The notes beneath the pieces are model-generated. The model ran no database searches and had not been told where the DNA came from. It saw only the letters and a program-made list of their open reading frames with translations. A stretch of DNA of 64,000 nt, taken from the IMG/VR virus record IMGVR_UViG_3300042691_010759; one strand, given 5' to 3'. The translations under genes and the position numbers were made by a program. Below are positions 1-64,000 of the stretch, one piece after another (position 1 is the first letter of the stretch; every line of letters starts with the position of its first letter). Source of the DNA: an uncultured virus (IMG/VR IMGVR_UViG_3300042691_010759). Taxonomy: Duplodnaviria > Heunggongvirae > Uroviricota > Caudoviricetes.

Positions 1-36
1 CACTTGATTGGACTACGAGAGAGAAAAACTTTTGCA

Positions 37-681
37 TCAGAAGTTACCGTTATAAATTGATACTAAGCTATCTCTAAGTGCAACAATGTAATATGTTGTT
101 TGGGCATATCCACTATTCTCATACGGAGACCCTACCTCATTAGTTAACCATTGATAAAAGTCTCTAGCATCTGATCTCTCATACCAAGCAATCATATTAG
201 AAGTATCTTTATCAAACATTTGAGTTTGAGGTAAGGTAAGAACACCAACACGTATGTCTTCCGCTACATCTTTTCTCATAGCCTCAACTGTTTTCATTCG
301 CGTTCTTTTAGTCTCAGTAATTACATTCATCCATATTTGCTTATCTTCCTCATCTGACCATAGTTGGATACGTAAAGCATAAGGGCTGAAAAAACACAAA
401 CCGCCAATAAGTTTCTCTTCTTGAGTTAGATTAGCATAATTTTCAAAATTAGGCCCTACTGCCGCATAAAACAAAGGCTTAATATAAGTTCTTCTTCTGC
501 CCCAGTCTAATCCATCATAATTATACCAATTAGTAATTGAAGAAATATCTTCATAGGTTGCACCAGGACTTACTGTACTTGTTATATAAGGATCCGAAGG
601 TATATTCTCTACCTGTCCAGTATTTGGGTTAGTATATGTATCTGTATTAGGATTATATCCTATAAGTTTATAAAGTATCAT
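37..681 (-). CDS. hypothetical protein in structural/late module
   Basis: 214 aa ORF overlapping the upstream gene's stop; no recognised motif. Confidence 0.7.
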   Translation of the reverse strand: MILYKLIGYNPNTDTYTNPNTGQVENIPSDPYITSTVSPGATYEDISSITNWYNYDGLDWGRRRTYIKPLFYAAVGPNFENYANLTQEEKLIGGLCFFSPYALRIQLWSDEEDKQIWMNVITETKRTRMKTVEAMRKDVAEDIRVGVLTLPQTQMFDKDTSNMIAWYERSDARDFYQWLTNEVGSPYENSGYAQTTYYIVALRDSLVSIYNGNF

Positions 682-1328
682 ACTCTAAGTTTTTCGTAGA
701 CAATTTCTTCAAATGTAATTGATGCTTGTGCTGTAGGTGCTCCAACACTCCATTGAGCTGAAAAATTGAATGTATTAGTAGTTGTTGTATCAATAGAAAA
801 AGTTCCATTAGATGGATCAACATCCGTAAATCCTGGATTTGTTTCAATTGCATCTCCAATAGCTACATTCATTCCTGATATTAATGTACCTGCTGCACCA
901 TCTGTTCTAATAGCCAGCTGAGCATCAATCCACATTCCTTTGTTGTTTTGACCCGCAGGCATTTGGATAGCTTTAGTAGCAGAAATCACAATGATTCCAA
1001 AAGTAGTAGAATTTACTTTAAGTCTAATTTGAAGTCTTTTTAAAGAAGCGGGGCCTGTTGAATACCTTGCATAAGCTGTAAGTCTAATTCTATCTCCCAC
1101 AATTAATTCACCAGGAGCAACTACAAAATCAAAATTATTTGTAGTAATGTTAGTTTCAGCATTACTATTAGTTACAGTATTTGAATCTCCTGTAGATCCA
1201 TCAATAACTCCTACAACTCCTGAAGCACTTCCCGTAAGAAATGGGTTTGATGCAGATGGATTATCTGCATTCATTGCTGCCTGATACTGATTGTCGGGCA
1301 GATTTCTAGTTATTCCTGCTTTGCTCAT
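678..1328 (-). CDS. putative virion/tail-associated beta-rich protein
   Basis: 216 aa, Gly/Ser/Thr/Asn-rich with alternating beta-like pattern, in the minus-strand structural operon. Confidence 0.5.
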   Translation of the reverse strand: MSKAGITRNLPDNQYQAAMNADNPSASNPFLTGSASGVVGVIDGSTGDSNTVTNSNAETNITTNNFDFVVAPGELIVGDRIRLTAYARYSTGPASLKRLQIRLKVNSTTFGIIVISATKAIQMPAGQNNKGMWIDAQLAIRTDGAAGTLISGMNVAIGDAIETNPGFTDVDPSNGTFSIDTTTTNTFNFSAQWSVGAPTAQASITFEEIVYEKLRV

Positions 1329-1330
1329 AG

Positions 1331-2272
1331 TTACGTAGTATATTCAATGATAAATGTTGTACCTGTTGCATCATACGCAATAGCTCCATAAGTATCTCTA
1401 TTTGCTATAGGGGCCCATGGAATACTAACACCTGCTGGTATTGATGCTCCATTCCAAATTCCCGCGGCATTCCCTGCATTAAGCATAGATCCACTTAGAG
1501 AGCCTGCTGGAACAGAACCAACACCTACAGCAGACACAGTATTATGAGTTCTTAGCGCAGGTGTAAGTTTTGTATTTATTGCAGCAAGAGTAGTCTCTGT
1601 AGCAAAGTCCTCAGCATTAAACGCTGTAAGTAAGTTGTTTAGTGTAATATTACCTAGCTGAACATTAGAATTAATTTGACCAGCTGTTACTTCAGAAGCT
1701 CTTGTAGAAAGATCAACATCAAGTTGTGCTAGAATAGAACCTAATGTTGTTAAAGCTAAATTAAGTGTAGTCTCTGTAGCAAAGTCTATATTTGAAATAA
1801 TAGTTGTATCAGCTAAAATACTTGCTAATGTAGTATTTATATCTGTAAGTTCATTTACAGTATTTGTTGTATCTACTTCTATTGCTGTTAAGATAGGAGT
1901 TTGTAACTGTAACTCAGCTAAGATCTGTGCAAGAAATGAACTAGGATCTGTATACTCAATAGTACACCCTACTCCTATTGGTGTTTCAACACTGCTGCCT
2001 GGTAAATAATATTTTATTGGTCCCCAAGTTCCAGAGTCTTGATCCCATACTCTTACTTCAAGTAATACACGTGTAGCAGGGCCAGGACAAGTTTCTAATA
2101 CAAATCTAGCTTCATAATCTGTCTGTGCTTGAAGAGTTGTAAGAATTGAGCTTAACAAAAATTCCATTAAATCCGTATTACCATCAATCTGATTTAATAC
2201 GTTTAACATTTTTCTTTGCCAAGGATGATTAAATCCTTTTTGTCCTTCTGTTTTTAAATTTCCTAATGACAT
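1331..2272 (-). CDS. putative structural/fibre protein with internal DFATETTL repeats
   Basis: 313 aa; DFATETTL occurs twice, plus related STRASEVT, in a Thr/Leu-rich shaft-like segment. Confidence 0.5.
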   Translation of the reverse strand: MSLGNLKTEGQKGFNHPWQRKMLNVLNQIDGNTDLMEFLLSSILTTLQAQTDYEARFVLETCPGPATRVLLEVRVWDQDSGTWGPIKYYLPGSSVETPIGVGCTIEYTDPSSFLAQILAELQLQTPILTAIEVDTTNTVNELTDINTTLASILADTTIISNIDFATETTLNLALTTLGSILAQLDVDLSTRASEVTAGQINSNVQLGNITLNNLLTAFNAEDFATETTLAAINTKLTPALRTHNTVSAVGVGSVPAGSLSGSMLNAGNAAGIWNGASIPAGVSIPWAPIANRDTYGAIAYDATGTTFIIEYTT

Positions 2273-2284
2273 GTTCAGTAGTTT

Positions 2285-2626
2285 TTATGCGTTATTTAAA
2301 TCATTCATTAGATTGCGAAATGCATCTACTTTTGCCTTATCTTCTACGGACATAGTATTGTAATCTAAATCTAAAGTATCAGAAATTACAACTTCTGATG
2401 TGATATGGTCAATTCCTATGACACAATCATAGGCAATATTAACCCATCCTCTACCATTACCTAATGCAAAGAAATCAGCATATACGGTTTGTTGTTCTGT
2501 TGTAAGATCTACAAAGTTGATACCTACCGTGGTGGTTGTTCCCGGATTATCATGATCAATACATCCTACAGCCAAAGCTGAATCTGTTGCCGCTTGATCT
2601 GTTGTTGAGTTGTTGATTGTTATCAT
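2285..2626 (-). CDS. hypothetical protein
   Basis: 113 aa ORF tightly packed in the operon. Confidence 0.65.
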   Translation of the reverse strand: MITINNSTTDQAATDSALAVGCIDHDNPGTTTTVGINFVDLTTEQQTVYADFFALGNGRGWVNIAYDCVIGIDHITSEVVISDTLDLDYNTMSVEDKAKVDAFRNLMNDLNNA

Positions 2627-2628
2627 AA

Positions 2629-4689
2629 TTATACTCTATTTAAAACTTTAAGACTTGGTACTTGAACATAATCAGAGAATGTAGGAACAAGTCCGGTACC
2701 TACCGGTTTATTTCCGTAACATCCTACAAGGGTAATTTCAGTTAATCCTGTTCCTGCAAATTCCATAAATTCAGCAGATGCTCCATTTGCTTCAGCAATA
2801 CAATTGTAGAAGTCTGCGCGTTTCACTTGACCTAATTGGTCATTTTGCCAAGTAATATTTGGAGCAGTAGGGAAAGCTATACCATCAGCACTCTGATAGA
2901 AGGAGCAGTTCATGAACTTGATGTATCTACTTACACCCAATATGTTTGCGTAACCAATAATTTTTGAATCTCTTACTGTAATATAAGATGGTCCAGGATC
3001 CGAATTGGTATTATTCAGATAGCAATTTATAGGACTTATGTTTGAGATAAGATCACCATTGATTCTTAGATCAACATGCCATCCAATATACCCTGTCCAA
3101 ATACAATGATTATTGTTTCCATAAACATTTCCATTTATTTCAACAACAGTTGGTCCACTAAATGCATTTTGGAACATAAATGATGGATTGTGTCCAGGGC
3201 GATCCGTTCTGCATTCTCCATTTATTATTACTTTTCCAGGCCCGGCTCCATCAGATTGAACAATTGCTGTATTAGCATTTCCATAATTAACTGTGTATGG
3301 AGCTATTAGTTTTAGGTCTGGACAGTTAACAAGTAGTCTTCCATTAAATGGAATATTTGCGGAACCTCTTCTTAGGATAAATAAACTATGTTGCGCATGG
3401 TAGTATTCTCTAATGTCAAATGTAACATCAGCTGAATCACCCATTCTTACACCATAAGCGCCACCATTGTATCCACTAATTCTAGCCCAATTACATTTAA
3501 TTTTTACAATAGGTGCAAAGTTTACAGAAATAAACCCGGCAGCATCAATAGAGTCAAACTCAATATCCAATCTACCACCTGAAGCGGAAGATTGATCCAT
3601 AAGAATAGACCATCCAAAGAATCGTTCAAATTTTGCAAAACCATAGAACTTGCTATATTGACCTGACGTTATAGCATTACCTGACAAAGTTCCAGTAATA
3701 ACTACACCCGGTTCACAATAAACATGAACGTTAGGTTGCATTGTAATAGACGAATAGAATCCCTTTCTAAGATAAACCAAAGAAGGATTAGAAGTGGAAG
3801 CACCAGATACAAATGCCGTACTAATAGCTGTAGAAGCAGATTGGTAAGGTTTACTAAATACTCCAATTTGAGCAGTTGCATCATTACCTTCTTCAGGATC
3901 TACAAATAGTATGTCTGAATATAAAATGTCGGATCCTCCTATAACATATTTCACAAAACCATTTATATCAATTACTTCTGTAACTCCGGATCCTTCAACT
4001 AATCCAGACATGGAATTTATTTTTGTACCATCAGAAAAAGTTATTTTACACGGTTCAGGTACAACTAGCAATTCTTGTCTTGTATAAGCAAAACCTCCTC
4101 CTTGATTTTGTGCTGTCCATTGAGTAAACGTGATTTTCCAATATCTATTAGAAGGAATATGGTGCATAACAAACCATTGTCCTACTAAAGATTGTCCCCA
4201 AGTAGGACCTGCCTCTAAATTAAAATCACGAGAACCATACCATGTTTCATAATTATACCCAGAATAAGCGGCATAATCATTTTCATCAAAGTTTCCGTCT
4301 GTATATGCGGAAGCCCACTCTGTATCTGCAGGACTTGTACGAAAATTATTATCGTAATTTGGCTCAACAGCTAAATTAAAGATACCTTGGTTGTCGCCCC
4401 TTGTTATTTCAAGAATTCCGGGAATGATTATATCAACTTCATTTCCGAAATTAGATTTTTGAAAAGAAATAATTGGACCCAACTCCACAGCTTTTGGGGT
4501 TAAGGTAATATCACATAAAGGACCGCCTCCTAATTGAGCTTTAAGATCTTCAAATGATATAGCACGGATTTCAGGTTTCTCTGGAATCTTATTCTTGTTT
4601 GGTTTAAAATATCCAACCATTAAAAGATCCTTATCCTTTAATGTTTTTATAAGTCGTCTAGCTCTGCCTTCGCTGAAAAAGTTAATCAT
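2629..4689 (-). CDS. putative tailspike / receptor-binding protein with beta-helix-like C-terminal half
   Basis: 686 aa; LFVDPEEGND...KPYQS resembles the start of pectin-lyase-like beta-helices, followed by Gly/Asn/Ile-rich sequence. Confidence 0.55.
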   Translation of the reverse strand: MINFFSEGRARRLIKTLKDKDLLMVGYFKPNKNKIPEKPEIRAISFEDLKAQLGGGPLCDITLTPKAVELGPIISFQKSNFGNEVDIIIPGILEITRGDNQGIFNLAVEPNYDNNFRTSPADTEWASAYTDGNFDENDYAAYSGYNYETWYGSRDFNLEAGPTWGQSLVGQWFVMHHIPSNRYWKITFTQWTAQNQGGGFAYTRQELLVVPEPCKITFSDGTKINSMSGLVEGSGVTEVIDINGFVKYVIGGSDILYSDILFVDPEEGNDATAQIGVFSKPYQSASTAISTAFVSGASTSNPSLVYLRKGFYSSITMQPNVHVYCEPGVVITGTLSGNAITSGQYSKFYGFAKFERFFGWSILMDQSSASGGRLDIEFDSIDAAGFISVNFAPIVKIKCNWARISGYNGGAYGVRMGDSADVTFDIREYYHAQHSLFILRRGSANIPFNGRLLVNCPDLKLIAPYTVNYGNANTAIVQSDGAGPGKVIINGECRTDRPGHNPSFMFQNAFSGPTVVEINGNVYGNNNHCIWTGYIGWHVDLRINGDLISNISPINCYLNNTNSDPGPSYITVRDSKIIGYANILGVSRYIKFMNCSFYQSADGIAFPTAPNITWQNDQLGQVKRADFYNCIAEANGASAEFMEFAGTGLTEITLVGCYGNKPVGTGLVPTFSDYVQVPSLKVLNRV

Positions 4690-4708
4690 AATACAAAAAT
4701 TACATTAC

Positions 4709-4720
4709 ACTATAATATAC
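4709..4720 (-). promoter_or_regulatory. GTATATTATAGT motif (putative phage late-type promoter)
   Basis: identical 12-mer at 5921-5932 and a variant at 9138-9149, each just upstream of a gene start. Confidence 0.5.
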
Positions 4721-4744
4721 TAAAAATATTTAAAACATACAACA

Positions 4745-4777
4745 AAAAAAAGGTGTCTAAAAAATAGACACCTTTCT
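4745..4777 (-). terminator. intrinsic terminator
   Basis: AAAGGTGTCTA/TAGACACCTTT stem followed by a T-run on the minus strand. Confidence 0.75.
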
Positions 4778-4836
4778 GTTAACCCTTAAACATCTCAAAA
4801 GCAATCAGCATGAACAAAGCATTTTTCAAGATGTTT

Positions 4837-4866
4837 CAAATATAGGCAAATTAAAGCAAACTACAA
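4837..4866 (-). promoter_or_regulatory. Bacteroidota sigma-70-type promoter (TTG-N19-TATATTTG)
   Basis: CAAATATA at 4837-4844 and CAA at 4864-4866 on + strand; matches the TTG-N19-TAnnTTTG consensus. Confidence 0.6.
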
Positions 4867-5358
4867 CTCATTAGGTAAAATTCTTTCTTTAGCTCTATTG
4901 GTAACATGCGTTATATCACGAACCAAGTGTTCCATCATATAACACTGGATCTCATGATTATCAGCTGTAATATTAATATTCAGATTATCTAAGATAAACC
5001 AAGATAGGTGGGTAGCTTCATGTACAATAGTATCTTCTATTCTAGGCCATGCTGGAGGATTATGTTCATTGATACAAACAAATACATAAAAGTTTGTACC
5101 AACCATAGGACCTTTGACTACGCAGGTATATCCGGGAATATGAATACTACCAAACTTTTCACGATCAATAAGTTCAACACCTCCTACCAGCTCACGCATA
5201 TGAGTCAGGATCTCATCCATGTACATTCCTACGATAACTTCGTACTTAGCATAAAACATAGGTAGCTCTACACTCTCATGGTAAATCTTAAACTTTCTTG
5301 AAGAAGAACCTTCCTCTCCTGGTCCACCCAGGAAATCATCATCATTGTTAAATTCCAT
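4861..5358 (-). CDS. HExxH zincin-like protein
   Basis: TIVHEATH motif plus downstream NHE. Confidence 0.55.
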   Translation of the reverse strand: MEFNNDDDFLGGPGEEGSSSRKFKIYHESVELPMFYAKYEVIVGMYMDEILTHMRELVGGVELIDREKFGSIHIPGYTCVVKGPMVGTNFYVFVCINEHNPPAWPRIEDTIVHEATHLSWFILDNLNINITADNHEIQCYMMEHLVRDITHVTNRAKERILPNEL

Positions 5359-5437
5359 ATAAAATATTTAAGGGGATTATATAAACCCAAAGATACTAAT
5401 TTTATACGAAGTCTCCCTAGAGAGTGATGCGATTTCC

Positions 5438-5605
5438 TCAGTTTTCTTTAATTGTGCAAACAGTAGTATATTTCTTCTGTTGCTCTATTGACACTTTATG
5501 AATATCAAACTCAAGATCCACAGATCCATAAGCATCACATTTGTGTGAGGATGTCTTACAGGATACCAGTAATAATAAACCCCCCACTATAAGCATCCTT
5601 TTCAT
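5438..5605 (-). CDS. small lipoprotein (55 aa, not in ORF track)
   Basis: translated by hand: MKRMLIVGGLLLLVSCKTSSHKCDAY...; hydrophobic stretch with lipobox LVS-C. Confidence 0.6.
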   Translation of the reverse strand: MKRMLIVGGLLLLVSCKTSSHKCDAYGSVDLEFDIHKVSIEQQKKYTTVCTIKEN

Positions 5606-5742
5606 CTTCCTTGCCCCCCGTACTTCTTTTTATAATTCTTGCTAGACTTCAACTTACTAGTCTTTGTTTTTGCATGCACACCTGGCCGGCTCACCTTGTG
5701 TGAACTAAATGCCTTTACTGAACTTTCTTTAACTTTTGCCAT
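5602..5742 (-). CDS. small basic protein (46 aa, not in ORF track)
   Basis: translated by hand: MAKVKESSVK...KNYKKKYGGQGR; overlaps both neighbours as in an operon. Confidence 0.6.
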   Translation of the reverse strand: MAKVKESSVKAFSSHKVSRPGVHAKTKTSKLKSSKNYKKKYGGQGR

Positions 5743-5920
5743 GTCTATTAAAATTAATTTCTTCTGCCCATCCTAAGATATATTCTTCTATCTCTTTCTC
5801 CGGGTAACCTAACTTACCAATAATGCTTTCCACTGCAAACATGAGTTGATCTGCATCTGGGTACTCAACGGGTGACTCATGCTCATACACACTCTCCCCT
5901 ATAGTGATAACAATTTTCAT
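5729..5920 (-). CDS. hypothetical protein
   Basis: 63 aa; ATG directly follows the GTATATTATAGT motif. Confidence 0.65.
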   Translation of the reverse strand: MKIVITIGESVYEHESPVEYPDADQLMFAVESIIGKLGYPEKEIEEYILGWAEEINFNRHGKS

Positions 5921-5932
5921 ACTATAATATAC
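5921..5932 (-). promoter_or_regulatory. GTATATTATAGT motif (putative phage late-type promoter)
   Basis: identical to 4709-4720. Confidence 0.5.
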
Positions 5933-5963
5933 AAAAAACCCCAGACATAATCCAGGGTTTTTT
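5933..5963 (-). terminator. intrinsic terminator
   Basis: minus strand AAAAAACCCTGGA-loop-TCTGGGGTTTTTT. Confidence 0.65.
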
Positions 5964-6312
5964 CTTACCTAAAGTTACATTCACTGAAAAAGTCTTTCAA
6001 ATATACGCATTTCCATAATACCCCCACCCCATAATAGTGTGTGCTATGAGTCTATATCAAAACAGCCCCGGCCCCTCATCGCAGCTTGGTGTACCCCCCT
6101 GCTTGCCAGGGCACGCATGCTTTTTTCTGAGGAAAAAATAAAAAGCATGCTTTTCCTGAGAAATGTTTCCTACGTCAACATGTTCTCTTCCCCTTGCAAT
6201 GCTACACAGCTGCTGACCTGCTCATGTCTCTTGATCAGACACTCGCAGGCCCAGACACACGTGCTATGTCATTCTTCCAAGCACAGTGCCTATATAAGGG
6301 GCCTTGTGGCTA

Positions 6313-6341
6313 GTATCCGTACCGGATACCAACTCCTTCAT
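6313..6341 (+). promoter_or_regulatory. hairpin + CAAC element 1 (candidate virion-RNAP early promoter)
   Basis: GTATCCG-TAC-CGGATAC then CAACTCCTTCAT; ATG at 6362. Confidence 0.65.
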
Positions 6342-6361
6342 AAGTCAAAACCCTTTGACTT

Positions 6362-6499
6362 ATGATAAAAACTTTATCCAAGCAAGTTATCAACGGGACG
6401 TTGAAACTTGTTGAAACAGTTTTGTACTCTAACGGTACACGCGTCATCAGGATCATAGATCCTAAGACGGGTATACCTACTGACGTTATCCGTCAGTAG
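6362..6499 (+). CDS. small early protein (45 aa, not in ORF track)
   Basis: translated by hand: MIKTLSKQVINGTLKLVETVLYSNGTRVIRIIDPKTGIPTDVIRQ; sits between element 1 and a terminator. Confidence 0.6.
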   Translation: MIKTLSKQVINGTLKLVETVLYSNGTRVIRIIDPKTGIPTDVIRQ

Positions 6500-6513
6500 A
6501 GTACGCCACGCAC

Positions 6514-6545
6514 AGCACATCTGAAATAGATGTGCTTTTCTTTTC
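6514..6545 (+). terminator. intrinsic terminator
   Basis: AGCACATCT-GAAAT-AGATGTGCT then TTTCTTTT. Confidence 0.7.
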
Positions 6546-6546
6546 T

Positions 6547-6575
6547 CAATGCGTTCCGCATTGCAACTCCTGCAA
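6547..6575 (+). promoter_or_regulatory. hairpin + CAAC element 2
   Basis: CAATGCG-TTC-CGCATTG then CAACTCCTGCAA; ATG at 6594. Confidence 0.65.
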
Positions 6576-6593
6576 GCTATAAAACTTATAGCT

Positions 6594-6782
6594 ATGCAAA
6601 CACACTTCACTCTCCCATCCGGGTTCGTTCATTGCGACTTATGCGGTTGCGTACAACCGTTAAGCAATGCTACCACATTCCTTAACGGTTACGTGTGCAC
6701 CCCATGCGTCCCTAATGCTACTGCTCAGCTTCAAGAAGAAGCTGATCAGATACGCATTCTACAGCAACAAAGCAAGCATTAA
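6594..6782 (+). CDS. small early protein with CxxC...CxxC zinc ribbon
   Basis: MQTHF...HCDLCG...VCTPC; start moved to ATG 6594. Confidence 0.6.
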   Translation: MQTHFTLPSGFVHCDLCGCVQPLSNATTFLNGYVCTPCVPNATAQLQEEADQIRILQQQSKH

Positions 6783-6804
6783 GCTTGCTGTTGCTTTTTG
6801 GTCA

Positions 6805-6833
6805 ATGCGTTTACGCATCTCAACTCTCTCTTG
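6805..6833 (+). promoter_or_regulatory. hairpin + CAAC element 3
   Basis: ATGCG-TTTA-CGCAT-CT then CAACTCTCTCTTG; follows a terminator-like hairpin at about 6762-6799. Confidence 0.6.
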
Positions 6834-6928
6834 CTCTTGCGTTGCACCCATCACAAGTCACACAGATGCTCTCATACTGTTCTTGCCTTGCCGTGCATTG
6901 CACTTTTATTCACTTAATACTTAAGCTC

Positions 6929-7153
6929 ATGTCAAAGTACACATTCTACGCTCAAACACTGATCACACTAAGTGTAATCAGCTTAGCACTCACAGTGCTT
7001 GCCTTCTACCTCCACGCAGGAACCATCGGCGCTATAGGCTTGATGTTCTCCTACCTGATGTTCTATGCTTTCCTTAAAGCACCTGACCATGAGAAATACG
7101 TTGATGAACCACTTAATTCCTCATACCATGATCGGACTAAACGCAAATCATAG
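6929..7153 (+). CDS. small membrane protein (two hydrophobic segments)
   Basis: MSKYTFYAQTLITLSVISLALTVLAFY...GAIGLMFSYLMFYAFL; start moved to ATG 6929. Confidence 0.6.
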   Translation: MSKYTFYAQTLITLSVISLALTVLAFYLHAGTIGAIGLMFSYLMFYAFLKAPDHEKYVDEPLNSSYHDRTKRKS

Positions 7154-7307
7154 GGTGATCAGGGTACACATACTCGGCTACAGAACAGTAACCGAGTATG
7201 CGGTATCCATATGGCACGCCTTGGACAAAGCCTATTCCAAGTACAGTCATATTCAGCCTGATAGAAACAAATACGTAATAGGCAAACCTAAAACACAAAC
7301 ATCATGA
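7128..7307 (+). CDS. hypothetical early protein
   Basis: ATG 7128; stop overlaps the next start. Confidence 0.45.
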   Translation: MIGLNANHRVIRVHILGYRTVTEYAVSIWHALDKAYSKYSHIQPDRNKYVIGKPKTQTS

Positions 7308-7528
7308 AGAAGAGTTTGATATTTACCATTATCCTTTGTGTTGTTGCAGGATCCATAGCTACGGCTATGGACCTGTACTTCACCAAAGATAAACCACACG
7401 TTGACTTCAGTGTTGACTATCAAATAGATCTTCAGCCTAACGGCTACAAGATCCTTGATGAGAACGGTGAGGTGTATCACGTGCCACCCGGACAACTTGA
7501 ACAATGGTTTCTTGAGATGAACCTATAA
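7304..7528 (+). CDS. small exported or membrane-anchored protein
   Basis: MKK + hydrophobic N-terminus; followed by a terminator-like hairpin. Confidence 0.65.
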   Translation: MKKSLIFTIILCVVAGSIATAMDLYFTKDKPHVDFSVDYQIDLQPNGYKILDENGEVYHVPPGQLEQWFLEMNL

Positions 7529-7612
7529 AGACTTGGGAGCTTGCGCTCCCTTGTTTTTGTTTCTCACAAAGGTTAGGTTACTATCATCACACAAAACCAC
7601 GCACATGATTTA

Positions 7613-7642
7613 GGATTGCGTAACCGCAACCCAACTCCTACT
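7613..7642 (+). promoter_or_regulatory. hairpin + CAAC element 4
   Basis: GG(A)TTGCG-TAAC-CGCAACC then CAACTCCTACT; ATG at 7671. Confidence 0.6.
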
Positions 7643-7670
7643 GAAACTTAAACATTAAACATTTTCACCC

Positions 7671-7985
7671 ATGAAAACATTCAACGATTTAAAGTTTGGT
7701 AGCCATCCTCTTGACGGCATTATGGCAACGCTACAGTTTGACAACGGATACGGTGTATCAGTTATCTCCGGTAGCTACTTCAACTGCACTCCCGGGCAGA
7801 CCTATGAACTTGCCATGACTAACAATACAGGACACCTTTTGTACTGTGACATTGTTAATCATGACGTTCTAGGGCACTTAACGCCTGATGATGTTAGCCA
7901 AGTAATGGCAACCATCCAAGCGTTAGAGCCCGGCTCTATCCCATCTTCATCTGATGATGATGAAGATGATGACGCTGATGACTAA
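7671..7985 (+). CDS. phage hypothetical protein with acidic tail
   Basis: FDNGYGVSVI...YELA pattern typical of a small phage protein family; Asp-rich C-terminus. Confidence 0.7.
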   Translation: MKTFNDLKFGSHPLDGIMATLQFDNGYGVSVISGSYFNCTPGQTYELAMTNNTGHLLYCDIVNHDVLGHLTPDDVSQVMATIQALEPGSIPSSSDDDEDDDADD

Positions 7986-7988
7986 AAC

Positions 7989-8020
7989 AGGAGAGAGAGA
8001 CAAGATCTCTCTCCTTTTTT
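7989..8020 (+). terminator. intrinsic terminator
   Basis: AGGAGAGAGA...TCTCTCTCCT + T-run. Confidence 0.7.
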
Positions 8021-8114
8021 AACCAACTCTATCTTATTTCTATTATTACATATTACTTAGTAATAATAAGGATCCCTTAACGGGGGGATCACCCTCAATA
8101 AGATATATGACTTC

Positions 8115-8143
8115 GTGTGCGAGACGCACACCAACCCTTTCTT
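8115..8143 (+). promoter_or_regulatory. hairpin + CAAC element 5
   Basis: GTGTGCG-AGA-CGCACAC then CAACCCTTTCTT; ATG at 8162. Confidence 0.65.
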
Positions 8144-8161
8144 CCGTCAAAATCAAAGATT

Positions 8162-8395
8162 ATGACTATCAACGCTCCCGTTATCCCAAACTGGCTCCTC
8201 CAGATGCCTGACTACGTCATACATCAGTATGAACTCATGTTTGCTCATCCGGATGCCATAAACATTGCGCAGTTAACTAAGTTAAAAGCGGAATGTTTGT
8301 ACCGTGAATACTATACCTATCTTGCTCAGCTGAAAAAGCTTGAGCGCGAGTACGGCATAGATCTTCCGGTACCACCTGAATACCGCAGACCATAA
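8162..8395 (+). CDS. hypothetical early protein
   Basis: start moved to ATG 8162 (MTINAPV...). Confidence 0.6.
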   Translation: MTINAPVIPNWLLQMPDYVIHQYELMFAHPDAINIAQLTKLKAECLYREYYTYLAQLKKLEREYGIDLPVPPEYRRP

Positions 8396-8447
8396 TAGGT
8401 CTTGCGGTATTCCACCGCGCCAAATACATTCATCATGTATTTGGCGT

Positions 8448-8477
8448 GTGTGCGCATACGCACACCAACTCCTTCAT
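8448..8477 (+). promoter_or_regulatory. hairpin + CAAC element 6
   Basis: GTGTGCG-CATA-CGCACAC then CAACTCCTTCAT; ATG at 8523. Confidence 0.65.
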
Positions 8478-8522
8478 TGCCTTAAACGGCAATATTGCCA
8501 CAAAACTTAAATTTTCACTGCC

Positions 8523-8909
8523 ATGAAAATTTCACTTTTACGCTCTTACCGTTCAAAGAACGGTAATGCAACGTTCGTTTACAAAGTAAACGCAACGTCT
8601 GCAGAGCTTACGGCGTTCAAGAACGCACAAGGTGACTACTACCGTGAAGACACGGATGGTACTCCCCTGTGGTTCACCACGCGCTGTGTCGGCTCTACAG
8701 GCAAGCTCATCATCACGACCAACGGAAACGTTGTTCCTGACATGAGCGCCTTTGACCAAGCATCCTCTATTGCTGCGCAATACGGAGGAAACTTCGGTCA
8801 AGAGCTCGCACGCTCTGCCGCCCAAGCAATTTTGGGCACTGCTGCTCCAGCAGGTTCTGTTCCACAGAACACTCCGGAGCAGGAATCACAGGACCTTATG
8901 GACCTGTGA
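8523..8909 (+). CDS. early protein, paralog A (acidic C-terminal tip)
   Basis: about 83/105 N-terminal residues identical to 9730..10119 by manual alignment. Confidence 0.8.
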   Translation: MKISLLRSYRSKNGNATFVYKVNATSAELTAFKNAQGDYYREDTDGTPLWFTTRCVGSTGKLIITTNGNVVPDMSAFDQASSIAAQYGGNFGQELARSAAQAILGTAAPAGSVPQNTPEQESQDLMDL

Positions 8910-8920
8910 TTCACAGCACC

Positions 8921-8956
8921 CAAGAAACCAAGCTCACCGCTTGGTTTCTTTTTTTT
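8921..8956 (+). terminator. intrinsic terminator
   Basis: AAGAAACCAAGC-TCACC-GCTTGGTTTCTT + T-run. Confidence 0.8.
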
Positions 8957-9149
8957 GCTTGTACGCACGCTCCCGGATCTCCGGTCGCCTTCCCTTTTTT
9001 TCTTATGGTGTTCCTTCCAGTCACGCCATAATGTGTTCGCCGTGCTCACGCTCACTCCGCTCGCCATAGTCAGGAAAGCCTGACAGATATGTTAGTTACT
9101 ATCATCAACAAGACATTGCATGACTCAGAGATTTTTTGTATATTTATGT

Positions 9150-9452
9150 ATGGCAACAAAGAAAGTACCTCAAAGAAAGAACAAGAATGCTGGTAAGTCT
9201 ACCGGTAAGTCTGAATCAGCTCAATACTTCGCGGCTAACCCAGAAGCTAGAGCTAAGAAGAATGAATACAATACAAACTATCATAGTTCTGATGAACGTA
9301 AGAAGTATAGAGCTTCACTCAATAAGCTCAGCCGTAAGAACGGTAATAGTACCACGGATAATAGCCACACTAAATCCGGTAAGATAGTTAAGGAATCTAG
9401 ATCCGCTAATAGGGCCCGTAATGGTAAGAACGGTAAGTCTTCTAAGAAATAA
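9150..9452 (+). CDS. highly basic protein, possibly a degenerate HNH-like protein
   Basis: Lys/Arg/Asn-rich; DNSHTKSG...ANRARNG resembles an HNH-like core; ATG 9150 follows GTATATTTATGT. Confidence 0.5.
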   Translation: MATKKVPQRKNKNAGKSTGKSESAQYFAANPEARAKKNEYNTNYHSSDERKKYRASLNKLSRKNGNSTTDNSHTKSGKIVKESRSANRARNGKNGKSSKK

Positions 9453-9460
9453 TCCTCCTC

Positions 9461-9474
9461 CCAACCCCTTCTTG
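9461..9474 (+). promoter_or_regulatory. CCAACCCCTTCTTG element (no hairpin)
   Basis: identical 14-mer at 9636-9649 and 15346-15359. Confidence 0.6.
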
Positions 9475-9635
9475 CTACTAAAGTATTCAGAGTATATAAG
9501 CGCGTGAGAATGTGGTAAGTCAGTTCTCATTCCCGCTAACTGTATTCTGTGTATGTAAACCCGGTTAAGAAGTCTGGGTAGCAGATGACGCGAAGACATA
9601 TTACTTCGTAGTCTTTTAAGTTTATTTTGCTACTC

Positions 9636-9649
9636 CCAACCCCTTCTTG
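9636..9649 (+). promoter_or_regulatory. CCAACCCCTTCTTG element
   Basis: upstream of 9730. Confidence 0.6.
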
Positions 9650-9729
9650 TCAGGAAAGATATGAGTGATAATTGTACTTGTATCCAATGTTTAGTAATTT
9701 ATGTTTAACCCCAAATAAATCAAAACAAG

Positions 9730-10119
9730 ATGAACATCAAGTTGATTAGATCGTACAGATCAAAGAATGGCAACCCTACGTTTGTGTATGGTGTATCAGG
9801 TAAGGCTTCAGATCTTGAGGCATTCAAATCTGCTCAGGGCGATTACTACCGTGAGGATAGTGACGGATCTCCATTGTGGTTTACTACACGTTGTGTAGGA
9901 CAAACCGGAAAGTTGATCATCACTACTAATGGTAATGTAGTGCCGGATATGAGCGCGTATGACCAGGCGGCAAGTTTGGCTTCACAGTATGGAGGTAACT
10001 TCGGTGCTGAGTTGGCTAAGTCTGCAGCGCAGGCTATCCTAGGAGCTTCTGTTCCTACAGCGTCTGTTAGTAAAACTGAATCTGCTCACACAGAGTCAGA
10101 TGATCTAACTGATCTGTAA
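9730..10119 (+). CDS. early protein, paralog B
   Basis: paralog of 8523..8909. Confidence 0.8.
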   Translation: MNIKLIRSYRSKNGNPTFVYGVSGKASDLEAFKSAQGDYYREDSDGSPLWFTTRCVGQTGKLIITTNGNVVPDMSAYDQAASLASQYGGNFGAELAKSAAQAILGASVPTASVSKTESAHTESDDLTDL

Positions 10120-10132
10120 TAAAGAGTAATAA

Positions 10133-10164
10133 TGCCCGTGAGATGAAAGTCTTGCGGGCTTTTT
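10133..10164 (+). terminator. intrinsic terminator
   Basis: GCCCGTGAGA-TGAAAG-TCTTGCGGGC + T5. Confidence 0.75.
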
Positions 10165-10518
10165 ATATCTTTTAGCAGTAAATCTTTTAGTTTTTAAACA
10201 ACTCACATAGTAATTACTGCGTGAGTTACAGGTTTTTTGTAAAAATGTATGAATGAATGTAAGTGGATGCTCTCATACCCCCAATTCATCATAATCATAT
10301 TCACCTTAAATACTATACTTCACGTAGAGTTCTATATTTATATAGATACAATACTGTGAAGTATATGTATTTGTAAATCAAATAGCCATGTATATATTTA
10401 ACTTTACGCCACAGGCAAGAGAGTGTAAGAGATGTCATACCTCTTCTCACATAGTATTGGTACAACTTACCAATGGGAGACAAGTACAGAAGTGTAAACA
10501 ATGTAATACTTACGTGTA

Positions 10519-10758
10519 ATGGATATAGGTACAGTAATACGGATCGTAGAGATGTTAGATAACAGGCTCTCGGTCATAGAAGAGAAAGCCAAGGGTTTTC
10601 CAAAGACTAAATTAGGAGGAGATATTCCCATTGAACTGGTATTAGAGATTTCTAATAACGGAGAAAGGAATGCACTCCGGGAACTCAAGCTTCACTTAGA
10701 AGATTATCTTGAGTACCAGGTCACTCAAGCAGAGAATGCATTAGGTAGGGGGGAGTGA
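10519..10758 (+). CDS. hypothetical protein
   Basis: 79 aa ORF. Confidence 0.6.
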   Translation: MDIGTVIRIVEMLDNRLSVIEEKAKGFPKTKLGGDIPIELVLEISNNGERNALRELKLHLEDYLEYQVTQAENALGRGE

Positions 10759-10793
10759 TCCCTCTGTTATTTATTCACTTAACACCGTTAGCC

Positions 10794-11030
10794 ATGGGAT
10801 TAGGAAGAAAGTCACGCGAAGAAATTATACAGGAAGAATATGATAAGCTCATGAATGAGGTTACTGATTCAGAACTTCCTAGCCGTATGTTAGATTACTA
10901 CGGCATGCCTGCACTGTCAATACCGCCGGATGATTTAATCACCTGCAGTAAGTGTGGCAAAGAGTATCCTGAGTCTGAAGGACCAGACGGATACTGTTCA
11001 CGTTCATGCTTTGAACGGGATCAAATTTAA
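10794..11030 (+). CDS. hypothetical protein with C-terminal Cys cluster
   Basis: CSKCG...YCSRSC zinc-binding pattern. Confidence 0.55.
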   Translation: MGLGRKSREEIIQEEYDKLMNEVTDSELPSRMLDYYGMPALSIPPDDLITCSKCGKEYPESEGPDGYCSRSCFERDQI

Positions 11031-11032
11031 AA

Positions 11033-11210
11033 TAGTGCGACACCACAGTCGCATCCATATAACATTACAATAAAGGAAAGTTTGTTCCTTGTATTGTTAG
11101 ACATTCACATTGACCTTGTAAGATACTCAGGTAGAGTGGTTTAGGTTAGATTTGCATGGCTAAGTGTATGACACAGGTGTCGCAGTCATTGCGACACAGG
11201 TGTCGTACTA
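11033..11210 (+). repeat. three GACAC-N2-GTGTC-type palindromes flanking a structured segment
   Basis: TGCGACACCACAGTCGCA 11036-11053; TGACACAGGTGTCGCA 11169-11184; TGCGACACAGGTGTCGTA 11190-11207. Confidence 0.65.
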
Positions 11211-11331
11211 TATAAAAATTATCACTATATTTGTGATGACACGGAGGGACGTGTATAAATAGGTGCTTAGGTCCCCGCGTTGAGCTTCAATTTAATGGTC
11301 AATAAAATTGTGTAACCATTAAAACTATTGT

Positions 11332-11568
11332 ATGAAAGCATTAGGAATTGAAGTAAAGTTAGAACAAGATCAGATTAATGATATGGTATCATACATTAAT
11401 CACAATTACCCGGAGGTATTTGGACAGATCTGGCAAGCAGGATATGACTCTAACATTTGTAGCTGTGCTATAGAATGGGAGGAGCAACAGCGAGGATGCT
11501 GGCAATGTCCTACTTGTGGTGGTGCTGGACAGCATCATTGTTTTAACTGTGATCCTTACCCCAATTAG
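11332..11568 (+). CDS. small Cys-rich protein
   Basis: CSC, CPTC and CFNC motifs; TATATTTG at 11226-11233 upstream. Confidence 0.6.
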   Translation: MKALGIEVKLEQDQINDMVSYINHNYPEVFGQIWQAGYDSNICSCAIEWEEQQRGCWQCPTCGGAGQHHCFNCDPYPN

Positions 11569-11700
11569 GATCTCAGGTGCACTGCACGAAGTTTGGCAGC
11601 GTAAACACTGGTCAGTGAAACGCTGTAGGTTAGACTATAACCTTGAGCTGTTGATGAAGGAAGTAATCATCGGCTCTCAACTATAGTCAACAAAGACATT

Positions 11701-11955
11701 GGTATTAAAGATTACATCAGCACTTTTAAAACAGAGCTATAAATCGGAAACCCTGCGCGTGGGATAATACGCGTAAGTTAATCTGTAAGTACCATATTGT
11801 TCGTTGAAAGATTACTCCAGCACTTGTATCAAAAACTAGATCCAAGTAACAGGAAGCGGGCCGGAGTGTAGATACTCTAGCGCGGGAAGTAATCTGAGGA
11901 CAAAAGCTCGCGCTTGTAGGGGAAACCTTCCATAGCCCGCTTCCATATTTTTTTT
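11701..11955 (+). ncRNA. two tandem structured RNA units upstream of the DUF2828/TROVE-like gene
   Basis: AAAGATTACnnCAGCACTT at 11707 and 11807; the AGATTA in each pairs with a downstream TAATCT. Confidence 0.55.
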
Positions 11956-11988
11956 AGAACCTTAACCATCACAAATACTTTAACCCTT

Positions 11989-13422
11989 ATGAGATCACAA
12001 CTTATTAATGCAGCAAGACAGTACGATTCTTTCACAGCTAATGGAGCAACAACACACAGCACATCTACGGATTACTGCGTGGACTTGTTCTTCATAGCAG
12101 GAGCATCAAGACATATGCCGGAAGGTGATATGATCATGATGTGGGAGAGAGCTCGTGGTGAGAACGCGGAGGTTGCGTACAGAATTTTATTCTGGTCACG
12201 TGACTGTCGTGGCGGTGCGGGTGAGAAGAGATTCTTCCGTACTATCGCTAAGCATGAGAGCGAGTTTCGTTCTAAGACTTGGGAAGCATTGTCTGTACTC
12301 TCTTCTGAGTACGGATCATGGAAAGATTTCTTTGATGTTGAGCGCATAGACGCAGATACATTAAGCTTTCTTAACACGCAGCTTGATGAGTCTCAGCACG
12401 CGAACCTCTTAGCTAAGTGGTTTCCACGTAAAGGACCTTGGTTTACCGGGATGCATAAGCATTTAGGTATTACACCAAAGGCTTTACGTCAGCGTCTCGT
12501 TAGTCTATCTAACACCGTTGAACAGAAGATGTGTAAGAAACAATGGGAAACCATTGAGTATTCTAAAGTACCTTCTGTAGCTATGAATCAATATCGTAAT
12601 ACGTTTATGCGTAGAGATGGTAAGAGATTCACTGCGTTCAATGAGGATGTGTTAGATGGCACGGCGAAAGTCAACGCGTCAGTATTGTTTCCTCACTTGC
12701 TATTCCAAGCAATGCAGCAGGGGCAAGATCTGAAAGCGGTGCAAGCACAGTGGCAAAGCTTACCTAACTACATGGAAGGTTCTACGGAACGTATACTTCC
12801 TGTGTGTGATGTGAGTGGATCCATGGCCGGCTTGCCAATGGATGTAAGTGTAGCGTTAGGGCTTTACATCTCTGAGCGTAATGAAGGTATCTTTAAGGAT
12901 GCTGTAATTACATTCAGTGAGAGTCCTCAGATGCATTACATCCAAGGTGACACATTGTATTCTAGATTTAGAAATCTAGCTAATGCAGATTGGGGAGGTT
13001 GTACAAACTTGCAAGCAACGTTTGACCTCATCCTTAATGCTGCGTTACGCGAAAACCTAGATAGTAATCAGATGCCTACCAAGCTGTTAATCATCTCTGA
13101 CATGGAGTTTGATGAAGCAGAAGGATCAGGCTATGGGTACAATCGTAGGCAGAAGACTAACTTAGATGTAATCAAAGACAAGTATGCCGCTAGCGGATAT
13201 ACTATGCCGGAGATCATCTTTTGGAATGTCAATGGACGTGTTGGAAACGTGCCCGCGAACTCAGCAGAGTCGGGTGTAGGACTGATAAGTGGGTTTAGCC
13301 CTGCTATCCTTAAGGCTGTACTGAAAGGTCAGGTGGCAACGCCTAGAGATCTGATGTTAACAGCAGTAATGGATGAGCGCTATGCTCCTGTTAGTGTTAT
13401 GCTACGTCTGTTTTCTGAATAA
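11989..13422 (+). CDS. DUF2828-family TROVE/Ro60-like protein with C-terminal vWA domain
   Basis: RDCRGGAGEK, LAKWFPR, YSKVPS; MIDAS DVSGSM; ISDMEFD; IIFWNV; SGFSP. Confidence 0.8.
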   Translation: MRSQLINAARQYDSFTANGATTHSTSTDYCVDLFFIAGASRHMPEGDMIMMWERARGENAEVAYRILFWSRDCRGGAGEKRFFRTIAKHESEFRSKTWEALSVLSSEYGSWKDFFDVERIDADTLSFLNTQLDESQHANLLAKWFPRKGPWFTGMHKHLGITPKALRQRLVSLSNTVEQKMCKKQWETIEYSKVPSVAMNQYRNTFMRRDGKRFTAFNEDVLDGTAKVNASVLFPHLLFQAMQQGQDLKAVQAQWQSLPNYMEGSTERILPVCDVSGSMAGLPMDVSVALGLYISERNEGIFKDAVITFSESPQMHYIQGDTLYSRFRNLANADWGGCTNLQATFDLILNAALRENLDSNQMPTKLLIISDMEFDEAEGSGYGYNRRQKTNLDVIKDKYAASGYTMPEIIFWNVNGRVGNVPANSAESGVGLISGFSPAILKAVLKGQVATPRDLMLTAVMDERYAPVSVMLRLFSE

Positions 13423-13711
13423 GATTCGGAGGTATTGGTAGTGCCTTGGCAACAGAAGTCTACCATTTTTTTAACTCTTAACCAAACCAAAGATGCTATC
13501 AGTATTATACTTTACAGGTGCAGCTCTAGTATTCCTGCTATGGGCGGGAGCAATAGATAGAAAGTCATATTGACTTTCTTTTATATCAAGGTTAACACCC
13601 TGATACCTTACTTCGTAAAAAAGTGTAACGGCTCCGCAGTTACTCTTTTTTTTTCAAGCCCTGTTAAGAATGCTAAGCTATAGTAATCACATAAAATAAA
13701 CCAACAATACC

Positions 13712-14179
13712 ATGGAAAGAAAAACATTTAGAGCTGACTTTGATATAAAGCAGCTGAAAGAAATGCTCAGTAATAATATCACTGGGCCCAATAAAGAATT
13801 GCTTGTTGAAACAATTGTATCTATAGCACAGGATCATCATGAAGATCATAACTGTTCTGCATTACTAATGAGTTGTCTCGGTGTTAAACCCGTAGTAGAC
13901 TACCATGTAGGAGATGGAGTAGATGTTAACATCTTTGGTATATCAACGTGGGATTGGGATAAAGCTGCAATGCAAATACATAAGCTATTAACAGTACCAG
14001 AACAAGGTGGTGAGATAGTCAGTGCTGAAATTGTTGATGTAAATCCATACTCATACAATCAGTACAAGATTAAGTATTCATACATGAACAAGTCTGATGA
14101 TCGTCCTACAATAACAGGAACACAGTGGATGAAGGCAGAATATATTGTTGGGTACACTGAAGAGTGGCCAATACAATAA
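13712..14179 (+). CDS. hypothetical protein
   Basis: 155 aa ORF. Confidence 0.7.
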   Translation: MERKTFRADFDIKQLKEMLSNNITGPNKELLVETIVSIAQDHHEDHNCSALLMSCLGVKPVVDYHVGDGVDVNIFGISTWDWDKAAMQIHKLLTVPEQGGEIVSAEIVDVNPYSYNQYKIKYSYMNKSDDRPTITGTQWMKAEYIVGYTEEWPIQ

Positions 14180-14185
14180 GCTATC

Positions 14186-14434
14186 ATGGGAGGGAAAGCT
14201 AGGTTCGGAATAGTATATGCGGACGTTATCCAGGATCCTGGGTTATCAATGAATGCTAAGGCAGTGTATGCTTTGCTTGCTACGTTTGCTAATAAGAAAC
14301 GTGAATGTTTTCCTTCCATTACACATCTCTCTGAATTACTTAGTGTCAACAGAAGAACTGTTGAAAGATCTATAAGTGAATTGAAATCAAAAGGATACAT
14401 TCAGAAGTCAGGTAAACTATTTACAATTAACTAA
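14186..14434 (+). CDS. helix-turn-helix protein (HTH_36-like)
   Basis: LSMNAKAVYALL...CFPSITHLSELLSVNRRTVERSISELKSKGYI. Confidence 0.75.
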   Translation: MGGKARFGIVYADVIQDPGLSMNAKAVYALLATFANKKRECFPSITHLSELLSVNRRTVERSISELKSKGYIQKSGKLFTIN

Positions 14435-14481
14435 TTGTAGCTATATGTTATACCTTAAAGTGATAAGACTATTAAACTTTC

Positions 14482-14512
14482 TTTGTTATAGCAATGTAAT
14501 GATTTATATTTG
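14482..14512 (+). promoter_or_regulatory. Bacteroidota sigma-70-type promoter
   Basis: TTTG 14482-14485, 19 nt spacer, TATATTTG 14505-14512. Confidence 0.7.
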
Positions 14513-14530
14513 TTATACAATGTTTGTTAA

Positions 14531-14776
14531 ATGTATTACCAGTTAGTGAATGGTCAGGTCGTCTACCTATCAATAGAAGAATATCTTTCTTTGAATGATC
14601 AGGAGTTTAAAGATCTCTTATCAAGAGGTCATGGCGAAGAACCCTCTCATAATTTCTTTTATGGTAAGCAAACAAATGAAGTTGACATAGTATATCTTGA
14701 AGAGAATCCCTTAGATATACCTGATGAAGATGACTACATAGACTTCAGCAGAATAGACTTTGATAATCTAGAATAA
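14531..14776 (+). CDS. acidic hypothetical protein
   Basis: 81 aa ORF downstream of the promoter. Confidence 0.7.
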   Translation: MYYQLVNGQVVYLSIEEYLSLNDQEFKDLLSRGHGEEPSHNFFYGKQTNEVDIVYLEENPLDIPDEDDYIDFSRIDFDNLE

Positions 14777-14795
14777 TATTTTCCGTGGTGGAAAC

Positions 14796-14992
14796 ATTCG
14801 GTCATAGTATGGGTATGCCCTACTAACACATCTAGCGGACTGTGACTGAATACTAATGCACCATTCCTCATTCCCAAGGTGAGGCAGTTGTTGATCAAGC
14901 TCCCGTGAAGTTACCCTAAAAAGTAATGTGAGGTGTGATGCTTGAGGAGAGGTAACGTTACTCCAAAGAGTAGCTTTCAACAACTGAGTGCA
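14796..14992 (+). ncRNA. highly structured intergenic RNA candidate
   Basis: 13-bp and 10-bp stems plus nested stems and a possible pseudoknot. Confidence 0.5.
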
Positions 14993-15033
14993 GAGGGGTA
15001 TTAAATTCATACAACCTTAATCAGCTACTCAAG

Positions 15034-15234
15034 ATGAAAAGAAACAAACTAATGACTGAAGATAACTTTCTAGAGTATATTAAACTCACAAGAAAGTTAA
15101 GGAATCATATAATGGTAATGGAATCATTAATGATTTTCAATAAGAGAAAAGGTAACAAAGTAGGTTATTTCAAAAATCAAATTGAAATAGCAGAAAAAAA
15201 ACTTTCTAAACTATGCGGAAGAATGCCTTTCTAG
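15034..15234 (+). CDS. hypothetical protein
   Basis: 66 aa ORF. Confidence 0.55.
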   Translation: MKRNKLMTEDNFLEYIKLTRKLRNHIMVMESLMIFNKRKGNKVGYFKNQIEIAEKKLSKLCGRMPF

Positions 15235-15345
15235 AATCAATAAGAAAAGAAATACCCATATCTCTGCGGGTTAAAATAAAAGAACGTGTTGAGAAAATAA
15301 TTGAAACGCGTAAGAAAGGTTGATCTAAAGACACGGAAGATGTTA

Positions 15346-15359
15346 CCAACCCCTTCTTG
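15346..15359 (+). promoter_or_regulatory. CCAACCCCTTCTTG element
   Basis: third identical copy; upstream of 15502. Confidence 0.6.
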
Positions 15360-15501
15360 TTACCAATGCGTGTTTAGTATGTAAGCATCTATAGTAATTT
15401 GTGCTATAAAGATTCCCGCGTACCGCGTCAAAGATATAGGGTTAGGACACCCTTGAGAATAGTCCAATCATTTAATTTTTAATTCCTTAAACCAAATCAA
15501 G

Positions 15502-15966
15502 ATGGATGCAAAAGTTGTAGTAACTGCAGACAAAGCAGGAAATGTAATCACAAGAAGTCAAACAAATGCAGACTTCGGTCACATCAGAGTTGAGCAAACT
15601 CGCATGGTCATTGATGACAATGGATTTGCTCGCATGAAGAAGCTATCCGCACTAATCCCAGGAACTGTTGAAGACCTGTTAGGATTCGGATGGACTGCCG
15701 GTTCAGAAGTAACCGGTAAGATTGTCATCAAGGAGCGTCTTACTCCTTTTAATGCCAAGGATCCGGAACGCGATTACAAGATCGCAGGTGCTTCAGGTAT
15801 TGTGTGTACTAAGAATGGTATGCCAATTTACCGCAAGCATTTCTTCACGTTCAACGGGAACGCTCAAGATGAGCCTGTAGAACATGATAACCAGGATGAG
15901 ATCAAGGCGGCTTATGCAGATGTTAAAGAATCTGCTATCAGGCCGAATGATGATTTCAATCTGTAA
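15502..15966 (+). CDS. phage protein, possibly SSB/OB-fold-like
   Basis: beta-rich, acidic-aromatic C-terminal tip (DDFNL); own terminator. Confidence 0.5.
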   Translation: MDAKVVVTADKAGNVITRSQTNADFGHIRVEQTRMVIDDNGFARMKKLSALIPGTVEDLLGFGWTAGSEVTGKIVIKERLTPFNAKDPERDYKIAGASGIVCTKNGMPIYRKHFFTFNGNAQDEPVEHDNQDEIKAAYADVKESAIRPNDDFNL

Positions 15967-16004
15967 GATAAGGCAAGGGCAAACCTTACGGTAGTACCTT
16001 GTAC

Positions 16005-16048
16005 AGGAAGATGGTGGGATGTTTCATCCTACCGTCTTCCTTTTTTTT
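16005..16048 (+). terminator. intrinsic terminator
   Basis: AGGAAGATGGTGGGAT...ATCCTACCGTCTTCCT + T-run. Confidence 0.85.
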
Positions 16049-16097
16049 ATTAAGTCAAGATAGACAATTTAGTATGTAGAATTTAAAAGCAGTAACC

Positions 16098-16592
16098 ATG
16101 GAAAAATCTAAGAAACTTATTCAGCTAGAAACTAGAGAAGATAGAACTCATTATACTGGAAAGTATAGTGACTTTCAATCTTTCGGTAATTCATTTAACG
16201 GTATCAAGTACTCTGTAAAGTATGAGAAGGATCCTTTCAATGAGTACCAAAACTTTCTATACAAACGCGCACTCTTTGGTCTAAAGATGTACACTCAAGA
16301 TGAAGTCAAGGCTATGCATTGGCAGAAGAGAGATAGAATTAAGAAGGTCCACAAAAGAACACAGGATACATTGAACGTCTGGAAGCAACAGATTATGATC
16401 GAGAAGACTAATAAGTTGTTTGAGATGTTCTTTCCTGACTCACCCATTACGTCAGCATTATTAACTTACTCTGATGTGGATCCTGCCTTCCGTAATATGC
16501 TAGACTTTAAAAGTCTTGGTATAACAAAGGAAGATATAGTAAATAAACTATGTCAAGAAAATATTCTACCTCATAACTTTGCGGAGTTATGA
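16098..16592 (+). CDS. hypothetical protein
   Basis: 164 aa ORF. Confidence 0.75.
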   Translation: MEKSKKLIQLETREDRTHYTGKYSDFQSFGNSFNGIKYSVKYEKDPFNEYQNFLYKRALFGLKMYTQDEVKAMHWQKRDRIKKVHKRTQDTLNVWKQQIMIEKTNKLFEMFFPDSPITSALLTYSDVDPAFRNMLDFKSLGITKEDIVNKLCQENILPHNFAEL

Positions 16593-17005
16593 AACCAAAG
16601 ATGAAGGTTTGTGATGGGTGCGGGAATGAGAAACTCATATGGAAGAACAGTGAGGGCAATAGGTATTGCAAGTATTGTTGGTCAAGTAGAAATACTCACA
16701 GTAAACCAATAGCTAACAAGAAGCTTAAACCTATTGCTCCTCGTTCCCGTAAAAAACAAATCCAAGACAAGGAGTACTCTAAACTGCGGAAAGACTTTCT
16801 TTACTATCATCCAATCTGCCAAGCACAACTGCAGAACATCTGCACCACACAAGCAACAGACGTTCACCACAAAGCGGGTAGAATAGGTAGTAACTATCTA
16901 GATACAACTACATGGCTATCTGTCTGTAGAATGTGTCATACATGGATAGAAGAACATCCCAAAGAATCAAGAGAACTCGGTTACTCAAAATCTAAAATTA
17001 CTTAG
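16589..17005 (+). CDS. HNH-like endonuclease with N-terminal zinc finger
   Basis: CDGC...CKYC; C...C...DVHH...CRMCH. Confidence 0.7.
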   Translation: MKPKMKVCDGCGNEKLIWKNSEGNRYCKYCWSSRNTHSKPIANKKLKPIAPRSRKKQIQDKEYSKLRKDFLYYHPICQAQLQNICTTQATDVHHKAGRIGSNYLDTTTWLSVCRMCHTWIEEHPKESRELGYSKSKIT

Positions 17006-17006
17006 A

Positions 17007-17228
17007 ATGGCAAAAAAGAATAAGAAAGCATACTTAGTAGATGTTAATCTATATCTCAGAGTACTAGTAGATGAAGACATTGATCCAGACATGGATCCGG
17101 AATTTGACAAAGCTGTGATAGCTAAAATCAAACATCGGATGTTAGAGGAAGGAGATAGCTTCTTCATTGAAAACATTGACAAAGTAGAGGATGACATTGA
17201 ATGTCCTTATGATCCTGAATTTGATTAA
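17007..17228 (+). CDS. acidic hypothetical protein
   Basis: 73 aa ORF. Confidence 0.65.
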   Translation: MAKKNKKAYLVDVNLYLRVLVDEDIDPDMDPEFDKAVIAKIKHRMLEEGDSFFIENIDKVEDDIECPYDPEFD

Positions 17229-17240
17229 ACATTTTAAGTT

Positions 17241-17528
17241 ATGAAAAACCTAAAAGATAAAGCTGAAGATGCACAAAAATTAGCTATCTTGTATCCTGAA
17301 ACCTTTGAAGCCCCCACAAATGAAGAACTTTCCAGTATTAAACCTGGTATGTTTGTTAAGATTTGTGTAGGATCTGAAAGGTTTTGGATAAAAGTAGATA
17401 GTGTAAACGATAAAGAAATTCAAGGTAAAATAGATAATCAATTAGTCTATTCTGATGAAACAGATCTTTACTATGAAGATGAAGTATCTTTTACTAGAAA
17501 TAATGTGTATCAAATTTTCAGCGAATGA
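17241..17528 (+). CDS. hypothetical protein (DUF2314-like pattern)
   Basis: VKI...ERFWIKV...GKIDN. Confidence 0.55.
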   Translation: MKNLKDKAEDAQKLAILYPETFEAPTNEELSSIKPGMFVKICVGSERFWIKVDSVNDKEIQGKIDNQLVYSDETDLYYEDEVSFTRNNVYQIFSE

Positions 17529-17605
17529 TTAAAATAATAGTAAGTGATCCGGGAGATGAACAACCAGGAACACATATAGTAGCAACCCTTTAAACAAAAA
17601 CAAAA

Positions 17606-17950
17606 ATGAATGCAATTAGTGTAATACACCCATATAGATGGAACAACTTGTGGGTGTTTGATGATGAAGACAAAGACTTAGACAAAGAACCGCTTGTAGC
17701 TGGTGCTGATACGTTATTATCTATGCTTAGTAATAATGCTGAGGAATGTTCCTTAATGTTTTCAGGAAATGAATTTCCTGAATATGATTACGTCATTGAA
17801 AAATTAGGACCAGGTGTAGGTGGAGGAACAAACTATCTGTATAATGTTACAGAAGAAATTATTCACCCATTATGGTTGTGTCCTGCGTTATTCAAATACT
17901 TTGATACAGCACCAGATAAAATCTATTTCAAGCTGATCCTTAAAAAATAA
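17606..17950 (+). CDS. DUF6717-like hypothetical protein
   Basis: IHPY...WVFDD...EPLVAGAD...WLCPALFKYF. Confidence 0.55.
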   Translation: MNAISVIHPYRWNNLWVFDDEDKDLDKEPLVAGADTLLSMLSNNAEECSLMFSGNEFPEYDYVIEKLGPGVGGGTNYLYNVTEEIIHPLWLCPALFKYFDTAPDKIYFKLILKK

Positions 17951-17953
17951 AGG

Positions 17954-19087
17954 ATGAAAAAAACAAAAGATCAAATCCAAAGTGAAGCATTAAACGCAAT
18001 AGCAAATCTCAAGAAAGCAGGTATTGAAGTCTCAATGGGTGTCGGTAAGACTCTATTGGGACTTAAGGATATGAAAAGTAATTACACAGATTACTGTCGC
18101 TTTCTTGTGGTTGCTCCTAAAGTAACAATCTTTGACTCATGGAAAGATGATGCAAAAAAGTTTGACATGGAGTATATGTTGGATCACATAAACTTTTCCA
18201 CGTATATCTCATTACCTAAACAAGATCTTGATTATGATGTTGTTTATTTAGATGAGTGTCATTCGGTTAAAGCTACGCATGTTGAGTGGCTTAAAGCGTT
18301 TGAAAAGAAAGGTGGTAGGGTAATCGGTATGACCGGTACATATCCCACTAAAAAGTATACAGAGAAAGGTAAGATATGTGATTGGTTTTGTCCATTAGTA
18401 TATAAGTATCACACAGATGATGCAGTAGAAGATAAGATCTTAAATGATTATAGAATCTACATTCATAAACTCTCACTAGATGCGCGTCCAATAATAGAGA
18501 AGACTTCCAAAGATGGAAGAACCTGGATGACATCTGAGATAAAAGAATATGCTTACTGGACATCCCGTTTGGATGGTGCAAGATCACCAAAAGAAGAACA
18601 AATATGTAGAATCCAGCGCATGAAAGCGCTACAGCAATTCCCATCTAAAGAAGCTTATGCAAAGAGATTATTCAATGCCTGTCAAGGTAAAACAATAATC
18701 TTTGCAAATACACAGAGTCAAGCAGATGACCTATGTGAACACTCATTTCACTCAAACAACAAGAACTCAAAAGATAATCTCATTCTGTTTAAAACAGGAG
18801 AGATAACCAAGTTAAGCGCTGTTGAACAATTAAGTGAAGGTGTCACTATACCTAATTTAAAAACAGGTATCATCATGCATGCCTATGCTAATAATAGAAA
18901 AGCATCTCAAAAGATAGGCAGAATGCTGAGATTAAATCCAGATGATATGGCAACTATACACATTCTTTGCTATGCTAACAGTGTAGATAAAGATTGGGTG
19001 AAGAGTGCCTTAGAACATCTAGATCAGTCAAAAATAAAATGGGTTGAACCTATGCAGGAACAACCTAAAATAGGTATAATCCTTTAA
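17954..19087 (+). CDS. superfamily 2 helicase
   Basis: Walker A GVGKT, DECH, TGT, EGVTIP, QKIGRMLR. Confidence 0.85.
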   Translation: MKKTKDQIQSEALNAIANLKKAGIEVSMGVGKTLLGLKDMKSNYTDYCRFLVVAPKVTIFDSWKDDAKKFDMEYMLDHINFSTYISLPKQDLDYDVVYLDECHSVKATHVEWLKAFEKKGGRVIGMTGTYPTKKYTEKGKICDWFCPLVYKYHTDDAVEDKILNDYRIYIHKLSLDARPIIEKTSKDGRTWMTSEIKEYAYWTSRLDGARSPKEEQICRIQRMKALQQFPSKEAYAKRLFNACQGKTIIFANTQSQADDLCEHSFHSNNKNSKDNLILFKTGEITKLSAVEQLSEGVTIPNLKTGIIMHAYANNRKASQKIGRMLRLNPDDMATIHILCYANSVDKDWVKSALEHLDQSKIKWVEPMQEQPKIGIIL

Positions 19088-19277
19088 TCTATAAGTGAAG
19101 CCAGCATGTAATAAAACCGGATGCGTGATCAAAAGCTAATTAGTCAATGCCATGACGATTCAGTAAGTAAAAAGAAAGCCGGGGCTTATAGATTAATCCA
19201 TAGATGTGTGCTTAGTTAGGCCTGAATCAACTAATGCAAATGATAACTGTTTGGCGTGTTATCAGCACTGTTTATGG
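19085..19277 (+). ncRNA. two adjacent structured RNA candidates
   Basis: 11-bp closing stem 19085-95/19185-95, then a three-way junction 19198-19277. Confidence 0.45.
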
Positions 19278-19295
19278 AACCTTAAACAAAACCTT

Positions 19296-19478
19296 ATGAC
19301 AATAGACAAATTGTTTACAATTCTCCAAAATATAGGAGACCGGTACAGAAATAATGAAATTACTTGGAAGGAAGCAGAGGTAGAAATTAATGTGATTCTC
19401 CATTACTATAATGAGATGAACAAGTTAACTAAATTCTGTGATGAGTTTCAGAAAAAACAAAAGGAAGAAGATATATGA
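19296..19478 (+). CDS. hypothetical protein
   Basis: start moved to ATG 19296. Confidence 0.55.
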   Translation: MTIDKLFTILQNIGDRYRNNEITWKEAEVEINVILHYYNEMNKLTKFCDEFQKKQKEEDI

Positions 19479-19726
19479 GTAGATACATTAAACAATTAGA
19501 AGATCGTAAGCTCAGCGTAGCTTATGGTTTTGATCATGCACTAGGTTATTTCTTTCAAGTATTTGATCTTGATGAAAGCAACTTAGAAGAAGAAGAATCA
19601 GGTGTTATTGTAGATGAGTCCAGTCTTTTAACTGGAATGAGTAATGGAGATATGTATGAACTCATGGAGAACTATGATGTTGATGCAGAACATATGGCAA
19701 TGGTGTTATTAGATTTACCCTTTTAA
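19475..19726 (+). CDS. hypothetical protein
   Basis: 83 aa; YGFDHALGYFFQV. Confidence 0.65.
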   Translation: MSRYIKQLEDRKLSVAYGFDHALGYFFQVFDLDESNLEEEESGVIVDESSLLTGMSNGDMYELMENYDVDAEHMAMVLLDLPF

Positions 19727-19727
19727 T

Positions 19728-20330
19728 ATGGATAAGGAACTCGCACGCTTAGAAAGCGGAACACTCAGATTACAGCCCTTAAAAGGGCCTTATGATACAG
19801 GAATGGTAGTCGTATATATTCATGACTCTGTAATGCATGTTGCAACAATACAGCATTTAGATAAGGATCAGCGCTATTACATAATGGGAACCTATGATGG
19901 TTATACTGAACCGGATCCTGTATTCTATAAGTTCATTATTCAAGCAGAGCTTAGAGACTATACTTTAAAGTTTAATGACTGGTATAAAGTAATCAAAGCC
20001 AAGGTCCCTATAGATAGGGAGCGAGATTGGTATATCACTCCTCTTAAATTTAAAGAGGGTAAGTCCCCAAAGACTTGTAGTAGATGCTACTCACATTTTA
20101 TAGGATCTCCATCACAACCCAATTGCAAAGGTTGTTGTGAAGAACTAGCATTTGGTAGTCTTACAAACAGCTTTGAAGAAACCAAAAAGAAAAGACCTAG
20201 ATTAATAAGTCCAGTTGTTATGGATATTATCATCAAAGAAGCTTATCTTGCAGGTACAAAGGAGATTCCCTTTAGTGAAATGATGAAAGAACTTAAAACT
20301 AAATTAGAAAATGGCTATTACAGGACTTAA
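19728..20330 (+). CDS. hypothetical protein with CxxC...CxxC
   Basis: CSRC...CKGC. Confidence 0.65.
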   Translation: MDKELARLESGTLRLQPLKGPYDTGMVVVYIHDSVMHVATIQHLDKDQRYYIMGTYDGYTEPDPVFYKFIIQAELRDYTLKFNDWYKVIKAKVPIDRERDWYITPLKFKEGKSPKTCSRCYSHFIGSPSQPNCKGCCEELAFGSLTNSFEETKKKRPRLISPVVMDIIIKEAYLAGTKEIPFSEMMKELKTKLENGYYRT

Positions 20331-20619
20331 AATTGAACAAGCAGATGGTATACATAATATGCTGGTATATAGTAAACCATTTACAGCAGAAGTGGATGAT
20401 GAGGAAGGTGAAATAGACGGCGTTTTAATTGAATGGCAACCTGTTGAAGATGATCTCACACACAAAGGAGATCCGGTTGTCAATGTATTTAAAATGACAG
20501 AGGAAACTTTTCATAAAGATCTCAGAGTACACGCTGTAGAAAATGAACATCTAGTAACTAATTGGTCTTCTAATCCTGAATGGACACCGGAAGGCTACAC
20601 AAAAATCATAGAAATATAA
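20311..20619 (+). CDS. hypothetical protein
   Basis: 102 aa ORF. Confidence 0.65.
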   Translation: MAITGLKIEQADGIHNMLVYSKPFTAEVDDEEGEIDGVLIEWQPVEDDLTHKGDPVVNVFKMTEETFHKDLRVHAVENEHLVTNWSSNPEWTPEGYTKIIEI

Positions 20620-21170
20620 TGGGAGCAACAACTATTATCACAGGAGCACGTGGTAGAAACATGCGCGAAGCATTTGATAATGCTGTAAAAGATGCAGATG
20701 ATTATTATGGTCATCAGGAAGGTTATTCCGGAGCAATTAATACCTGCCACCTTAGTAAAGATGTTACAGATTTGTATAAAAAGATGGGCCGTGACAAACT
20801 AGAAAGCCATATCATAGATAATACAGGCAAACGTGAAGTCTGGGGATTCTGTATTGAAGAACCTAAGTCTAACAATAATAAGGTTAAGAGTGTTGTAGAG
20901 AATTATCCTCAGCACGGCACTAGAAAGTGGAAGACTATCTACCAAGCAGTAGATGAATGGGGTGGAGATGTAAAAGCTACAGCTGATTCTCAAACAGAAT
21001 GTATAAAGAAAGCTAGGGCTTACGTAGAAAAGAATCCTGATATTAATTTAGTAATTAAAATTGCTAAAGTATTAGAAGCAGGTAATCAAAAATGTGCTAA
21101 AGTACAATACAAAAAGGCTACCAATGAACGTCTTGGTAAGTATGTATTTGTAGGTTGGGCTGCAATTTAA
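20619..21170 (+). CDS. hypothetical protein
   Basis: start moved to ATG 20619; YGHQEGYSGAI and FVGWA motifs. Confidence 0.7.
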   Translation: MGATTIITGARGRNMREAFDNAVKDADDYYGHQEGYSGAINTCHLSKDVTDLYKKMGRDKLESHIIDNTGKREVWGFCIEEPKSNNNKVKSVVENYPQHGTRKWKTIYQAVDEWGGDVKATADSQTECIKKARAYVEKNPDINLVIKIAKVLEAGNQKCAKVQYKKATNERLGKYVFVGWAAI

Positions 21171-21175
21171 TCATC

Positions 21176-21379
21176 ATGAAAGTAGAAATTTTAATGAATG
21201 GTACAGTTAAAATTGTACTTATTCCAGAGAATGAAATTGAAACAGCAATTGTAAAACAAATTGCGGTAGGCGGTGTAGATGCAACAGTTATTACTCAGCA
21301 CACACAGATTCTAGATAAAGTTATCCAGGATGGATTAGTAATTACACCACAAAAAGGGGATGGTTACAAAGTCCAATAG
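21176..21379 (+). CDS. hypothetical protein
   Basis: start moved to ATG 21176. Confidence 0.55.
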   Translation: MKVEILMNGTVKIVLIPENEIETAIVKQIAVGGVDATVITQHTQILDKVIQDGLVITPQKGDGYKVQ

Positions 21380-22220
21380 GAAATCTATGCTTATAAGACC
21401 AAGTGGAAGGAGCAGTGATTTTATTGCTCCTTCTTTTGGTTATGGCTGTCTTTTAAATTGTACATATTGTTACATGAAAAGACATAAGCCTGAAGGTTTA
21501 GATGTCTCAAAGAATATAGGAAGTATTCTTACAGAGATAAGCAATCATGCTTGGTTCACAGAGGTTGAGAAACCTAATCAAACAGATCCAGAATATATCA
21601 CTTATGATATAGCATGCAATGAAGACTTTGCTCTTCATAGAAAGTATTATGATTGGGAACAAATCTTTGAGGTGTTTGTAAAACATCCTCATGCAAAAGC
21701 AACATTTGCTACAAAGATAATCCCTCACGAATTCCTTTCCTTTAATCCAAAAGGTAAGGTAAGAATTAGATTTAGTTTAATGCCACAAGTAATTGCGGAC
21801 CAGCTAGAACCTAACACACCACCAATTCAAAAACGTATTGAAGCTATCAATGACTTTAAGAGAGCAGGCTATGATGTCCATATCAATTTCTCTCCAGTTG
21901 TAGTATTTGACGGATGGCTAAATGAATACAAAGAACTCTTTAAACTTGTTGATTCAATTGTAGAGAAAGAATATAAAACAGATGTATTATCAGAAGTTAT
22001 ATTCCTTACCCATAATGAAGACAAGCACAAGCACAACGTTGAAAATAATTTACCTGGAGAAAATTTACTCTGGAATCCTACTCTGCAACAACCTAAAATA
22101 TCCCAATACGGAGGACATAATCTCAGATACAGATGTAATATAAAGGACAAGTACATACGTTCCTTTAAAATGTTACACAATGAGATTATTCCATGGAACC
22201 AAATCAGATACATCTTTTAA
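21360..22220 (+). CDS. splB: spore photoproduct lyase-like radical SAM protein
   Basis: GCLLNCTYCY (CxxxCxxC), FATK, RIRFSLMP, NFSPVV, SQYGG. Confidence 0.7.
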   Translation: MVTKSNRKSMLIRPSGRSSDFIAPSFGYGCLLNCTYCYMKRHKPEGLDVSKNIGSILTEISNHAWFTEVEKPNQTDPEYITYDIACNEDFALHRKYYDWEQIFEVFVKHPHAKATFATKIIPHEFLSFNPKGKVRIRFSLMPQVIADQLEPNTPPIQKRIEAINDFKRAGYDVHINFSPVVVFDGWLNEYKELFKLVDSIVEKEYKTDVLSEVIFLTHNEDKHKHNVENNLPGENLLWNPTLQQPKISQYGGHNLRYRCNIKDKYIRSFKMLHNEIIPWNQIRYIF

Positions 22221-22343
22221 TGTATACCCCATACCAACTCACACTGCACTCAATCACATATCCAAAACAACGCTTCGCGTAGGATATTAAGTTGAATGCA
22301 GTTTCGTTTTTTCAAACTAAGAAAGATTTATTAGCTTTATAAT

Positions 22344-22598
22344 ATGGACAATTTGAATAATCTTGAAAACAATTTTTCATATAGCGAAGGTGTATGGGCT
22401 GCTAAAGGTATGATCAAACATATAGCAACTACAACATACGGAACTATTGAACAAGCGGTGAATGTAAAGCAAGCGCTGATAAAAAACTTTGAAGAACAAT
22501 TTGGTTACTCCAGAGAGATGGAAGAATTAGATCCGCGTTATGCATATGAGCTTGGAATACTTGATGAATTAAAAAAAGAATTAGATGGTACTAGGTAA
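22344..22598 (+). CDS. hypothetical protein
   Basis: 84 aa ORF. Confidence 0.6.
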   Translation: MDNLNNLENNFSYSEGVWAAKGMIKHIATTTYGTIEQAVNVKQALIKNFEEQFGYSREMEELDPRYAYELGILDELKKELDGTR

Positions 22599-22860
22599 AG
22601 AAAAAGAAACACAGCTTGCGATGCAAGACTGGCGTAACAATGTAGACAAGGTATATAACCTTAGACTCATTAAGCATCATAATGGTGCAGGATTTGAGGT
22701 AATATCTACGTATGGTAGAAAGCACGGCCACCAAACAGTACATAAAAAAACAGATGGTCCGGTTAATTATTCTCAAGCAAATGAGATTTACCATAACCTT
22801 CTACATGAAAAGGTAAAGAAGGGATATGAAATAGCATATCAGCATGAGTCAGAAGGATAA
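22585..22860 (+). CDS. WGR-domain-like protein
   Basis: DKVY...YGR...EKVKKGY. Confidence 0.6.
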   Translation: MVLGKEKETQLAMQDWRNNVDKVYNLRLIKHHNGAGFEVISTYGRKHGHQTVHKKTDGPVNYSQANEIYHNLLHEKVKKGYEIAYQHESEG

Positions 22861-23233
22861 CATATTTAGCGTCCGCCTTGTAAAGAAAAATGGAAAATTA
22901 ATGCATCAATTACAAGGAGATCTGGCAATGTACAATGAATTTGTAAAAGGTTTAGAAGAAGGCCAGGTAGTAGAGGCCTTCTTTGAAGCCTATAAAGATG
23001 ATGGAACAAACCCACAATTGGCAATGATCCACGCATCTATTAGGAAGTTATCCATGGAAACAGGACATACCTTTCTAGAACTAAAACAATATGTTAAAGA
23101 AGCAGCAGGATTATGCTGGAAGGCTAAAGAAAAAGATTACTGCAAATCATTTGCAGATTGTTCTAAAGAAGAATTAGGATTAGTGATTGAAGTGTTGAAT
23201 GAAATTGGACAGCAAGTTAATCTGTCGTTTTAG
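22844..23233 (+). CDS. NinB/Orf-like protein
   Basis: QLAMIHA...ETGH...KSFADCSKEEL. Confidence 0.45.
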   Translation: MSQKDNIFSVRLVKKNGKLMHQLQGDLAMYNEFVKGLEEGQVVEAFFEAYKDDGTNPQLAMIHASIRKLSMETGHTFLELKQYVKEAAGLCWKAKEKDYCKSFADCSKEELGLVIEVLNEIGQQVNLSF

Positions 23234-23528
23234 GATACTCAACATCCTTATACTTAATCAAATCTTTATTACTAAACTCTTGTTCCATGTCTCTTAGAAA
23301 TATCATTACTGTTTGTAAATGATAAATCTCTACCGCGTTTTCCTTATCTTTGATTTCTTCTTCAGACAGTTGTAAAGCTTCAGCCATTAGTTTAACTATG
23401 TCTTCTGATTCTTTATCCTTGAGCAAGTAATGAAATAAAGATTTCATTCTCTGATAGAAGTAGGTTCCGATCTCCAAATTAACGGTGATATGTTCCTCAA
23501 GATAAGGTACTTTAACTGATTTTTCCAT
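23217..23528 (-). CDS. hypothetical protein, lone antisense gene with its own promoter
   Basis: 103 aa; TATATTTG on minus strand at 23533-23540. Confidence 0.65.
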   Translation of the reverse strand: MEKSVKVPYLEEHITVNLEIGTYFYQRMKSLFHYLLKDKESEDIVKLMAEALQLSEEEIKDKENAVEIYHLQTVMIFLRDMEQEFSNKDLIKYKDVEYPKTTD

Positions 23529-23552
23529 AAGTCAAATATAGCATTTTAAATT

Positions 23553-24251
23553 ATGACATTAAAAGAGATACAACAAAAATTGTATGAGAACCTGAAAGAA
23601 TCAGGGTGGGGAGATAAACTTAAGATGTTTATCATGAGTCAACAGTTCTATGAAATACTAGAGACTCTGTATAATGAATCCCAAGCAGGAAATAAATTTA
23701 CTCCAGTAATAAAAGATTTATTTAAAGCATTTCAGGAGTGTCCCTATGATCAGCTTAAGGTTGTCGTCATAGGGCAAGATCCTTATCCTCAAGCTGGCGT
23801 AGCGGATGGTATATCTTTTTCTTGTAGTTATACAGGAAAACTACAGCCATCGTTACGTTACATCTTTAAAGAAATTGAATCAACCGTTTATCCTGAAGGA
23901 TATGATGGTGATGTGGATCTAAAGAGATGGTCTAATCAAGGAGTCTTAATGTTAAACACAGCATTGACATGTCAGATAGGTAAGATAGGATCCCATATAG
24001 AACTATGGAAACCTTTTATTGTGTATCTGATGGATGTGTTAGCACATAACAACTCTGGTATAGCGTATGTATTCTTAGGTAATAAAGCCAAAGAGTGGCA
24101 TACTCATATACCAAATCTTAATTATAAATTCTTTACAACACATCCTGCCTCAGCTGCCTATAAGAAAGATAGCAGATGGGACAGCGGAGACTTATTCAAT
24201 AATATAAACAAAGTCTTAGTAGGTAGTGGAAATACAGAAATCAAATGGTAA
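23553..24251 (+). CDS. ung: uracil-DNA glycosylase (family 1)
   Basis: GQDPYP, PSL, QGVLMLN, SH, HPAS. Confidence 0.92.
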   Translation: MTLKEIQQKLYENLKESGWGDKLKMFIMSQQFYEILETLYNESQAGNKFTPVIKDLFKAFQECPYDQLKVVVIGQDPYPQAGVADGISFSCSYTGKLQPSLRYIFKEIESTVYPEGYDGDVDLKRWSNQGVLMLNTALTCQIGKIGSHIELWKPFIVYLMDVLAHNNSGIAYVFLGNKAKEWHTHIPNLNYKFFTTHPASAAYKKDSRWDSGDLFNNINKVLVGSGNTEIKW

Positions 24252-25657
24252 CAGATGAATTAAAAGAAGCATTAAAAGAAAGTTTAAACAGTGATCAGCT
24301 CTCAGCATTTGAAGAGTTAGTTGACTTTGTAAATAGTAGTTACGCAGATATTGACCAGCCAGACGCTATAGTTTTGAAAGGCTATGCGGGTACAGGTAAA
24401 ACATACTTAGTCAACAAAGTAATTCAATACATAAACCGGCGATATACAGCGCGTAAAGTCGCAGCTACTGCACCAACAAATAAAGCCGTTAAAGTCTTAA
24501 GTGAAACATGTAGCAAGGAAACTAAAGCTACATATATCACAGTCCATAAATTGTTAGGACTAAAAGAAGATATTGATGTCAATGGTAGGCAAAAGTTTAT
24601 TGCAAGCAATGAGGAAAATATGATTAGTGAATTCAAATATCTAATTGTAGATGAAGTCTCAATGCTGAATGATGATCTATGTATTGAATTACTTAAGTAC
24701 AAAGACAAATTAAAGATTGTTTTCATGGGAGATCCCGCGCAAATTCCACCTGTTAATAAAGAGGAATGCCTGCCGTTTACGGTAGACCAGGGCGGATATA
24801 ATTTCAAAGTGTTAGAGCTTAAAGAAATCATGAGGCAAAAGAATGGTAATCCTATTATCAAAGCTTCCTTTACAATACGTGATAACTTAGATATGGCACA
24901 GCCTATTACTAATTTAAGAACTATGGTAAATAGCAATGATCACGGAATCATCTGGTTCAATTCGCAAAATCAACGGCAGTTGGTAAAAGATTGTGTAAAA
25001 GAATTCTTTAAGTCTTCGTACTATGAACAAGATCCGGATTACATAAAAGTAATCGCTTGGCGTAATAAGACTGTAGATTACATGAATAAGTTAGTAAGAG
25101 AAGCTCTTTATGGTTCAGATGTAAAAAGATTTGAGCCAGGTGAAAATCTTATTGCAAACGGTCCCATATTCGCAAGAAGCTATGATCCTTGGAACAATGG
25201 GTATAAGTATCGTGTAAACTATAACACCTCTGATGAATTTAAAATATCAGCCGTCAGAATTGTGCAGCTCCAATTTGAAGAGAAGTATAAAGATGCGCCG
25301 TTAATAAGTTGGTCAGGTACGTTCTGGGAACTAGAGTTAGAAGATAAGTTTGACTGTCTTTATGTAGTACATGAAGACTCACAGGAGAGCTACAAAGAAT
25401 TACTTTCTCAAGCTAGATCTCAGGCATTAAAACAAAAGAAGAAAAGCTATTGGGTAAACTATTTCAACATAATGAAATGGTCCGCTAATCTTGCATACAA
25501 TTACGCAATAACAGCACACAAATCTCAAGGTAGTACATACAGCAATGTAATCCTACTAGAAGAAGACCTGGACTTTAATAGGAAAGTTGTAGAGCGTAAT
25601 CGTATTAAGTACACGGCATACACCCGTGCTAAACACAGATTATTTATTTTAAGATAG
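24245..25657 (+). CDS. SF1 Dda/RecD-like DNA helicase
   Basis: GYAGTGKT, APTNKA, DEVSM, GDPAQIPP, IMRQ, HKSQGS, YTAYTRA. Confidence 0.88.
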   Translation: MVTDELKEALKESLNSDQLSAFEELVDFVNSSYADIDQPDAIVLKGYAGTGKTYLVNKVIQYINRRYTARKVAATAPTNKAVKVLSETCSKETKATYITVHKLLGLKEDIDVNGRQKFIASNEENMISEFKYLIVDEVSMLNDDLCIELLKYKDKLKIVFMGDPAQIPPVNKEECLPFTVDQGGYNFKVLELKEIMRQKNGNPIIKASFTIRDNLDMAQPITNLRTMVNSNDHGIIWFNSQNQRQLVKDCVKEFFKSSYYEQDPDYIKVIAWRNKTVDYMNKLVREALYGSDVKRFEPGENLIANGPIFARSYDPWNNGYKYRVNYNTSDEFKISAVRIVQLQFEEKYKDAPLISWSGTFWELELEDKFDCLYVVHEDSQESYKELLSQARSQALKQKKKSYWVNYFNIMKWSANLAYNYAITAHKSQGSTYSNVILLEEDLDFNRKVVERNRIKYTAYTRAKHRLFILR

Positions 25658-25661
25658 AAGT

Positions 25662-25844
25662 ATGAAAAATTGGTGGACATTTGGAGACTATATGCACTTT
25701 ATTGTTTTAGCATACATGATGATATCATGGGTTGTAAACATAGTCAAACTATTTGGTTGTGATTTTGCAGAACCTTATAAACAAGAATTTATTCATTTCA
25801 TTGGACTCCTTCCAGGTTTGTCAATGATAACATGTTGGTATTAA
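25662..25844 (+). CDS. small membrane protein
   Basis: hydrophobic 60 aa; WVVNIVKL..CDF. Confidence 0.55.
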   Translation: MKNWWTFGDYMHFIVLAYMMISWVVNIVKLFGCDFAEPYKQEFIHFIGLLPGLSMITCWY

Positions 25845-25845
25845 T

Positions 25846-26352
25846 ATGAAAGAAACAGCAAACTATGTATTCTTCTTTGGAGGAATGTATTCGCAATGGG
25901 CCGGTATACCTTTTCAGGAAGGAGATGTAAAGTTCAATTGTACAGAACAGTATATGATGTATTGGAAAGCCCTGGCCTTTGGTGATTTGAAAAGTGCAGA
26001 AAGGATTATGGAAACCTATAATCCTGCAGAACAAAAGGCAATAGGAAGAAAAGTAAAAGGATTCAATGATGAAAGATGGGATCTGATTAAGTATCAAGTG
26101 GTTTATCAAGGAAACTATTTAAAGTTTTCGCAGAACCCTGATCTACTTGATACATTCCTGATTAAGCACAAAGACAAAATGTTTGTAGAGGCTTCGCCTA
26201 CAGATACAATCTGGGGTATTGGTAGAGATTTATCTTTCCCTTATCTAGAAGATCAATCAAAATGGAATGGTCAGAATTTATTAGGTTGTGCTATAAAAGA
26301 AGTACAACAAAAATTAATAGAAGATGAAGTTCCAATTTACTCTATTAGCTAA
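25846..26352 (+). CDS. NADAR family hydrolase
   Basis: YSQW, EQYMM..KA..FGD, KAIGRKVKGF, KFSQNP, EASPTDTIWGIG, GQNLLG. Confidence 0.88.
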   Translation: MKETANYVFFFGGMYSQWAGIPFQEGDVKFNCTEQYMMYWKALAFGDLKSAERIMETYNPAEQKAIGRKVKGFNDERWDLIKYQVVYQGNYLKFSQNPDLLDTFLIKHKDKMFVEASPTDTIWGIGRDLSFPYLEDQSKWNGQNLLGCAIKEVQQKLIEDEVPIYSIS

Positions 26353-26364
26353 ACATAGAATTCA

Positions 26365-26631
26365 ATGCCGATACTGAGAGAACAGATGCAGAGGATGTCA
26401 ATAATTTATCGGGAGATAAAGAATAGAGGTCCTGTTACGTGTAAGCATCTACACAGTAAAGTTAATTCAATTGTAGACCGGCCAGTATGTAAATCAACTA
26501 TAGAGAAAGATTTATTCAAACTCAAAATGGATTTTGATGTAGAATTTATTTCATCTAGAAGAGGTTATGTATTAGCAGATGAGGTAGATTTTGTAGATAA
26601 AGTAGTTGAATATTTTAACATAGAGCTATGA
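26365..26631 (+). CDS. winged-helix HTH protein
   Basis: KSTIEKDL...RRGY. Confidence 0.55.
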   Translation: MPILREQMQRMSIIYREIKNRGPVTCKHLHSKVNSIVDRPVCKSTIEKDLFKLKMDFDVEFISSRRGYVLADEVDFVDKVVEYFNIEL

Positions 26632-27245
26632 CATTTGCAAGAGGAAAAGTAATGTGTTTGTATAATGATGGAGATAATTTATGCATATCTGAGTCTGATG
26701 TATTTCATGGAACAATGCTTCCGGATACACCAGAGTTTGATGATTTGCTTATAGATTTGTTGAAGGCGGATGATGAGCATGACTATGCGTTTAAAGTTTT
26801 GCAATACAATGAAAAATACTTTCATTATCCAGACTTTAAAATGACCTCACATACCTTCTTTGATTATTTTAAAGACAAAGGTTATTTTACAATTGGCGCA
26901 GAAAAGAATGCGGATCCTGGATCTTATTCAAATAATAGAGAAGCAAACATTGCAATAAGTAAGTGCGGCGATAAGTTAGGAGCTGAAGTAATATTCATAA
27001 GAAATTTTTCAAACAAAACTGTATACGTATATGAACATCAGAAATGGTATAAACATCTACCGGTATATAATGATGTTAATTCGGTTAAGAAATTCAAAAG
27101 AGATATCATAATTATATTTATGAATCATTCAAGACCTGATGAGCAAAGTGGACAAATGTCAATATCTTTAGAATTTACAAAAGACTTTGATGGCTACCAC
27201 AACAACGCAGTGACAGGAATAAGGAAGTTTATGAGTAATGAATAA
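26628..27245 (+). CDS. hypothetical protein
   Basis: 205 aa ORF. Confidence 0.65.
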   Translation: MTFARGKVMCLYNDGDNLCISESDVFHGTMLPDTPEFDDLLIDLLKADDEHDYAFKVLQYNEKYFHYPDFKMTSHTFFDYFKDKGYFTIGAEKNADPGSYSNNREANIAISKCGDKLGAEVIFIRNFSNKTVYVYEHQKWYKHLPVYNDVNSVKKFKRDIIIIFMNHSRPDEQSGQMSISLEFTKDFDGYHNNAVTGIRKFMSNE

Positions 27246-27328
27246 CTTGCTAACAAGACTTACATTCTCAACGCCTCACAGACTGTCCTTACTATCATCA
27301 CAAGCACACGTTCACAATAAACAAACAT

Positions 27329-27826
27329 ATGCCAACATACAGACCTCCTATCAATAGAGATCAGCTACAACAGCTAGAGCAATACTTATATGGGTTAATC
27401 CGTTATACAGACACTGCAGAATTTCAGAAAGACATAGATAGCCGTTTACAAAACAAACTACTACATGAGATAGCATATATCTCTATGGCTATAGATATCC
27501 TCAAGCAGATCTACTCTGGAACAGGATCTGAAGTACCGGTAGTAGGATGGGAGCTTAACAATCCAGACATAGAGCAAGGCTACATGAGAATATATCATTT
27601 CTCTTCAGCAGCACTAGCTGGTAAATGTTTAGGAATAAATAATTCCCATATAGGATCTGTTTGTAGAGGAGAAAGAAAGTCAGCAGGTGGATGGTGTTTC
27701 AAATTCAAATCAGAATATGAAGAGGAAGAAAGATACACGTTTGATCCAAATTCTCCTAAATTTGAAATAATTGACATAAGCAATGGTAAAAAAGGAGATG
27801 CTTCAACAAATGGAGATGTTCAATGA
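27329..27826 (+). CDS. NUMOD1-like DNA-binding domain protein
   Basis: FSSAALAGKCLGINNSHIGSVCRGERKSAGGWCFKF. Confidence 0.6.
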   Translation: MPTYRPPINRDQLQQLEQYLYGLIRYTDTAEFQKDIDSRLQNKLLHEIAYISMAIDILKQIYSGTGSEVPVVGWELNNPDIEQGYMRIYHFSSAALAGKCLGINNSHIGSVCRGERKSAGGWCFKFKSEYEEEERYTFDPNSPKFEIIDISNGKKGDASTNGDVQ

Positions 27827-28382
27827 AATGACATCTGCAGGATTAACACCAAATCAGTATTATCTATTATGTTGTATGAGAGATTCTATATCTCCGCTTA
27901 GGATGAATATGCATCTTGAATTAAGAAACCTAAAACAAAATGGGTGGATTAAAGAAGATAACAAACTTTCACCTGAAGCAATGACGTTGATAGATCAGAT
28001 TGAAAAGCTCTTTAAAATCCAGAAGACCAAAACAAGTAGTCAGCTAATGACAAAGGATTTTAAAGACAATATTGTAAAATACAAAGAGATGTTCCCTAAT
28101 ATAAAGTTACCAAGTGGTAAAGCTGCTAGAGCAGCTACAGGAAATCTTGAAAAGAACTTTAGATGGTTCTTTGAAAATTATGAATACAAATGGCCAATAA
28201 TTTTTCAAGCCACAGCTAAATACATAAATGATCACCAGGAACAAAACTGGAAGTTTATGCGGACATCACAATACTTTATCCGGAAGGATAATCTAAGTGA
28301 CTTAGCAGACTATTGTGAAATAGCAATGACAGGTGGAGATGAAGAAGAAAAGCCAAGATACACAACACAAAAAGTAGTATAA
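27783..28382 (+). CDS. putative replication protein (wHTH-like N-terminus)
   Basis: 199 aa, close upstream of DnaB; MRTSQYFI motif. Confidence 0.5.
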   Translation: MVKKEMLQQMEMFNEMTSAGLTPNQYYLLCCMRDSISPLRMNMHLELRNLKQNGWIKEDNKLSPEAMTLIDQIEKLFKIQKTKTSSQLMTKDFKDNIVKYKEMFPNIKLPSGKAARAATGNLEKNFRWFFENYEYKWPIIFQATAKYINDHQEQNWKFMRTSQYFIRKDNLSDLADYCEIAMTGGDEEEKPRYTTQKVV

Positions 28383-28615
28383 TGAAAGGTAGAATTCATA
28401 GGGCATTAATCAATGTGTTAATGTCCTTATTAGTATGGTCAATCGTTGATTATTTCATCATTCCAATAAGCTTTTGGCAGTTTGTTGTTATTGAAATTTT
28501 TATTGGAATTGGAGAACTTTTTAGTATCTTTGTTAAAGACAAATTTGGTATCCTTAACCCGGACAGCATCAAGTTTTTAAGCGAAGAAAAAGAAAGATCA
28601 GAAAATGGATTATAG
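28382..28615 (+). CDS. small membrane protein
   Basis: two hydrophobic segments. Confidence 0.55.
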   Translation: MKGRIHRALINVLMSLLVWSIVDYFIIPISFWQFVVIEIFIGIGELFSIFVKDKFGILNPDSIKFLSEEKERSENGL

Positions 28616-29612
28616 CAAATATTGTATAGGCCAAAAGCAGGCTTTTCAGGAAGCTCTTGACGAAATGGTAGGGCGTAAAAATGGAACAATTACTAGTTTC
28701 CGTACACCCTGGCCAAAAGTAGATGATGCCGGTACAGATGGGTTTGAATGGAATTCACTCACTGTAATCGGTGGAAGACCTGGAACAGGTAAAACATTAA
28801 TCAAAGACCAACTCATAAGAGAAAGAGAAAAAAATAATCCTGGACAAACAATGCGCATCTATGAGTTTAACTTTGAGATGTTAGGTAAAGTTCAAAAACA
28901 ACGTGAATTCTCAGCTCATATCAAGCAGCCATACAAGTATGTTAAAAGTTCTAGCGGAATGAAAATTACAGAGGAAGATCTGGCTAAATGTTTTCTCTAT
29001 GCAAAAGACGTTTTAGCTAATGAAGGTTATCCTATTGACTCATGCAATATTCCAGTTGACATTGATACATTCCAAAAGATTATTGAATGGTATATGGAAA
29101 AGCATTCAGTAAGAGTTGAGGGAGGAAAGAAAATATACACTAAGACAGTTATAACAATAGATCACGCAAACCTTTTTAAACTATCCGCCGGACATAACAG
29201 TAAAACAGATATGCTATATGAATTAGGTGAGATACTTACAGATTTAAAACGAAGATTTCCAATCGCGTTTATTGTCTTATCTCAACTAGGCAGAAATGTA
29301 GAAACACCAGAAAGAAATCAAGATGGGAAATATGGAAACTATATTCTTCCAACAGATTTATTTGGTGGTGATGCGTTATTTCAGCATGCGGATCTCGTTA
29401 TAGGTATCAATAGACCATCTCTAAAATATATCCAATTCTATGGTCCAGATAGATACATTATTGATGATGAGAACATTTTAGTATTTCACTTTCTTAAATG
29501 TAGAAATGGTGATACAAGAATGAGTTTCTTTAAATCTCATTATGATAAGATGTGTATAGAAGAAATGACTGTTCCCCCCGCAAGACAAGAAAAAAGAATA
29601 TCAACACAATAA
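28605..29612 (+). CDS. dnaB: DnaB-like replicative helicase (C-terminal ATPase domain)
   Basis: GGRPGTGKT, FEM, IDH, LSQLGR, ADLV, KCRNG. Confidence 0.85.
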   Translation: MDYSKYCIGQKQAFQEALDEMVGRKNGTITSFRTPWPKVDDAGTDGFEWNSLTVIGGRPGTGKTLIKDQLIREREKNNPGQTMRIYEFNFEMLGKVQKQREFSAHIKQPYKYVKSSSGMKITEEDLAKCFLYAKDVLANEGYPIDSCNIPVDIDTFQKIIEWYMEKHSVRVEGGKKIYTKTVITIDHANLFKLSAGHNSKTDMLYELGEILTDLKRRFPIAFIVLSQLGRNVETPERNQDGKYGNYILPTDLFGGDALFQHADLVIGINRPSLKYIQFYGPDRYIIDDENILVFHFLKCRNGDTRMSFFKSHYDKMCIEEMTVPPARQEKRISTQ

Positions 29613-29615
29613 GTA

Positions 29616-30179
29616 ATGGCATTAAGTACAGTAGATGGAGCAGGTAGCAAAAGAAATAAAATTGCTAGTCTCCTAGAAAAACACAAACCGTTATTTGAAA
29701 AAATTGGTATTTCAAATCCAACGTTTATTCCAAAGATGGCCTATCCGGATAACGGAGAAATAATCATTGGATTTTATCCTAAAGAAATTAATGCAGGTCA
29801 AGACGTATATACTGAGTTTGTAAGCAGAGATTTTGAACCAGAAGATTCAGAGCGTAGGCTTTGGAAATGGGTTTACAATCCTGAATATGCAAGAGAGTAT
29901 AGAATGTCAGAACCTCATCCTTCAACAGGAGATCGTAGATTTTTAGTACCAGTTGATGAACTCATTGATGTTGCCAAAGACATACTTCAAAAAGAACAAG
30001 AGCAGACAGGTCAACTAGATGTTTTTAACTTACTTGAAGCACCTGATGGCAACTCTGATCAGTCATATGCAAATCTCACAATGAGAGATTATGCAGCTAT
30101 CCAATGGAAAAGACCAGTGAGTCACAAAAAATGGTTAAATGAATTAATAATTAAACAATTTGGAAATGGAAGGGATTAA
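29616..30179 (+). CDS. hypothetical protein
   Basis: 187 aa; LTMRDYAAI motif. Confidence 0.7.
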   Translation: MALSTVDGAGSKRNKIASLLEKHKPLFEKIGISNPTFIPKMAYPDNGEIIIGFYPKEINAGQDVYTEFVSRDFEPEDSERRLWKWVYNPEYAREYRMSEPHPSTGDRRFLVPVDELIDVAKDILQKEQEQTGQLDVFNLLEAPDGNSDQSYANLTMRDYAAIQWKRPVSHKKWLNELIIKQFGNGRD

Positions 30180-30945
30180 ATTACCTACAAAAAAAGTAAA
30201 GGCGGAATCTAAAAGTCCAAAGAACTTGATCATCTTTGCTAAGCCTAAAGTTGGCAAGACAAGTATGTTGGCGGAGTTAGAAGACTGTCTGATTATAGAC
30301 CTAGAAGATGGATCTGATTATGTAGATGCGTTAAAGCTAAAAGCAGATTCAATTGAAGCAATCAAAGCAATCGGTGAAGAAATCAAAAAAGCAAATTATC
30401 CTTACAAGTATATTGCTTTAGACACCATTACAAAACTTGAAGAGCTATGCATTCCTTATGCTGAAAAAATTTATTCCAATAAACCTATGGGTAAAAGTTG
30501 GTTTAAGAAAGCTGCAGATGGAAAAAGTTTATCTTCTGAAAGCGGTAAGGCTCAGTATGGAAACATATTAAACCTACCAAATGGTGCAGGCTATCCTTAT
30601 TTAAGAGAAGCTATGACTAAAGTAATTGAGTACGTCAAAACATTAGCCCCAAGAATTATACTCGTAGGCCATATCAAAGACACTCTATTAGAGAAATCCG
30701 GTGCAGAATTTTCAAGTTCTGACCTTGACCTTACAGGTAAAATAAAGAGGATCCTTACATCTCAATCAGATGCAATCGGATACCTTTACAGAAAAGGTAA
30801 TAACCAAAACATTTTGAGTTTTACAACAAGCGATTCAGTAGCATGCGGTGCTCGTCCAGAGCATCTCAGAAATAAGGAAATTGTTATTAGTGAAATGACA
30901 GATGAAGGGTTAGTTACAAATTGGGATAAAGTTTACATTGATTAA
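30166..30945 (+). CDS. AAA_24/Sak4-like P-loop ATPase
   Basis: KPKVGKT, IDLEDG, LDTIT, LVGH, SDAIGY. Confidence 0.75.
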   Translation: MEGIKLPTKKVKAESKSPKNLIIFAKPKVGKTSMLAELEDCLIIDLEDGSDYVDALKLKADSIEAIKAIGEEIKKANYPYKYIALDTITKLEELCIPYAEKIYSNKPMGKSWFKKAADGKSLSSESGKAQYGNILNLPNGAGYPYLREAMTKVIEYVKTLAPRIILVGHIKDTLLEKSGAEFSSSDLDLTGKIKRILTSQSDAIGYLYRKGNNQNILSFTTSDSVACGARPEHLRNKEIVISEMTDEGLVTNWDKVYID

Positions 30946-30961
30946 TTTAATTTAAAAAAGT

Positions 30962-31657
30962 ATGTTAAGTACAAAAGACGTAAAAGGAGGAAATGAAGGT
31001 GGAGGAACAGCTAAAACTATTACTCCAGGTAATCACAGATTAATGATTCACAGCGTAGAGCTGAAGCAGTATCCATTCATGGTGGATAAGAAAGCTTATC
31101 ATTTAATTCTTAATGTGGAAACAGAACCTATTGCTGACTTTGAAGGATTCTTTATTGATCCAAATGATGAGTCAAAAGGAAGATATCAAGGGCAGGTAGG
31201 TCAGATAAAGACTAACCGTTATTATTATGCGGATGGTACAACCAAAGGTGGTACTCCTGTTTACAGAGATGCTGAAATTCTGAAGATGATCAAGAGTCTC
31301 TGTGAATATTTAGATATGCAAGATTGGTTCACAAAGGCAGACAATAAGTATGAAACTATTGAGGATTTTGTTGATGCATTCAATACTGATGCTCCATTTA
31401 GAGGTAAGTATGCAGACTTTTGTGTTGCCGGTAAAGAATATCATAGACAAAATGGTTATTTAGGATATGATATGTACTTACCAAAACCAAAAAATCCATT
31501 TAAGCCTATTGCTTTTAAAGCAAAAGATAAGGTACTTCCTTATTCAGAAGCAGAGCACTTAATCAAAGCAGATCCTAAAGAGGTATCTAACTTTGGTGGT
31601 GATGATGACTTTTCAACAGGAACAGATGTTTCTGGTCAAACTGAATTTGAATTGTAA
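30962..31657 (+). CDS. putative single-stranded DNA-binding protein
   Basis: follows the AAA ATPase; acidic tail ending EFEL; terminator downstream. Confidence 0.5.
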   Translation: MLSTKDVKGGNEGGGTAKTITPGNHRLMIHSVELKQYPFMVDKKAYHLILNVETEPIADFEGFFIDPNDESKGRYQGQVGQIKTNRYYYADGTTKGGTPVYRDAEILKMIKSLCEYLDMQDWFTKADNKYETIEDFVDAFNTDAPFRGKYADFCVAGKEYHRQNGYLGYDMYLPKPKNPFKPIAFKAKDKVLPYSEAEHLIKADPKEVSNFGGDDDFSTGTDVSGQTEFEL

Positions 31658-31700
31658 AAAACAATTCTTATTTTGTTCTGCACTAAAGCAGTCAACTTAG

Positions 31701-31740
31701 ATAAAGGGGGTAGGTGCCAAGCACTGCCCCCTTTATTTAT
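31701..31740 (+). terminator. intrinsic terminator
   Basis: ATAAAGGGGGTAG...CTGCCCCCTTTAT. Confidence 0.7.
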
Positions 31741-31754
31741 TAATCTAAAATTGT

Positions 31755-32753
31755 ATGCTCAGAACTAAAACATTAATAAGCGACTTCAGTGAGGTCCCCC
31801 ATACGTGGGTGTATGAACATTACCTGAACTTGCCAGAAAGACTTAATGGACAAGATGTAAAAATCAAATCTATATTTAATCCAAAAGACAGCAACCCATC
31901 ATTCTTTGTGTACTATTCTAGAAGCTCGGATAGATATAAGTTTAAAGACTTTTCTACAGATAGACAAGGAGATTGTGTTGAATTAGTCAAAGAGCTATTT
32001 AACATGTCCAAAAGATTGGATGCTGTACTCAAGATCATAAACGACTATAATGAATTTCTTAGTAAAACGGATGGGAATTATCAGCTTGAAAACTTTATCG
32101 TTCAAGATAAGTATAAAGTTGATGCCTACATTTTACGTAACTGGACAGAGTTTGACCAAAAATATTGGATGAGGTATCAGATAGGTTCTAAAGTATTAGA
32201 ACACTTCAACATACATCCTCTTGATCAATTCACATTTAAAAGAGGAGATGAAAAAGTAGACATTAAAGGAATAGGTATCTATGGTTTCTTTAGAAAAGAT
32301 GGATCCTTGTATAAAATCTATCAACCTCTCGTAAAGAATAAGAAATTCATAAAGATTCAAGACTATATTCAGGGGACTGATCAACTACAATTTGACAAAC
32401 CGTATTTAGTTATATGCAGTTCATTAAAAGATGTAATGGCATTTACTAAGTTAGGTTTTGGAAATGCGGAAGCTGTCGCTCCAGATAGTGAGAACACTAC
32501 AATTCCTGAACACATTATCCTTGCCTATAAGGAAAAGTATAAAGCCGTGTGTACCATCTTTGATAATGATGAAGCTGGTATAAAAGCAATGCTTAAGTAC
32601 AAAGAATTGTATGGCCTACCCTATGCTCATCTAAATCTTGAGAAAGACATTGCTGACTGTGTAGAACAACACGGTATCGCTAACACAAGAATTACATTGT
32701 ACCCAGTGTTAACCAAAGCTCTAACAGGAATCAAAAAAGAACTTGTAGTATGA
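31755..32753 (+). CDS. dnaG: DnaG-like primase
   Basis: FKDFST, SLKDVM, Toprim FDNDEAG, KDIAD. Confidence 0.8.
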   Translation: MLRTKTLISDFSEVPHTWVYEHYLNLPERLNGQDVKIKSIFNPKDSNPSFFVYYSRSSDRYKFKDFSTDRQGDCVELVKELFNMSKRLDAVLKIINDYNEFLSKTDGNYQLENFIVQDKYKVDAYILRNWTEFDQKYWMRYQIGSKVLEHFNIHPLDQFTFKRGDEKVDIKGIGIYGFFRKDGSLYKIYQPLVKNKKFIKIQDYIQGTDQLQFDKPYLVICSSLKDVMAFTKLGFGNAEAVAPDSENTTIPEHIILAYKEKYKAVCTIFDNDEAGIKAMLKYKELYGLPYAHLNLEKDIADCVEQHGIANTRITLYPVLTKALTGIKKELVV

Positions 32754-33244
32754 AAAAATATATTGGAATTGATATTGGAAAAAAAGGAGCAATAGCTATA
32801 TGGGATGGTGAAAAGTATCACACATGGCCAATTCCTATGATTAAAAATGAAGTTGATTACCAAGCATTACATTTTTTACTTCAAGATTTTGAAGGATTCA
32901 ATGGTATAGTAGTATTTGAAAAGCTTGGTGTCATCTTTGGATCCAGTAAAACAACAGCCTTTTCAATGGGCTATCAAGCAGGTGCAATAGAAATGCTTTG
33001 CATATCCTTAGCACTACCTTATGTAAAAGTACCTGCAAAGAAATGGCAGGATGAAATGTTTCAGGGAGTTGAAGAAGTAAAGATTACCGGTAAAACAAAA
33101 AGAGATACAAAAGCAATGGCCCTTATAGCTATTAAGAGGTTATTGCCTGGACTAAAGCTAACCTTTGGAAACACAGCCACAAAGCCAAATGACGGCTTGA
33201 TAGACGCAGTTCTTATGGCAGAATACGCAAAACGTAAATTTTAG
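32750..33244 (+). CDS. RuvC-like Holliday junction resolvase
   Basis: IGIDIG, FEK, PAKKW, DAVLMA. Confidence 0.75.
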   Translation: MKKYIGIDIGKKGAIAIWDGEKYHTWPIPMIKNEVDYQALHFLLQDFEGFNGIVVFEKLGVIFGSSKTTAFSMGYQAGAIEMLCISLALPYVKVPAKKWQDEMFQGVEEVKITGKTKRDTKAMALIAIKRLLPGLKLTFGNTATKPNDGLIDAVLMAEYAKRKF

Positions 33245-33248
33245 AATT

Positions 33249-33665
33249 ATGAAAAGTAGTTTAACAGCAGACGGAGTTTTACTGAAACTCCAAGATTATG
33301 GTATTCGTTATGTTGTAACTGAATACTCAGGTAGTGGAGATAGCGGAGCTATTGATACTATTTCCTTTTACAATGAACATCCAGATATGTATGTGAATGT
33401 AGAGGATGATGAATATAATATTCCAACTAATGCGGAAGAAGCAACACTAGCTCCAGATGAATATACTATGCTTAAAAATACAATAGAAGATATCTCCTAT
33501 AAAATTCTTGAGCGTGGTGATGTAGATGATTGGTACAATAATGATGGAGGATCTGGAACTATTATCCTAGATACCAATACAGGTGATTATCTAATTGATA
33601 ATACAACCTATTATACAGAATCAAATTGTCAAACGCTTACCGGTAAATTTCAATCAGAAGAATAA
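33249..33665 (+). CDS. DUF6878-like acidic protein
   Basis: YSGSGDSG...WYNNDGGSG. Confidence 0.5.
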   Translation: MKSSLTADGVLLKLQDYGIRYVVTEYSGSGDSGAIDTISFYNEHPDMYVNVEDDEYNIPTNAEEATLAPDEYTMLKNTIEDISYKILERGDVDDWYNNDGGSGTIILDTNTGDYLIDNTTYYTESNCQTLTGKFQSEE

Positions 33666-34006
33666 TGGCACATCCTTGGGACCACGCGAGATCTTCTGCT
33701 AAAAAATTTGGAGGATCTCCATTAGATTATCTTGATATCCATAACTGGTTTGATGAAACTAAGGCATGGGTAGGACATAGTAAACATAGAATGTTCCGTC
33801 ATCACAGTGAAGGGATATTTGAATGTGAGAAAAGATTTGGTATGGTAATTACTAATTCTGACAATAAAGATGTATACGTGCGCTATATTGGAGAACAACA
33901 CGTAAAAGAGGATTGCAATGGTTATATACCTACCGCTAAGGAGTGGTTGGATAATCTTGAGACACCTCCGTTATGGATGTTAAAAACAATGAAAATAAAT
34001 GACTGA
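33665..34006 (+). CDS. DUF6915-like His-rich protein
   Basis: MAHPWDHARSS, IHNWFD, HRMFRHH, EQHVKED. Confidence 0.6.
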   Translation: MAHPWDHARSSAKKFGGSPLDYLDIHNWFDETKAWVGHSKHRMFRHHSEGIFECEKRFGMVITNSDNKDVYVRYIGEQHVKEDCNGYIPTAKEWLDNLETPPLWMLKTMKIND

Positions 34007-34427
34007 AACTAAGTTTAAACCAGAACAGTTTTATAACCTTATCCAAATGGGATCCTCAATTAATATTGAGGATCGCACTTTGGCTTTAATGTTAGTGGAA
34101 AGTGTAGATTTAAAAGAGCATTTAGTATATGTTTTACTATTTAAAAAGCTCTGTAAAATAGATGATAAGCTATGGATAGAGCATGCTCCAAAGACTTATA
34201 GAAAACTCAAAAGTATTGTAGATTTGCAAAGAACAATTACATACAAAACTATATTTGAGATGCTAGGTAAATACAAAGTAAATATAGAACAGATGCAATT
34301 CTTTCTTGAATACTTTAGCAAGTATCTAGCAGAACAGTGTAAGTCATTAGGTTATGATTTTATTGATGAGTTAGAAATAAAAATTAAAACAAAAGCTCTA
34401 AATGACAAATCAGGAAACGCTAGCTAA
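33999..34427 (+). CDS. hypothetical protein
   Basis: 142 aa ORF. Confidence 0.65.
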   Translation: MTETKFKPEQFYNLIQMGSSINIEDRTLALMLVESVDLKEHLVYVLLFKKLCKIDDKLWIEHAPKTYRKLKSIVDLQRTITYKTIFEMLGKYKVNIEQMQFFLEYFSKYLAEQCKSLGYDFIDELEIKIKTKALNDKSGNAS

Positions 34428-35622
34428 AGCTAGTAAAGAGTTGATGTTAAAAGAACCATTCTATGGACTGCTTTTGATGTCGCTAAATAAAGTATGGAGA
34501 AAGGACATTCCAACAGCGGGTGTCCGAGTTAAAGATATTAGCTATGAGTTAGCTATTAATCCTGATTTCTGGGAATCTTTAGAACCTAATATGAAAATTG
34601 GTGTCTTAAAACATGAGTTGCTTCACATTGGATTCTTTCATTTGACAAACTATGAACACTTGCGGAACAAAACTATTCGCAACATAGCAATGGACCTTGA
34701 AATTAATCAATACATTGAGGAGCAAGATTTACCGGAGGGGGTTTGTAAACTGAGTAAGTTTCCAGATCTGAATCTTGAACCAAAGAAGGGTACATTTTAT
34801 TATTATGACAAGTTAATGTCTGATAATAGTAAAGCACAGAGTACAGTTAAATGTATTATGGAAGTTGGTCAAGATGAACAACAAGATGAACAACAAGGTA
34901 ATACTACATGTGAATTACCAAATGGTGAAGAAATAGAAATACCAGATCACACATTATGGGATGAAATTGAGGATCTTCCTGAAGCAACTAAACGTCTACT
35001 AGAAAACCAAACCAAACATATATTAGAGCAAGTTGCAGATCAGATTGCAAAAATGAAAGGCGATATTCCAGGAGAGTTTGCAGAAATAATTGAACGGCTT
35101 AAAATAGTTGAGCCACCTAAGTTTGATTGGAAAGGATATCTAAGAAGATTTGCTGGAAAATCTACAAGAATATACACCAAAAAATCAAGACGTAAACTCA
35201 ACAAAAGACTAGAAGAAAACCCAGGACTTAAATTCAAAAGACATAAACATATCTTAGCAGCAATTGATACCTCTGGTTCTGTAAGTACATCAGAACTAAA
35301 AGAGTTTATTCAAGAGATGACACATCTAGAAAAGACAGGATCTGATGTAACACTAATTGAATGTGATGTCTCAATATCTTATGTTGGAAAGTTTAACTCC
35401 AGAAAAGATGTTGAGATCCACGGAAGAGGTGGTACAGAATTTCAACCAGTTATAGATTATTTCAATGAGCATAATCCAAAGTACAGTTGTTTATTCTATT
35501 TTACAGATGGTGAATGTCCTGCACCCGAAAACGTTCCTAAAAATACAGTATGGGTTATATCATCCAGAGGTAATGGGGATCACTTAAAAGAAACAGGTAA
35601 AGTAATTAAATTAGAAGATTAA
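34402..35622 (+). CDS. DUF2201-like metallopeptidase-vWA protein
   Basis: PFYG, PTAGV, HELLH, NIAMDLEIN; DTSGS, GRGGT, FTDG. Confidence 0.8.
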   Translation: MTNQETLAKASKELMLKEPFYGLLLMSLNKVWRKDIPTAGVRVKDISYELAINPDFWESLEPNMKIGVLKHELLHIGFFHLTNYEHLRNKTIRNIAMDLEINQYIEEQDLPEGVCKLSKFPDLNLEPKKGTFYYYDKLMSDNSKAQSTVKCIMEVGQDEQQDEQQGNTTCELPNGEEIEIPDHTLWDEIEDLPEATKRLLENQTKHILEQVADQIAKMKGDIPGEFAEIIERLKIVEPPKFDWKGYLRRFAGKSTRIYTKKSRRKLNKRLEENPGLKFKRHKHILAAIDTSGSVSTSELKEFIQEMTHLEKTGSDVTLIECDVSISYVGKFNSRKDVEIHGRGGTEFQPVIDYFNEHNPKYSCLFYFTDGECPAPENVPKNTVWVISSRGNGDHLKETGKVIKLED

Positions 35623-35627
35623 AAAAA

Positions 35628-36884
35628 ATGAATCAAGTAAGTTTGAACGCAAGAGAAATGAAAGAATTTCTCGCACACATTATTGAGAACAATCAGTACA
35701 TACAAGAGCAGGGAAAGAAACCTGTAGCTACTGAGATTATTGGAGAGTCTGGTTTAGGTAAAACCAGTGTAGCAATTCAGATTGCTGAAGAACATAACCT
35801 AAACTTTGTCAAATTAAATCTAGCTCAGATAGAAGAACTAGGTGATTTGATAGGCTTCCCGGTAAGACAATTTCAACTAGAGAAAAAACCAAAAGCTGAA
35901 CTCAAGAAGTTTCGTACTGCTGATGGAACTATCATAGAAAAACTTGTCCAACCTACAGAAGGCGAAAGCAAAAAAGAATGGGTTGATGAGAATGCTGTTG
36001 ATCAGTATATCAAAAATGGATATGAATTTACAGGACAAAAGAGAATGTCTTACTGTCCGCCTGAATGGATTGCAGATAAGCAAGGTGGTGGGATCCTATT
36101 ATTAGATGACTGGAACCGTGCAGATATTAGATTCATTCAAGCTGTAATGGAATTAGTTGACAGACAGGAATATATTTCTTGGAAGCTTCCAAAGAACTGG
36201 CATATTCTATTAACAGCAAACCCTGATGATGGAGAGTATCTAGTTAATTCAATTGACGTAGCTCAACGAACAAGATTTATTTCTGTAGTAATGAAATGGA
36301 ATCATGAAGTATGGGCTGAATGGGCTGAGCAAGATGGTATTGATGGCAGATGTATTAACTTTATTTTGATGCATCCTGAAATCATAAGCAAGAGTGTTAA
36401 CCCAAGATCTATTACCACATTCTTTAATGCTATTAGTTCTTTCCAAAACTTTAACCAAAGAATACCAATGATTCAAATGATTGGTGAAGGTACTGTGGGC
36501 CCAGAAGTAGCAACACTTTTTAGCATGTTCATTAACAACAGACTAGATAAATTAATCAGTCCAAAAGAAATGATCACTGAAAAAGAACATGAAGTAGTTG
36601 CAGAAAAACTATTGGAAGCAATTGCTGAAAATGGTTTGAACAACTACAGAGCTGACATTGCAAGTTTGTTAAGCACACGATTAGTTAACTGGACTGTATA
36701 CTATTCTAATAGCAATCCTATTACACCAGAGATTATTGATAGACTTTTATTCCTAATCAAGCATCCTGATATCTTTACAGATGATTTGAAATATCACATT
36801 GTAAAGAAAATACTTAATGGTAATAAGCAGAAGTTCCAAAAGCTTTTGTTTGATCCGGAAGTCCAAGACTTGGCAACAAAATAA
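35628..36884 (+). CDS. MoxR-like AAA+ ATPase
   Basis: GESGLGKT, LLDDWNRA, TANP, RTRF, PRS. Confidence 0.8.
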   Translation: MNQVSLNAREMKEFLAHIIENNQYIQEQGKKPVATEIIGESGLGKTSVAIQIAEEHNLNFVKLNLAQIEELGDLIGFPVRQFQLEKKPKAELKKFRTADGTIIEKLVQPTEGESKKEWVDENAVDQYIKNGYEFTGQKRMSYCPPEWIADKQGGGILLLDDWNRADIRFIQAVMELVDRQEYISWKLPKNWHILLTANPDDGEYLVNSIDVAQRTRFISVVMKWNHEVWAEWAEQDGIDGRCINFILMHPEIISKSVNPRSITTFFNAISSFQNFNQRIPMIQMIGEGTVGPEVATLFSMFINNRLDKLISPKEMITEKEHEVVAEKLLEAIAENGLNNYRADIASLLSTRLVNWTVYYSNSNPITPEIIDRLLFLIKHPDIFTDDLKYHIVKKILNGNKQKFQKLLFDPEVQDLATK

Positions 36885-36888
36885 TAAT

Positions 36889-36915
36889 AAAGGGAGGTGT
36901 AACAGCCTCCCTTTT
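36889..36915 (+). terminator. intrinsic terminator
   Basis: AAAGGGAGG...CCTCCCTTTT. Confidence 0.7.
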
Positions 36916-36928
36916 AATTTAATTCAAA

Positions 36929-37957
36929 ATGAAATTAACTAAATATCTTTACTTAGATGTATCGTTAAATAATGAATTGACGTTATCTCTAGTAACAGGA
37001 TTTGAAAAAGAAAATTTAGAAAAGGCTTTAAACATACAAAAGGATTGGCAGCCACAACCTAATGATGTGTTATATTTCTTGCCAGGATGTTCCGTTCCTA
37101 GGTTTAAAGTAAAAGAAGAATACACTCGTACTATTAAACCTGATAATGCAACTGTAGCTTTTGCATCTTTAAATGGAATCAAAGAAGGTTCTTTTGTTAA
37201 TGTAATAAAGTATTGTGCACCTTTAGAACCAGGAGAAATAAGCAATTACATTACAAGTAATTTTTCACCAAGTGATAAACTATACATAAGATACTTTATG
37301 CTAAGAGATCAAGTTGCAAAAGTATTTGTTAGTGAACGTCTAATAAGTAATTGGCATACGGTGTTCTTAAATACTAATTATGCTATTAATGATCTTATTG
37401 GATATAGCAAATGGGGTATGCGAGATCTTAAGCAAGATCTGTATGCTGTTACTCCAGAATCAAAAATTAATCAACTCAAGTGTCCAATATATTTGGAAAC
37501 AGAAATTCTTAAGTGTCTTAATAACAATCGTATCATCATTGATGAAAACAAATATGAGGAACTACGTGCTTTTGGATTAAGCGGTGATAATGAAAATTTA
37601 ATTTTGATGATGGAGCTTATGGCTAATTCAGATTTTGAAAAAAGTTTTATATATTTGCTATTCCTATTGAAAGAATTTGGTAACAAAATTGTTACAATCA
37701 AAGAAGCCCATCACGTTAATTTCAAAAGTTTACTTATCTATTTTGGCTTAAATGTTAAGCAGCTAAACAGCATCAATCTGTTAGCTCTTACAGCAGCACT
37801 AAAGAAGCATAACAAATTTACAAGATCAAACGTTCAACGCATAACATCTCTTTGTGCATATGATCAGTATGACCAAAACGTAAAAAGCGAAGTGTTAAGA
37901 TACTACCGTGAAGGATATGTGCTGGATGAAACAGAACTAGAAATTGATGTTGAATAA
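36929..37957 (+). CDS. hypothetical protein
   Basis: 342 aa ORF. Confidence 0.7.
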   Translation: MKLTKYLYLDVSLNNELTLSLVTGFEKENLEKALNIQKDWQPQPNDVLYFLPGCSVPRFKVKEEYTRTIKPDNATVAFASLNGIKEGSFVNVIKYCAPLEPGEISNYITSNFSPSDKLYIRYFMLRDQVAKVFVSERLISNWHTVFLNTNYAINDLIGYSKWGMRDLKQDLYAVTPESKINQLKCPIYLETEILKCLNNNRIIIDENKYEELRAFGLSGDNENLILMMELMANSDFEKSFIYLLFLLKEFGNKIVTIKEAHHVNFKSLLIYFGLNVKQLNSINLLALTAALKKHNKFTRSNVQRITSLCAYDQYDQNVKSEVLRYYREGYVLDETELEIDVE

Positions 37958-37974
37958 TCTAAATTACATTAGTT

Positions 37975-39009
37975 ATGATTGAAACAAAAGAAATGGATGT
38001 AAATCTATTGGAGGCTGCTTTCTATAATGGAGAGCAGAAGTTTAGCTATAGCGGGCTAAACAAATTATTATCAGCACCCTCAGTATTCTACAAAGAGTAT
38101 GTGCTAAAAGAAAGAGAAGATGAATCAAAGAAGTATTTAATAGAAGGTACTCTGATTCATTATTTGATTTTAGATCACCAGGGATTTGATGATAAATTCC
38201 TAGTAGCTACAGATGCGTTACCAAGTGAAAACAATATCAGCATTGCTGAGGAAATGTTTGAGCTTTACAAACGTAAAGTAGAAGAAGATCCTTTGAATGA
38301 AAACTTAGAGTTCTCTGACTTTAGAGAAGAGATACTTGCAAGTTTATTACAAAGAGATCTATGGCAAGCAGTAAAAGATGAAGATAAAAGAGCTGCCAAA
38401 ATTATTGAACCTAAGACTGAAGAGTACTTTAAGTTTTTGAAGAAACGTCAGGGAAGAACTATTATTGATTCTGCATTACTAGAAAAATCTACAAGGCGTG
38501 CGGATATCGTAAAAGAAAATCCTCAGATGAGAAATCTTTTAGGTATGGATCTAACAACAGATGGAGTTCATTTAGGAATCTACAATGAACTAGCATTAGA
38601 AATGGAGAAAGAAGAAGGAGTTCCGTTTGGTCTAAAGGGAATACTTGACAACATGGTTGTTGATGTTAGGGATAAGAAGATAATTATCAATGACTTCAAG
38701 ACAACCAGTAAAACACTTAAAGAGTTTTCAGAATCTGTAGAAAAATGGAACTATTGGTTACAAGCAATTATTTACATCAAGCTTGCCACTAAATTCCTAG
38801 AGTCACACATTGATAATACATGGCGTATTGAATTTAATTTTGTTGTGTTTGACAAGTATGATCAGCTCTACGCATTCCCTGTAACATCTGAAACTTTATC
38901 AGTTTGGTTAGAGAGATACAACGAAGTTATTAAGCATGCGTCTTATCATTACAATGCAAAAGATTATACATTGCCTTATGATTTTATTGTAGGTAACGTA
39001 AAACTTTAA
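37975..39009 (+). CDS. PD-(D/E)XK nuclease (RecB/Cas4-like)
   Basis: FSYS, GTLIH, KGILD...INDFKT, YWLQAIIY. Confidence 0.8.
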   Translation: MIETKEMDVNLLEAAFYNGEQKFSYSGLNKLLSAPSVFYKEYVLKEREDESKKYLIEGTLIHYLILDHQGFDDKFLVATDALPSENNISIAEEMFELYKRKVEEDPLNENLEFSDFREEILASLLQRDLWQAVKDEDKRAAKIIEPKTEEYFKFLKKRQGRTIIDSALLEKSTRRADIVKENPQMRNLLGMDLTTDGVHLGIYNELALEMEKEEGVPFGLKGILDNMVVDVRDKKIIINDFKTTSKTLKEFSESVEKWNYWLQAIIYIKLATKFLESHIDNTWRIEFNFVVFDKYDQLYAFPVTSETLSVWLERYNEVIKHASYHYNAKDYTLPYDFIVGNVKL

Positions 39010-39020
39010 TATACTTGTAT

Positions 39021-39605
39021 ATGAGACTGCAATCTTTATGGCCCAAATATATTCAAAAGAGTAGGATATTTTTCTATCCTATTCTAAGAATCCGCAGAGG
39101 TGTAAGTATTACACCAATCCAAACATACATAACCTGGGAAGACAAATACACACTCCAAGATTGCAAGTTTATAGTGACATACCATTTAAGAGAAGACAAG
39201 GAATTCAAAGTTTTTGAGCAAGAAAAGCTGCTCAACAATCCGTTGTTTGAAGATTTTTATGAATTAGAAGATAATACCGGCGCGTATATCTTTGACTTTG
39301 GTGCTTATAAATCTGACTATAAAAAGATTTTGCACGGAAAATATTCAAAAATATCGGATGAATATAAAAGAACTATTTTGAGTTTCTTTAAAGACCATAG
39401 TAGACATCATAGCTATATTGAAAGCTACCTATATCCGGAAAAGTACTTTGATAATTATGCAGAGTTACTTATTACGGAAGCTGTGGATAAATATCCAATG
39501 AAAAAATTGTTAGAAAAAGTAGGTGAATTATGTTCACTTCCAGATTTAGAGCAAGAAAAGCTAGAGGTTAAAGCAAAAGTTATTACATTTGAACTAGATA
39601 ATTAA
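39021..39605 (+). CDS. hypothetical protein
   Basis: GKYSKIS motif; start moved to ATG 39021. Confidence 0.7.
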   Translation: MRLQSLWPKYIQKSRIFFYPILRIRRGVSITPIQTYITWEDKYTLQDCKFIVTYHLREDKEFKVFEQEKLLNNPLFEDFYELEDNTGAYIFDFGAYKSDYKKILHGKYSKISDEYKRTILSFFKDHSRHHSYIESYLYPEKYFDNYAELLITEAVDKYPMKKLLEKVGELCSLPDLEQEKLEVKAKVITFELDN

Positions 39606-39616
39606 ACCAACTTATT

Positions 39617-40072
39617 ATGGCAAAAAAAGAAATCGGCCAAAACATGCTGCTTGTTACCTCATATTGGGGAAATGCAGATACATTTAAGATGATTCCTCTA
39701 ACAGAGGATTGTCCTTATGCAGAAGTAATTTATGATCCTGCTACAACGTTACTAGTAGTCATCAGTAAAATTGTGAAAGAGAACTTTCAAATGGTTCCTA
39801 CACTAGACAAAGATGGCAACTTAGTAAAAGCAAAAAGTCCAAAGACTAATGGAAAACCTTTTGCTGAACAACGTAGCAGACTTAATACACTGCAAGAATA
39901 TTATCTTCCAAATGCAGAAGAACAACGAAACTTCATCAAAATGTTCGCTACTAACAGTGAATCTTATGACTATGAAAAGTTTATAGAAGCAGGTAATAAA
40001 TCTGAACCATCTATTCATAAAGTAGAGAAGCTTTCTTTAGTTGATGAAAACGGAATGCCTCTAGTAAAATAA
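39617..40072 (+). CDS. hypothetical protein
   Basis: 151 aa; TACATTTG upstream; terminator-like hairpin 40092-40125. Confidence 0.7.
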   Translation: MAKKEIGQNMLLVTSYWGNADTFKMIPLTEDCPYAEVIYDPATTLLVVISKIVKENFQMVPTLDKDGNLVKAKSPKTNGKPFAEQRSRLNTLQEYYLPNAEEQRNFIKMFATNSESYDYEKFIEAGNKSEPSIHKVEKLSLVDENGMPLVK

Positions 40073-40134
40073 TCAAAATCATTTTGGTATGTAAAGGGGG
40101 AGCTGTATATTAGCTCTCCCTTTATTTATGCCAT

Positions 40135-40263
40135 ATGAATGAGACTGATTCAATAATTGATTACTTCATAGAAGTGATTAGACTAACAGAAGAGCTTCCA
40201 AATGATCAGGAACTTGGTAATGCAATACGTAAATTAATCAAAGAATTTCAAGAAGAAGGGTAG
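40135..40263 (+). CDS. small protein with PNDQELG motif (42 aa, not in ORF track)
   Basis: translated by hand; stop abuts the polymerase start. Confidence 0.55.
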   Translation: MNETDSIIDYFIEVIRLTEELPNDQELGNAIRKLIKEFQEEG

Positions 40264-40264
40264 T

Positions 40265-42256
40265 ATGAATCACTACGTAATGGACTATGAAACATTAGTC
40301 AATTGTTTTTTAGGTGTCTTTGAACACTATAAAAAAGATGATGAGACTCATGTGTTTACAATAGGTAAACTACGCAATGATTTACCGCAACTCTTAGAAT
40401 TCTTTGAGCAGAACGTTAAACATAATGAGTTTCATATATCATTTAATGGATTAGGATTTGATTCGCAAATTACAGAATTTATAATCAGAAATAGAGAAAG
40501 ATTGCTAATGCTAGATGGTGAAGCCGTAGGTAAAGCCATCTATAGAAAAGCACAAGACTGCATCCAGAGACAAGAGAAGGAAGAGTGGCAGGAGTGGTCT
40601 GAAAAAGATTTACACATAAAACAAATTGATGTATTCAAATTAAACCATTGGGACAACAAAGCAAAGAGATCTTCTCTTAAATGGATCCAATGTTCAATGC
40701 GGTGGCACAACGTACAAGATATGCCAATACATTACACAACACCAATTGAAACTGTAGAACAACTCAAAGAGATAGCTAAATATTGTAGAAATGATGTAGC
40801 TAGTACTAAGAATATAATGAAGCTTAGTGCAAAAGAAATACAGCTGAGAGGTACACTAACAAAAGAATATGGTATCAATCTTTATAGTGCGTCTGAACCA
40901 AAGATATCTAAAGACTTATTCTTACACTTTTTACAGAAGAGTACCGGAATAAACAAATGGGAACTTAAAGAGTTAAGAACTAGAAGAGAAGCCCTAGTAG
41001 TAAAAGATTTGATTCTTCCATATATCCAATTCAAAACACCGGAATTTCAAAAGCTTAAAGAAAACTTTAGCAAGCTTGTACTAGATCCTTTAAATCTAAA
41101 GGGACAGTTTAAGGCCTCTGTTAAATATCGCGGTGTAACTACAGACTTTGGCTTAGGCGGAGTTCATGGTGCAAAGCGTGGTATATATGAACCTGAAGAG
41201 CATATGATGATTATATCATCAGATGTAACAAGCTTCTATCCAAATCTTGCCATTAGAAATAAATGGGCCCCTGCACATCTTCCAAGAGAAGAGTTCTGTC
41301 AGTTGTATGAATGGTTCTTTGAAGAAAGAAAGAAGATTCCTAAATCAGATCCAAGAAACTATGTGTATAAGATTATACTTAATTCAACCTACGGTTTAAC
41401 AAATGAGGAAAACTCTTTTCTGTATGATCCGGAAATGACAATGCGTATCACAATTAATGGTCAGCTAAGTCTGATGTTATTGTATGAAATGCTTGCAGAA
41501 AATGTTCCAGGATCCATTCCTATAATGCAGAATACAGATGGTTTAGAAATGATGATTCCTAAACGTTACAAGGAAAAGTATTTTGAGATATGTAGTGAAT
41601 GGGAAAAGCTAACACAGCTACAGCTAGAACATGATGAGTATCAAAAATTAATTGTACCAGATGTCAATAATTACATTGGCATTTATAAGTTTAAAGAGGT
41701 AGATAAAGAAGCCTTCTTTAAACTGCAAGAAGAAAATCCAAGAGATCTATTCAAAAAAGAAAATGGTAAGTATTACTATGCTAAAACAAAATGTAAGGGA
41801 CGCTTTGAAATTGACAAAGCCTTACATAAGAACCATAGTTTTCTTGCTATAACTAAAGCTTTATATTATTATTTTGTACACAATGTAGATCCTAAAATTA
41901 CACTTGAAAAGAATAAAGATATTCTTGATTTTTGTGGACAAAGTAAAATAAAGGGGAACTGGAAATTTGTAAAGACAGGTGTAAATAGTGGACAATATTA
42001 TGAAGAAGATCTTCAGAAAACTCTCCGCTACTATGTGTCTAAATCAGGTTGTAAAATTATTAAAGAAAACTTAGAAGATCGGAGAAAGATAAATGTAATT
42101 TCTGGAGAATGGATGCAGGTTATATTCAACCAATATGAAGAGCAGACATGGGAAGATTACAATATTAATACAAAATTCTATCTTGAAAAAGTCAACCAGG
42201 AAATCAAAGCAATGTCCCCAGAGATTTTTAAAAATCAATTATCCTTAAACTTTTAA
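40265..42256 (+). CDS. polB: family B DNA polymerase
   Basis: exonuclease DYET, FNGLGFD, YCRND; polymerase DVTSFYP, KIILNSTYG, NTDG. Confidence 0.92.
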   Translation: MNHYVMDYETLVNCFLGVFEHYKKDDETHVFTIGKLRNDLPQLLEFFEQNVKHNEFHISFNGLGFDSQITEFIIRNRERLLMLDGEAVGKAIYRKAQDCIQRQEKEEWQEWSEKDLHIKQIDVFKLNHWDNKAKRSSLKWIQCSMRWHNVQDMPIHYTTPIETVEQLKEIAKYCRNDVASTKNIMKLSAKEIQLRGTLTKEYGINLYSASEPKISKDLFLHFLQKSTGINKWELKELRTRREALVVKDLILPYIQFKTPEFQKLKENFSKLVLDPLNLKGQFKASVKYRGVTTDFGLGGVHGAKRGIYEPEEHMMIISSDVTSFYPNLAIRNKWAPAHLPREEFCQLYEWFFEERKKIPKSDPRNYVYKIILNSTYGLTNEENSFLYDPEMTMRITINGQLSLMLLYEMLAENVPGSIPIMQNTDGLEMMIPKRYKEKYFEICSEWEKLTQLQLEHDEYQKLIVPDVNNYIGIYKFKEVDKEAFFKLQEENPRDLFKKENGKYYYAKTKCKGRFEIDKALHKNHSFLAITKALYYYFVHNVDPKITLEKNKDILDFCGQSKIKGNWKFVKTGVNSGQYYEEDLQKTLRYYVSKSGCKIIKENLEDRRKINVISGEWMQVIFNQYEEQTWEDYNINTKFYLEKVNQEIKAMSPEIFKNQLSLNF

Positions 42257-42268
42257 ATTAAATTAGTT

Positions 42269-44017
42269 ATGCCTAGAAAAATAGGAGGAGTTGCTAGAAG
42301 TATTCTAGTAAATGCGCCGTTGCCTGAAGCAACGGATACATACACAGTTATATCACATAACTTTGTTATTACAAAAATTCTTAAAACCCTTGAAGATAAT
42401 GGGTTTGAAGTAAATGAAGAACTATACAGATGTACAAAAGATGCTCAAGTAGCGTCTGGTATTTATAGGATTAATTATGATAATGATCCTGACATGGGAA
42501 TGATCTTCGCATTTGGCAATTCATATGATAAATCAATGCGATTTAAGTGTGCTATTGGAGCATACTTGTATAAGAATCAAGCGTCCCTGATAAGCAAGAT
42601 GAGTGACTGGAATAGAAAGCATACCGGTACAGCTGACCAAGAAACTCAAGAAACAATTGAGAATCAAATTCAAAACGCCGGGGAATACTTTAGAGAACTG
42701 AAAGAGCAAAAAGAAGCTATGATGTTAATAGAGTTAGAAGCTAAACAGTTCCACCGTCTAATGGGAGAACTATACTTTAGTAAACTCATAACAGGTGAGC
42801 AACTTTCTATTGTTAAAAGAGAGTTTGAAAAGCCCTCTTATAAGTATGAGACATCTCCATTAAATCTTTGGACGCTTTACAATCACATACTAGTTGCACT
42901 TAAAATAAGTCATCCTAGAACATGGATGGAACAACAAACAATGATTCACTTAAAACTTGCTGTGGACTTCGGCCTTATAGCATTTGATTCTGAAGAGGAG
43001 GCGCTTGATAAAAAACAATCTGTTTTATCTTCAAATAGTCAAGGTAATCTTTCAATGTTCCTTCCTGGTTATGCTCCAACAAACTCTCCAGAACCATTAC
43101 CGGAAGCTGTACAATTTGAAGCTGAAGAAGATTGGGATGATGAGGAAGAAGTAATTCTTACTGAGCCTGAAGAGATTGATGAAGAAGAAACTATCTTAGA
43201 TTCTGAAAAAACATTTGTAGAAGCTTTAGAAGAAAAGATGATTGAACAAGCAGAAGAAGATGCTAAAGTTCTTGAAGAACTTGCATGGGGAGGAGATGTT
43301 GCAGAGGTTCCTGAAACAGCTCCGGAACGTGTAAAGTTTGCAGTAGATCTCACTGAAGAAGAATTGATTCCTATAGAAGAGGAAGAGATTATTGAAGAGG
43401 AAATTATTGAACAAGAAATCATAGAGGATGACGAAGAACCTATTAATGATTTTCCTGAAATAACAGGTATTCCAAACGGAAACACTATGAGTGACACTAG
43501 TGATCTTGACGCAGAAGAAGATGAGGAGTGGGAACAACTTGAAGCTCAAGGTGTAATCACCCCTATTGAAATCAAAGCAGAAGAAGTAGAAGAAGAAATA
43601 CTTGAAGAAGAAATAGAAGTTCCTTGGATTGAAGATGAAGAATCAGAAGTTACTGAAGAAGTCATAGAAAAAGAAACTATTGTAGAATCTACAGGTGTAT
43701 TGTTTGATTTGGAAGAAGGATATGAACCAGGAATAAAACCAGTAGTAGGTCTTGATGAGCCTGTTCAAATTATGTCACCTGAAGAAGCAAAACAAAAATC
43801 ACAAGCTGCGCAACAAAGTCTAGAAATAGAAGAAGTTGAAGTAGAAGAAACTATTGATACAGCAGTTGAATCTGCTATTGCCTCTGAGCTAGAAGAACTT
43901 TATGGTTATAAACCAAAGTTTACATTTAAAGAATCCGGAGATCAGTATAATATCATACTAGAATCAGGAGAAAGTGTAGTATTATCTGCAGCATATATCA
44001 ACTCAATTATAGGTTAA
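42269..44017 (+). CDS. DUF932-like domain with long Glu-rich C-terminal extension
   Basis: TYTVISH, NSYDKS, RKHTG, LWTLYN; about 300 aa acidic low-complexity tail. Confidence 0.55.
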   Translation: MPRKIGGVARSILVNAPLPEATDTYTVISHNFVITKILKTLEDNGFEVNEELYRCTKDAQVASGIYRINYDNDPDMGMIFAFGNSYDKSMRFKCAIGAYLYKNQASLISKMSDWNRKHTGTADQETQETIENQIQNAGEYFRELKEQKEAMMLIELEAKQFHRLMGELYFSKLITGEQLSIVKREFEKPSYKYETSPLNLWTLYNHILVALKISHPRTWMEQQTMIHLKLAVDFGLIAFDSEEEALDKKQSVLSSNSQGNLSMFLPGYAPTNSPEPLPEAVQFEAEEDWDDEEEVILTEPEEIDEEETILDSEKTFVEALEEKMIEQAEEDAKVLEELAWGGDVAEVPETAPERVKFAVDLTEEELIPIEEEEIIEEEIIEQEIIEDDEEPINDFPEITGIPNGNTMSDTSDLDAEEDEEWEQLEAQGVITPIEIKAEEVEEEILEEEIEVPWIEDEESEVTEEVIEKETIVESTGVLFDLEEGYEPGIKPVVGLDEPVQIMSPEEAKQKSQAAQQSLEIEEVEVEETIDTAVESAIASELEELYGYKPKFTFKESGDQYNIILESGESVVLSAAYINSIIG

Positions 44018-44021
44018 ACCT

Positions 44022-44042
44022 TGACAGCCGGGAAAGACCGGC
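44022..44042 (+). promoter_or_regulatory. boxB-like hairpin
   Basis: GACA GCCGG-GAAAGA-CCGGC directly before the tRNA-like RNA. Confidence 0.4.
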
Positions 44043-44046
44043 ATAT

Positions 44047-44152
44047 ACCTGGATGGCGGAATTGGTTATACGCAAGGACAGTGGGCTGCATAAGCTTGCT
44101 TATAAAAAGGTTTCCTAAAGAAGTGCAGGTTCGAGTCCTGCTCCAGGTGCTA
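44047..44152 (+). ncRNA. tRNA-like RNA (Leu-type frame) with expanded non-canonical anticodon arm
   Basis: acceptor ACCTGGA/TCCAGGT; D arm GCG..GG..CGC; T arm GCAGG-TTCGAGT-CCTGC; about 30 nt in place of the 7-nt anticodon loop; 3' GCTA. Confidence 0.7.
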
Positions 44153-44169
44153 TTACTAAATCAAATCAA

Positions 44170-44742
44170 ATGAAGTTATATAAAATGAATCAAGAGACTC
44201 TCCAAATGGAGAGAGTAAGGATATATCCTTACGTTGTATTATTGTTGTGTGGATTTATCTTTGTTTCTATGAAAGGAAGTGATAAAGAAATTAAATATGA
44301 GAAAGAGGTAACGGTTATTACTGAAACTCCTGAAGGATCTGAAATACCATTTACATTCAAAGCGTTTAAACAATTTGTTCTTGATTGTAAAATAAAGTTT
44401 CCAGATATTGTCATAGCACAAGCAGTTGAAGAAAGTGGAGAATTTAAGTCGGATATATGGATAGAAAATCATAACCCATTTGGAATGAAGTTAGCAGGAT
44501 CCCGTAATACTACTAATGTAGGAGAAAACCGGGGACATGCTAAGTATAAGAATTGGCAAATGGCAGTGATTGACTATGCTTATATGCAGGCAGTATTTGC
44601 AAGAAAAATTAAAACAAGAAAAGGATATTATGAATACCTCAAAAACTACGCGGAGAATCCCAAATATGCTGACAACCTTAAAAGACATCTGCATAAGTAT
44701 AGGGGATTTAGTATTTCTAATGATTATTTGGATGATCTATGA
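44170..44742 (+). CDS. GH73 glucosaminidase-like peptidoglycan hydrolase with N-terminal hydrophobic segment
   Basis: IAQAVEESG, NHNPFGMK, YAENPKY. Confidence 0.75.
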   Translation: MKLYKMNQETLQMERVRIYPYVVLLLCGFIFVSMKGSDKEIKYEKEVTVITETPEGSEIPFTFKAFKQFVLDCKIKFPDIVIAQAVEESGEFKSDIWIENHNPFGMKLAGSRNTTNVGENRGHAKYKNWQMAVIDYAYMQAVFARKIKTRKGYYEYLKNYAENPKYADNLKRHLHKYRGFSISNDYLDDL

Positions 44743-45503
44743 ATAGTATAGAAAAAGCTATTATGAGAAAAAAACATATAGTATGCTTTTCAGGGGGCAA
44801 AGATTCTGCAGCTATGTTACTACGCATGATTGAATTAGGCATGCCTATTGACATGGTACTATTTGCAGATACAGGTAAAGAATTTCCACAGTTATACGCT
44901 TATGTAAAACGAATGGAAGAACACGTTAACTCTCTAGGGATTGAATTCAAAAGAGTAGCCCCTACAAAAACGTGGGACGATTGGTTCTTTGGTAATGTAT
45001 CAAGAGGAAAACTTGAAGGTCAACAACGTGGTTGGCCTTTAATGTTATTCCATTGTTGGTGGAGCCGTGAAGCAAAACATAATACAATGGATCCTATTTG
45101 TACCGGTAACATTAGATACCTTGGATTTGGTGTAAATGAAAAGACAAGAGTTACTGCAGCACGAAAACAAAAAGAAACATGGGCTGTGCCATTAGCTGAT
45201 TGGAATTGGACTGAAGCCAAAGCATTACAATACCTAATTGATATTGGATGGGCTGAACAATTCCATATTGACTTCAATAGAACCGGATGTTTTCTATGTC
45301 CAAAACAAGGAGAGAAAGCATTGGAAACTGTTCGTACTAAATACCCTGAACAATGGAAAGAATTAATGTGGTATGCTGAACGTACAGATAAAGATTTCAA
45401 ACCAGGAATCTCTTACCAAGACTTATTAAACATGGAAAAAGGAATACTTCCTTCTTCTAAACCAAAGGATCCAAATCAAGGATGCTTTGATTTTGAATAT
45501 TAA
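44739..45503 (+). CDS. PAPS-reductase-family (PP-loop) protein 1
   Basis: FSGGKDS, FADTG.EFP, RTGCFLCP. Confidence 0.8.
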   Translation: MNSIEKAIMRKKHIVCFSGGKDSAAMLLRMIELGMPIDMVLFADTGKEFPQLYAYVKRMEEHVNSLGIEFKRVAPTKTWDDWFFGNVSRGKLEGQQRGWPLMLFHCWWSREAKHNTMDPICTGNIRYLGFGVNEKTRVTAARKQKETWAVPLADWNWTEAKALQYLIDIGWAEQFHIDFNRTGCFLCPKQGEKALETVRTKYPEQWKELMWYAERTDKDFKPGISYQDLLNMEKGILPSSKPKDPNQGCFDFEY

Positions 45504-45524
45504 AAACCTTTAAATCAGAATAAG

Positions 45525-45989
45525 ATGGAAGCAAAACTAAAGAAAATAGATCCTCATTATTTTTTGATAGTTGATGATAAGACATTTGGATCAACTATGG
45601 AACCACATTTAAGTGCATCAATCAGACATGCATTATCACTTAAAAATTGCCAAGCAATTGAACGTGGTTATGATTTGGATGCTATAGCTGATGAATTAGC
45701 ATTTAAGCATGATGACAGATTTACATTAGCGTTAGTTGCATTACGAAGAGGAATGGAGTTGATGGGTGATAAGAAGTTTAGTGAGGAGGATGTTAAACAA
45801 GCATATCTAATTGGTTGTGATAAACAAACAACAAATAATTATCATGTGGAAAGAAACCTACAGTCACTCCAACAAACTGAATGGGATGTTGAGATAGTTA
45901 TGGAAGAAGTTTCTATAGGAGATAAATATACTCCTGAGCCTAAACCAAAACTTGATGTAGATGGCTGTTTAATTTTAAAACGTAAGTAA
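45525..45989 (+). CDS. hypothetical protein
   Basis: 154 aa; starts inside the junction repeat. Confidence 0.7.
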   Translation: MEAKLKKIDPHYFLIVDDKTFGSTMEPHLSASIRHALSLKNCQAIERGYDLDAIADELAFKHDDRFTLALVALRRGMELMGDKKFSEEDVKQAYLIGCDKQTTNNYHVERNLQSLQQTEWDVEIVMEEVSIGDKYTPEPKPKLDVDGCLILKRK

Positions 45990-45990
45990 T

Positions 45991-46311
45991 ATGGAAAAAG
46001 AATTTGTGCCTTATGGGTTAGCTTTAAGAATGAAAGTGCTTGGCTTTGATGAACCTTGTATGTCTTCTAGAGATATGAATAATGGTGAAGGTCTTATACA
46101 ACTACCCCTTTACCAACAAGCATTTAGATGGTTTAGAGAGAAACATGGGCTGTTTGCAACAATTGATGGTTTGGAAGAAAGATTGTATTATAAGATTACT
46201 CAAACTAATGAATATTCTAAAGAATACAATACTTACGAAGAAGCAGAACTATTCTGCTTAAAAAAACTAATTGAAATTGTAGAATCTAAAGAGAAAGAAG
46301 ATGGCAAATAA
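45991..46311 (+). CDS. phage hypothetical protein
   Basis: KVLGFDEPC...LYQQAFRWFREKH...YEEAE. Confidence 0.7.
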   Translation: MEKEFVPYGLALRMKVLGFDEPCMSSRDMNNGEGLIQLPLYQQAFRWFREKHGLFATIDGLEERLYYKITQTNEYSKEYNTYEEAELFCLKKLIEIVESKEKEDGK

Positions 46312-46507
46312 ACAAACAGCAGTAGAATGGTTGTATGGCAAATGGTCAGAACAAGCTACTTTATATTTAGAAGACTTGGAACAAGCCAAAGCAATGGAGA
46401 AGGAGCAGATGTTAGACTTTGGTGAGTTTATCATTGATGAATTAGAACCTATGGCTCAGAATAGAGATTGGGTTGAAGAAAGATATAATCACTTTAAATT
46501 AGAATAA
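46301..46507 (+). CDS. KQTAVEW-family small protein, copy 1
   Basis: NKQTAVEW...QAKAMEKEQ; paralog of 47396..47599. Confidence 0.7.
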   Translation: MANKQTAVEWLYGKWSEQATLYLEDLEQAKAMEKEQMLDFGEFIIDELEPMAQNRDWVEERYNHFKLE

Positions 46508-46520
46508 GATTTAAAAGAAT

Positions 46521-47384
46521 ATGACAACAGTAAATAGTTTATCAGGAGGAAAGACTTCATCTTATTTAGCAGTACATTACCCGGCAGACATTGAAGTATT
46601 TGCCGTAGTATGTATAGATGATCACAATGCCAATGGTGGATTTTGGAGAAAAAATAAAAGCCTCTTACAGAGAGTTCAGGACAAATTAGAAAAGACATCA
46701 CCTAACTGGCCAGAGTTTAAGGCGACAGCAGAGGATCCACAAACGCTGATCACAATGCTTGAGCTAGAACAATTTACCGGCAGGGAAATCACTTGGGTAC
46801 GCGGCGTAGGATTTGATAGCCTAATTCAGGAAGTCAAACGCGCTGTACCCAATTTGAAAATGAGGTGGTGTACAGAGTATATGAAAATCATTCCTATGTT
46901 TGAATACATATACTTAAACCTAGAACTCCCAGTAGATATGAGGATTGGCTTCCGTTATGATGAAGCTGAACGTGCAACAGATCTTGACGCAACCATTGAC
47001 TTTCCCATCAATTGTAACAACTATGGAACCGGAAGACAAAATTGGGTAAAGAACTTTGAATACAGAGTATTATCCTATCCTCTAATAGATGATAAGATAA
47101 TGCGGCCTATGGTAAACAAATTTTGGGATGAGCATCCGCAAGTAACATTTCCGGAAGACACTGGTTGTCAAATTTGCTTTTGGAAAGATCCGCAACAAAT
47201 TAAATTAAACTACAACCGACCAGAACCCAAATCAGTTGTCCAGTGGGCTCACATCATGGAGGTTGTGATGGGTAATCGTTTCAAGAAAGAAATATCTATG
47301 GATGCCATAAGAGACATTGGTGTCCAAATGGATTTCTTCTCAGGAACAGGACCGGGATGTAAAGCCGGTATTTGTGGAATTTAA
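46521..47384 (+). CDS. PAPS-reductase-family (PP-loop) protein 2
   Basis: LSGGKTS, RWCTEYMK, IGFRYDE, GCQICF, C-terminal CKAGIC. Confidence 0.75.
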   Translation: MTTVNSLSGGKTSSYLAVHYPADIEVFAVVCIDDHNANGGFWRKNKSLLQRVQDKLEKTSPNWPEFKATAEDPQTLITMLELEQFTGREITWVRGVGFDSLIQEVKRAVPNLKMRWCTEYMKIIPMFEYIYLNLELPVDMRIGFRYDEAERATDLDATIDFPINCNNYGTGRQNWVKNFEYRVLSYPLIDDKIMRPMVNKFWDEHPQVTFPEDTGCQICFWKDPQQIKLNYNRPEPKSVVQWAHIMEVVMGNRFKKEISMDAIRDIGVQMDFFSGTGPGCKAGICGI

Positions 47385-47395
47385 ATCAGAATAAG

Positions 47396-47599
47396 ATGAC
47401 AAATAAACAAACAGCAGTAGAATGGTTTATAAGTAAATTAAAAAACTTAGATGCCATTGATAATAAAGACATTAAACAAGCCAAAGAAATGGAGAAAGAG
47501 CAGATAATGGATGCTAGAATGAATGGTATCAACTCGGCTTTAAAAGGTTATGCAATAAGTAATGAACAATACTACAACGAAACCTTTAAATCAGAATAA
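47396..47599 (+). CDS. KQTAVEW-family small protein, copy 2
   Basis: start moved to ATG 47396; ends ETFKSE, encoded by the junction repeat. Confidence 0.7.
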   Translation: MTNKQTAVEWFISKLKNLDAIDNKDIKQAKEMEKEQIMDARMNGINSALKGYAISNEQYYNETFKSE

Positions 47600-47600
47600 T

Positions 47601-47798
47601 ATGGAGTGTATTAAGTGCGGTAAACCAGCCACCAAGAAATACTCACCTGATCTTGATATCAAGGGTATAGGTATGTGTGATGAGCATGAAGATGAAGTAA
47701 AGCTTGATTTACTTGTTACGCAGTTTGATCCCAAAGGATGGGATAAGTTTGAAAAGAAATATTTAAAGAATGGAAAATCAAATAGACAGAATGACTAG
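47601..47798 (+). CDS. small zinc-binding protein
   Basis: CIKCG...CDEH; start moved to ATG 47601. Confidence 0.6.
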   Translation: MECIKCGKPATKKYSPDLDIKGIGMCDEHEDEVKLDLLVTQFDPKGWDKFEKKYLKNGKSNRQND

Positions 47799-48084
47799 TG
47801 GGGCTTGCATAGCCTGGAATGGAGAAATTTGTAAATCTTCTGAGTTTAGATCACGTATGAATTATGCGAATTCAAAGTATAAACCTTCAGAAGCAGAGTT
47901 AAAAAGGATTCAAAATCTTCCTTGTACAGATATTGCAAGGATAGATGAAATTGAAAATCCTGATGTACATGAGTGGTATCAAGTTGGTACAGACAAGTAC
48001 GGAAGAAATATGTATTGTCCAAAGACGGATACCAAAAGAACTCAAACTATGGGAGAGTTTTACGGCAATGCTACTGTAGATTAA
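47770..48084 (+). CDS. hypothetical protein
   Basis: 104 aa ORF. Confidence 0.6.
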   Translation: MENQIDRMTSGACIAWNGEICKSSEFRSRMNYANSKYKPSEAELKRIQNLPCTDIARIDEIENPDVHEWYQVGTDKYGRNMYCPKTDTKRTQTMGEFYGNATVD

Positions 48085-48411
48085 GATGAGCCTGAAGATA
48101 GACATGATGGTTAAGCATCTGAAAGATAGCAATAAGAACTGGAAGATTATGACCAAGAGTATGATAAGATGTTATCTGAAAGACAAGTTCAAGTGTTCAG
48201 CTTATATGGCTAATCAGGCTATAGAAAAACTGTATAAAGATGAGTAAAGAAATGGTAGATCTACTTGCTGTAAGTATGATATGTGTTACAGTGATTGTAT
48301 GTGTAATAATTGTAAGCAGAAGATCATGAAGGACTTTAATGAGAAGTGGTACTTTATAGGTACAGTCGTTGGCATCTTTGCCGGAATAACAATTGGTTAT
48401 TTAATGTTCGG

Positions 48412-48621
48412 ATGACAAAAGAAGAATTGATAGAGTGGGTAAACAATTTACCATTGCAAACTCTAACAGATGAGTTAAAAGCTGATATAGTAGATGAGCT
48501 AGATGCAATGCTCGCCTTCAATGTATCGGATATGGAGAAAGCATTTATTGCAGGAGGTAAGATGGCGCGCAATATAAACGCGCCAGGATTTCATGAATTC
48601 CTTAAAACAATTGCACCATGA
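48412..48621 (+). CDS. hypothetical protein
   Basis: start moved to ATG 48412. Confidence 0.5.
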   Translation: MTKEELIEWVNNLPLQTLTDELKADIVDELDAMLAFNVSDMEKAFIAGGKMARNINAPGFHEFLKTIAP

Positions 48622-48723
48622 GTAAAATGGGAAGAGCTGTATTTTGGGTCCAGGAAAATAGATTAGAAAAAGATCCGGATGCCCTAAAGAAATACATTGA
48701 ACATCTTAAAAAAGAAGAAGAGA

Positions 48724-49314
48724 ATGAACGTAATAGAAAAGCACGAGCTGAGGACGGGAAAGAAAGTAAGCATAGCGTATGATGAAGATGCGGAATCTCC
48801 AAGAGAATGGGACACATTTACAAAAATGATTTGCTTCCATAAGCGTTATAATCTTGGTGATAAGCATGATTACAAACATAACGATTATGAAAGCTGGGAG
48901 GAACTGGGAGCTGCCATTACGGACAGAGAGAAGCCAATCCTTATAAAGCCTTTGTATCTGTATGATCATTCTGGAATTACAATTAGCACAAAACCTTTTG
49001 GTTGCAATTGGGATTCAGGGCAGGTCGGTTTTGTAGTAGTTACTCAACAGACCTTAGATGATTATGGTTTCACTATTGCTGAAAATGAATCCTGGAATAG
49101 ATATTATGAAAGGATCGAAAGTAGAGTAGAAGAAGACATAAAGATTTATGACTCGTTCATAACCGGTGAGGTGTATCGTTTCCTTATAGAAGATAAGGAT
49201 GGTGATGTACTTGATAGTTGTGGAGGATTTTATGGTGATTACCAAGACTCCGGATTAATTGAATACATCAAAGATTCGTTATCTCCTGAAGAGTTTGAAG
49301 AACTAGATTTGTAA
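48724..49314 (+). CDS. phage hypothetical protein (YLYDHSG family)
   Basis: SPREWD, LYLYDHSG, WDSGQVG, SCGGFYG. Confidence 0.7.
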   Translation: MNVIEKHELRTGKKVSIAYDEDAESPREWDTFTKMICFHKRYNLGDKHDYKHNDYESWEELGAAITDREKPILIKPLYLYDHSGITISTKPFGCNWDSGQVGFVVVTQQTLDDYGFTIAENESWNRYYERIESRVEEDIKIYDSFITGEVYRFLIEDKDGDVLDSCGGFYGDYQDSGLIEYIKDSLSPEEFEELDL

Positions 49315-49317
49315 AAG

Positions 49318-49349
49318 AAAAAAGGGTATCGTTGAGATACCCTTTTTTT
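49318..49349. terminator. bidirectional terminator between convergent modules
   Basis: A-run GGGTATC-GTTGA-GATACCC T7. Confidence 0.8.
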
Positions 49350-49391
49350 GTTATACCAAGATAGTTATTTGAGAAAGTTAGCAGAGAAGTA

Positions 49392-52300
49392 TTAACGTAC
49401 CTTGGCTTGATAAGTCTGGAAGTTTTGTATCGCCATAGCAGGATCCAAACTTGAACCGGTAAGACCTACGGTTTTTGCAAAGTGTGCTAAAAACTTAGAG
49501 CCTCCCTTTTGTTGCCAGTCATATGGACCTACATTGCGTGTGTAATATGCACTAGGATCATCAGTAGCAGTAGCTTTAATATCTTCCCATAGCTGTACAT
49601 AGCTATCAGTGGTTGGACCAAATGCTACAGACTTAAGATCTAATAGAGAGTTATAATGTTTAACACCTCCCGTTAGTAAGTTAAACTGTTCGTTCTCACC
49701 GCGTACCTGCATCAACATATGTAGAGCATGTACTTCCATGTAACCTAACATATCAAATTCTCTATCACCATCCTCTGTTGTAAGTGGGAAAGGTAGAGCT
49801 CCTGATTTTTCACGTAGCTTGTCATAGCGCTCATCATCATCCGGATCCCATCCAAATAATAGAGACATTAACATTGTAGTACCAAGAAGCATTGCAACTT
49901 CAGCAAGCATTTTTAGCATTGCTGTTTTTTCAGCATCTGTAAGATACTTTAAGTTTTGACCACCTTGCTTGATACTCTCAATCATTGTTTTAGTAAACTG
50001 AACATAGAATCCCATCTGTACATCACCTAGTCCTGGATTTAATCTTGGCTTAGGATCCCAGATTGGTCCAGAAAAGCCCCAGCGATTAATGGCCATAGTA
50101 GTGAAGTACCTACGTAGATAAGATAAGAAGCGGAAGAATAAATAACGTTGTGCTTCAGGCTGATCAAATTTAGCATAAGCACCACCCATATTATTCATAA
50201 CTTGCTGTATCTGATTCTTTGCGTACTTGAATTCAGAGTTATCAATCTTAACTGTAGTTTTGTCTTCTAATTTTTTATCATACTTTTTATTGATTGCAAG
50301 AATCTTATCTTGAACTTTCAGTCTTTCAAATTCATCTTCTATAGTTGAAAGATCCGGAACATCATTTAATTCATCCTGGCGATCTTCTTCTATTTGTTTT
50401 GCTAATTCAAGTTTTGCATTAATGTTAGCATTACGGAATACTTCTTCAGCTTCAGCTTCAGGAATGTTATACTCAGCCGCAATACTTTGAACTGTATCGC
50501 CATCCTTAACAAAATGTACTATAGGTTCTGTACCGTATCTTGCATCAATACCTTCTTTTAATCTAATCTGTCCATCAATAGTTTCAAAAGCATCAATGTA
50601 TTTGATTTCTTTTTCTTCACCTCCTACTTTTTGCTTTATCTTTTTCTTATGCATTATACCTCCAAACAATTGAAGAGCTGCTTGAATTTCCACCCATTTA
50701 CGTGGTGAATACAACCAACTAAATTCGGCAGCATCTTTAAGCATTGTGCGGGACATACTATCTCCAATGTTATCAGCAAATCTATCTTGAATAGGATCAA
50801 AGATTTCTATAAGCTGAATGTTATGAGATTTTGCTCCAGGTTTATACAACTGTCCATTAAAGCTAACTTCAGCCATTGCTTTGTAAGCCCAAGCATTACC
50901 TTGTTGTAAACTCACATGATCCACAAATTGTCCACCGCTTGCTTCAATCATAGCCTGGAACTTCATACCTAAAGAGTTCTTTAAGGCTGATGGTAAGTTC
51001 AGTGCAAAGAAAGAGAATGATGCCCTCTTAAAGAGAAGATTAGCAAAGTTGTTTAGCCATGGTACATTTGCCACGGCACTAGCCTGAGTCTGCCCCTCAA
51101 ATTCTCGCGCAATAAAATTATTTACAGCAGCAAGCCGGACGTTGTCTGGTTTCTTTAGATAGCGAAGTAATCCTCTATTTTTGAACTCCGCCTCATTTAC
51201 TTTATTCAAGTCATTGATGGCGTTGTCAGGATTGTTCAAAGTATTTTGAATAGCCCTTACTACCGGAGATATCTTAACAAGTTGTTTCTGACGTTCAGCT
51301 GACATCATATAACGCATCATATTGGTAGTAATGTTTAATGATACATCATCTGCGTCAACGTCATAAAGTCCTGATATAGGAATATCCGTGATCTCGTTGT
51401 CAAACATATCAGCGCGAACCAAGTTAAATTCTTGTTCATGATTAAATCCATCTTCTGCTTGAGCTTTATCACCATATAAGAAATTCTTTATACGTTCAAT
51501 GAACTGTGAGAGAGCGTTCCATTTCTTTTGACCAAGCTCGTCAATTTTAGTAGACTGTATAACTTCTAACCCATGCTTCATAAAACGTGGATAGTCAAGA
51601 TATAGCCTACTCTTATATGACAAGCCTTCCTGGTGTTTCAAATGAAACTCTTTCATTTTCTCTAGAACAGCAAACAATGCCGGATCCTGAGTTTTAACTT
51701 TCTCATAATCCTCATTAATGTATCTTGAGTCAACTGCTCCATCTTCTATAGTTTTAGGAAGAAAGCGTCCTCGGTTATCTACTGTTTCATTGATCAGTTT
51801 TCTTGTCTTATACTTTGATTTGACAACTCGCGCATAGTAATCTAAAGAAGGGAGCCCTTCAATAGTATCTATTACTTTACCACTTGAATCCTTAATATCA
51901 TATGACTCCATCATATTAGGATCAGAAGGCTTGATAATGTTCCAAGCATAGATTCTTTTATACTCAGTTACCGTAGTCATGATGTTATTAACCTTTTTAT
52001 TATAACTACGCGTAATATGATTTGCCTCAAACCATTTATCAAATTCCGGATCTTGTCCAAGCAATGAAGAAACTACTTTCTCATTTAAAAGTGTAGAAGC
52101 ATTAGCTTGAGTAACAGAGTTTACTTTAAATTCGCTAAGCATTACACTAGTATCTAATTTAGACAACCAGTTATTTAAAATGTCAACATAGTATGGTGTA
52201 GCTTCTCTCTGTGTAATTTCAGATAACTCTTGATAATATCCCTGAAGATCCGCCATTACTTCAGCACTTAATCCATACGTATCTTTTTTATCAAAGTAAC

Positions 52301-55300
52301 TTCTTAGTTCTGTCCATTCACTTTGAGATAAACGGCCAACATCTTTCTTCTTTCTAAGGAGATCAAAGAACCTTTCATTTTCAACTGGAGTAAGTCCATT
52401 CTTTTGAACTTCCGCATTTCTCATTTTCTCAAGCTTCTGCTCAAGCTCTTTAATACGTGCTAAAGATCCAGGAGAAATATCTGTCCCGATGATTTGATTA
52501 TCTTCATCTCTATAACCGGTACTTAATTCAATGATTTCTTCCCATATGGCAGCCTGATCAATTTCATCTCTTTCATTCTTTGGTAGATTTTTTAAGATGT
52601 CTTTAATAGAATCCAATATATCATTACGGCGATTATACCATTCCTCCTTAATAACCTTACGGCTATTACGCTTCTTCCATTCTTCAACTCTAGTTATCCA
52701 TTGAGCTTCTCCTTCTTCTACTCCTTCATTACGTAGTTCTTGTAGGAAATCTAAATAGGCATTTTCAAATACACCTTTTCTAACTTTCCATTCATAGAAG
52801 TCATTAGACTTACTCTTGAAATCTCTCAAGCGTTTAGCAATTTCTGCTTCAGTACCAGTCTTAAGTTTACCATTCAAGTCATATCTAGAATGCATCTGAC
52901 GGTACTGTCTCCATAAATCGTCAATTTCATCTGCAATAAACATGCGGTCTGTTTCTGTTTTTGCAGGCTCAGTAAGCTTTCTCAGTTCTTCAAAAAAACG
53001 TTCCCGGCGATAAGACGCTTCCTTACCAATATCATCTTGTTCCAATAGGTCATACCTATCATAGAATTCAGATACAAATTCTTGGTGCATGTAGTCACGT
53101 TGAAATTTCTTTTGCGCGGCTATTGCATCTATTAAGACTTTCTTATCATTATCATCATTAGTAGAAGCATAACGCTTTTGTGCTTCATCTACTTCATATG
53201 CAAGACGGTCTTCCTCATAACGGTATCCTTTAAACTTATTAAGGAATGTCCATACTTCGCGTTCTTCAAGTTCTCCTGTTTCCCTATTCCATTTAGCAAC
53301 CTTGTCCTTAAAGCCAAGCTTTTCACCAAGTTCTTCAATCTTCATAGGGTTGTAGCCTGCCGCCACTAACAAAGGTCTCATAGTCTCAGCAAAGGTGTTC
53401 GCTTTCCTTTGACTTACTATCATCACATCATTCAACGCATTCTTTGTATACAACGCCAAACCTCCAATAACAGGATCTGTGTTATACAGATAGCCCTCAA
53501 GGTATGAGTTAAACCAGTTAGCATCACCCATATTACCTCTCAAGATAGCTTCTATCTTATCTCTACTAATAGATAACCCTTTCTGAGACAATGCAAGCAA
53601 CTTATCTAATGCTTTTCTCTCTTGAATACTTAATCCCTGGTTCTTATCTTTCTTGAGTAGTTCATTCATTTGGATGAACTCTGCCTTTGTCATACCGTGG
53701 TACTCCTTATAGATAGTATCTATTCTTTCAGGTGGAGCTCCGCGCTCTTCCATATCAGAAATAATCTTCTCATATCTTTCTCTCAGAGTCTTATTAATTG
53801 GTTCCATCTGTGCATAAACAGCATCTCTAGCTCCTAACGCATACATCTCATTGATAAGATCCTTAGTCTTTCTTAAACTACGTGAGGTATCTTCAACAAG
53901 ATTCGTCAAAGGAGATCTGTTTGGTATATCAGATTTATCTACTACATCCTTGAACTCATCCATAAACTTGCTCCAGTAGTTAACAAGCTTATCATAGTAA
54001 TAGGCCTTATGCATATTATCTTGGGTATCCGGATACTGTGAAATATCTTTGACATGCTCAAGAACTTTCTCCATAACTGTTTCCAAACGGAATAAAGTAT
54101 TAGCTAGTGCTTCAACTCTATTACGGCTTTCATTTACATCCTCTCTGAAGTTATCAGCAAGATTAGCTACGGCTGTCTGCCACTGTGATAAGTTACCTCG
54201 CATTTGTTGCAGATCTCCTCTCTGAAACTCATCTGTTAATATTTCCGCCAGCTCACTATAGTTCTCATTCTTAAGAAGCATATTAAGCTGATTATTAATC
54301 ATGTCATAGAAAGTGTTGATGGTGTTCTGCATTTCCTTATGACTGATCTTCTGTAGATCATCAGAAATACCTTCATAATCATCTCTATTGTATGCCACAA
54401 ACTCATCATCTGAAATAAGTTCCGTATCAATTTGGAAGTTATCACCTTTTACCAAAATGTCTGATAACTCATCCATTTTAGTAATAGATGTAATCTTGCT
54501 TACCGGGATCGCTTTACCAAAAACTTTACGTAGTAACTGCTTAATGTTGTACATAAGATTTTTGATAAACTCATTGAATTTGGATTCTGGCTTTACATCA
54601 TCCATTTTACGCATAGCATCAGCTGCTAATGCACGTACAATTACTTCTTCCTTAAAGCTATCTGAATTAACATCAACGTCTGCATATTTACCTAAAACAT
54701 CCTGGATTATTGATTTACCTTCATCTGTACTTGCAAGTTGATCATATAAGGTCTTAAATGCTTTGTTATCGGTCTTTGATAAATGTCTTACCAAAGGATG
54801 AGCAAACTCATGAAGAGCAAGATCTGTAGTTAGTTTATCTGCTATAAAGTAAATCTTACCAGCATAAAAGAATGCAGGTTCCCCATTCCATGGATTACGA
54901 GCATTCTTTGTAATCTCATAAGCATCATTAGCAGATACCATTTCATATGGTACACCTAACGCAGATGATAATTTATTAGCTACTTCAATAGCTTTAGTAT
55001 TTCTCAACTGATCTCCGGTTGCAATTGTATCTTTAGATCTACCTTGAGTTGCTTCAGCTAAATCAGCAAATGATGGATTTTTTGGTAACATCTCCTGGCT
55101 ATCCTCTCTTACAAGCTGATATAAAGGCCTATTAGCTGTTGGAGTCATAAAGGATCCTCTATAACTTTCCGGAATAATAATGGTGTTTGTATTAGCTTCT
55201 TCAAAGAGATACTCATTAAAAGTATATTTCTTAATTCTAATGCCTCGTGTTCCTCTACTTTCTGTACGCCAATTATAGTTAAAATCTTTTAACCTTCTTT

Positions 55301-57695
55301 CTAGTTCTTCTTCAGGAAAACTTTCAAATTTCTTTTTTAATTCTGAATATTTTACAATACTTCCGTTTTTAAGCTCAATCATATGATCCTCTCTAAAAGC
55401 TCTTAGTCCATAATTTTGATAAATAAAAGCTCTTGCTACTTTACCTCTAGGGGAAGTAATAGTATAATCTACAGGACTAAAACTCATACCAGCAATATTT
55501 TCTGTGGCATAATGCAAGTCTTGAATACCTTGCATTACTTCACCCATTACGGCTTGAACCCGCCCATCAATATTTGTAGCAACATATAACTTAGATCTGT
55601 ATTGTATAGGAATTTTATATGCATCTGATGTTTCAACTATTCTATTACCATCTCCATCAGTATATTCTCTTTCAACGCTTGTTGTAGTCCAACCTGGATA
55701 ATGTCTATCAAGTGTTGATCGTATATCATATAGCCTTTCTCCTGATCCACTAATTATTATTAAGTGATCATCTGTTTCCTCATATAATTCTAATTTACCA
55801 TCTTTTACATGGCCCCAGCGATCATTTAATTCTTTAAAACCGACAATATATCTTTCCCAATAAGCTATATCGTAAGTAAGTTTTTGATCTGGCAGTTTAG
55901 CAATAGTAAATGCATCTGAATATCTAAATAAAGAAGACATAAAAGCTACATTTATAGTTCTGCCATAGTTTTCACCATCCGTAAATGTATTTACAGTAAT
56001 TGTTTCGTCAACTATTTCATTTGTAGGACTTGAATAGTTAGGAGTTTTTACAATAAATGACTTATCTGTTTTTCTTACTACTCTGCCTGCAGAACTTAAT
56101 ACATTGCTCGGATTATCTCTTAATTCTTGAATATTATTTTTAAGAAGATTTTTTCTTTTTTCAAGTAGTTCACTAGTACTTCTAATGTTTCTTTGTTGGT
56201 CGCCATCAGTCCATGCTATTTGATATAAACCTGTATTTTGTAGAATTTCTAATTCACCTTCAAATCCATAAGTTTTACCAGGTTGTCCCGGTTGTGTAGA
56301 AGGTTTTTGAAATTTTAAAACATCTTGCCAGCCGTATTTTCCACGAATAGCATCTACCATAAATGCTGCACGTTCACTAGCATAAACATCTTTTAGATTT
56401 TTAAAATAATCTTTGAATCTATTTGCCGTAGGAATTGTACTTTGTTGAAATTCTTGTTTGTATGCGTTTACAGTATTAGAGTTAAAATTAAAATTGCGAT
56501 GATTATTCTTTACATTACGGTATAATGATTCAAATCTATAACGTAAATCTCCTTGATAAGGTTCTTCTTCTACACTTAAATTAGCAACAATAGCCATTTT
56601 AGGAAACGTTCTTTTAATAGCTTCCCACATTTCTGTATCTCTTCTGATTTGACCAGTTGCATAGCTATTATAGATAAAATTACCCACCTGTCTCAAATCG
56701 CTATCAAATTCCGGACTATCAATATAACTCATGATATTAGCAACACTACCTCCCAACATTCCATGCGGAGTATTAGCTCCTCTAAAATCTATCAGTTTTT
56801 GAATAAGTTCTTTGCGCGCTATAAGAAATTGTTGAGAGTCTTTATCTAATATAAATTGATAATCAGAAGCTATTGTTTGCAATCTTTCAATTCTATTAAT
56901 TTCTTGAGTCATATCCTCGATAAAAGGAGTAGCACTCTCTTTTTGTAAGTAACTTCCAATATTAATTTTAGTGTCACTTGCTAATAAATCGGCAAGATCC
57001 TGAATTGAAGTCTGTGCATTAATATATCCGGCATCAACAATACTTTTTGCCGGACCAAAGATTTCTCTAATCTTTTTTACTATTGCTTCCCAAACAGATT
57101 GAATAAAATTATAAGTTGTGTCATCATTAATGCGTCCTTTGGCAAATCTTCCTAAAAGTTCTACAATAGCTTCTTCTTCAATTTCATCAGCCGTATATCC
57201 TTCAGGTTCATATAATGCTGTTATTTCAGCTAATAAATCTTTGTGTTTATCAGCTCTAATTTCAGCACGCATTCTTCCATAGAGAGACATATTACTCTTA
57301 CGGATCATAGCAACAAAGATGTGTCCAAATTCATGCAGTGGAGTATCAAGTGTAGCAAGAGCAGTATTAATTACAACTACATCTTTATCACCTTCTCTAA
57401 CAACTTTTCCTTTCCATCTTTCATTAGGTAAATTTTCAAATCTATAATTAGATCCAAAGAACTTTTTAGCTATACGCTCTGTAAGAGTTTTTACTTTGGC
57501 TACCTGTTCTTGGTTAATAGACTCCTGTTCACGGACTAATTGAAAATAAGCCTGATCTTTTTCTTTAGATAATACTTCTTCTGGAGTTCTGATCATGCCT
57601 CCAGTCTCCATAAAGTCTTTATATGCTTCAAACTTTCCTACAGCTTCTTCTAAAGCTTGCCATTCTGGTAGATTAATGTTAGGACAAATATTCAT
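49392..57695 (-). CDS. giant virion (cargo/ejection-like) protein with two zincin HExxH domains and a LysM-like motif
   Basis: 2767 aa; TPLHEFGH and LALHEFAH; HFVKDGDTVQSIAAEYNI; adjacent to the virion RNAP as in crAss-like phages. Confidence 0.75.
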   Translation of the reverse strand: MNICPNINLPEWQALEEAVGKFEAYKDFMETGGMIRTPEEVLSKEKDQAYFQLVREQESINQEQVAKVKTLTERIAKKFFGSNYRFENLPNERWKGKVVREGDKDVVVINTALATLDTPLHEFGHIFVAMIRKSNMSLYGRMRAEIRADKHKDLLAEITALYEPEGYTADEIEEEAIVELLGRFAKGRINDDTTYNFIQSVWEAIVKKIREIFGPAKSIVDAGYINAQTSIQDLADLLASDTKINIGSYLQKESATPFIEDMTQEINRIERLQTIASDYQFILDKDSQQFLIARKELIQKLIDFRGANTPHGMLGGSVANIMSYIDSPEFDSDLRQVGNFIYNSYATGQIRRDTEMWEAIKRTFPKMAIVANLSVEEEPYQGDLRYRFESLYRNVKNNHRNFNFNSNTVNAYKQEFQQSTIPTANRFKDYFKNLKDVYASERAAFMVDAIRGKYGWQDVLKFQKPSTQPGQPGKTYGFEGELEILQNTGLYQIAWTDGDQQRNIRSTSELLEKRKNLLKNNIQELRDNPSNVLSSAGRVVRKTDKSFIVKTPNYSSPTNEIVDETITVNTFTDGENYGRTINVAFMSSLFRYSDAFTIAKLPDQKLTYDIAYWERYIVGFKELNDRWGHVKDGKLELYEETDDHLIIISGSGERLYDIRSTLDRHYPGWTTTSVEREYTDGDGNRIVETSDAYKIPIQYRSKLYVATNIDGRVQAVMGEVMQGIQDLHYATENIAGMSFSPVDYTITSPRGKVARAFIYQNYGLRAFREDHMIELKNGSIVKYSELKKKFESFPEEELERRLKDFNYNWRTESRGTRGIRIKKYTFNEYLFEEANTNTIIIPESYRGSFMTPTANRPLYQLVREDSQEMLPKNPSFADLAEATQGRSKDTIATGDQLRNTKAIEVANKLSSALGVPYEMVSANDAYEITKNARNPWNGEPAFFYAGKIYFIADKLTTDLALHEFAHPLVRHLSKTDNKAFKTLYDQLASTDEGKSIIQDVLGKYADVDVNSDSFKEEVIVRALAADAMRKMDDVKPESKFNEFIKNLMYNIKQLLRKVFGKAIPVSKITSITKMDELSDILVKGDNFQIDTELISDDEFVAYNRDDYEGISDDLQKISHKEMQNTINTFYDMINNQLNMLLKNENYSELAEILTDEFQRGDLQQMRGNLSQWQTAVANLADNFREDVNESRNRVEALANTLFRLETVMEKVLEHVKDISQYPDTQDNMHKAYYYDKLVNYWSKFMDEFKDVVDKSDIPNRSPLTNLVEDTSRSLRKTKDLINEMYALGARDAVYAQMEPINKTLRERYEKIISDMEERGAPPERIDTIYKEYHGMTKAEFIQMNELLKKDKNQGLSIQERKALDKLLALSQKGLSISRDKIEAILRGNMGDANWFNSYLEGYLYNTDPVIGGLALYTKNALNDVMIVSQRKANTFAETMRPLLVAAGYNPMKIEELGEKLGFKDKVAKWNRETGELEEREVWTFLNKFKGYRYEEDRLAYEVDEAQKRYASTNDDNDKKVLIDAIAAQKKFQRDYMHQEFVSEFYDRYDLLEQDDIGKEASYRRERFFEELRKLTEPAKTETDRMFIADEIDDLWRQYRQMHSRYDLNGKLKTGTEAEIAKRLRDFKSKSNDFYEWKVRKGVFENAYLDFLQELRNEGVEEGEAQWITRVEEWKKRNSRKVIKEEWYNRRNDILDSIKDILKNLPKNERDEIDQAAIWEEIIELSTGYRDEDNQIIGTDISPGSLARIKELEQKLEKMRNAEVQKNGLTPVENERFFDLLRKKKDVGRLSQSEWTELRSYFDKKDTYGLSAEVMADLQGYYQELSEITQREATPYYVDILNNWLSKLDTSVMLSEFKVNSVTQANASTLLNEKVVSSLLGQDPEFDKWFEANHITRSYNKKVNNIMTTVTEYKRIYAWNIIKPSDPNMMESYDIKDSSGKVIDTIEGLPSLDYYARVVKSKYKTRKLINETVDNRGRFLPKTIEDGAVDSRYINEDYEKVKTQDPALFAVLEKMKEFHLKHQEGLSYKSRLYLDYPRFMKHGLEVIQSTKIDELGQKKWNALSQFIERIKNFLYGDKAQAEDGFNHEQEFNLVRADMFDNEITDIPISGLYDVDADDVSLNITTNMMRYMMSAERQKQLVKISPVVRAIQNTLNNPDNAINDLNKVNEAEFKNRGLLRYLKKPDNVRLAAVNNFIAREFEGQTQASAVANVPWLNNFANLLFKRASFSFFALNLPSALKNSLGMKFQAMIEASGGQFVDHVSLQQGNAWAYKAMAEVSFNGQLYKPGAKSHNIQLIEIFDPIQDRFADNIGDSMSRTMLKDAAEFSWLYSPRKWVEIQAALQLFGGIMHKKKIKQKVGGEEKEIKYIDAFETIDGQIRLKEGIDARYGTEPIVHFVKDGDTVQSIAAEYNIPEAEAEEVFRNANINAKLELAKQIEEDRQDELNDVPDLSTIEDEFERLKVQDKILAINKKYDKKLEDKTTVKIDNSEFKYAKNQIQQVMNNMGGAYAKFDQPEAQRYLFFRFLSYLRRYFTTMAINRWGFSGPIWDPKPRLNPGLGDVQMGFYVQFTKTMIESIKQGGQNLKYLTDAEKTAMLKMLAEVAMLLGTTMLMSLLFGWDPDDDERYDKLREKSGALPFPLTTEDGDREFDMLGYMEVHALHMLMQVRGENEQFNLLTGGVKHYNSLLDLKSVAFGPTTDSYVQLWEDIKATATDDPSAYYTRNVGPYDWQQKGGSKFLAHFAKTVGLTGSSLDPAMAIQNFQTYQAKVR

Positions 57696-57707
57696 AGTTG
57701 TAATAAT

Positions 57708-60700
57708 TTAAACTCCCGCACAATGATTCATAAAATCAAGTACAGCTTGTTTGTTCACTTCTTTAATTTTAATATCGCTTACTTCTTGTTTTTCTTGAAC
57801 TACGGCTTTTCCTGTTCCGGTCTTTAAATAACCAGGATTGATGTAACCAAAATTCTCAAATAACTGCTTGGACAAATATAAGAAAGTTTGAGGTGCAAAC
57901 ATAGATCCGTTAGTCCCAGTATCTAGCATATCTTGACCATAGCCTTTATTATTAAACACTATAGTTTTACCCACAGACTCCTCAACAAGTTGCTCAATAG
58001 CATTGTCAATTGCTATTTTTACATCAGGATCTATATCACCATCTTTATCCCTTATTACAGAACCTCTTTCTTGTCCAGCTGGATTGCTGTAGTACATTCT
58101 AGTTGGTAAACCAAAAACATTTGATGCTTTATTATGTAATCTAGAATCATCCATTGAAGTTCCTGCAGAACGAGCATTGATTGCGTGATTATATAGATAA
58201 ATGTTCTCTGGATTATTTTGAAGCATTGCTGTCAAAGTCTCCATAGGGGAGGCCTGAATATAGTCTTGCGTACCAGGTGTTAAAGATCTTGGTGGAACAA
58301 TATCAAAAGTTTCAGAAATTTCAATTCCATTATAAGTTATGGCAATTACTTTACCTTCGTTATCTTTTATTGTAGAAACGCTACTTATTTCATATTTCTT
58401 TTCATTTGAAACAACAAGATCTCCTACTTTTTTAGGATTACGCAAATGATTATCAAACTTTTGATCTCCTTTCTTAACAGTAAGGATTTCTGTTTTTTCA
58501 GCATTAATACCTAAATCGTATGAACCACTTAACACACCATTAGGTTTTTGTTTAAACCTAACTCCCGTAAAATAATCCTTACCTCTAATTTTACCCATAC
58601 GGCTTCTATTGGCATCTTTAAATTTCTTAAAATAATCATTTAAGATACCAGAAAGTCCCATTTCTGCTATTGTTAGATTTTTTCTTTCTCTAATGACTTT
58701 GCGACTTTCAAAATGGCGCAACAAAGCTTTAGTAGATTTTTCTAATAATCTAGTAATAGGTGCTGAATCAACTAAGCGTACAAGAGAATATCTACTTTTA
58801 GTATTAAAGCCAGACTGTAAAAATGCTACTAAAGGCAATCGTTTAAAAATGTCTGTAATCTCTTGAACCTCTTGTGGAGTTTTATTTTTTACAATTTCCT
58901 TAAACGCTCTAGGATCCGCAAGAGTCTTAAGATTTTCATATGCTACATTAATCTGATCTGAATCAAGCTTAGAATCATTAAGAGCAATATTCTTAAAATT
59001 ACCAGCATTGCTTGCGTTGTCAGTTGTTTGAATAGATATGTTATTCAGAATAGAAAAATAAGCTTTTAAATCTGGATGTTTATCAAGTATTGCAAATAGT
59101 TGTTGTGCATACGTATTGTTACTCTTAAACATTTTCCAATAGTTATAAGAATTATCCAATGCTTTATTTCTAAGCCATCTTTCGTATGCCAGTGTTATTT
59201 TTCTTTGCTTAAAATTATCTACAGATTCTTCTTGTCTTTGTGCAATTTTTTTATCAGCATCTATTTCAGAAAGAAGTTCTGTAAACTCTAAATTATCTTT
59301 TAGATCTAATGGTTTGTATTTAGCACGGAGTGTCTCTCTTTCTAATACAAATTTATGATATTCTTCTACAGTTTGGAAAGCTGAGTTACTGACATGAGCC
59401 AAACCTCTTTTTTCCATTTCTTCTTTCTTGGAAAAATTTCTATCAATAAAATCTCTATTTATCGTTTTCTCATCAATATATAAAACACCATCCTGGACAA
59501 AAGCTCCAAATGTTAAATTAGGTACACGCTTGATGTTAGCATTTTGTATTTCATATCCATTGTATGTTTCAAGATCCGCTAATCTTATACCACGTATTTC
59601 ATTCTGCAAAAGATATAATGGCAAATCATTCTTAAAATCAATTACAAACTGTTCATCATTGCCTCCTGTAGCTTGAGCTAATTCTTCATCTGATAAACTA
59701 GCAAGTTTTTCTCTTATAAAATAATTTAGTTCTTCATGATTTCTCAATGGGAATACTCTACCAAGTAACTCAATTTGAAAAGGTTGAATAAAGAAACTTC
59801 CAATAGGGGAATCTGTTATTAACCTATCAACCATTTCTGTTGGAATACGTGAGTCTTTACGTAAAGCTTCAATTAGTGTTATTCGATTTTCAGCTTCAAA
59901 GAGACTACCATCTTTAGATGTATCAACGTTCATTTTCATTTTAACATCGCGCACGGACTTAGCCATTTCTTCTATTTCTAAGAAATGTAAAAATGCAGCT
60001 CTATCAAAATCCGTATACTCATGCTGTTCACCATTTTTTCTAGAAGTAGCTTCTGCTTTTATTGCAGCCCAAAGCTGATCTTTATCAAATTCACCATTGG
60101 CATTTAATACATTTTCATTAATGCGCTTAGTTGCTTCTCTCTTAATAGTATTTCCAATATACTTAAGATCATCAGCTGTTGCATCAAATCCATATTGAGG
60201 ACCTCCTAACATCTGTCTTCTTGCTTCTGATCTATAAAATTGAGGAGCATCCGGAGCCTTATTAAGTGGTATTGCAAATGTACTCTTAGCTAGTTTCTGT
60301 TCTTTTACATAACTTCGTACCATAGGCATGGATACAAAATATACTGCTTGTTCAAAAGGAACACCTGCTTGAAGCATGAATAATAAAACTGGTGATACTT
60401 CTTTGTTACCCTGGATATCAAATATCCAAGCACTCTTAGCAATATCAACCCATCCATTCATCAATCGGTTAATCATATCAGAAACTTTATACTTCCCTTC
60501 AGCATCTCTAACATGAGATAATGATATAGCATCTTCTTCTCCTACCTTACGCTTATTGTGAGGCATAAAAAGTTTTTGTCTATAATAGCTGTTAAGTTTT
60601 TTCTTTTCTGCTTTAGATAATTTTTTAGCTCCTGGTTCTCCAGCATCTGCTGCAGCTTGCCTATCAAGAAGTTCATTGTACTCCTCAGTAGTTATTCCAG

Positions 60701-63700
60701 CTGTAGGATTCATATACATTCCAATACGATTAAAAAGTGCATTGTATGTATTATCTACAGCACCTAATCCTAGAGTCTGTTTACCTACTGAGTTAGAACT
60801 ATGCTTGTAAAGATTATATCTAATTTCAAGGGCCCTTGTTGGTGAAATAATATCTTTACGCTTACCATCTTTCTCTACATAACGCTTTTGGCCATTCTTA
60901 ACGTCAAGAGGGTTATATGGTCTAACATATTGCGAAAGTTCCTCAGCTAAAGGTTCTGCAATATCTGTTGAGTTTGGTGTAATTAAAGTCTCATAATTTT
61001 CAGGAAGAGAAAGGATGTTACGGATATCTGTAATCAAATCATTCTGGATTGCTTTATCGCTCAACATTCTCTTTTTAAATTCATCAAATGTTTCAAGTTC
61101 TCCTTCTTCAATTAGCATTTCAAGAAGTTCTTTTTCCATATCTTCTGTTGATATGAACAAAGATTCTCCTGTTTCTCTATTTGTAAAATTTAATAGAAAA
61201 GCATCTAGTTCCGTAGCAGCATCTAGATCCATTCCACCTCTTGCAATCTTAGTCTTTGCATCTTTGTAAACTTCATAAGCTTCTGCAAGTTCTTGTTCAT
61301 TATAGTTCCACATTTGCGGTTCTACACTGACCATTCCTCTTTCTCTTTTAGCTTTACGAATATTTGGCATCATGACCGTAAGCTTATCAACATCAAAGTC
61401 AGCTCCAGATTTAGCTACAATTTCTGTAGGAGGAATAATAATAGATCCTGCTTCAGCTGGCAAGAACTCATATACTTCCATGAATTCCATAGAATTCATT
61501 CCTTGCACAGGAATACGTACACCTACCATTGTTACCATTTCCCGGTGACGCTTACCTTCTTTATCTAACCAAGCATCATTTTTTATCATTTCGTTTAGCC
61601 TCTCAATAGAGCCAATACGCTCACCATCATTGTGAGTAAGATCTAATAGATGAACAAATTGTCCACGTAAGGCTGCTTTGACTTTCATAGCAGCAGTAGT
61701 GCCATCTGCATTTTTTCGGTATGTAGGAAGGTCATTAGTACCATTGTACTTTTTATTATCCTCACTAGATGCATTAGTCCAATCATAACCTTCTGCTCCG
61801 TTCATTTCTTCAAAAAGAGTAGAAGCTACTTGAATTAACCCTTCTCCATTTACTTTCTGATTAATTAAACGTTTAACCATTAATGAATTAAGAGCTTTTT
61901 CAATTTGTTCGACACTCAAAGAAAGTGAAAGATCGTTTTTAATATTACCTGTGCGCGGATCAATATCAATAAAATCAAGTTCATGTTCAGCTAAATCTTT
62001 TGTAGTAAGAGACTTTTTAATGAACGCAATTAAATCACGCATTTCACCTTGAAGAATTTCTGTACCATTCTCAATTCTAGAGGTCCAGTTCATCTCCTTT
62101 AACAGCTTTTCTTTTTGAAATTGTGTTAGTCTTTCAATACTGTTTTCATATTTCTTAAGTAGCTTATATCTATTTGATTCTCCTTCTTTATCTTGAACAG
62201 CATCCCAGGCTTTGATACGTACATTAATATCTGTTTCATCAGACATAAAATCTGTAGGTACTCCTGCTTCCATTAAACCATCTTCAATAAGCTTTCTTAG
62301 CTGGGTTGAGAAGATAACTTTACCTTTAGATTCACTATGAATGTTAAGCTGATTTTTCAAGAATTCTAAATGAATAGTGTTCTTTGTAAAAGGCTCGGTT
62401 AATTCTAATGTCCTATTCTCCTTATAAAGAGTATCTGCACCACTAGCTTTACTAATAGTACTCACCTTAGATCCTGACTCAAACGTCAAATACTTAATAC
62501 CTTCTTTGAGCATTTTCTTATGAAGAGCTTCTGCATTTTTATTCTTAACTACAGATGGTATTAAAGGCATGAGTGAATACTTATGGAAAGCCATAAGATT
62601 TAATCTATTACTATGTGATAGCGGTCCCCAATATTGTGCTTTAATTACAGGGAAGAACTCTTTAACTTGAGCAGGTGATATGCGCTCTCCTTTAACAATC
62701 TTTCTGAATAAAGCTTCTTGTGTATCGGACCAATCTCCTTCTGCAACTTTTAATTCACGGTATGCATCAAATGTAATTAAACCTTGAGCATCTGCTTCAG
62801 TCATTTTTTCATAAGGTCCAACAGCATCTTCACCAAGTTGTGCTAGATAACTATCGTAATAAGCCGATTTCATATTCTGATCTTTTACTACAGCTGTAGC
62901 AAAAGTTCCATCAAATAATGATTGAGCAATACCGTCTTCTTCTGGTAATGATTTAGCATAACTTGTCTCCCATAAACGTCTATTGATATAGTTTTGCATT
63001 GCAGAATCCGTTCTATAAATAGTACCGGTAGATCCAGCTCCCGCATTTCGCTTATGAAATTCTTCTTTTACATGATTATACAATGCTAAATCCCCATAGA
63101 ACATAGCTAATGATTCAATATTATGTATCCAGTTGTTATATACATATGATTTTACTAAAGCATCTTTAGCTGAAGATAGCGTCATTGTAACACCTTCTGC
63201 TTTACCTTCTTGAATAATCTGCTCTGTAATAGTTGATGTAGCAAAATCATATTCCTTATATAACTTAGAAACTTCTTGATACTCGCTATCAAAATAACTA
63301 GTAAGAGAATCATAAATAGATTTTCTTAATCTCTCATTACTATTAATAGTATCTTCAATATCAAGAGTACCGTTTGCTAAGTTTAAAAGTAGAGTTCTAG
63401 TTTCTGGCAATAGTACATCATCAAAAGCTGAAAAGTCACCTCCTTGCTTTAAATACTTGAAATCATAAGTTTCAGGATCCATAGTTTTTAAGATCCGTAT
63501 TCTTTTAATTTCAGCTATAAGATGTGGAGTAAGTGAATCAAACAACTTTTTATTATACGCACTAGAAGGCCCTGCAAATAAATGAGCCGGAATATAATGC
63601 CTATTATTACCTCCGCGTATAGGTCCATCTACAACAACACTATAAGATGTACCCTTATCAGCATGTCTCATTAATTCTGGAGTACCCGCAAAAGATAAGT

Positions 63701-64000
63701 GTAAATCTAATATTAGTTTAGTTGCTTCATCCGCATTTGCAGATGCAATACCATTTGCTGAAGAATCATCAGCTTCTTTAAGAAGAGCTCCGGAAAGATT
63801 TGTTAATCGCAGTTCTACTAGATCACCATTATCCTTTAATCTTCTTTCTCCATATTTAGGATCGGTTTGCGGAACATCTAAATTAAATATAGACTTAAGC
63901 CAAACTGAAGCTTCTGCAAAAGGATTATAGTTTGGATTTGGTGAACCATCTGGTAAAGTTTCTCTAATATCCAAATAAGACATATGTCTTTGAGAAATTA
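57708..64000 (-). CDS. virion-packaged RNA polymerase (crAss-like, two-barrel), 5' end outside the window
   Basis: more than 2091 aa, frame open to the window edge; RIPVQG and SGADFDVDKL (catalytic DxDxD, about 61386-61400). Confidence 0.85.
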   Translation of the reverse strand, partial: ISQRHMSYLDIRETLPDGSPNPNYNPFAEASVWLKSIFNLDVPQTDPKYGERRLKDNGDLVELRLTNLSGALLKEADDSSANGIASANADEATKLILDLHLSFAGTPELMRHADKGTSYSVVVDGPIRGGNNRHYIPAHLFAGPSSAYNKKLFDSLTPHLIAEIKRIRILKTMDPETYDFKYLKQGGDFSAFDDVLLPETRTLLLNLANGTLDIEDTINSNERLRKSIYDSLTSYFDSEYQEVSKLYKEYDFATSTITEQIIQEGKAEGVTMTLSSAKDALVKSYVYNNWIHNIESLAMFYGDLALYNHVKEEFHKRNAGAGSTGTIYRTDSAMQNYINRRLWETSYAKSLPEEDGIAQSLFDGTFATAVVKDQNMKSAYYDSYLAQLGEDAVGPYEKMTEADAQGLITFDAYRELKVAEGDWSDTQEALFRKIVKGERISPAQVKEFFPVIKAQYWGPLSHSNRLNLMAFHKYSLMPLIPSVVKNKNAEALHKKMLKEGIKYLTFESGSKVSTISKASGADTLYKENRTLELTEPFTKNTIHLEFLKNQLNIHSESKGKVIFSTQLRKLIEDGLMEAGVPTDFMSDETDINVRIKAWDAVQDKEGESNRYKLLKKYENSIERLTQFQKEKLLKEMNWTSRIENGTEILQGEMRDLIAFIKKSLTTKDLAEHELDFIDIDPRTGNIKNDLSLSLSVEQIEKALNSLMVKRLINQKVNGEGLIQVASTLFEEMNGAEGYDWTNASSEDNKKYNGTNDLPTYRKNADGTTAAMKVKAALRGQFVHLLDLTHNDGERIGSIERLNEMIKNDAWLDKEGKRHREMVTMVGVRIPVQGMNSMEFMEVYEFLPAEAGSIIIPPTEIVAKSGADFDVDKLTVMMPNIRKAKRERGMVSVEPQMWNYNEQELAEAYEVYKDAKTKIARGGMDLDAATELDAFLLNFTNRETGESLFISTEDMEKELLEMLIEEGELETFDEFKKRMLSDKAIQNDLITDIRNILSLPENYETLITPNSTDIAEPLAEELSQYVRPYNPLDVKNGQKRYVEKDGKRKDIISPTRALEIRYNLYKHSSNSVGKQTLGLGAVDNTYNALFNRIGMYMNPTAGITTEEYNELLDRQAAADAGEPGAKKLSKAEKKKLNSYYRQKLFMPHNKRKVGEEDAISLSHVRDAEGKYKVSDMINRLMNGWVDIAKSAWIFDIQGNKEVSPVLLFMLQAGVPFEQAVYFVSMPMVRSYVKEQKLAKSTFAIPLNKAPDAPQFYRSEARRQMLGGPQYGFDATADDLKYIGNTIKREATKRINENVLNANGEFDKDQLWAAIKAEATSRKNGEQHEYTDFDRAAFLHFLEIEEMAKSVRDVKMKMNVDTSKDGSLFEAENRITLIEALRKDSRIPTEMVDRLITDSPIGSFFIQPFQIELLGRVFPLRNHEELNYFIREKLASLSDEELAQATGGNDEQFVIDFKNDLPLYLLQNEIRGIRLADLETYNGYEIQNANIKRVPNLTFGAFVQDGVLYIDEKTINRDFIDRNFSKKEEMEKRGLAHVSNSAFQTVEEYHKFVLERETLRAKYKPLDLKDNLEFTELLSEIDADKKIAQRQEESVDNFKQRKITLAYERWLRNKALDNSYNYWKMFKSNNTYAQQLFAILDKHPDLKAYFSILNNISIQTTDNASNAGNFKNIALNDSKLDSDQINVAYENLKTLADPRAFKEIVKNKTPQEVQEITDIFKRLPLVAFLQSGFNTKSRYSLVRLVDSAPITRLLEKSTKALLRHFESRKVIRERKNLTIAEMGLSGILNDYFKKFKDANRSRMGKIRGKDYFTGVRFKQKPNGVLSGSYDLGINAEKTEILTVKKGDQKFDNHLRNPKKVGDLVVSNEKKYEISSVSTIKDNEGKVIAITYNGIEISETFDIVPPRSLTPGTQDYIQASPMETLTAMLQNNPENIYLYNHAINARSAGTSMDDSRLHNKASNVFGLPTRMYYSNPAGQERGSVIRDKDGDIDPDVKIAIDNAIEQLVEESVGKTIVFNNKGYGQDMLDTGTNGSMFAPQTFLYLSKQLFENFGYINPGYLKTGTGKAVVQEKQEVSDIKIKEVNKQAVLDFMNHCAGV

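Follow-up and report, generated by a model that had tools for sequence, protein, structure and literature searches.

A conserved CAAC-type box, accompanied at some sites by a hairpin, is a candidate early promoter in a freshwater crAss-like phage

Introduction

CrAss-like phages rank among the most abundant known viruses. To our knowledge, all of them carry a giant injected RNA polymerase, the recognition signal of which is undefined. The promoters of T7-group RNA polymerases consist of a single block that is read as duplex DNA, with no flanking hairpin. Promoters of the N4 type are hairpins whose extrusion is driven by supercoiling and SSB, with a template-strand triloop of the GNA type that contains a sheared G:A pair. 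In coliphage N4, the hairpin itself is described as the promoter at the early promoters P1-P3: it is centred at -11, and transcription starts 4-5 nt beyond its base (PMC4496689). For the Thermus phage P23-45, AT-rich pre-early promoters of a virion polymerase fused to the tape measure protein have been reported and tied to mapped starts and ChIP-seq (10.1101/2022.12.01.518664). The gp66 enzyme of phage phi14:2 is reported to transcribe single-stranded or denatured DNA and, as a recombinant protein, to initiate only on single-stranded DNA; among crAss-like phages, early 5' ends have been mapped only in phi14:2, where the authors found no common motif upstream of them and the early promoters are undefined (10.1101/2020.03.07.982082).

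Here we analyse 64,000 nucleotides of an uncultured virus (IMG/VR IMGVR_UViG_3300042691_010759; hereafter the window), part of an apparently ~90-kb genome. A preliminary description had singled out six elements, each a hairpin followed by CAAC, as candidate N4-like promoters of a crAss-type virion RNA polymerase. The source is a freshwater crAss-like phage, in which the first small genes are each headed by a box of the kind described below.

Results

All six elements were present as described, far beyond what chance would produce (Table 1). Both strands of the 64 kb were scanned for a perfect stem of at least 5 pairs, a loop of 3-6 nt and a gap of 0-3 nt before CAAC; this returned 16 matches, and only the six elements combined CG-loop-CG with CAACYC. 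The narrower pattern TGCG-N3-4-CGCA-N3-CAACTC had 4 matches versus 0.00 expected from 100 dinucleotide shuffles. Stems measure 5-7 bp and loops 3-4 nt, with TGCG/CGCA on top in 5 of 6 elements and differing lower stems, a combination of short loop, conserved bases near the loop and variable-but-paired lower bases that is also that of N4-type promoters. When folded as single-stranded DNA, the six elements reached -3.9 to -8.5 kcal/mol (z -3.2 to -4.4), versus 0 to -1.9 kcal/mol (z -0.55 to +0.72) for four boxes without a hairpin. The elements had also been placed, usually, after the terminator of the previous gene. By predicted + strand intrinsic terminators, this is true of elements 2, 3 and 4 directly and of element 5 at a distance of ~100 nt, but not of elements 1 and 6: no + strand intrinsic terminator was predicted before element 1, and the hairpin that precedes element 6 has no T run.

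Table 1. Position and composition of the boxes, hairpins and presumed reader gene in the window
Feature	Position	Strand	Composition	Matrix score and folding	Context
Element 1	6313..6342	+	Hairpin GTATCCG-TAC-CGGATAC (6313-6329) abutting box CAACTCCTTCATA (6330-6342)	15.7 bits; -5.6 kcal/mol, z -3.2	First unit in rightward arm; ATG 6362; CAAC to ATG, 32 nt
Downstream 12-bp hairpin	6338..6365	+	TCATAAGTCAAA-accc-TTTGACTTATGA		Starts at box position +8; encloses ATG of gene 6362-6499
Element 2	6547..6576	+	Hairpin CAATGCG-TTC-CGCATTG (6547-6563) and box CAACTCCTGCAAG (CAAC at 6564)	12.9 bits	After terminator 6514-6536; CAAC to ATG, 30 nt
Element 2 downstream hairpin	6575-6593				Ends at ATG 6594
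Element 3	6805..6833	+	Hairpin ATGCG-TTTA-CGCAT (6805-6818), 2-nt gap, box CAACTCTCTCTTG (CAAC at 6821)	16.5 bits	After terminator 6771-6789; ATG 6929; CAAC to ATG, 108 nt
Upstream of element 4	7535-7550; 7578-7589		Terminator; copy of TTACTATCATCA
Element 4	7613..7644	+	Hairpin GGATTGCG-TAAC-CGCAACC (7613-7631; one A x C mismatch; perfect core 7616-7629) and box CAACTCCTACTGA (CAAC at 7632)	16.3 bits	ATG 7671; CAAC to ATG, 39 nt
Possible hairpin-less box	8024..8036	+	CAACTCTATCTTA	12.4 bits, inside shuffle range	9 nt past terminator 7989-8015; no ORF between box and element 5
Element 5	8115..8144	+	Hairpin GTGTGCG-AGA-CGCACAC (8115-8131) and box CAACCCTTTCTTC (CAAC at 8132)	20.5 bits; z -4.4	ATG 8162; CAAC to ATG, 30 nt
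Element 6	8448..8493	+	Hairpin GTGTGCG-CATA-CGCACAC (8448-8465) and box CAACTCCTTCATT (8466-8478)	18.9 bits	ATG 8523; CAAC to ATG, 57 nt
Element 6 downstream hairpin	8476-8493		ATTGCC-ttaaac-GGCAAT
Hairpin-less consensus box	9462..9474	+	CAACCCCTTCTTG	25.7 bits	Head of a 175-nt non-coding stretch; L165 ortholog at 3953 is CAGCCCC
Hairpin-less consensus box	9637..9649	+	CAACCCCTTCTTG(TCAGGAAAG)	29.2 bits, top match	Upstream of gene 9730-10119; orthologs at 605 in L003 and 4129 in L165
Hairpin-less consensus box	15347..15359	+	CAACCCCTTCTTG	25.3 bits	Upstream of gene 15502-15966
Gene for crAss-type two-barrel virion RNA polymerase, presumed reader	57708..63983	-	2091 aa within the window; DFDVD at residue 862

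The six elements are a subset of ~10 intergenic boxes on the + strand (CAACYCYTYCWTG, 10-13 nt) at 6330-15359, and, as judged from related sequences, it is the box and not the hairpin that is conserved and widespread. A weight matrix derived solely from 220 sites found in relatives had 10 + strand matches of at least 12 bits in the window, all of them upstream of genes and 5 of them above the maximum of 20 shuffles, and a single match on the - strand. The + strand matches all fell within 6330-15347 of the 64 kb scanned.

Related viruses exhibit the same strand bias. The box recurs in the early regions of ~80 related environmental contigs. In 73 metagenome loci (273.5 kb), the gene strand carries 281 copies of CAACYCY and the opposite strand 48, and in a complete 122-kb genome (G006) 7 of the 12 matches are clustered within 2.8 kb on one strand. 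Other lineages carry their own form of the box at every site (CAGCCC, CACCAC or CAACCA). The closest distinct relative, L165, whose orthologous downstream genes are identical at 35/62 to 105/130 residues, has CAGCCC at 8 of 8 equivalent sites where the window has CAACYC, and further lineages hold 7-9 copies of CACCAC or CAACCA. This concerted change is the pattern expected if all sites co-evolve with one fast-evolving reader. Because the box is conserved, strand-specific, intergenic, located after terminators and changed in concert within lineages, the comparison argues strongly for the promoter function proposed in the preliminary description, although the architecture proposed there, with the hairpin as its core, needs correcting.

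A search for exact copies of the 20-mer of the box at 9637 had 0 matches among 185,579 species genomes and likewise 0 in IMG/VR, and the hairpin + CAAC pattern produced solely single, chance-like matches in IMG/VR among those listed. Neither megablast of window positions 6000-12000 nor tblastn of an early protein found a match among phages. The nearest record (G001) is a 24-kb fragment without the early region, and a search with the 686-aa neighbour protein found one contig, running the opposite way.

A hairpin abutting the box is a feature of the window's phage and its nearest relatives only. Of 232 distinct boxes overall, a perfect hairpin directly adjoins 23, a frequency near the local hairpin background, and the three top-scoring boxes of the window have none. 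The proportion is 6/10 in the window, 6/8 in L165 and 2/6 in L167, versus 2.5-3.8% of background positions (2.5% for positions 5900-18000 of the window; binomial P = 5e-8). The claim that stem sequences differ while pairing is kept was borne out by the L165 orthologs, which pair with other sequences; orthologous stem changes comprise two double substitutions (W5 versus L165 1925), a paired indel (W4) and a register shift (W6). Hairpins were compared by explicit scans; MAFFT alignments fail to bring stems this short (5-7 bp), with loops of 3-4 nt, into shared columns. In the phage of the window, in L165 and in the lineage L166-170, we conclude that the hairpin is a genuine addition to the box, kept by selection.

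Box-adjacent triloops of the whole family have the form GNA on the template strand in 11 of 16 cases, versus 67 of 619 other triloops (P = 1.3e-7). In the window this applies to 2 of 3 triloops, the exception being AGA/TCT; the closing pairs are G-C and the remaining 3 of the 6 loops are tetraloops. In several elements, a downstream stem-loop starts exactly at +10, such that the box is a 10-nt single-stranded linker between two hairpins. All stems are Watson-Crick palindromes, with no G-T pair among the stems listed, and perfect palindromes are equally compatible with a hairpin and with binding by a dimeric protein.

The crAss-type RNA polymerase located by the preliminary description at 57.7-64 kb was confirmed: residues 817-1003 of its product match 6VR4 (phi14:2 gp66; E = 3.8e-19), and the DFDxD motif is present as DFDVD. 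Using tblastn, the window polymerase matched 57 phage records, the names of which begin, among others, with Bacteroides (29), uncultured (18) and Cellulophaga (2); all of the 25 listed are crAss-like phages or uncultured gut phages. Homologs of gp66 are encoded in the window and in 3 of 5 related records. The enzyme is of the two-barrel gp66 type and not a T7-like single-subunit virion RNA polymerase as in N4, and a Pfam scan of 63 window proteins detected no other polymerase or sigma domain, T7-like RNAP domain included.

We assign the box-bearing region to the early genes because of homology in gene content: it holds a TROVE-like gene (11989-13422), which is described as part of the early module of crAss001 (PMC8375218). 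Its units are separated by terminator-like sites, of which the + strand has 29 versus 8.1 ± 2.9 expected. Rfam yielded no convincing family match in the early arm, and hammerhead matches at or above the gathering score were absent from L002 and L003.

Seven freshwater metatranscriptome runs contain 7-22% of the sampled words of 6000-12000; these runs are assembled contigs, unable to show starts, strand or level, and four of them were compared with 1-20000. The RNA contigs listed each cover one gene (8193-8417; in three runs, 8497/8506/8511 to 8919/8921; 9731/9755 to 10124/10126) and none of them spans an element, missing cover being uninformative. Late-gene DNA (2248-2681, 3404-3577) is also found in one run, so DNA carry-over is possible. 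We take these contigs as no support for the promoter reading. A non-coding RNA at 11587 has the same first base in three runs.

Discussion

On balance, we think it slightly more likely than not that the elements serve as compact early promoters for an RNA polymerase specified by the phage, probably the virion enzyme, with the hairpin in an accessory role. The core would be the 10-13 nt box on the coding strand, between the intrinsic terminator of the previous unit and the next small early gene. We infer that it is read by a phage-specified polymerase, and the gp66-type enzyme is the most likely reader because these genes must be expressed at a stage when no phage protein has yet been made. The probable start of transcription lies inside the box or just past it, at ~+8 to +20 from its first C, in which case the stem-loop starting at +10 would form the 5' end of the mRNA. 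At the six leftmost units, the abutting hairpin, with its conserved GC-rich top (TGCG/CGCA) and variable base, may form as DNA through cruciform extrusion on the template strand, and would then assist in opening the promoter, or mark it, for a polymerase whose phi14:2 counterpart initiates on single-stranded DNA. The stricter proposal, that the CAAC-type box and the template-strand mini-hairpin together are the promoter of the crAss-type two-barrel virion RNA polymerase, recognised as extruded or single-stranded DNA, is one we hold tentatively and at less than even weight.

The boxes could alternatively be promoters read by the host RNA polymerase, via an alternative sigma factor or a virion-delivered or early specificity factor, while the virion polymerase uses another signal. 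A second motif, TTACTATCATC, makes this worth considering: it is more strand-biased than the box (81 distinct copies versus 4), invariant across lineages and present in 2-6 copies per genome, all on one strand, and it heads a gene for a K-rich protein that has no CAAC box. Strand-biased and invariant as it is, it could be the signal of the virion polymerase, with the CAAC box read by something else, and it competes with the box for the polymerase assignment. In addition, a Bacteroidetes-type TAnnTTTG box at 11226 indicates that host-type promoters also occur in this arm. However, host sigma specificity should not switch between close relatives, and the window and L165 differ at every site. Host-type consensus promoters are -35/-10 for sigma-70 and -33 TTTG / -7 TAnnTTTG in Bacteroidetes. 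Neither architecture, nor any pair of hexamer-type elements with the proper spacing of a host primary-sigma promoter, was found at the boxes, and the box often follows the terminator tail by just 10-20 nt. Going by that consensus, TAnnTTTG is absent from the intervals that hold boxes, sigma-70-like sites are not enriched (29 versus 34.1 ± 6.3 expected), and units 1, 2, 3, 5 and 6 have no alternative candidate signal between terminator and ATG. We therefore regard reading by the host polymerase as unlikely.

A promoter box could also be combined with double-stranded operators, the inverted repeats being bound by a dimeric phage regulator that shuts off the leftmost early promoters. The same arm encodes a possible regulator, an HTH_36 protein (14186-14434), the palindromes are perfect and those of one genome share a half-site (TGCG/CGCA in 5 of 6 window elements, TGC/GCA in 5 of 6 in L165), and their presence at a subset of promoters only is operator-like. 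Yet the spacing of the half-sites varies with loops of 3 or 4 nt, stems range from 5 to 7 bp, and the outer parts of the stems change freely in sequence without loss of pairing; moreover, the strand-asymmetric loop bias would be meaningless for a symmetric duplex site. This arrangement seems to us rather unlikely, slightly more so than reading by the host enzyme.

We give still less credence to an action of hairpin and box in RNA, within longer transcripts, as a processing site, stabilising structure or antitermination (nut/put-like) signal. A single-stranded linker between two hairpins is a typical context for endonuclease cleavage or protein binding, and the non-coding RNA at 11587 indicates that precise RNA ends occur in the arm; but elements 2-4 directly follow canonical intrinsic terminators, so that little read-through RNA would carry them, and no + strand gene lies upstream of element 1. 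The Watson-Crick-only stems, a triloop bias that would read UNC in RNA, and a distance from box to ATG that ranges from 30 to 108 nt also weigh against it. Other roles were rejected: intrinsic terminators, since the six hairpins have no T run, are absent from the terminator list and are followed by CAAC; iterons or an origin, since copies are spread over 9 kb and always upstream of genes; and a ribosome-binding signal, since the distance to the ATG varies.

If the elements are promoters of the virion polymerase, with box and hairpin acting together, an N4-like hairpin-assisted strategy would have evolved independently in an unrelated polymerase family, and the variants CAACYC, CAGCCC, CACCAC and CAACCA would constitute a natural specificity series for the crAss-type enzyme. 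Should the hairpin act as DNA, the N4 strategy would gain a second, independent example. The box is sharply defined, has natural lineage variants and occurs with or without a hairpin, which provides templates for in vitro initiation assays and initiation-complex structures; it can also be used to annotate the early regions of uncultured Crassvirales.

Among described systems, phi14:2 shares a homologous polymerase with DFDxD and an early arm that runs rightward, made up of small genes and including long intergenic stretches that are transcribed; its genome has no cluster of boxes, CAACYCY being scattered (2 of 23 matches in the first 14 kb). P23-45 likewise carries a two-barrel, single-polypeptide polymerase in the virion and is reported to have its own motif upstream of the earliest genes, recurring in relatives that carry the enzyme; that motif is AT-rich with mapped starts, whereas the box here is C/T-rich and known from sequence alone. 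T7-group promoters are similar in being a compact single block upstream of the start, in many copies per genome, that changes in concert between related phages; they differ in being read as duplex DNA with no flanking hairpin, by a polymerase of an unrelated family. With N4, the likeness that had been proposed is partial. Both sets of sites stand at the head of the early arm and serve early genes, in each case in a phage with an injected polymerase of its own, and both N4 and gp66-type enzymes are reported to prefer single-stranded templates in vitro. Both also have hairpins of 5-7 bp with a conserved GC-rich top and a variable-but-paired base. The triloops of the wider hairpin set here lean to the N4-like G..A (GNA) form on the template strand. 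In contrast to N4, with its T7-like single-subunit enzyme, a linear box of 10-13 nt here separates the hairpin from the likely start, most boxes have no hairpin, and half of the window's loops are tetraloops, with closing pairs of G-C versus the C-G of GNA mini-hairpins. Together with the stem-loop starting at +10, the length of the box suggests a longer spacing between hairpin and start than in N4.

A CAAC-type box as the candidate promoter core

All six hairpin and CAAC elements of the preliminary description are present in the sequence exactly as written. Scanning both strands of the 64 kb for a perfect hairpin (stem of at least 5, loop of 3–6) ending 0–3 nt before CAAC returned 16 matches, among which only the six elements combine CG-loop-CG with CAACYC; a pattern matching four of the six is expected 0.00 times (100 shuffles). 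Folded as single-stranded DNA, they reach −3.9 to −8.5 kcal/mol (z −3.2 to −4.4). The scans cover 64 kb of an apparently ~90-kb genome, in which leftward genes occupy 37–5920, a rightward arm runs from 6362 to ~49300 and two leftward giant genes take up the rest of the window from 49392 on. The rightward arm, which starts with small ORFs without known function, is thus headed by element 1. The 390-nt divergent stretch separating the arms holds a large nested palindrome (GCATGC-T6..A6-..-A5-GCATGC, 6112–6165), which is kept in the related locus L165 (100–150) and may be an origin or genome-end feature.

The sequence patterns indicate that the six elements most likely serve as early promoters, compact and specific to the phage, with a CAAC-type box as their core. 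The hairpin promoter architecture first proposed holds in part: the early promoter reading is partly supported, and the core is the box rather than the hairpin. The + strand of the window has 19 CAACYCY copies and the − strand 8; 11 of the 19 are intergenic, between 6330 and 17583. Relatives (12 viral contigs and 73 metagenome loci) were found through a conserved early protein, which has two paralogs in the window (8523–8909 and 9730–10119, +; 128–129 aa, 73% identical). In the metagenome loci (273.5 kb, 3 of the 73 being the window's own phage), the gene strand has 281 CAACYCY copies and the opposite strand 48. The consensus over 232 distinct sites is C-CAAC-C-C-Y-T-T-C-T-T-G, with A-rich positions +18 to +20. 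A weight matrix trained on relatives only gave, at 12 bits or more, ten + strand matches in the window versus one on the − strand. All ten lie upstream of genes, between 6330 and 15347; five window matches score above the best of 20 shuffles, and relatives carry the box too. The seventh hairpin string (11.7 bits) is probably a chance match, since its score lies within the shuffle range. In a complete 122-kb related genome (G006), 7 of 12 box matches fall within 2.8 kb on one strand; crAss-like phage phi14:2 has no box cluster (23 scattered matches, two in the first 14 kb). The early protein itself is widely conserved in marine and freshwater metagenome contigs (157 tblastn-confirmed stretches), belongs to no Pfam or PHROG family and has no match among 50,697 cultured or deposited phage records.

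Features of the window and of related locus L165
Feature	Coordinates	Strand	Basis or remark
Elements 1–6, CAAC starts	6330, 6564, 6821, 7632, 8132, 8466	+	hairpin + CAAC
CAACYCY copies without hairpin	8024, 9462, 9637, 15347, 17583 (weak)	+	motif scan
AT-rich stem-loops ~10 nt after first box base	6338–6365, 6575–6593, 8476–8493; L165 359–376 and others	+ in window	
Terminators closing successive units	6514, 6771, 7535, 7989, 8922, 10134	+	predicted
Seventh string, CTAGAA-TAC-TTCTAG-CAACTCCTCC (hairpin + CAACTCC)	42276–42293	−	inside + strand ORF 42269–44017
TTACTATCATC(A) copies	7578–7589, 9096–9107, 27289–27300; also 16803, 53416		
Non-coding stretch	11587–11955	+	just upstream of TROVE-like gene 11989–13422
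crAss-type RNA polymerase gene	57708–63983	−	match to 6VR4, DFDVD motif

The box varies between lineages in a concerted way. The closest distinct relative, L165, has orthologs of the genes that follow four of the elements (identical residues: 35/62, 42/110, 46/77 and 105/130), and all eight equivalent sites read CAGCCC, not CAACYC. In further lineages the box takes the form CACCAC or CAACCA, with 7–9 copies on the same strand, or is visible in a single copy reading CGACCC or CAACCT. The same base switched at all sites of one genome is what promoter–polymerase co-evolution would yield, and it is difficult to square with a conserved host sigma factor. Between 5900 and 18000, terminator-like sites are enriched (29 vs 8.1 ± 2.9) and sigma-70-like sites are not (29 vs 34.1); TAnnTTTG, the Bacteroidetes consensus, is absent from the intervals holding boxes. 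The box of relatives often begins just 10–20 nt past a terminator T run, leaving space for a compact promoter only. Host-type promoters seem to coexist with CAAC boxes in the rightward arm, because a Bacteroidetes-type −7 box (TATATTTG, 11223–11230) lies ~25 nt before RNA-library contig starts (11253–11255, three runs); it hints at a Bacteroidota host.

The hairpin as a probable accessory in the window's lineage

Taken over all 232 boxes, perfect hairpins are no more frequent directly against the box (offset 0, 23 boxes) than at neighbouring offsets (1–20). Abutting hairpins are strongly enriched in three related lineages: the window (6/10, P = 5e-8), L165 (6/8, P = 8e-8) and L167 (2/6, P = 0.009). 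The early claim that stems differ while pairing is kept also holds for orthologous stems in L165. Element 5 (GTGTGCG/CGCACAC) differs from L165 1925 (GCATGC/GCATGC) by two double substitutions, element 4 from L165 1065 by an indel of a G...C pair, with the TAAC loop shared, and the stem of element 6 is re-formed in a shifted register at L165 2934; the stem top is conserved within a genome (window TGCG/CGCA, L165 TGC/GCA). These patterns mark the hairpin as an accessory under selection in the window's lineage. Hairpin boxes are weaker consensus matches than hairpin-less ones (12.9–20.5 vs 25–29 bits), and the hairpin may make up for the box's poorer match.

Among distinct box-adjacent triloops, 11 of 16 read TNC on the coding strand and GNA on the template strand, compared with 67 of 619 triloops in other hairpins of the same DNA (Fisher P = 1.3e-7). 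This strand asymmetry argues for a single-stranded template-strand form and against a symmetric duplex operator. The case is weaker in the window itself, whose template loops are GTA, GAA, TCT and three tetraloops, with G-C closing pairs.

Where might transcription start? Positions −12 to +5 around the box are depleted of hairpin starts, whose maximum lies at +10 (12 sites, vs 0–9 at every other downstream offset). Elements 1, 2 and 6, L165 and L166–170 have a stem-loop with its first base at +8 to +11, +10 often being an A; that of element 1 (6338–6365) has a 12-bp stem enclosing the ATG of the first early gene. A start near +10, which we infer from this sequence pattern, would put the box roughly at −10 to −1 and give mRNA a 5′-terminal stem-loop. 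An N4-like spacing, with the start inside CAAC, is possible, as is a start at the A's of +18 to +20; the RNA data are contigs, which cannot show a transcription start.

The TROVE-like gene and its upstream RNA

The rightward arm also carries a TROVE-like gene (DUF7788/DUF2828, phrog_850) and an HTH gene; the crAss001 early module (PMC8375218) includes a regulator and a TROVE protein. Coverage of the non-coding stretch upstream by RNA-library contigs (four runs) is the deepest observed (8.7–21); three of the contigs start exactly at 11587 and end at 11926–11938, ahead of a terminator. The stretch has a folding z of −4.4 and no Rfam match, and may encode a Y-RNA-like partner of the Ro/TROVE-like protein. 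In related loci L002 and L003, the long intergenic stretch that precedes the TROVE-like gene holds hammerhead-like CTGATGAG...CGAAAC strings (~3783–3805 and ~4063–4082), where Rfam gives no hammerhead at gathering score, and in L002 a tRNA-like stretch (~3950–4070).

The polymerase and comparison with known systems

A crAss-type polymerase at 57.7–64 kb, as first described, was borne out: the product matches 6VR4, the solved phi14:2 gp66 polymerase (E = 3.8e-19), with DFDVD at residue 862 within the matching stretch. tblastn matched 57 phage records; all 25 among the matches listed are crAss-like or uncultured gut phages, including phi14:2 g066, annotated 'catalytic RNA polymerase subunit'. 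Related genomes G006, G007 and G003 encode homologs (40–53% identity), and a Pfam scan of 63 window proteins gave no further RNA polymerase domain and no sigma domain.

The virion enzyme's signal could be TTACTATCATC rather than the CAAC box. On the gene strand this second promoter-like motif, as TTACTATCATC(A), is present in 81 distinct copies, versus 4 on the other strand; related loci have 78 copies besides those of the window, and the motif is constant across lineages whose CAAC-type box differs. It is sparse genome-wide (2–6 copies per genome, all on the same strand), often follows a terminator and heads a K-rich protein gene. One window copy lies antisense inside the giant gene adjoining the polymerase gene; coordinates suggest the same placement in G003 and G007. 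Reading of the CAAC box by the virion polymerase is our best inference.

A full-text literature search returned no title or abstract describing a promoter for a crAss-type virion polymerase. Comparisons drew on preprints on phi14:2 (10.1101/2020.03.07.982082), whose journal version or supplements may contain mapped early 5′ ends, and P23-45 (10.1101/2022.12.01.518664), the crAss001 paper and an N4 review (PMC4496689). As to the convergence with coliphage N4 put forward in the preliminary description, the hairpin has some N4-like traits, and the virion polymerase is the putative reader.
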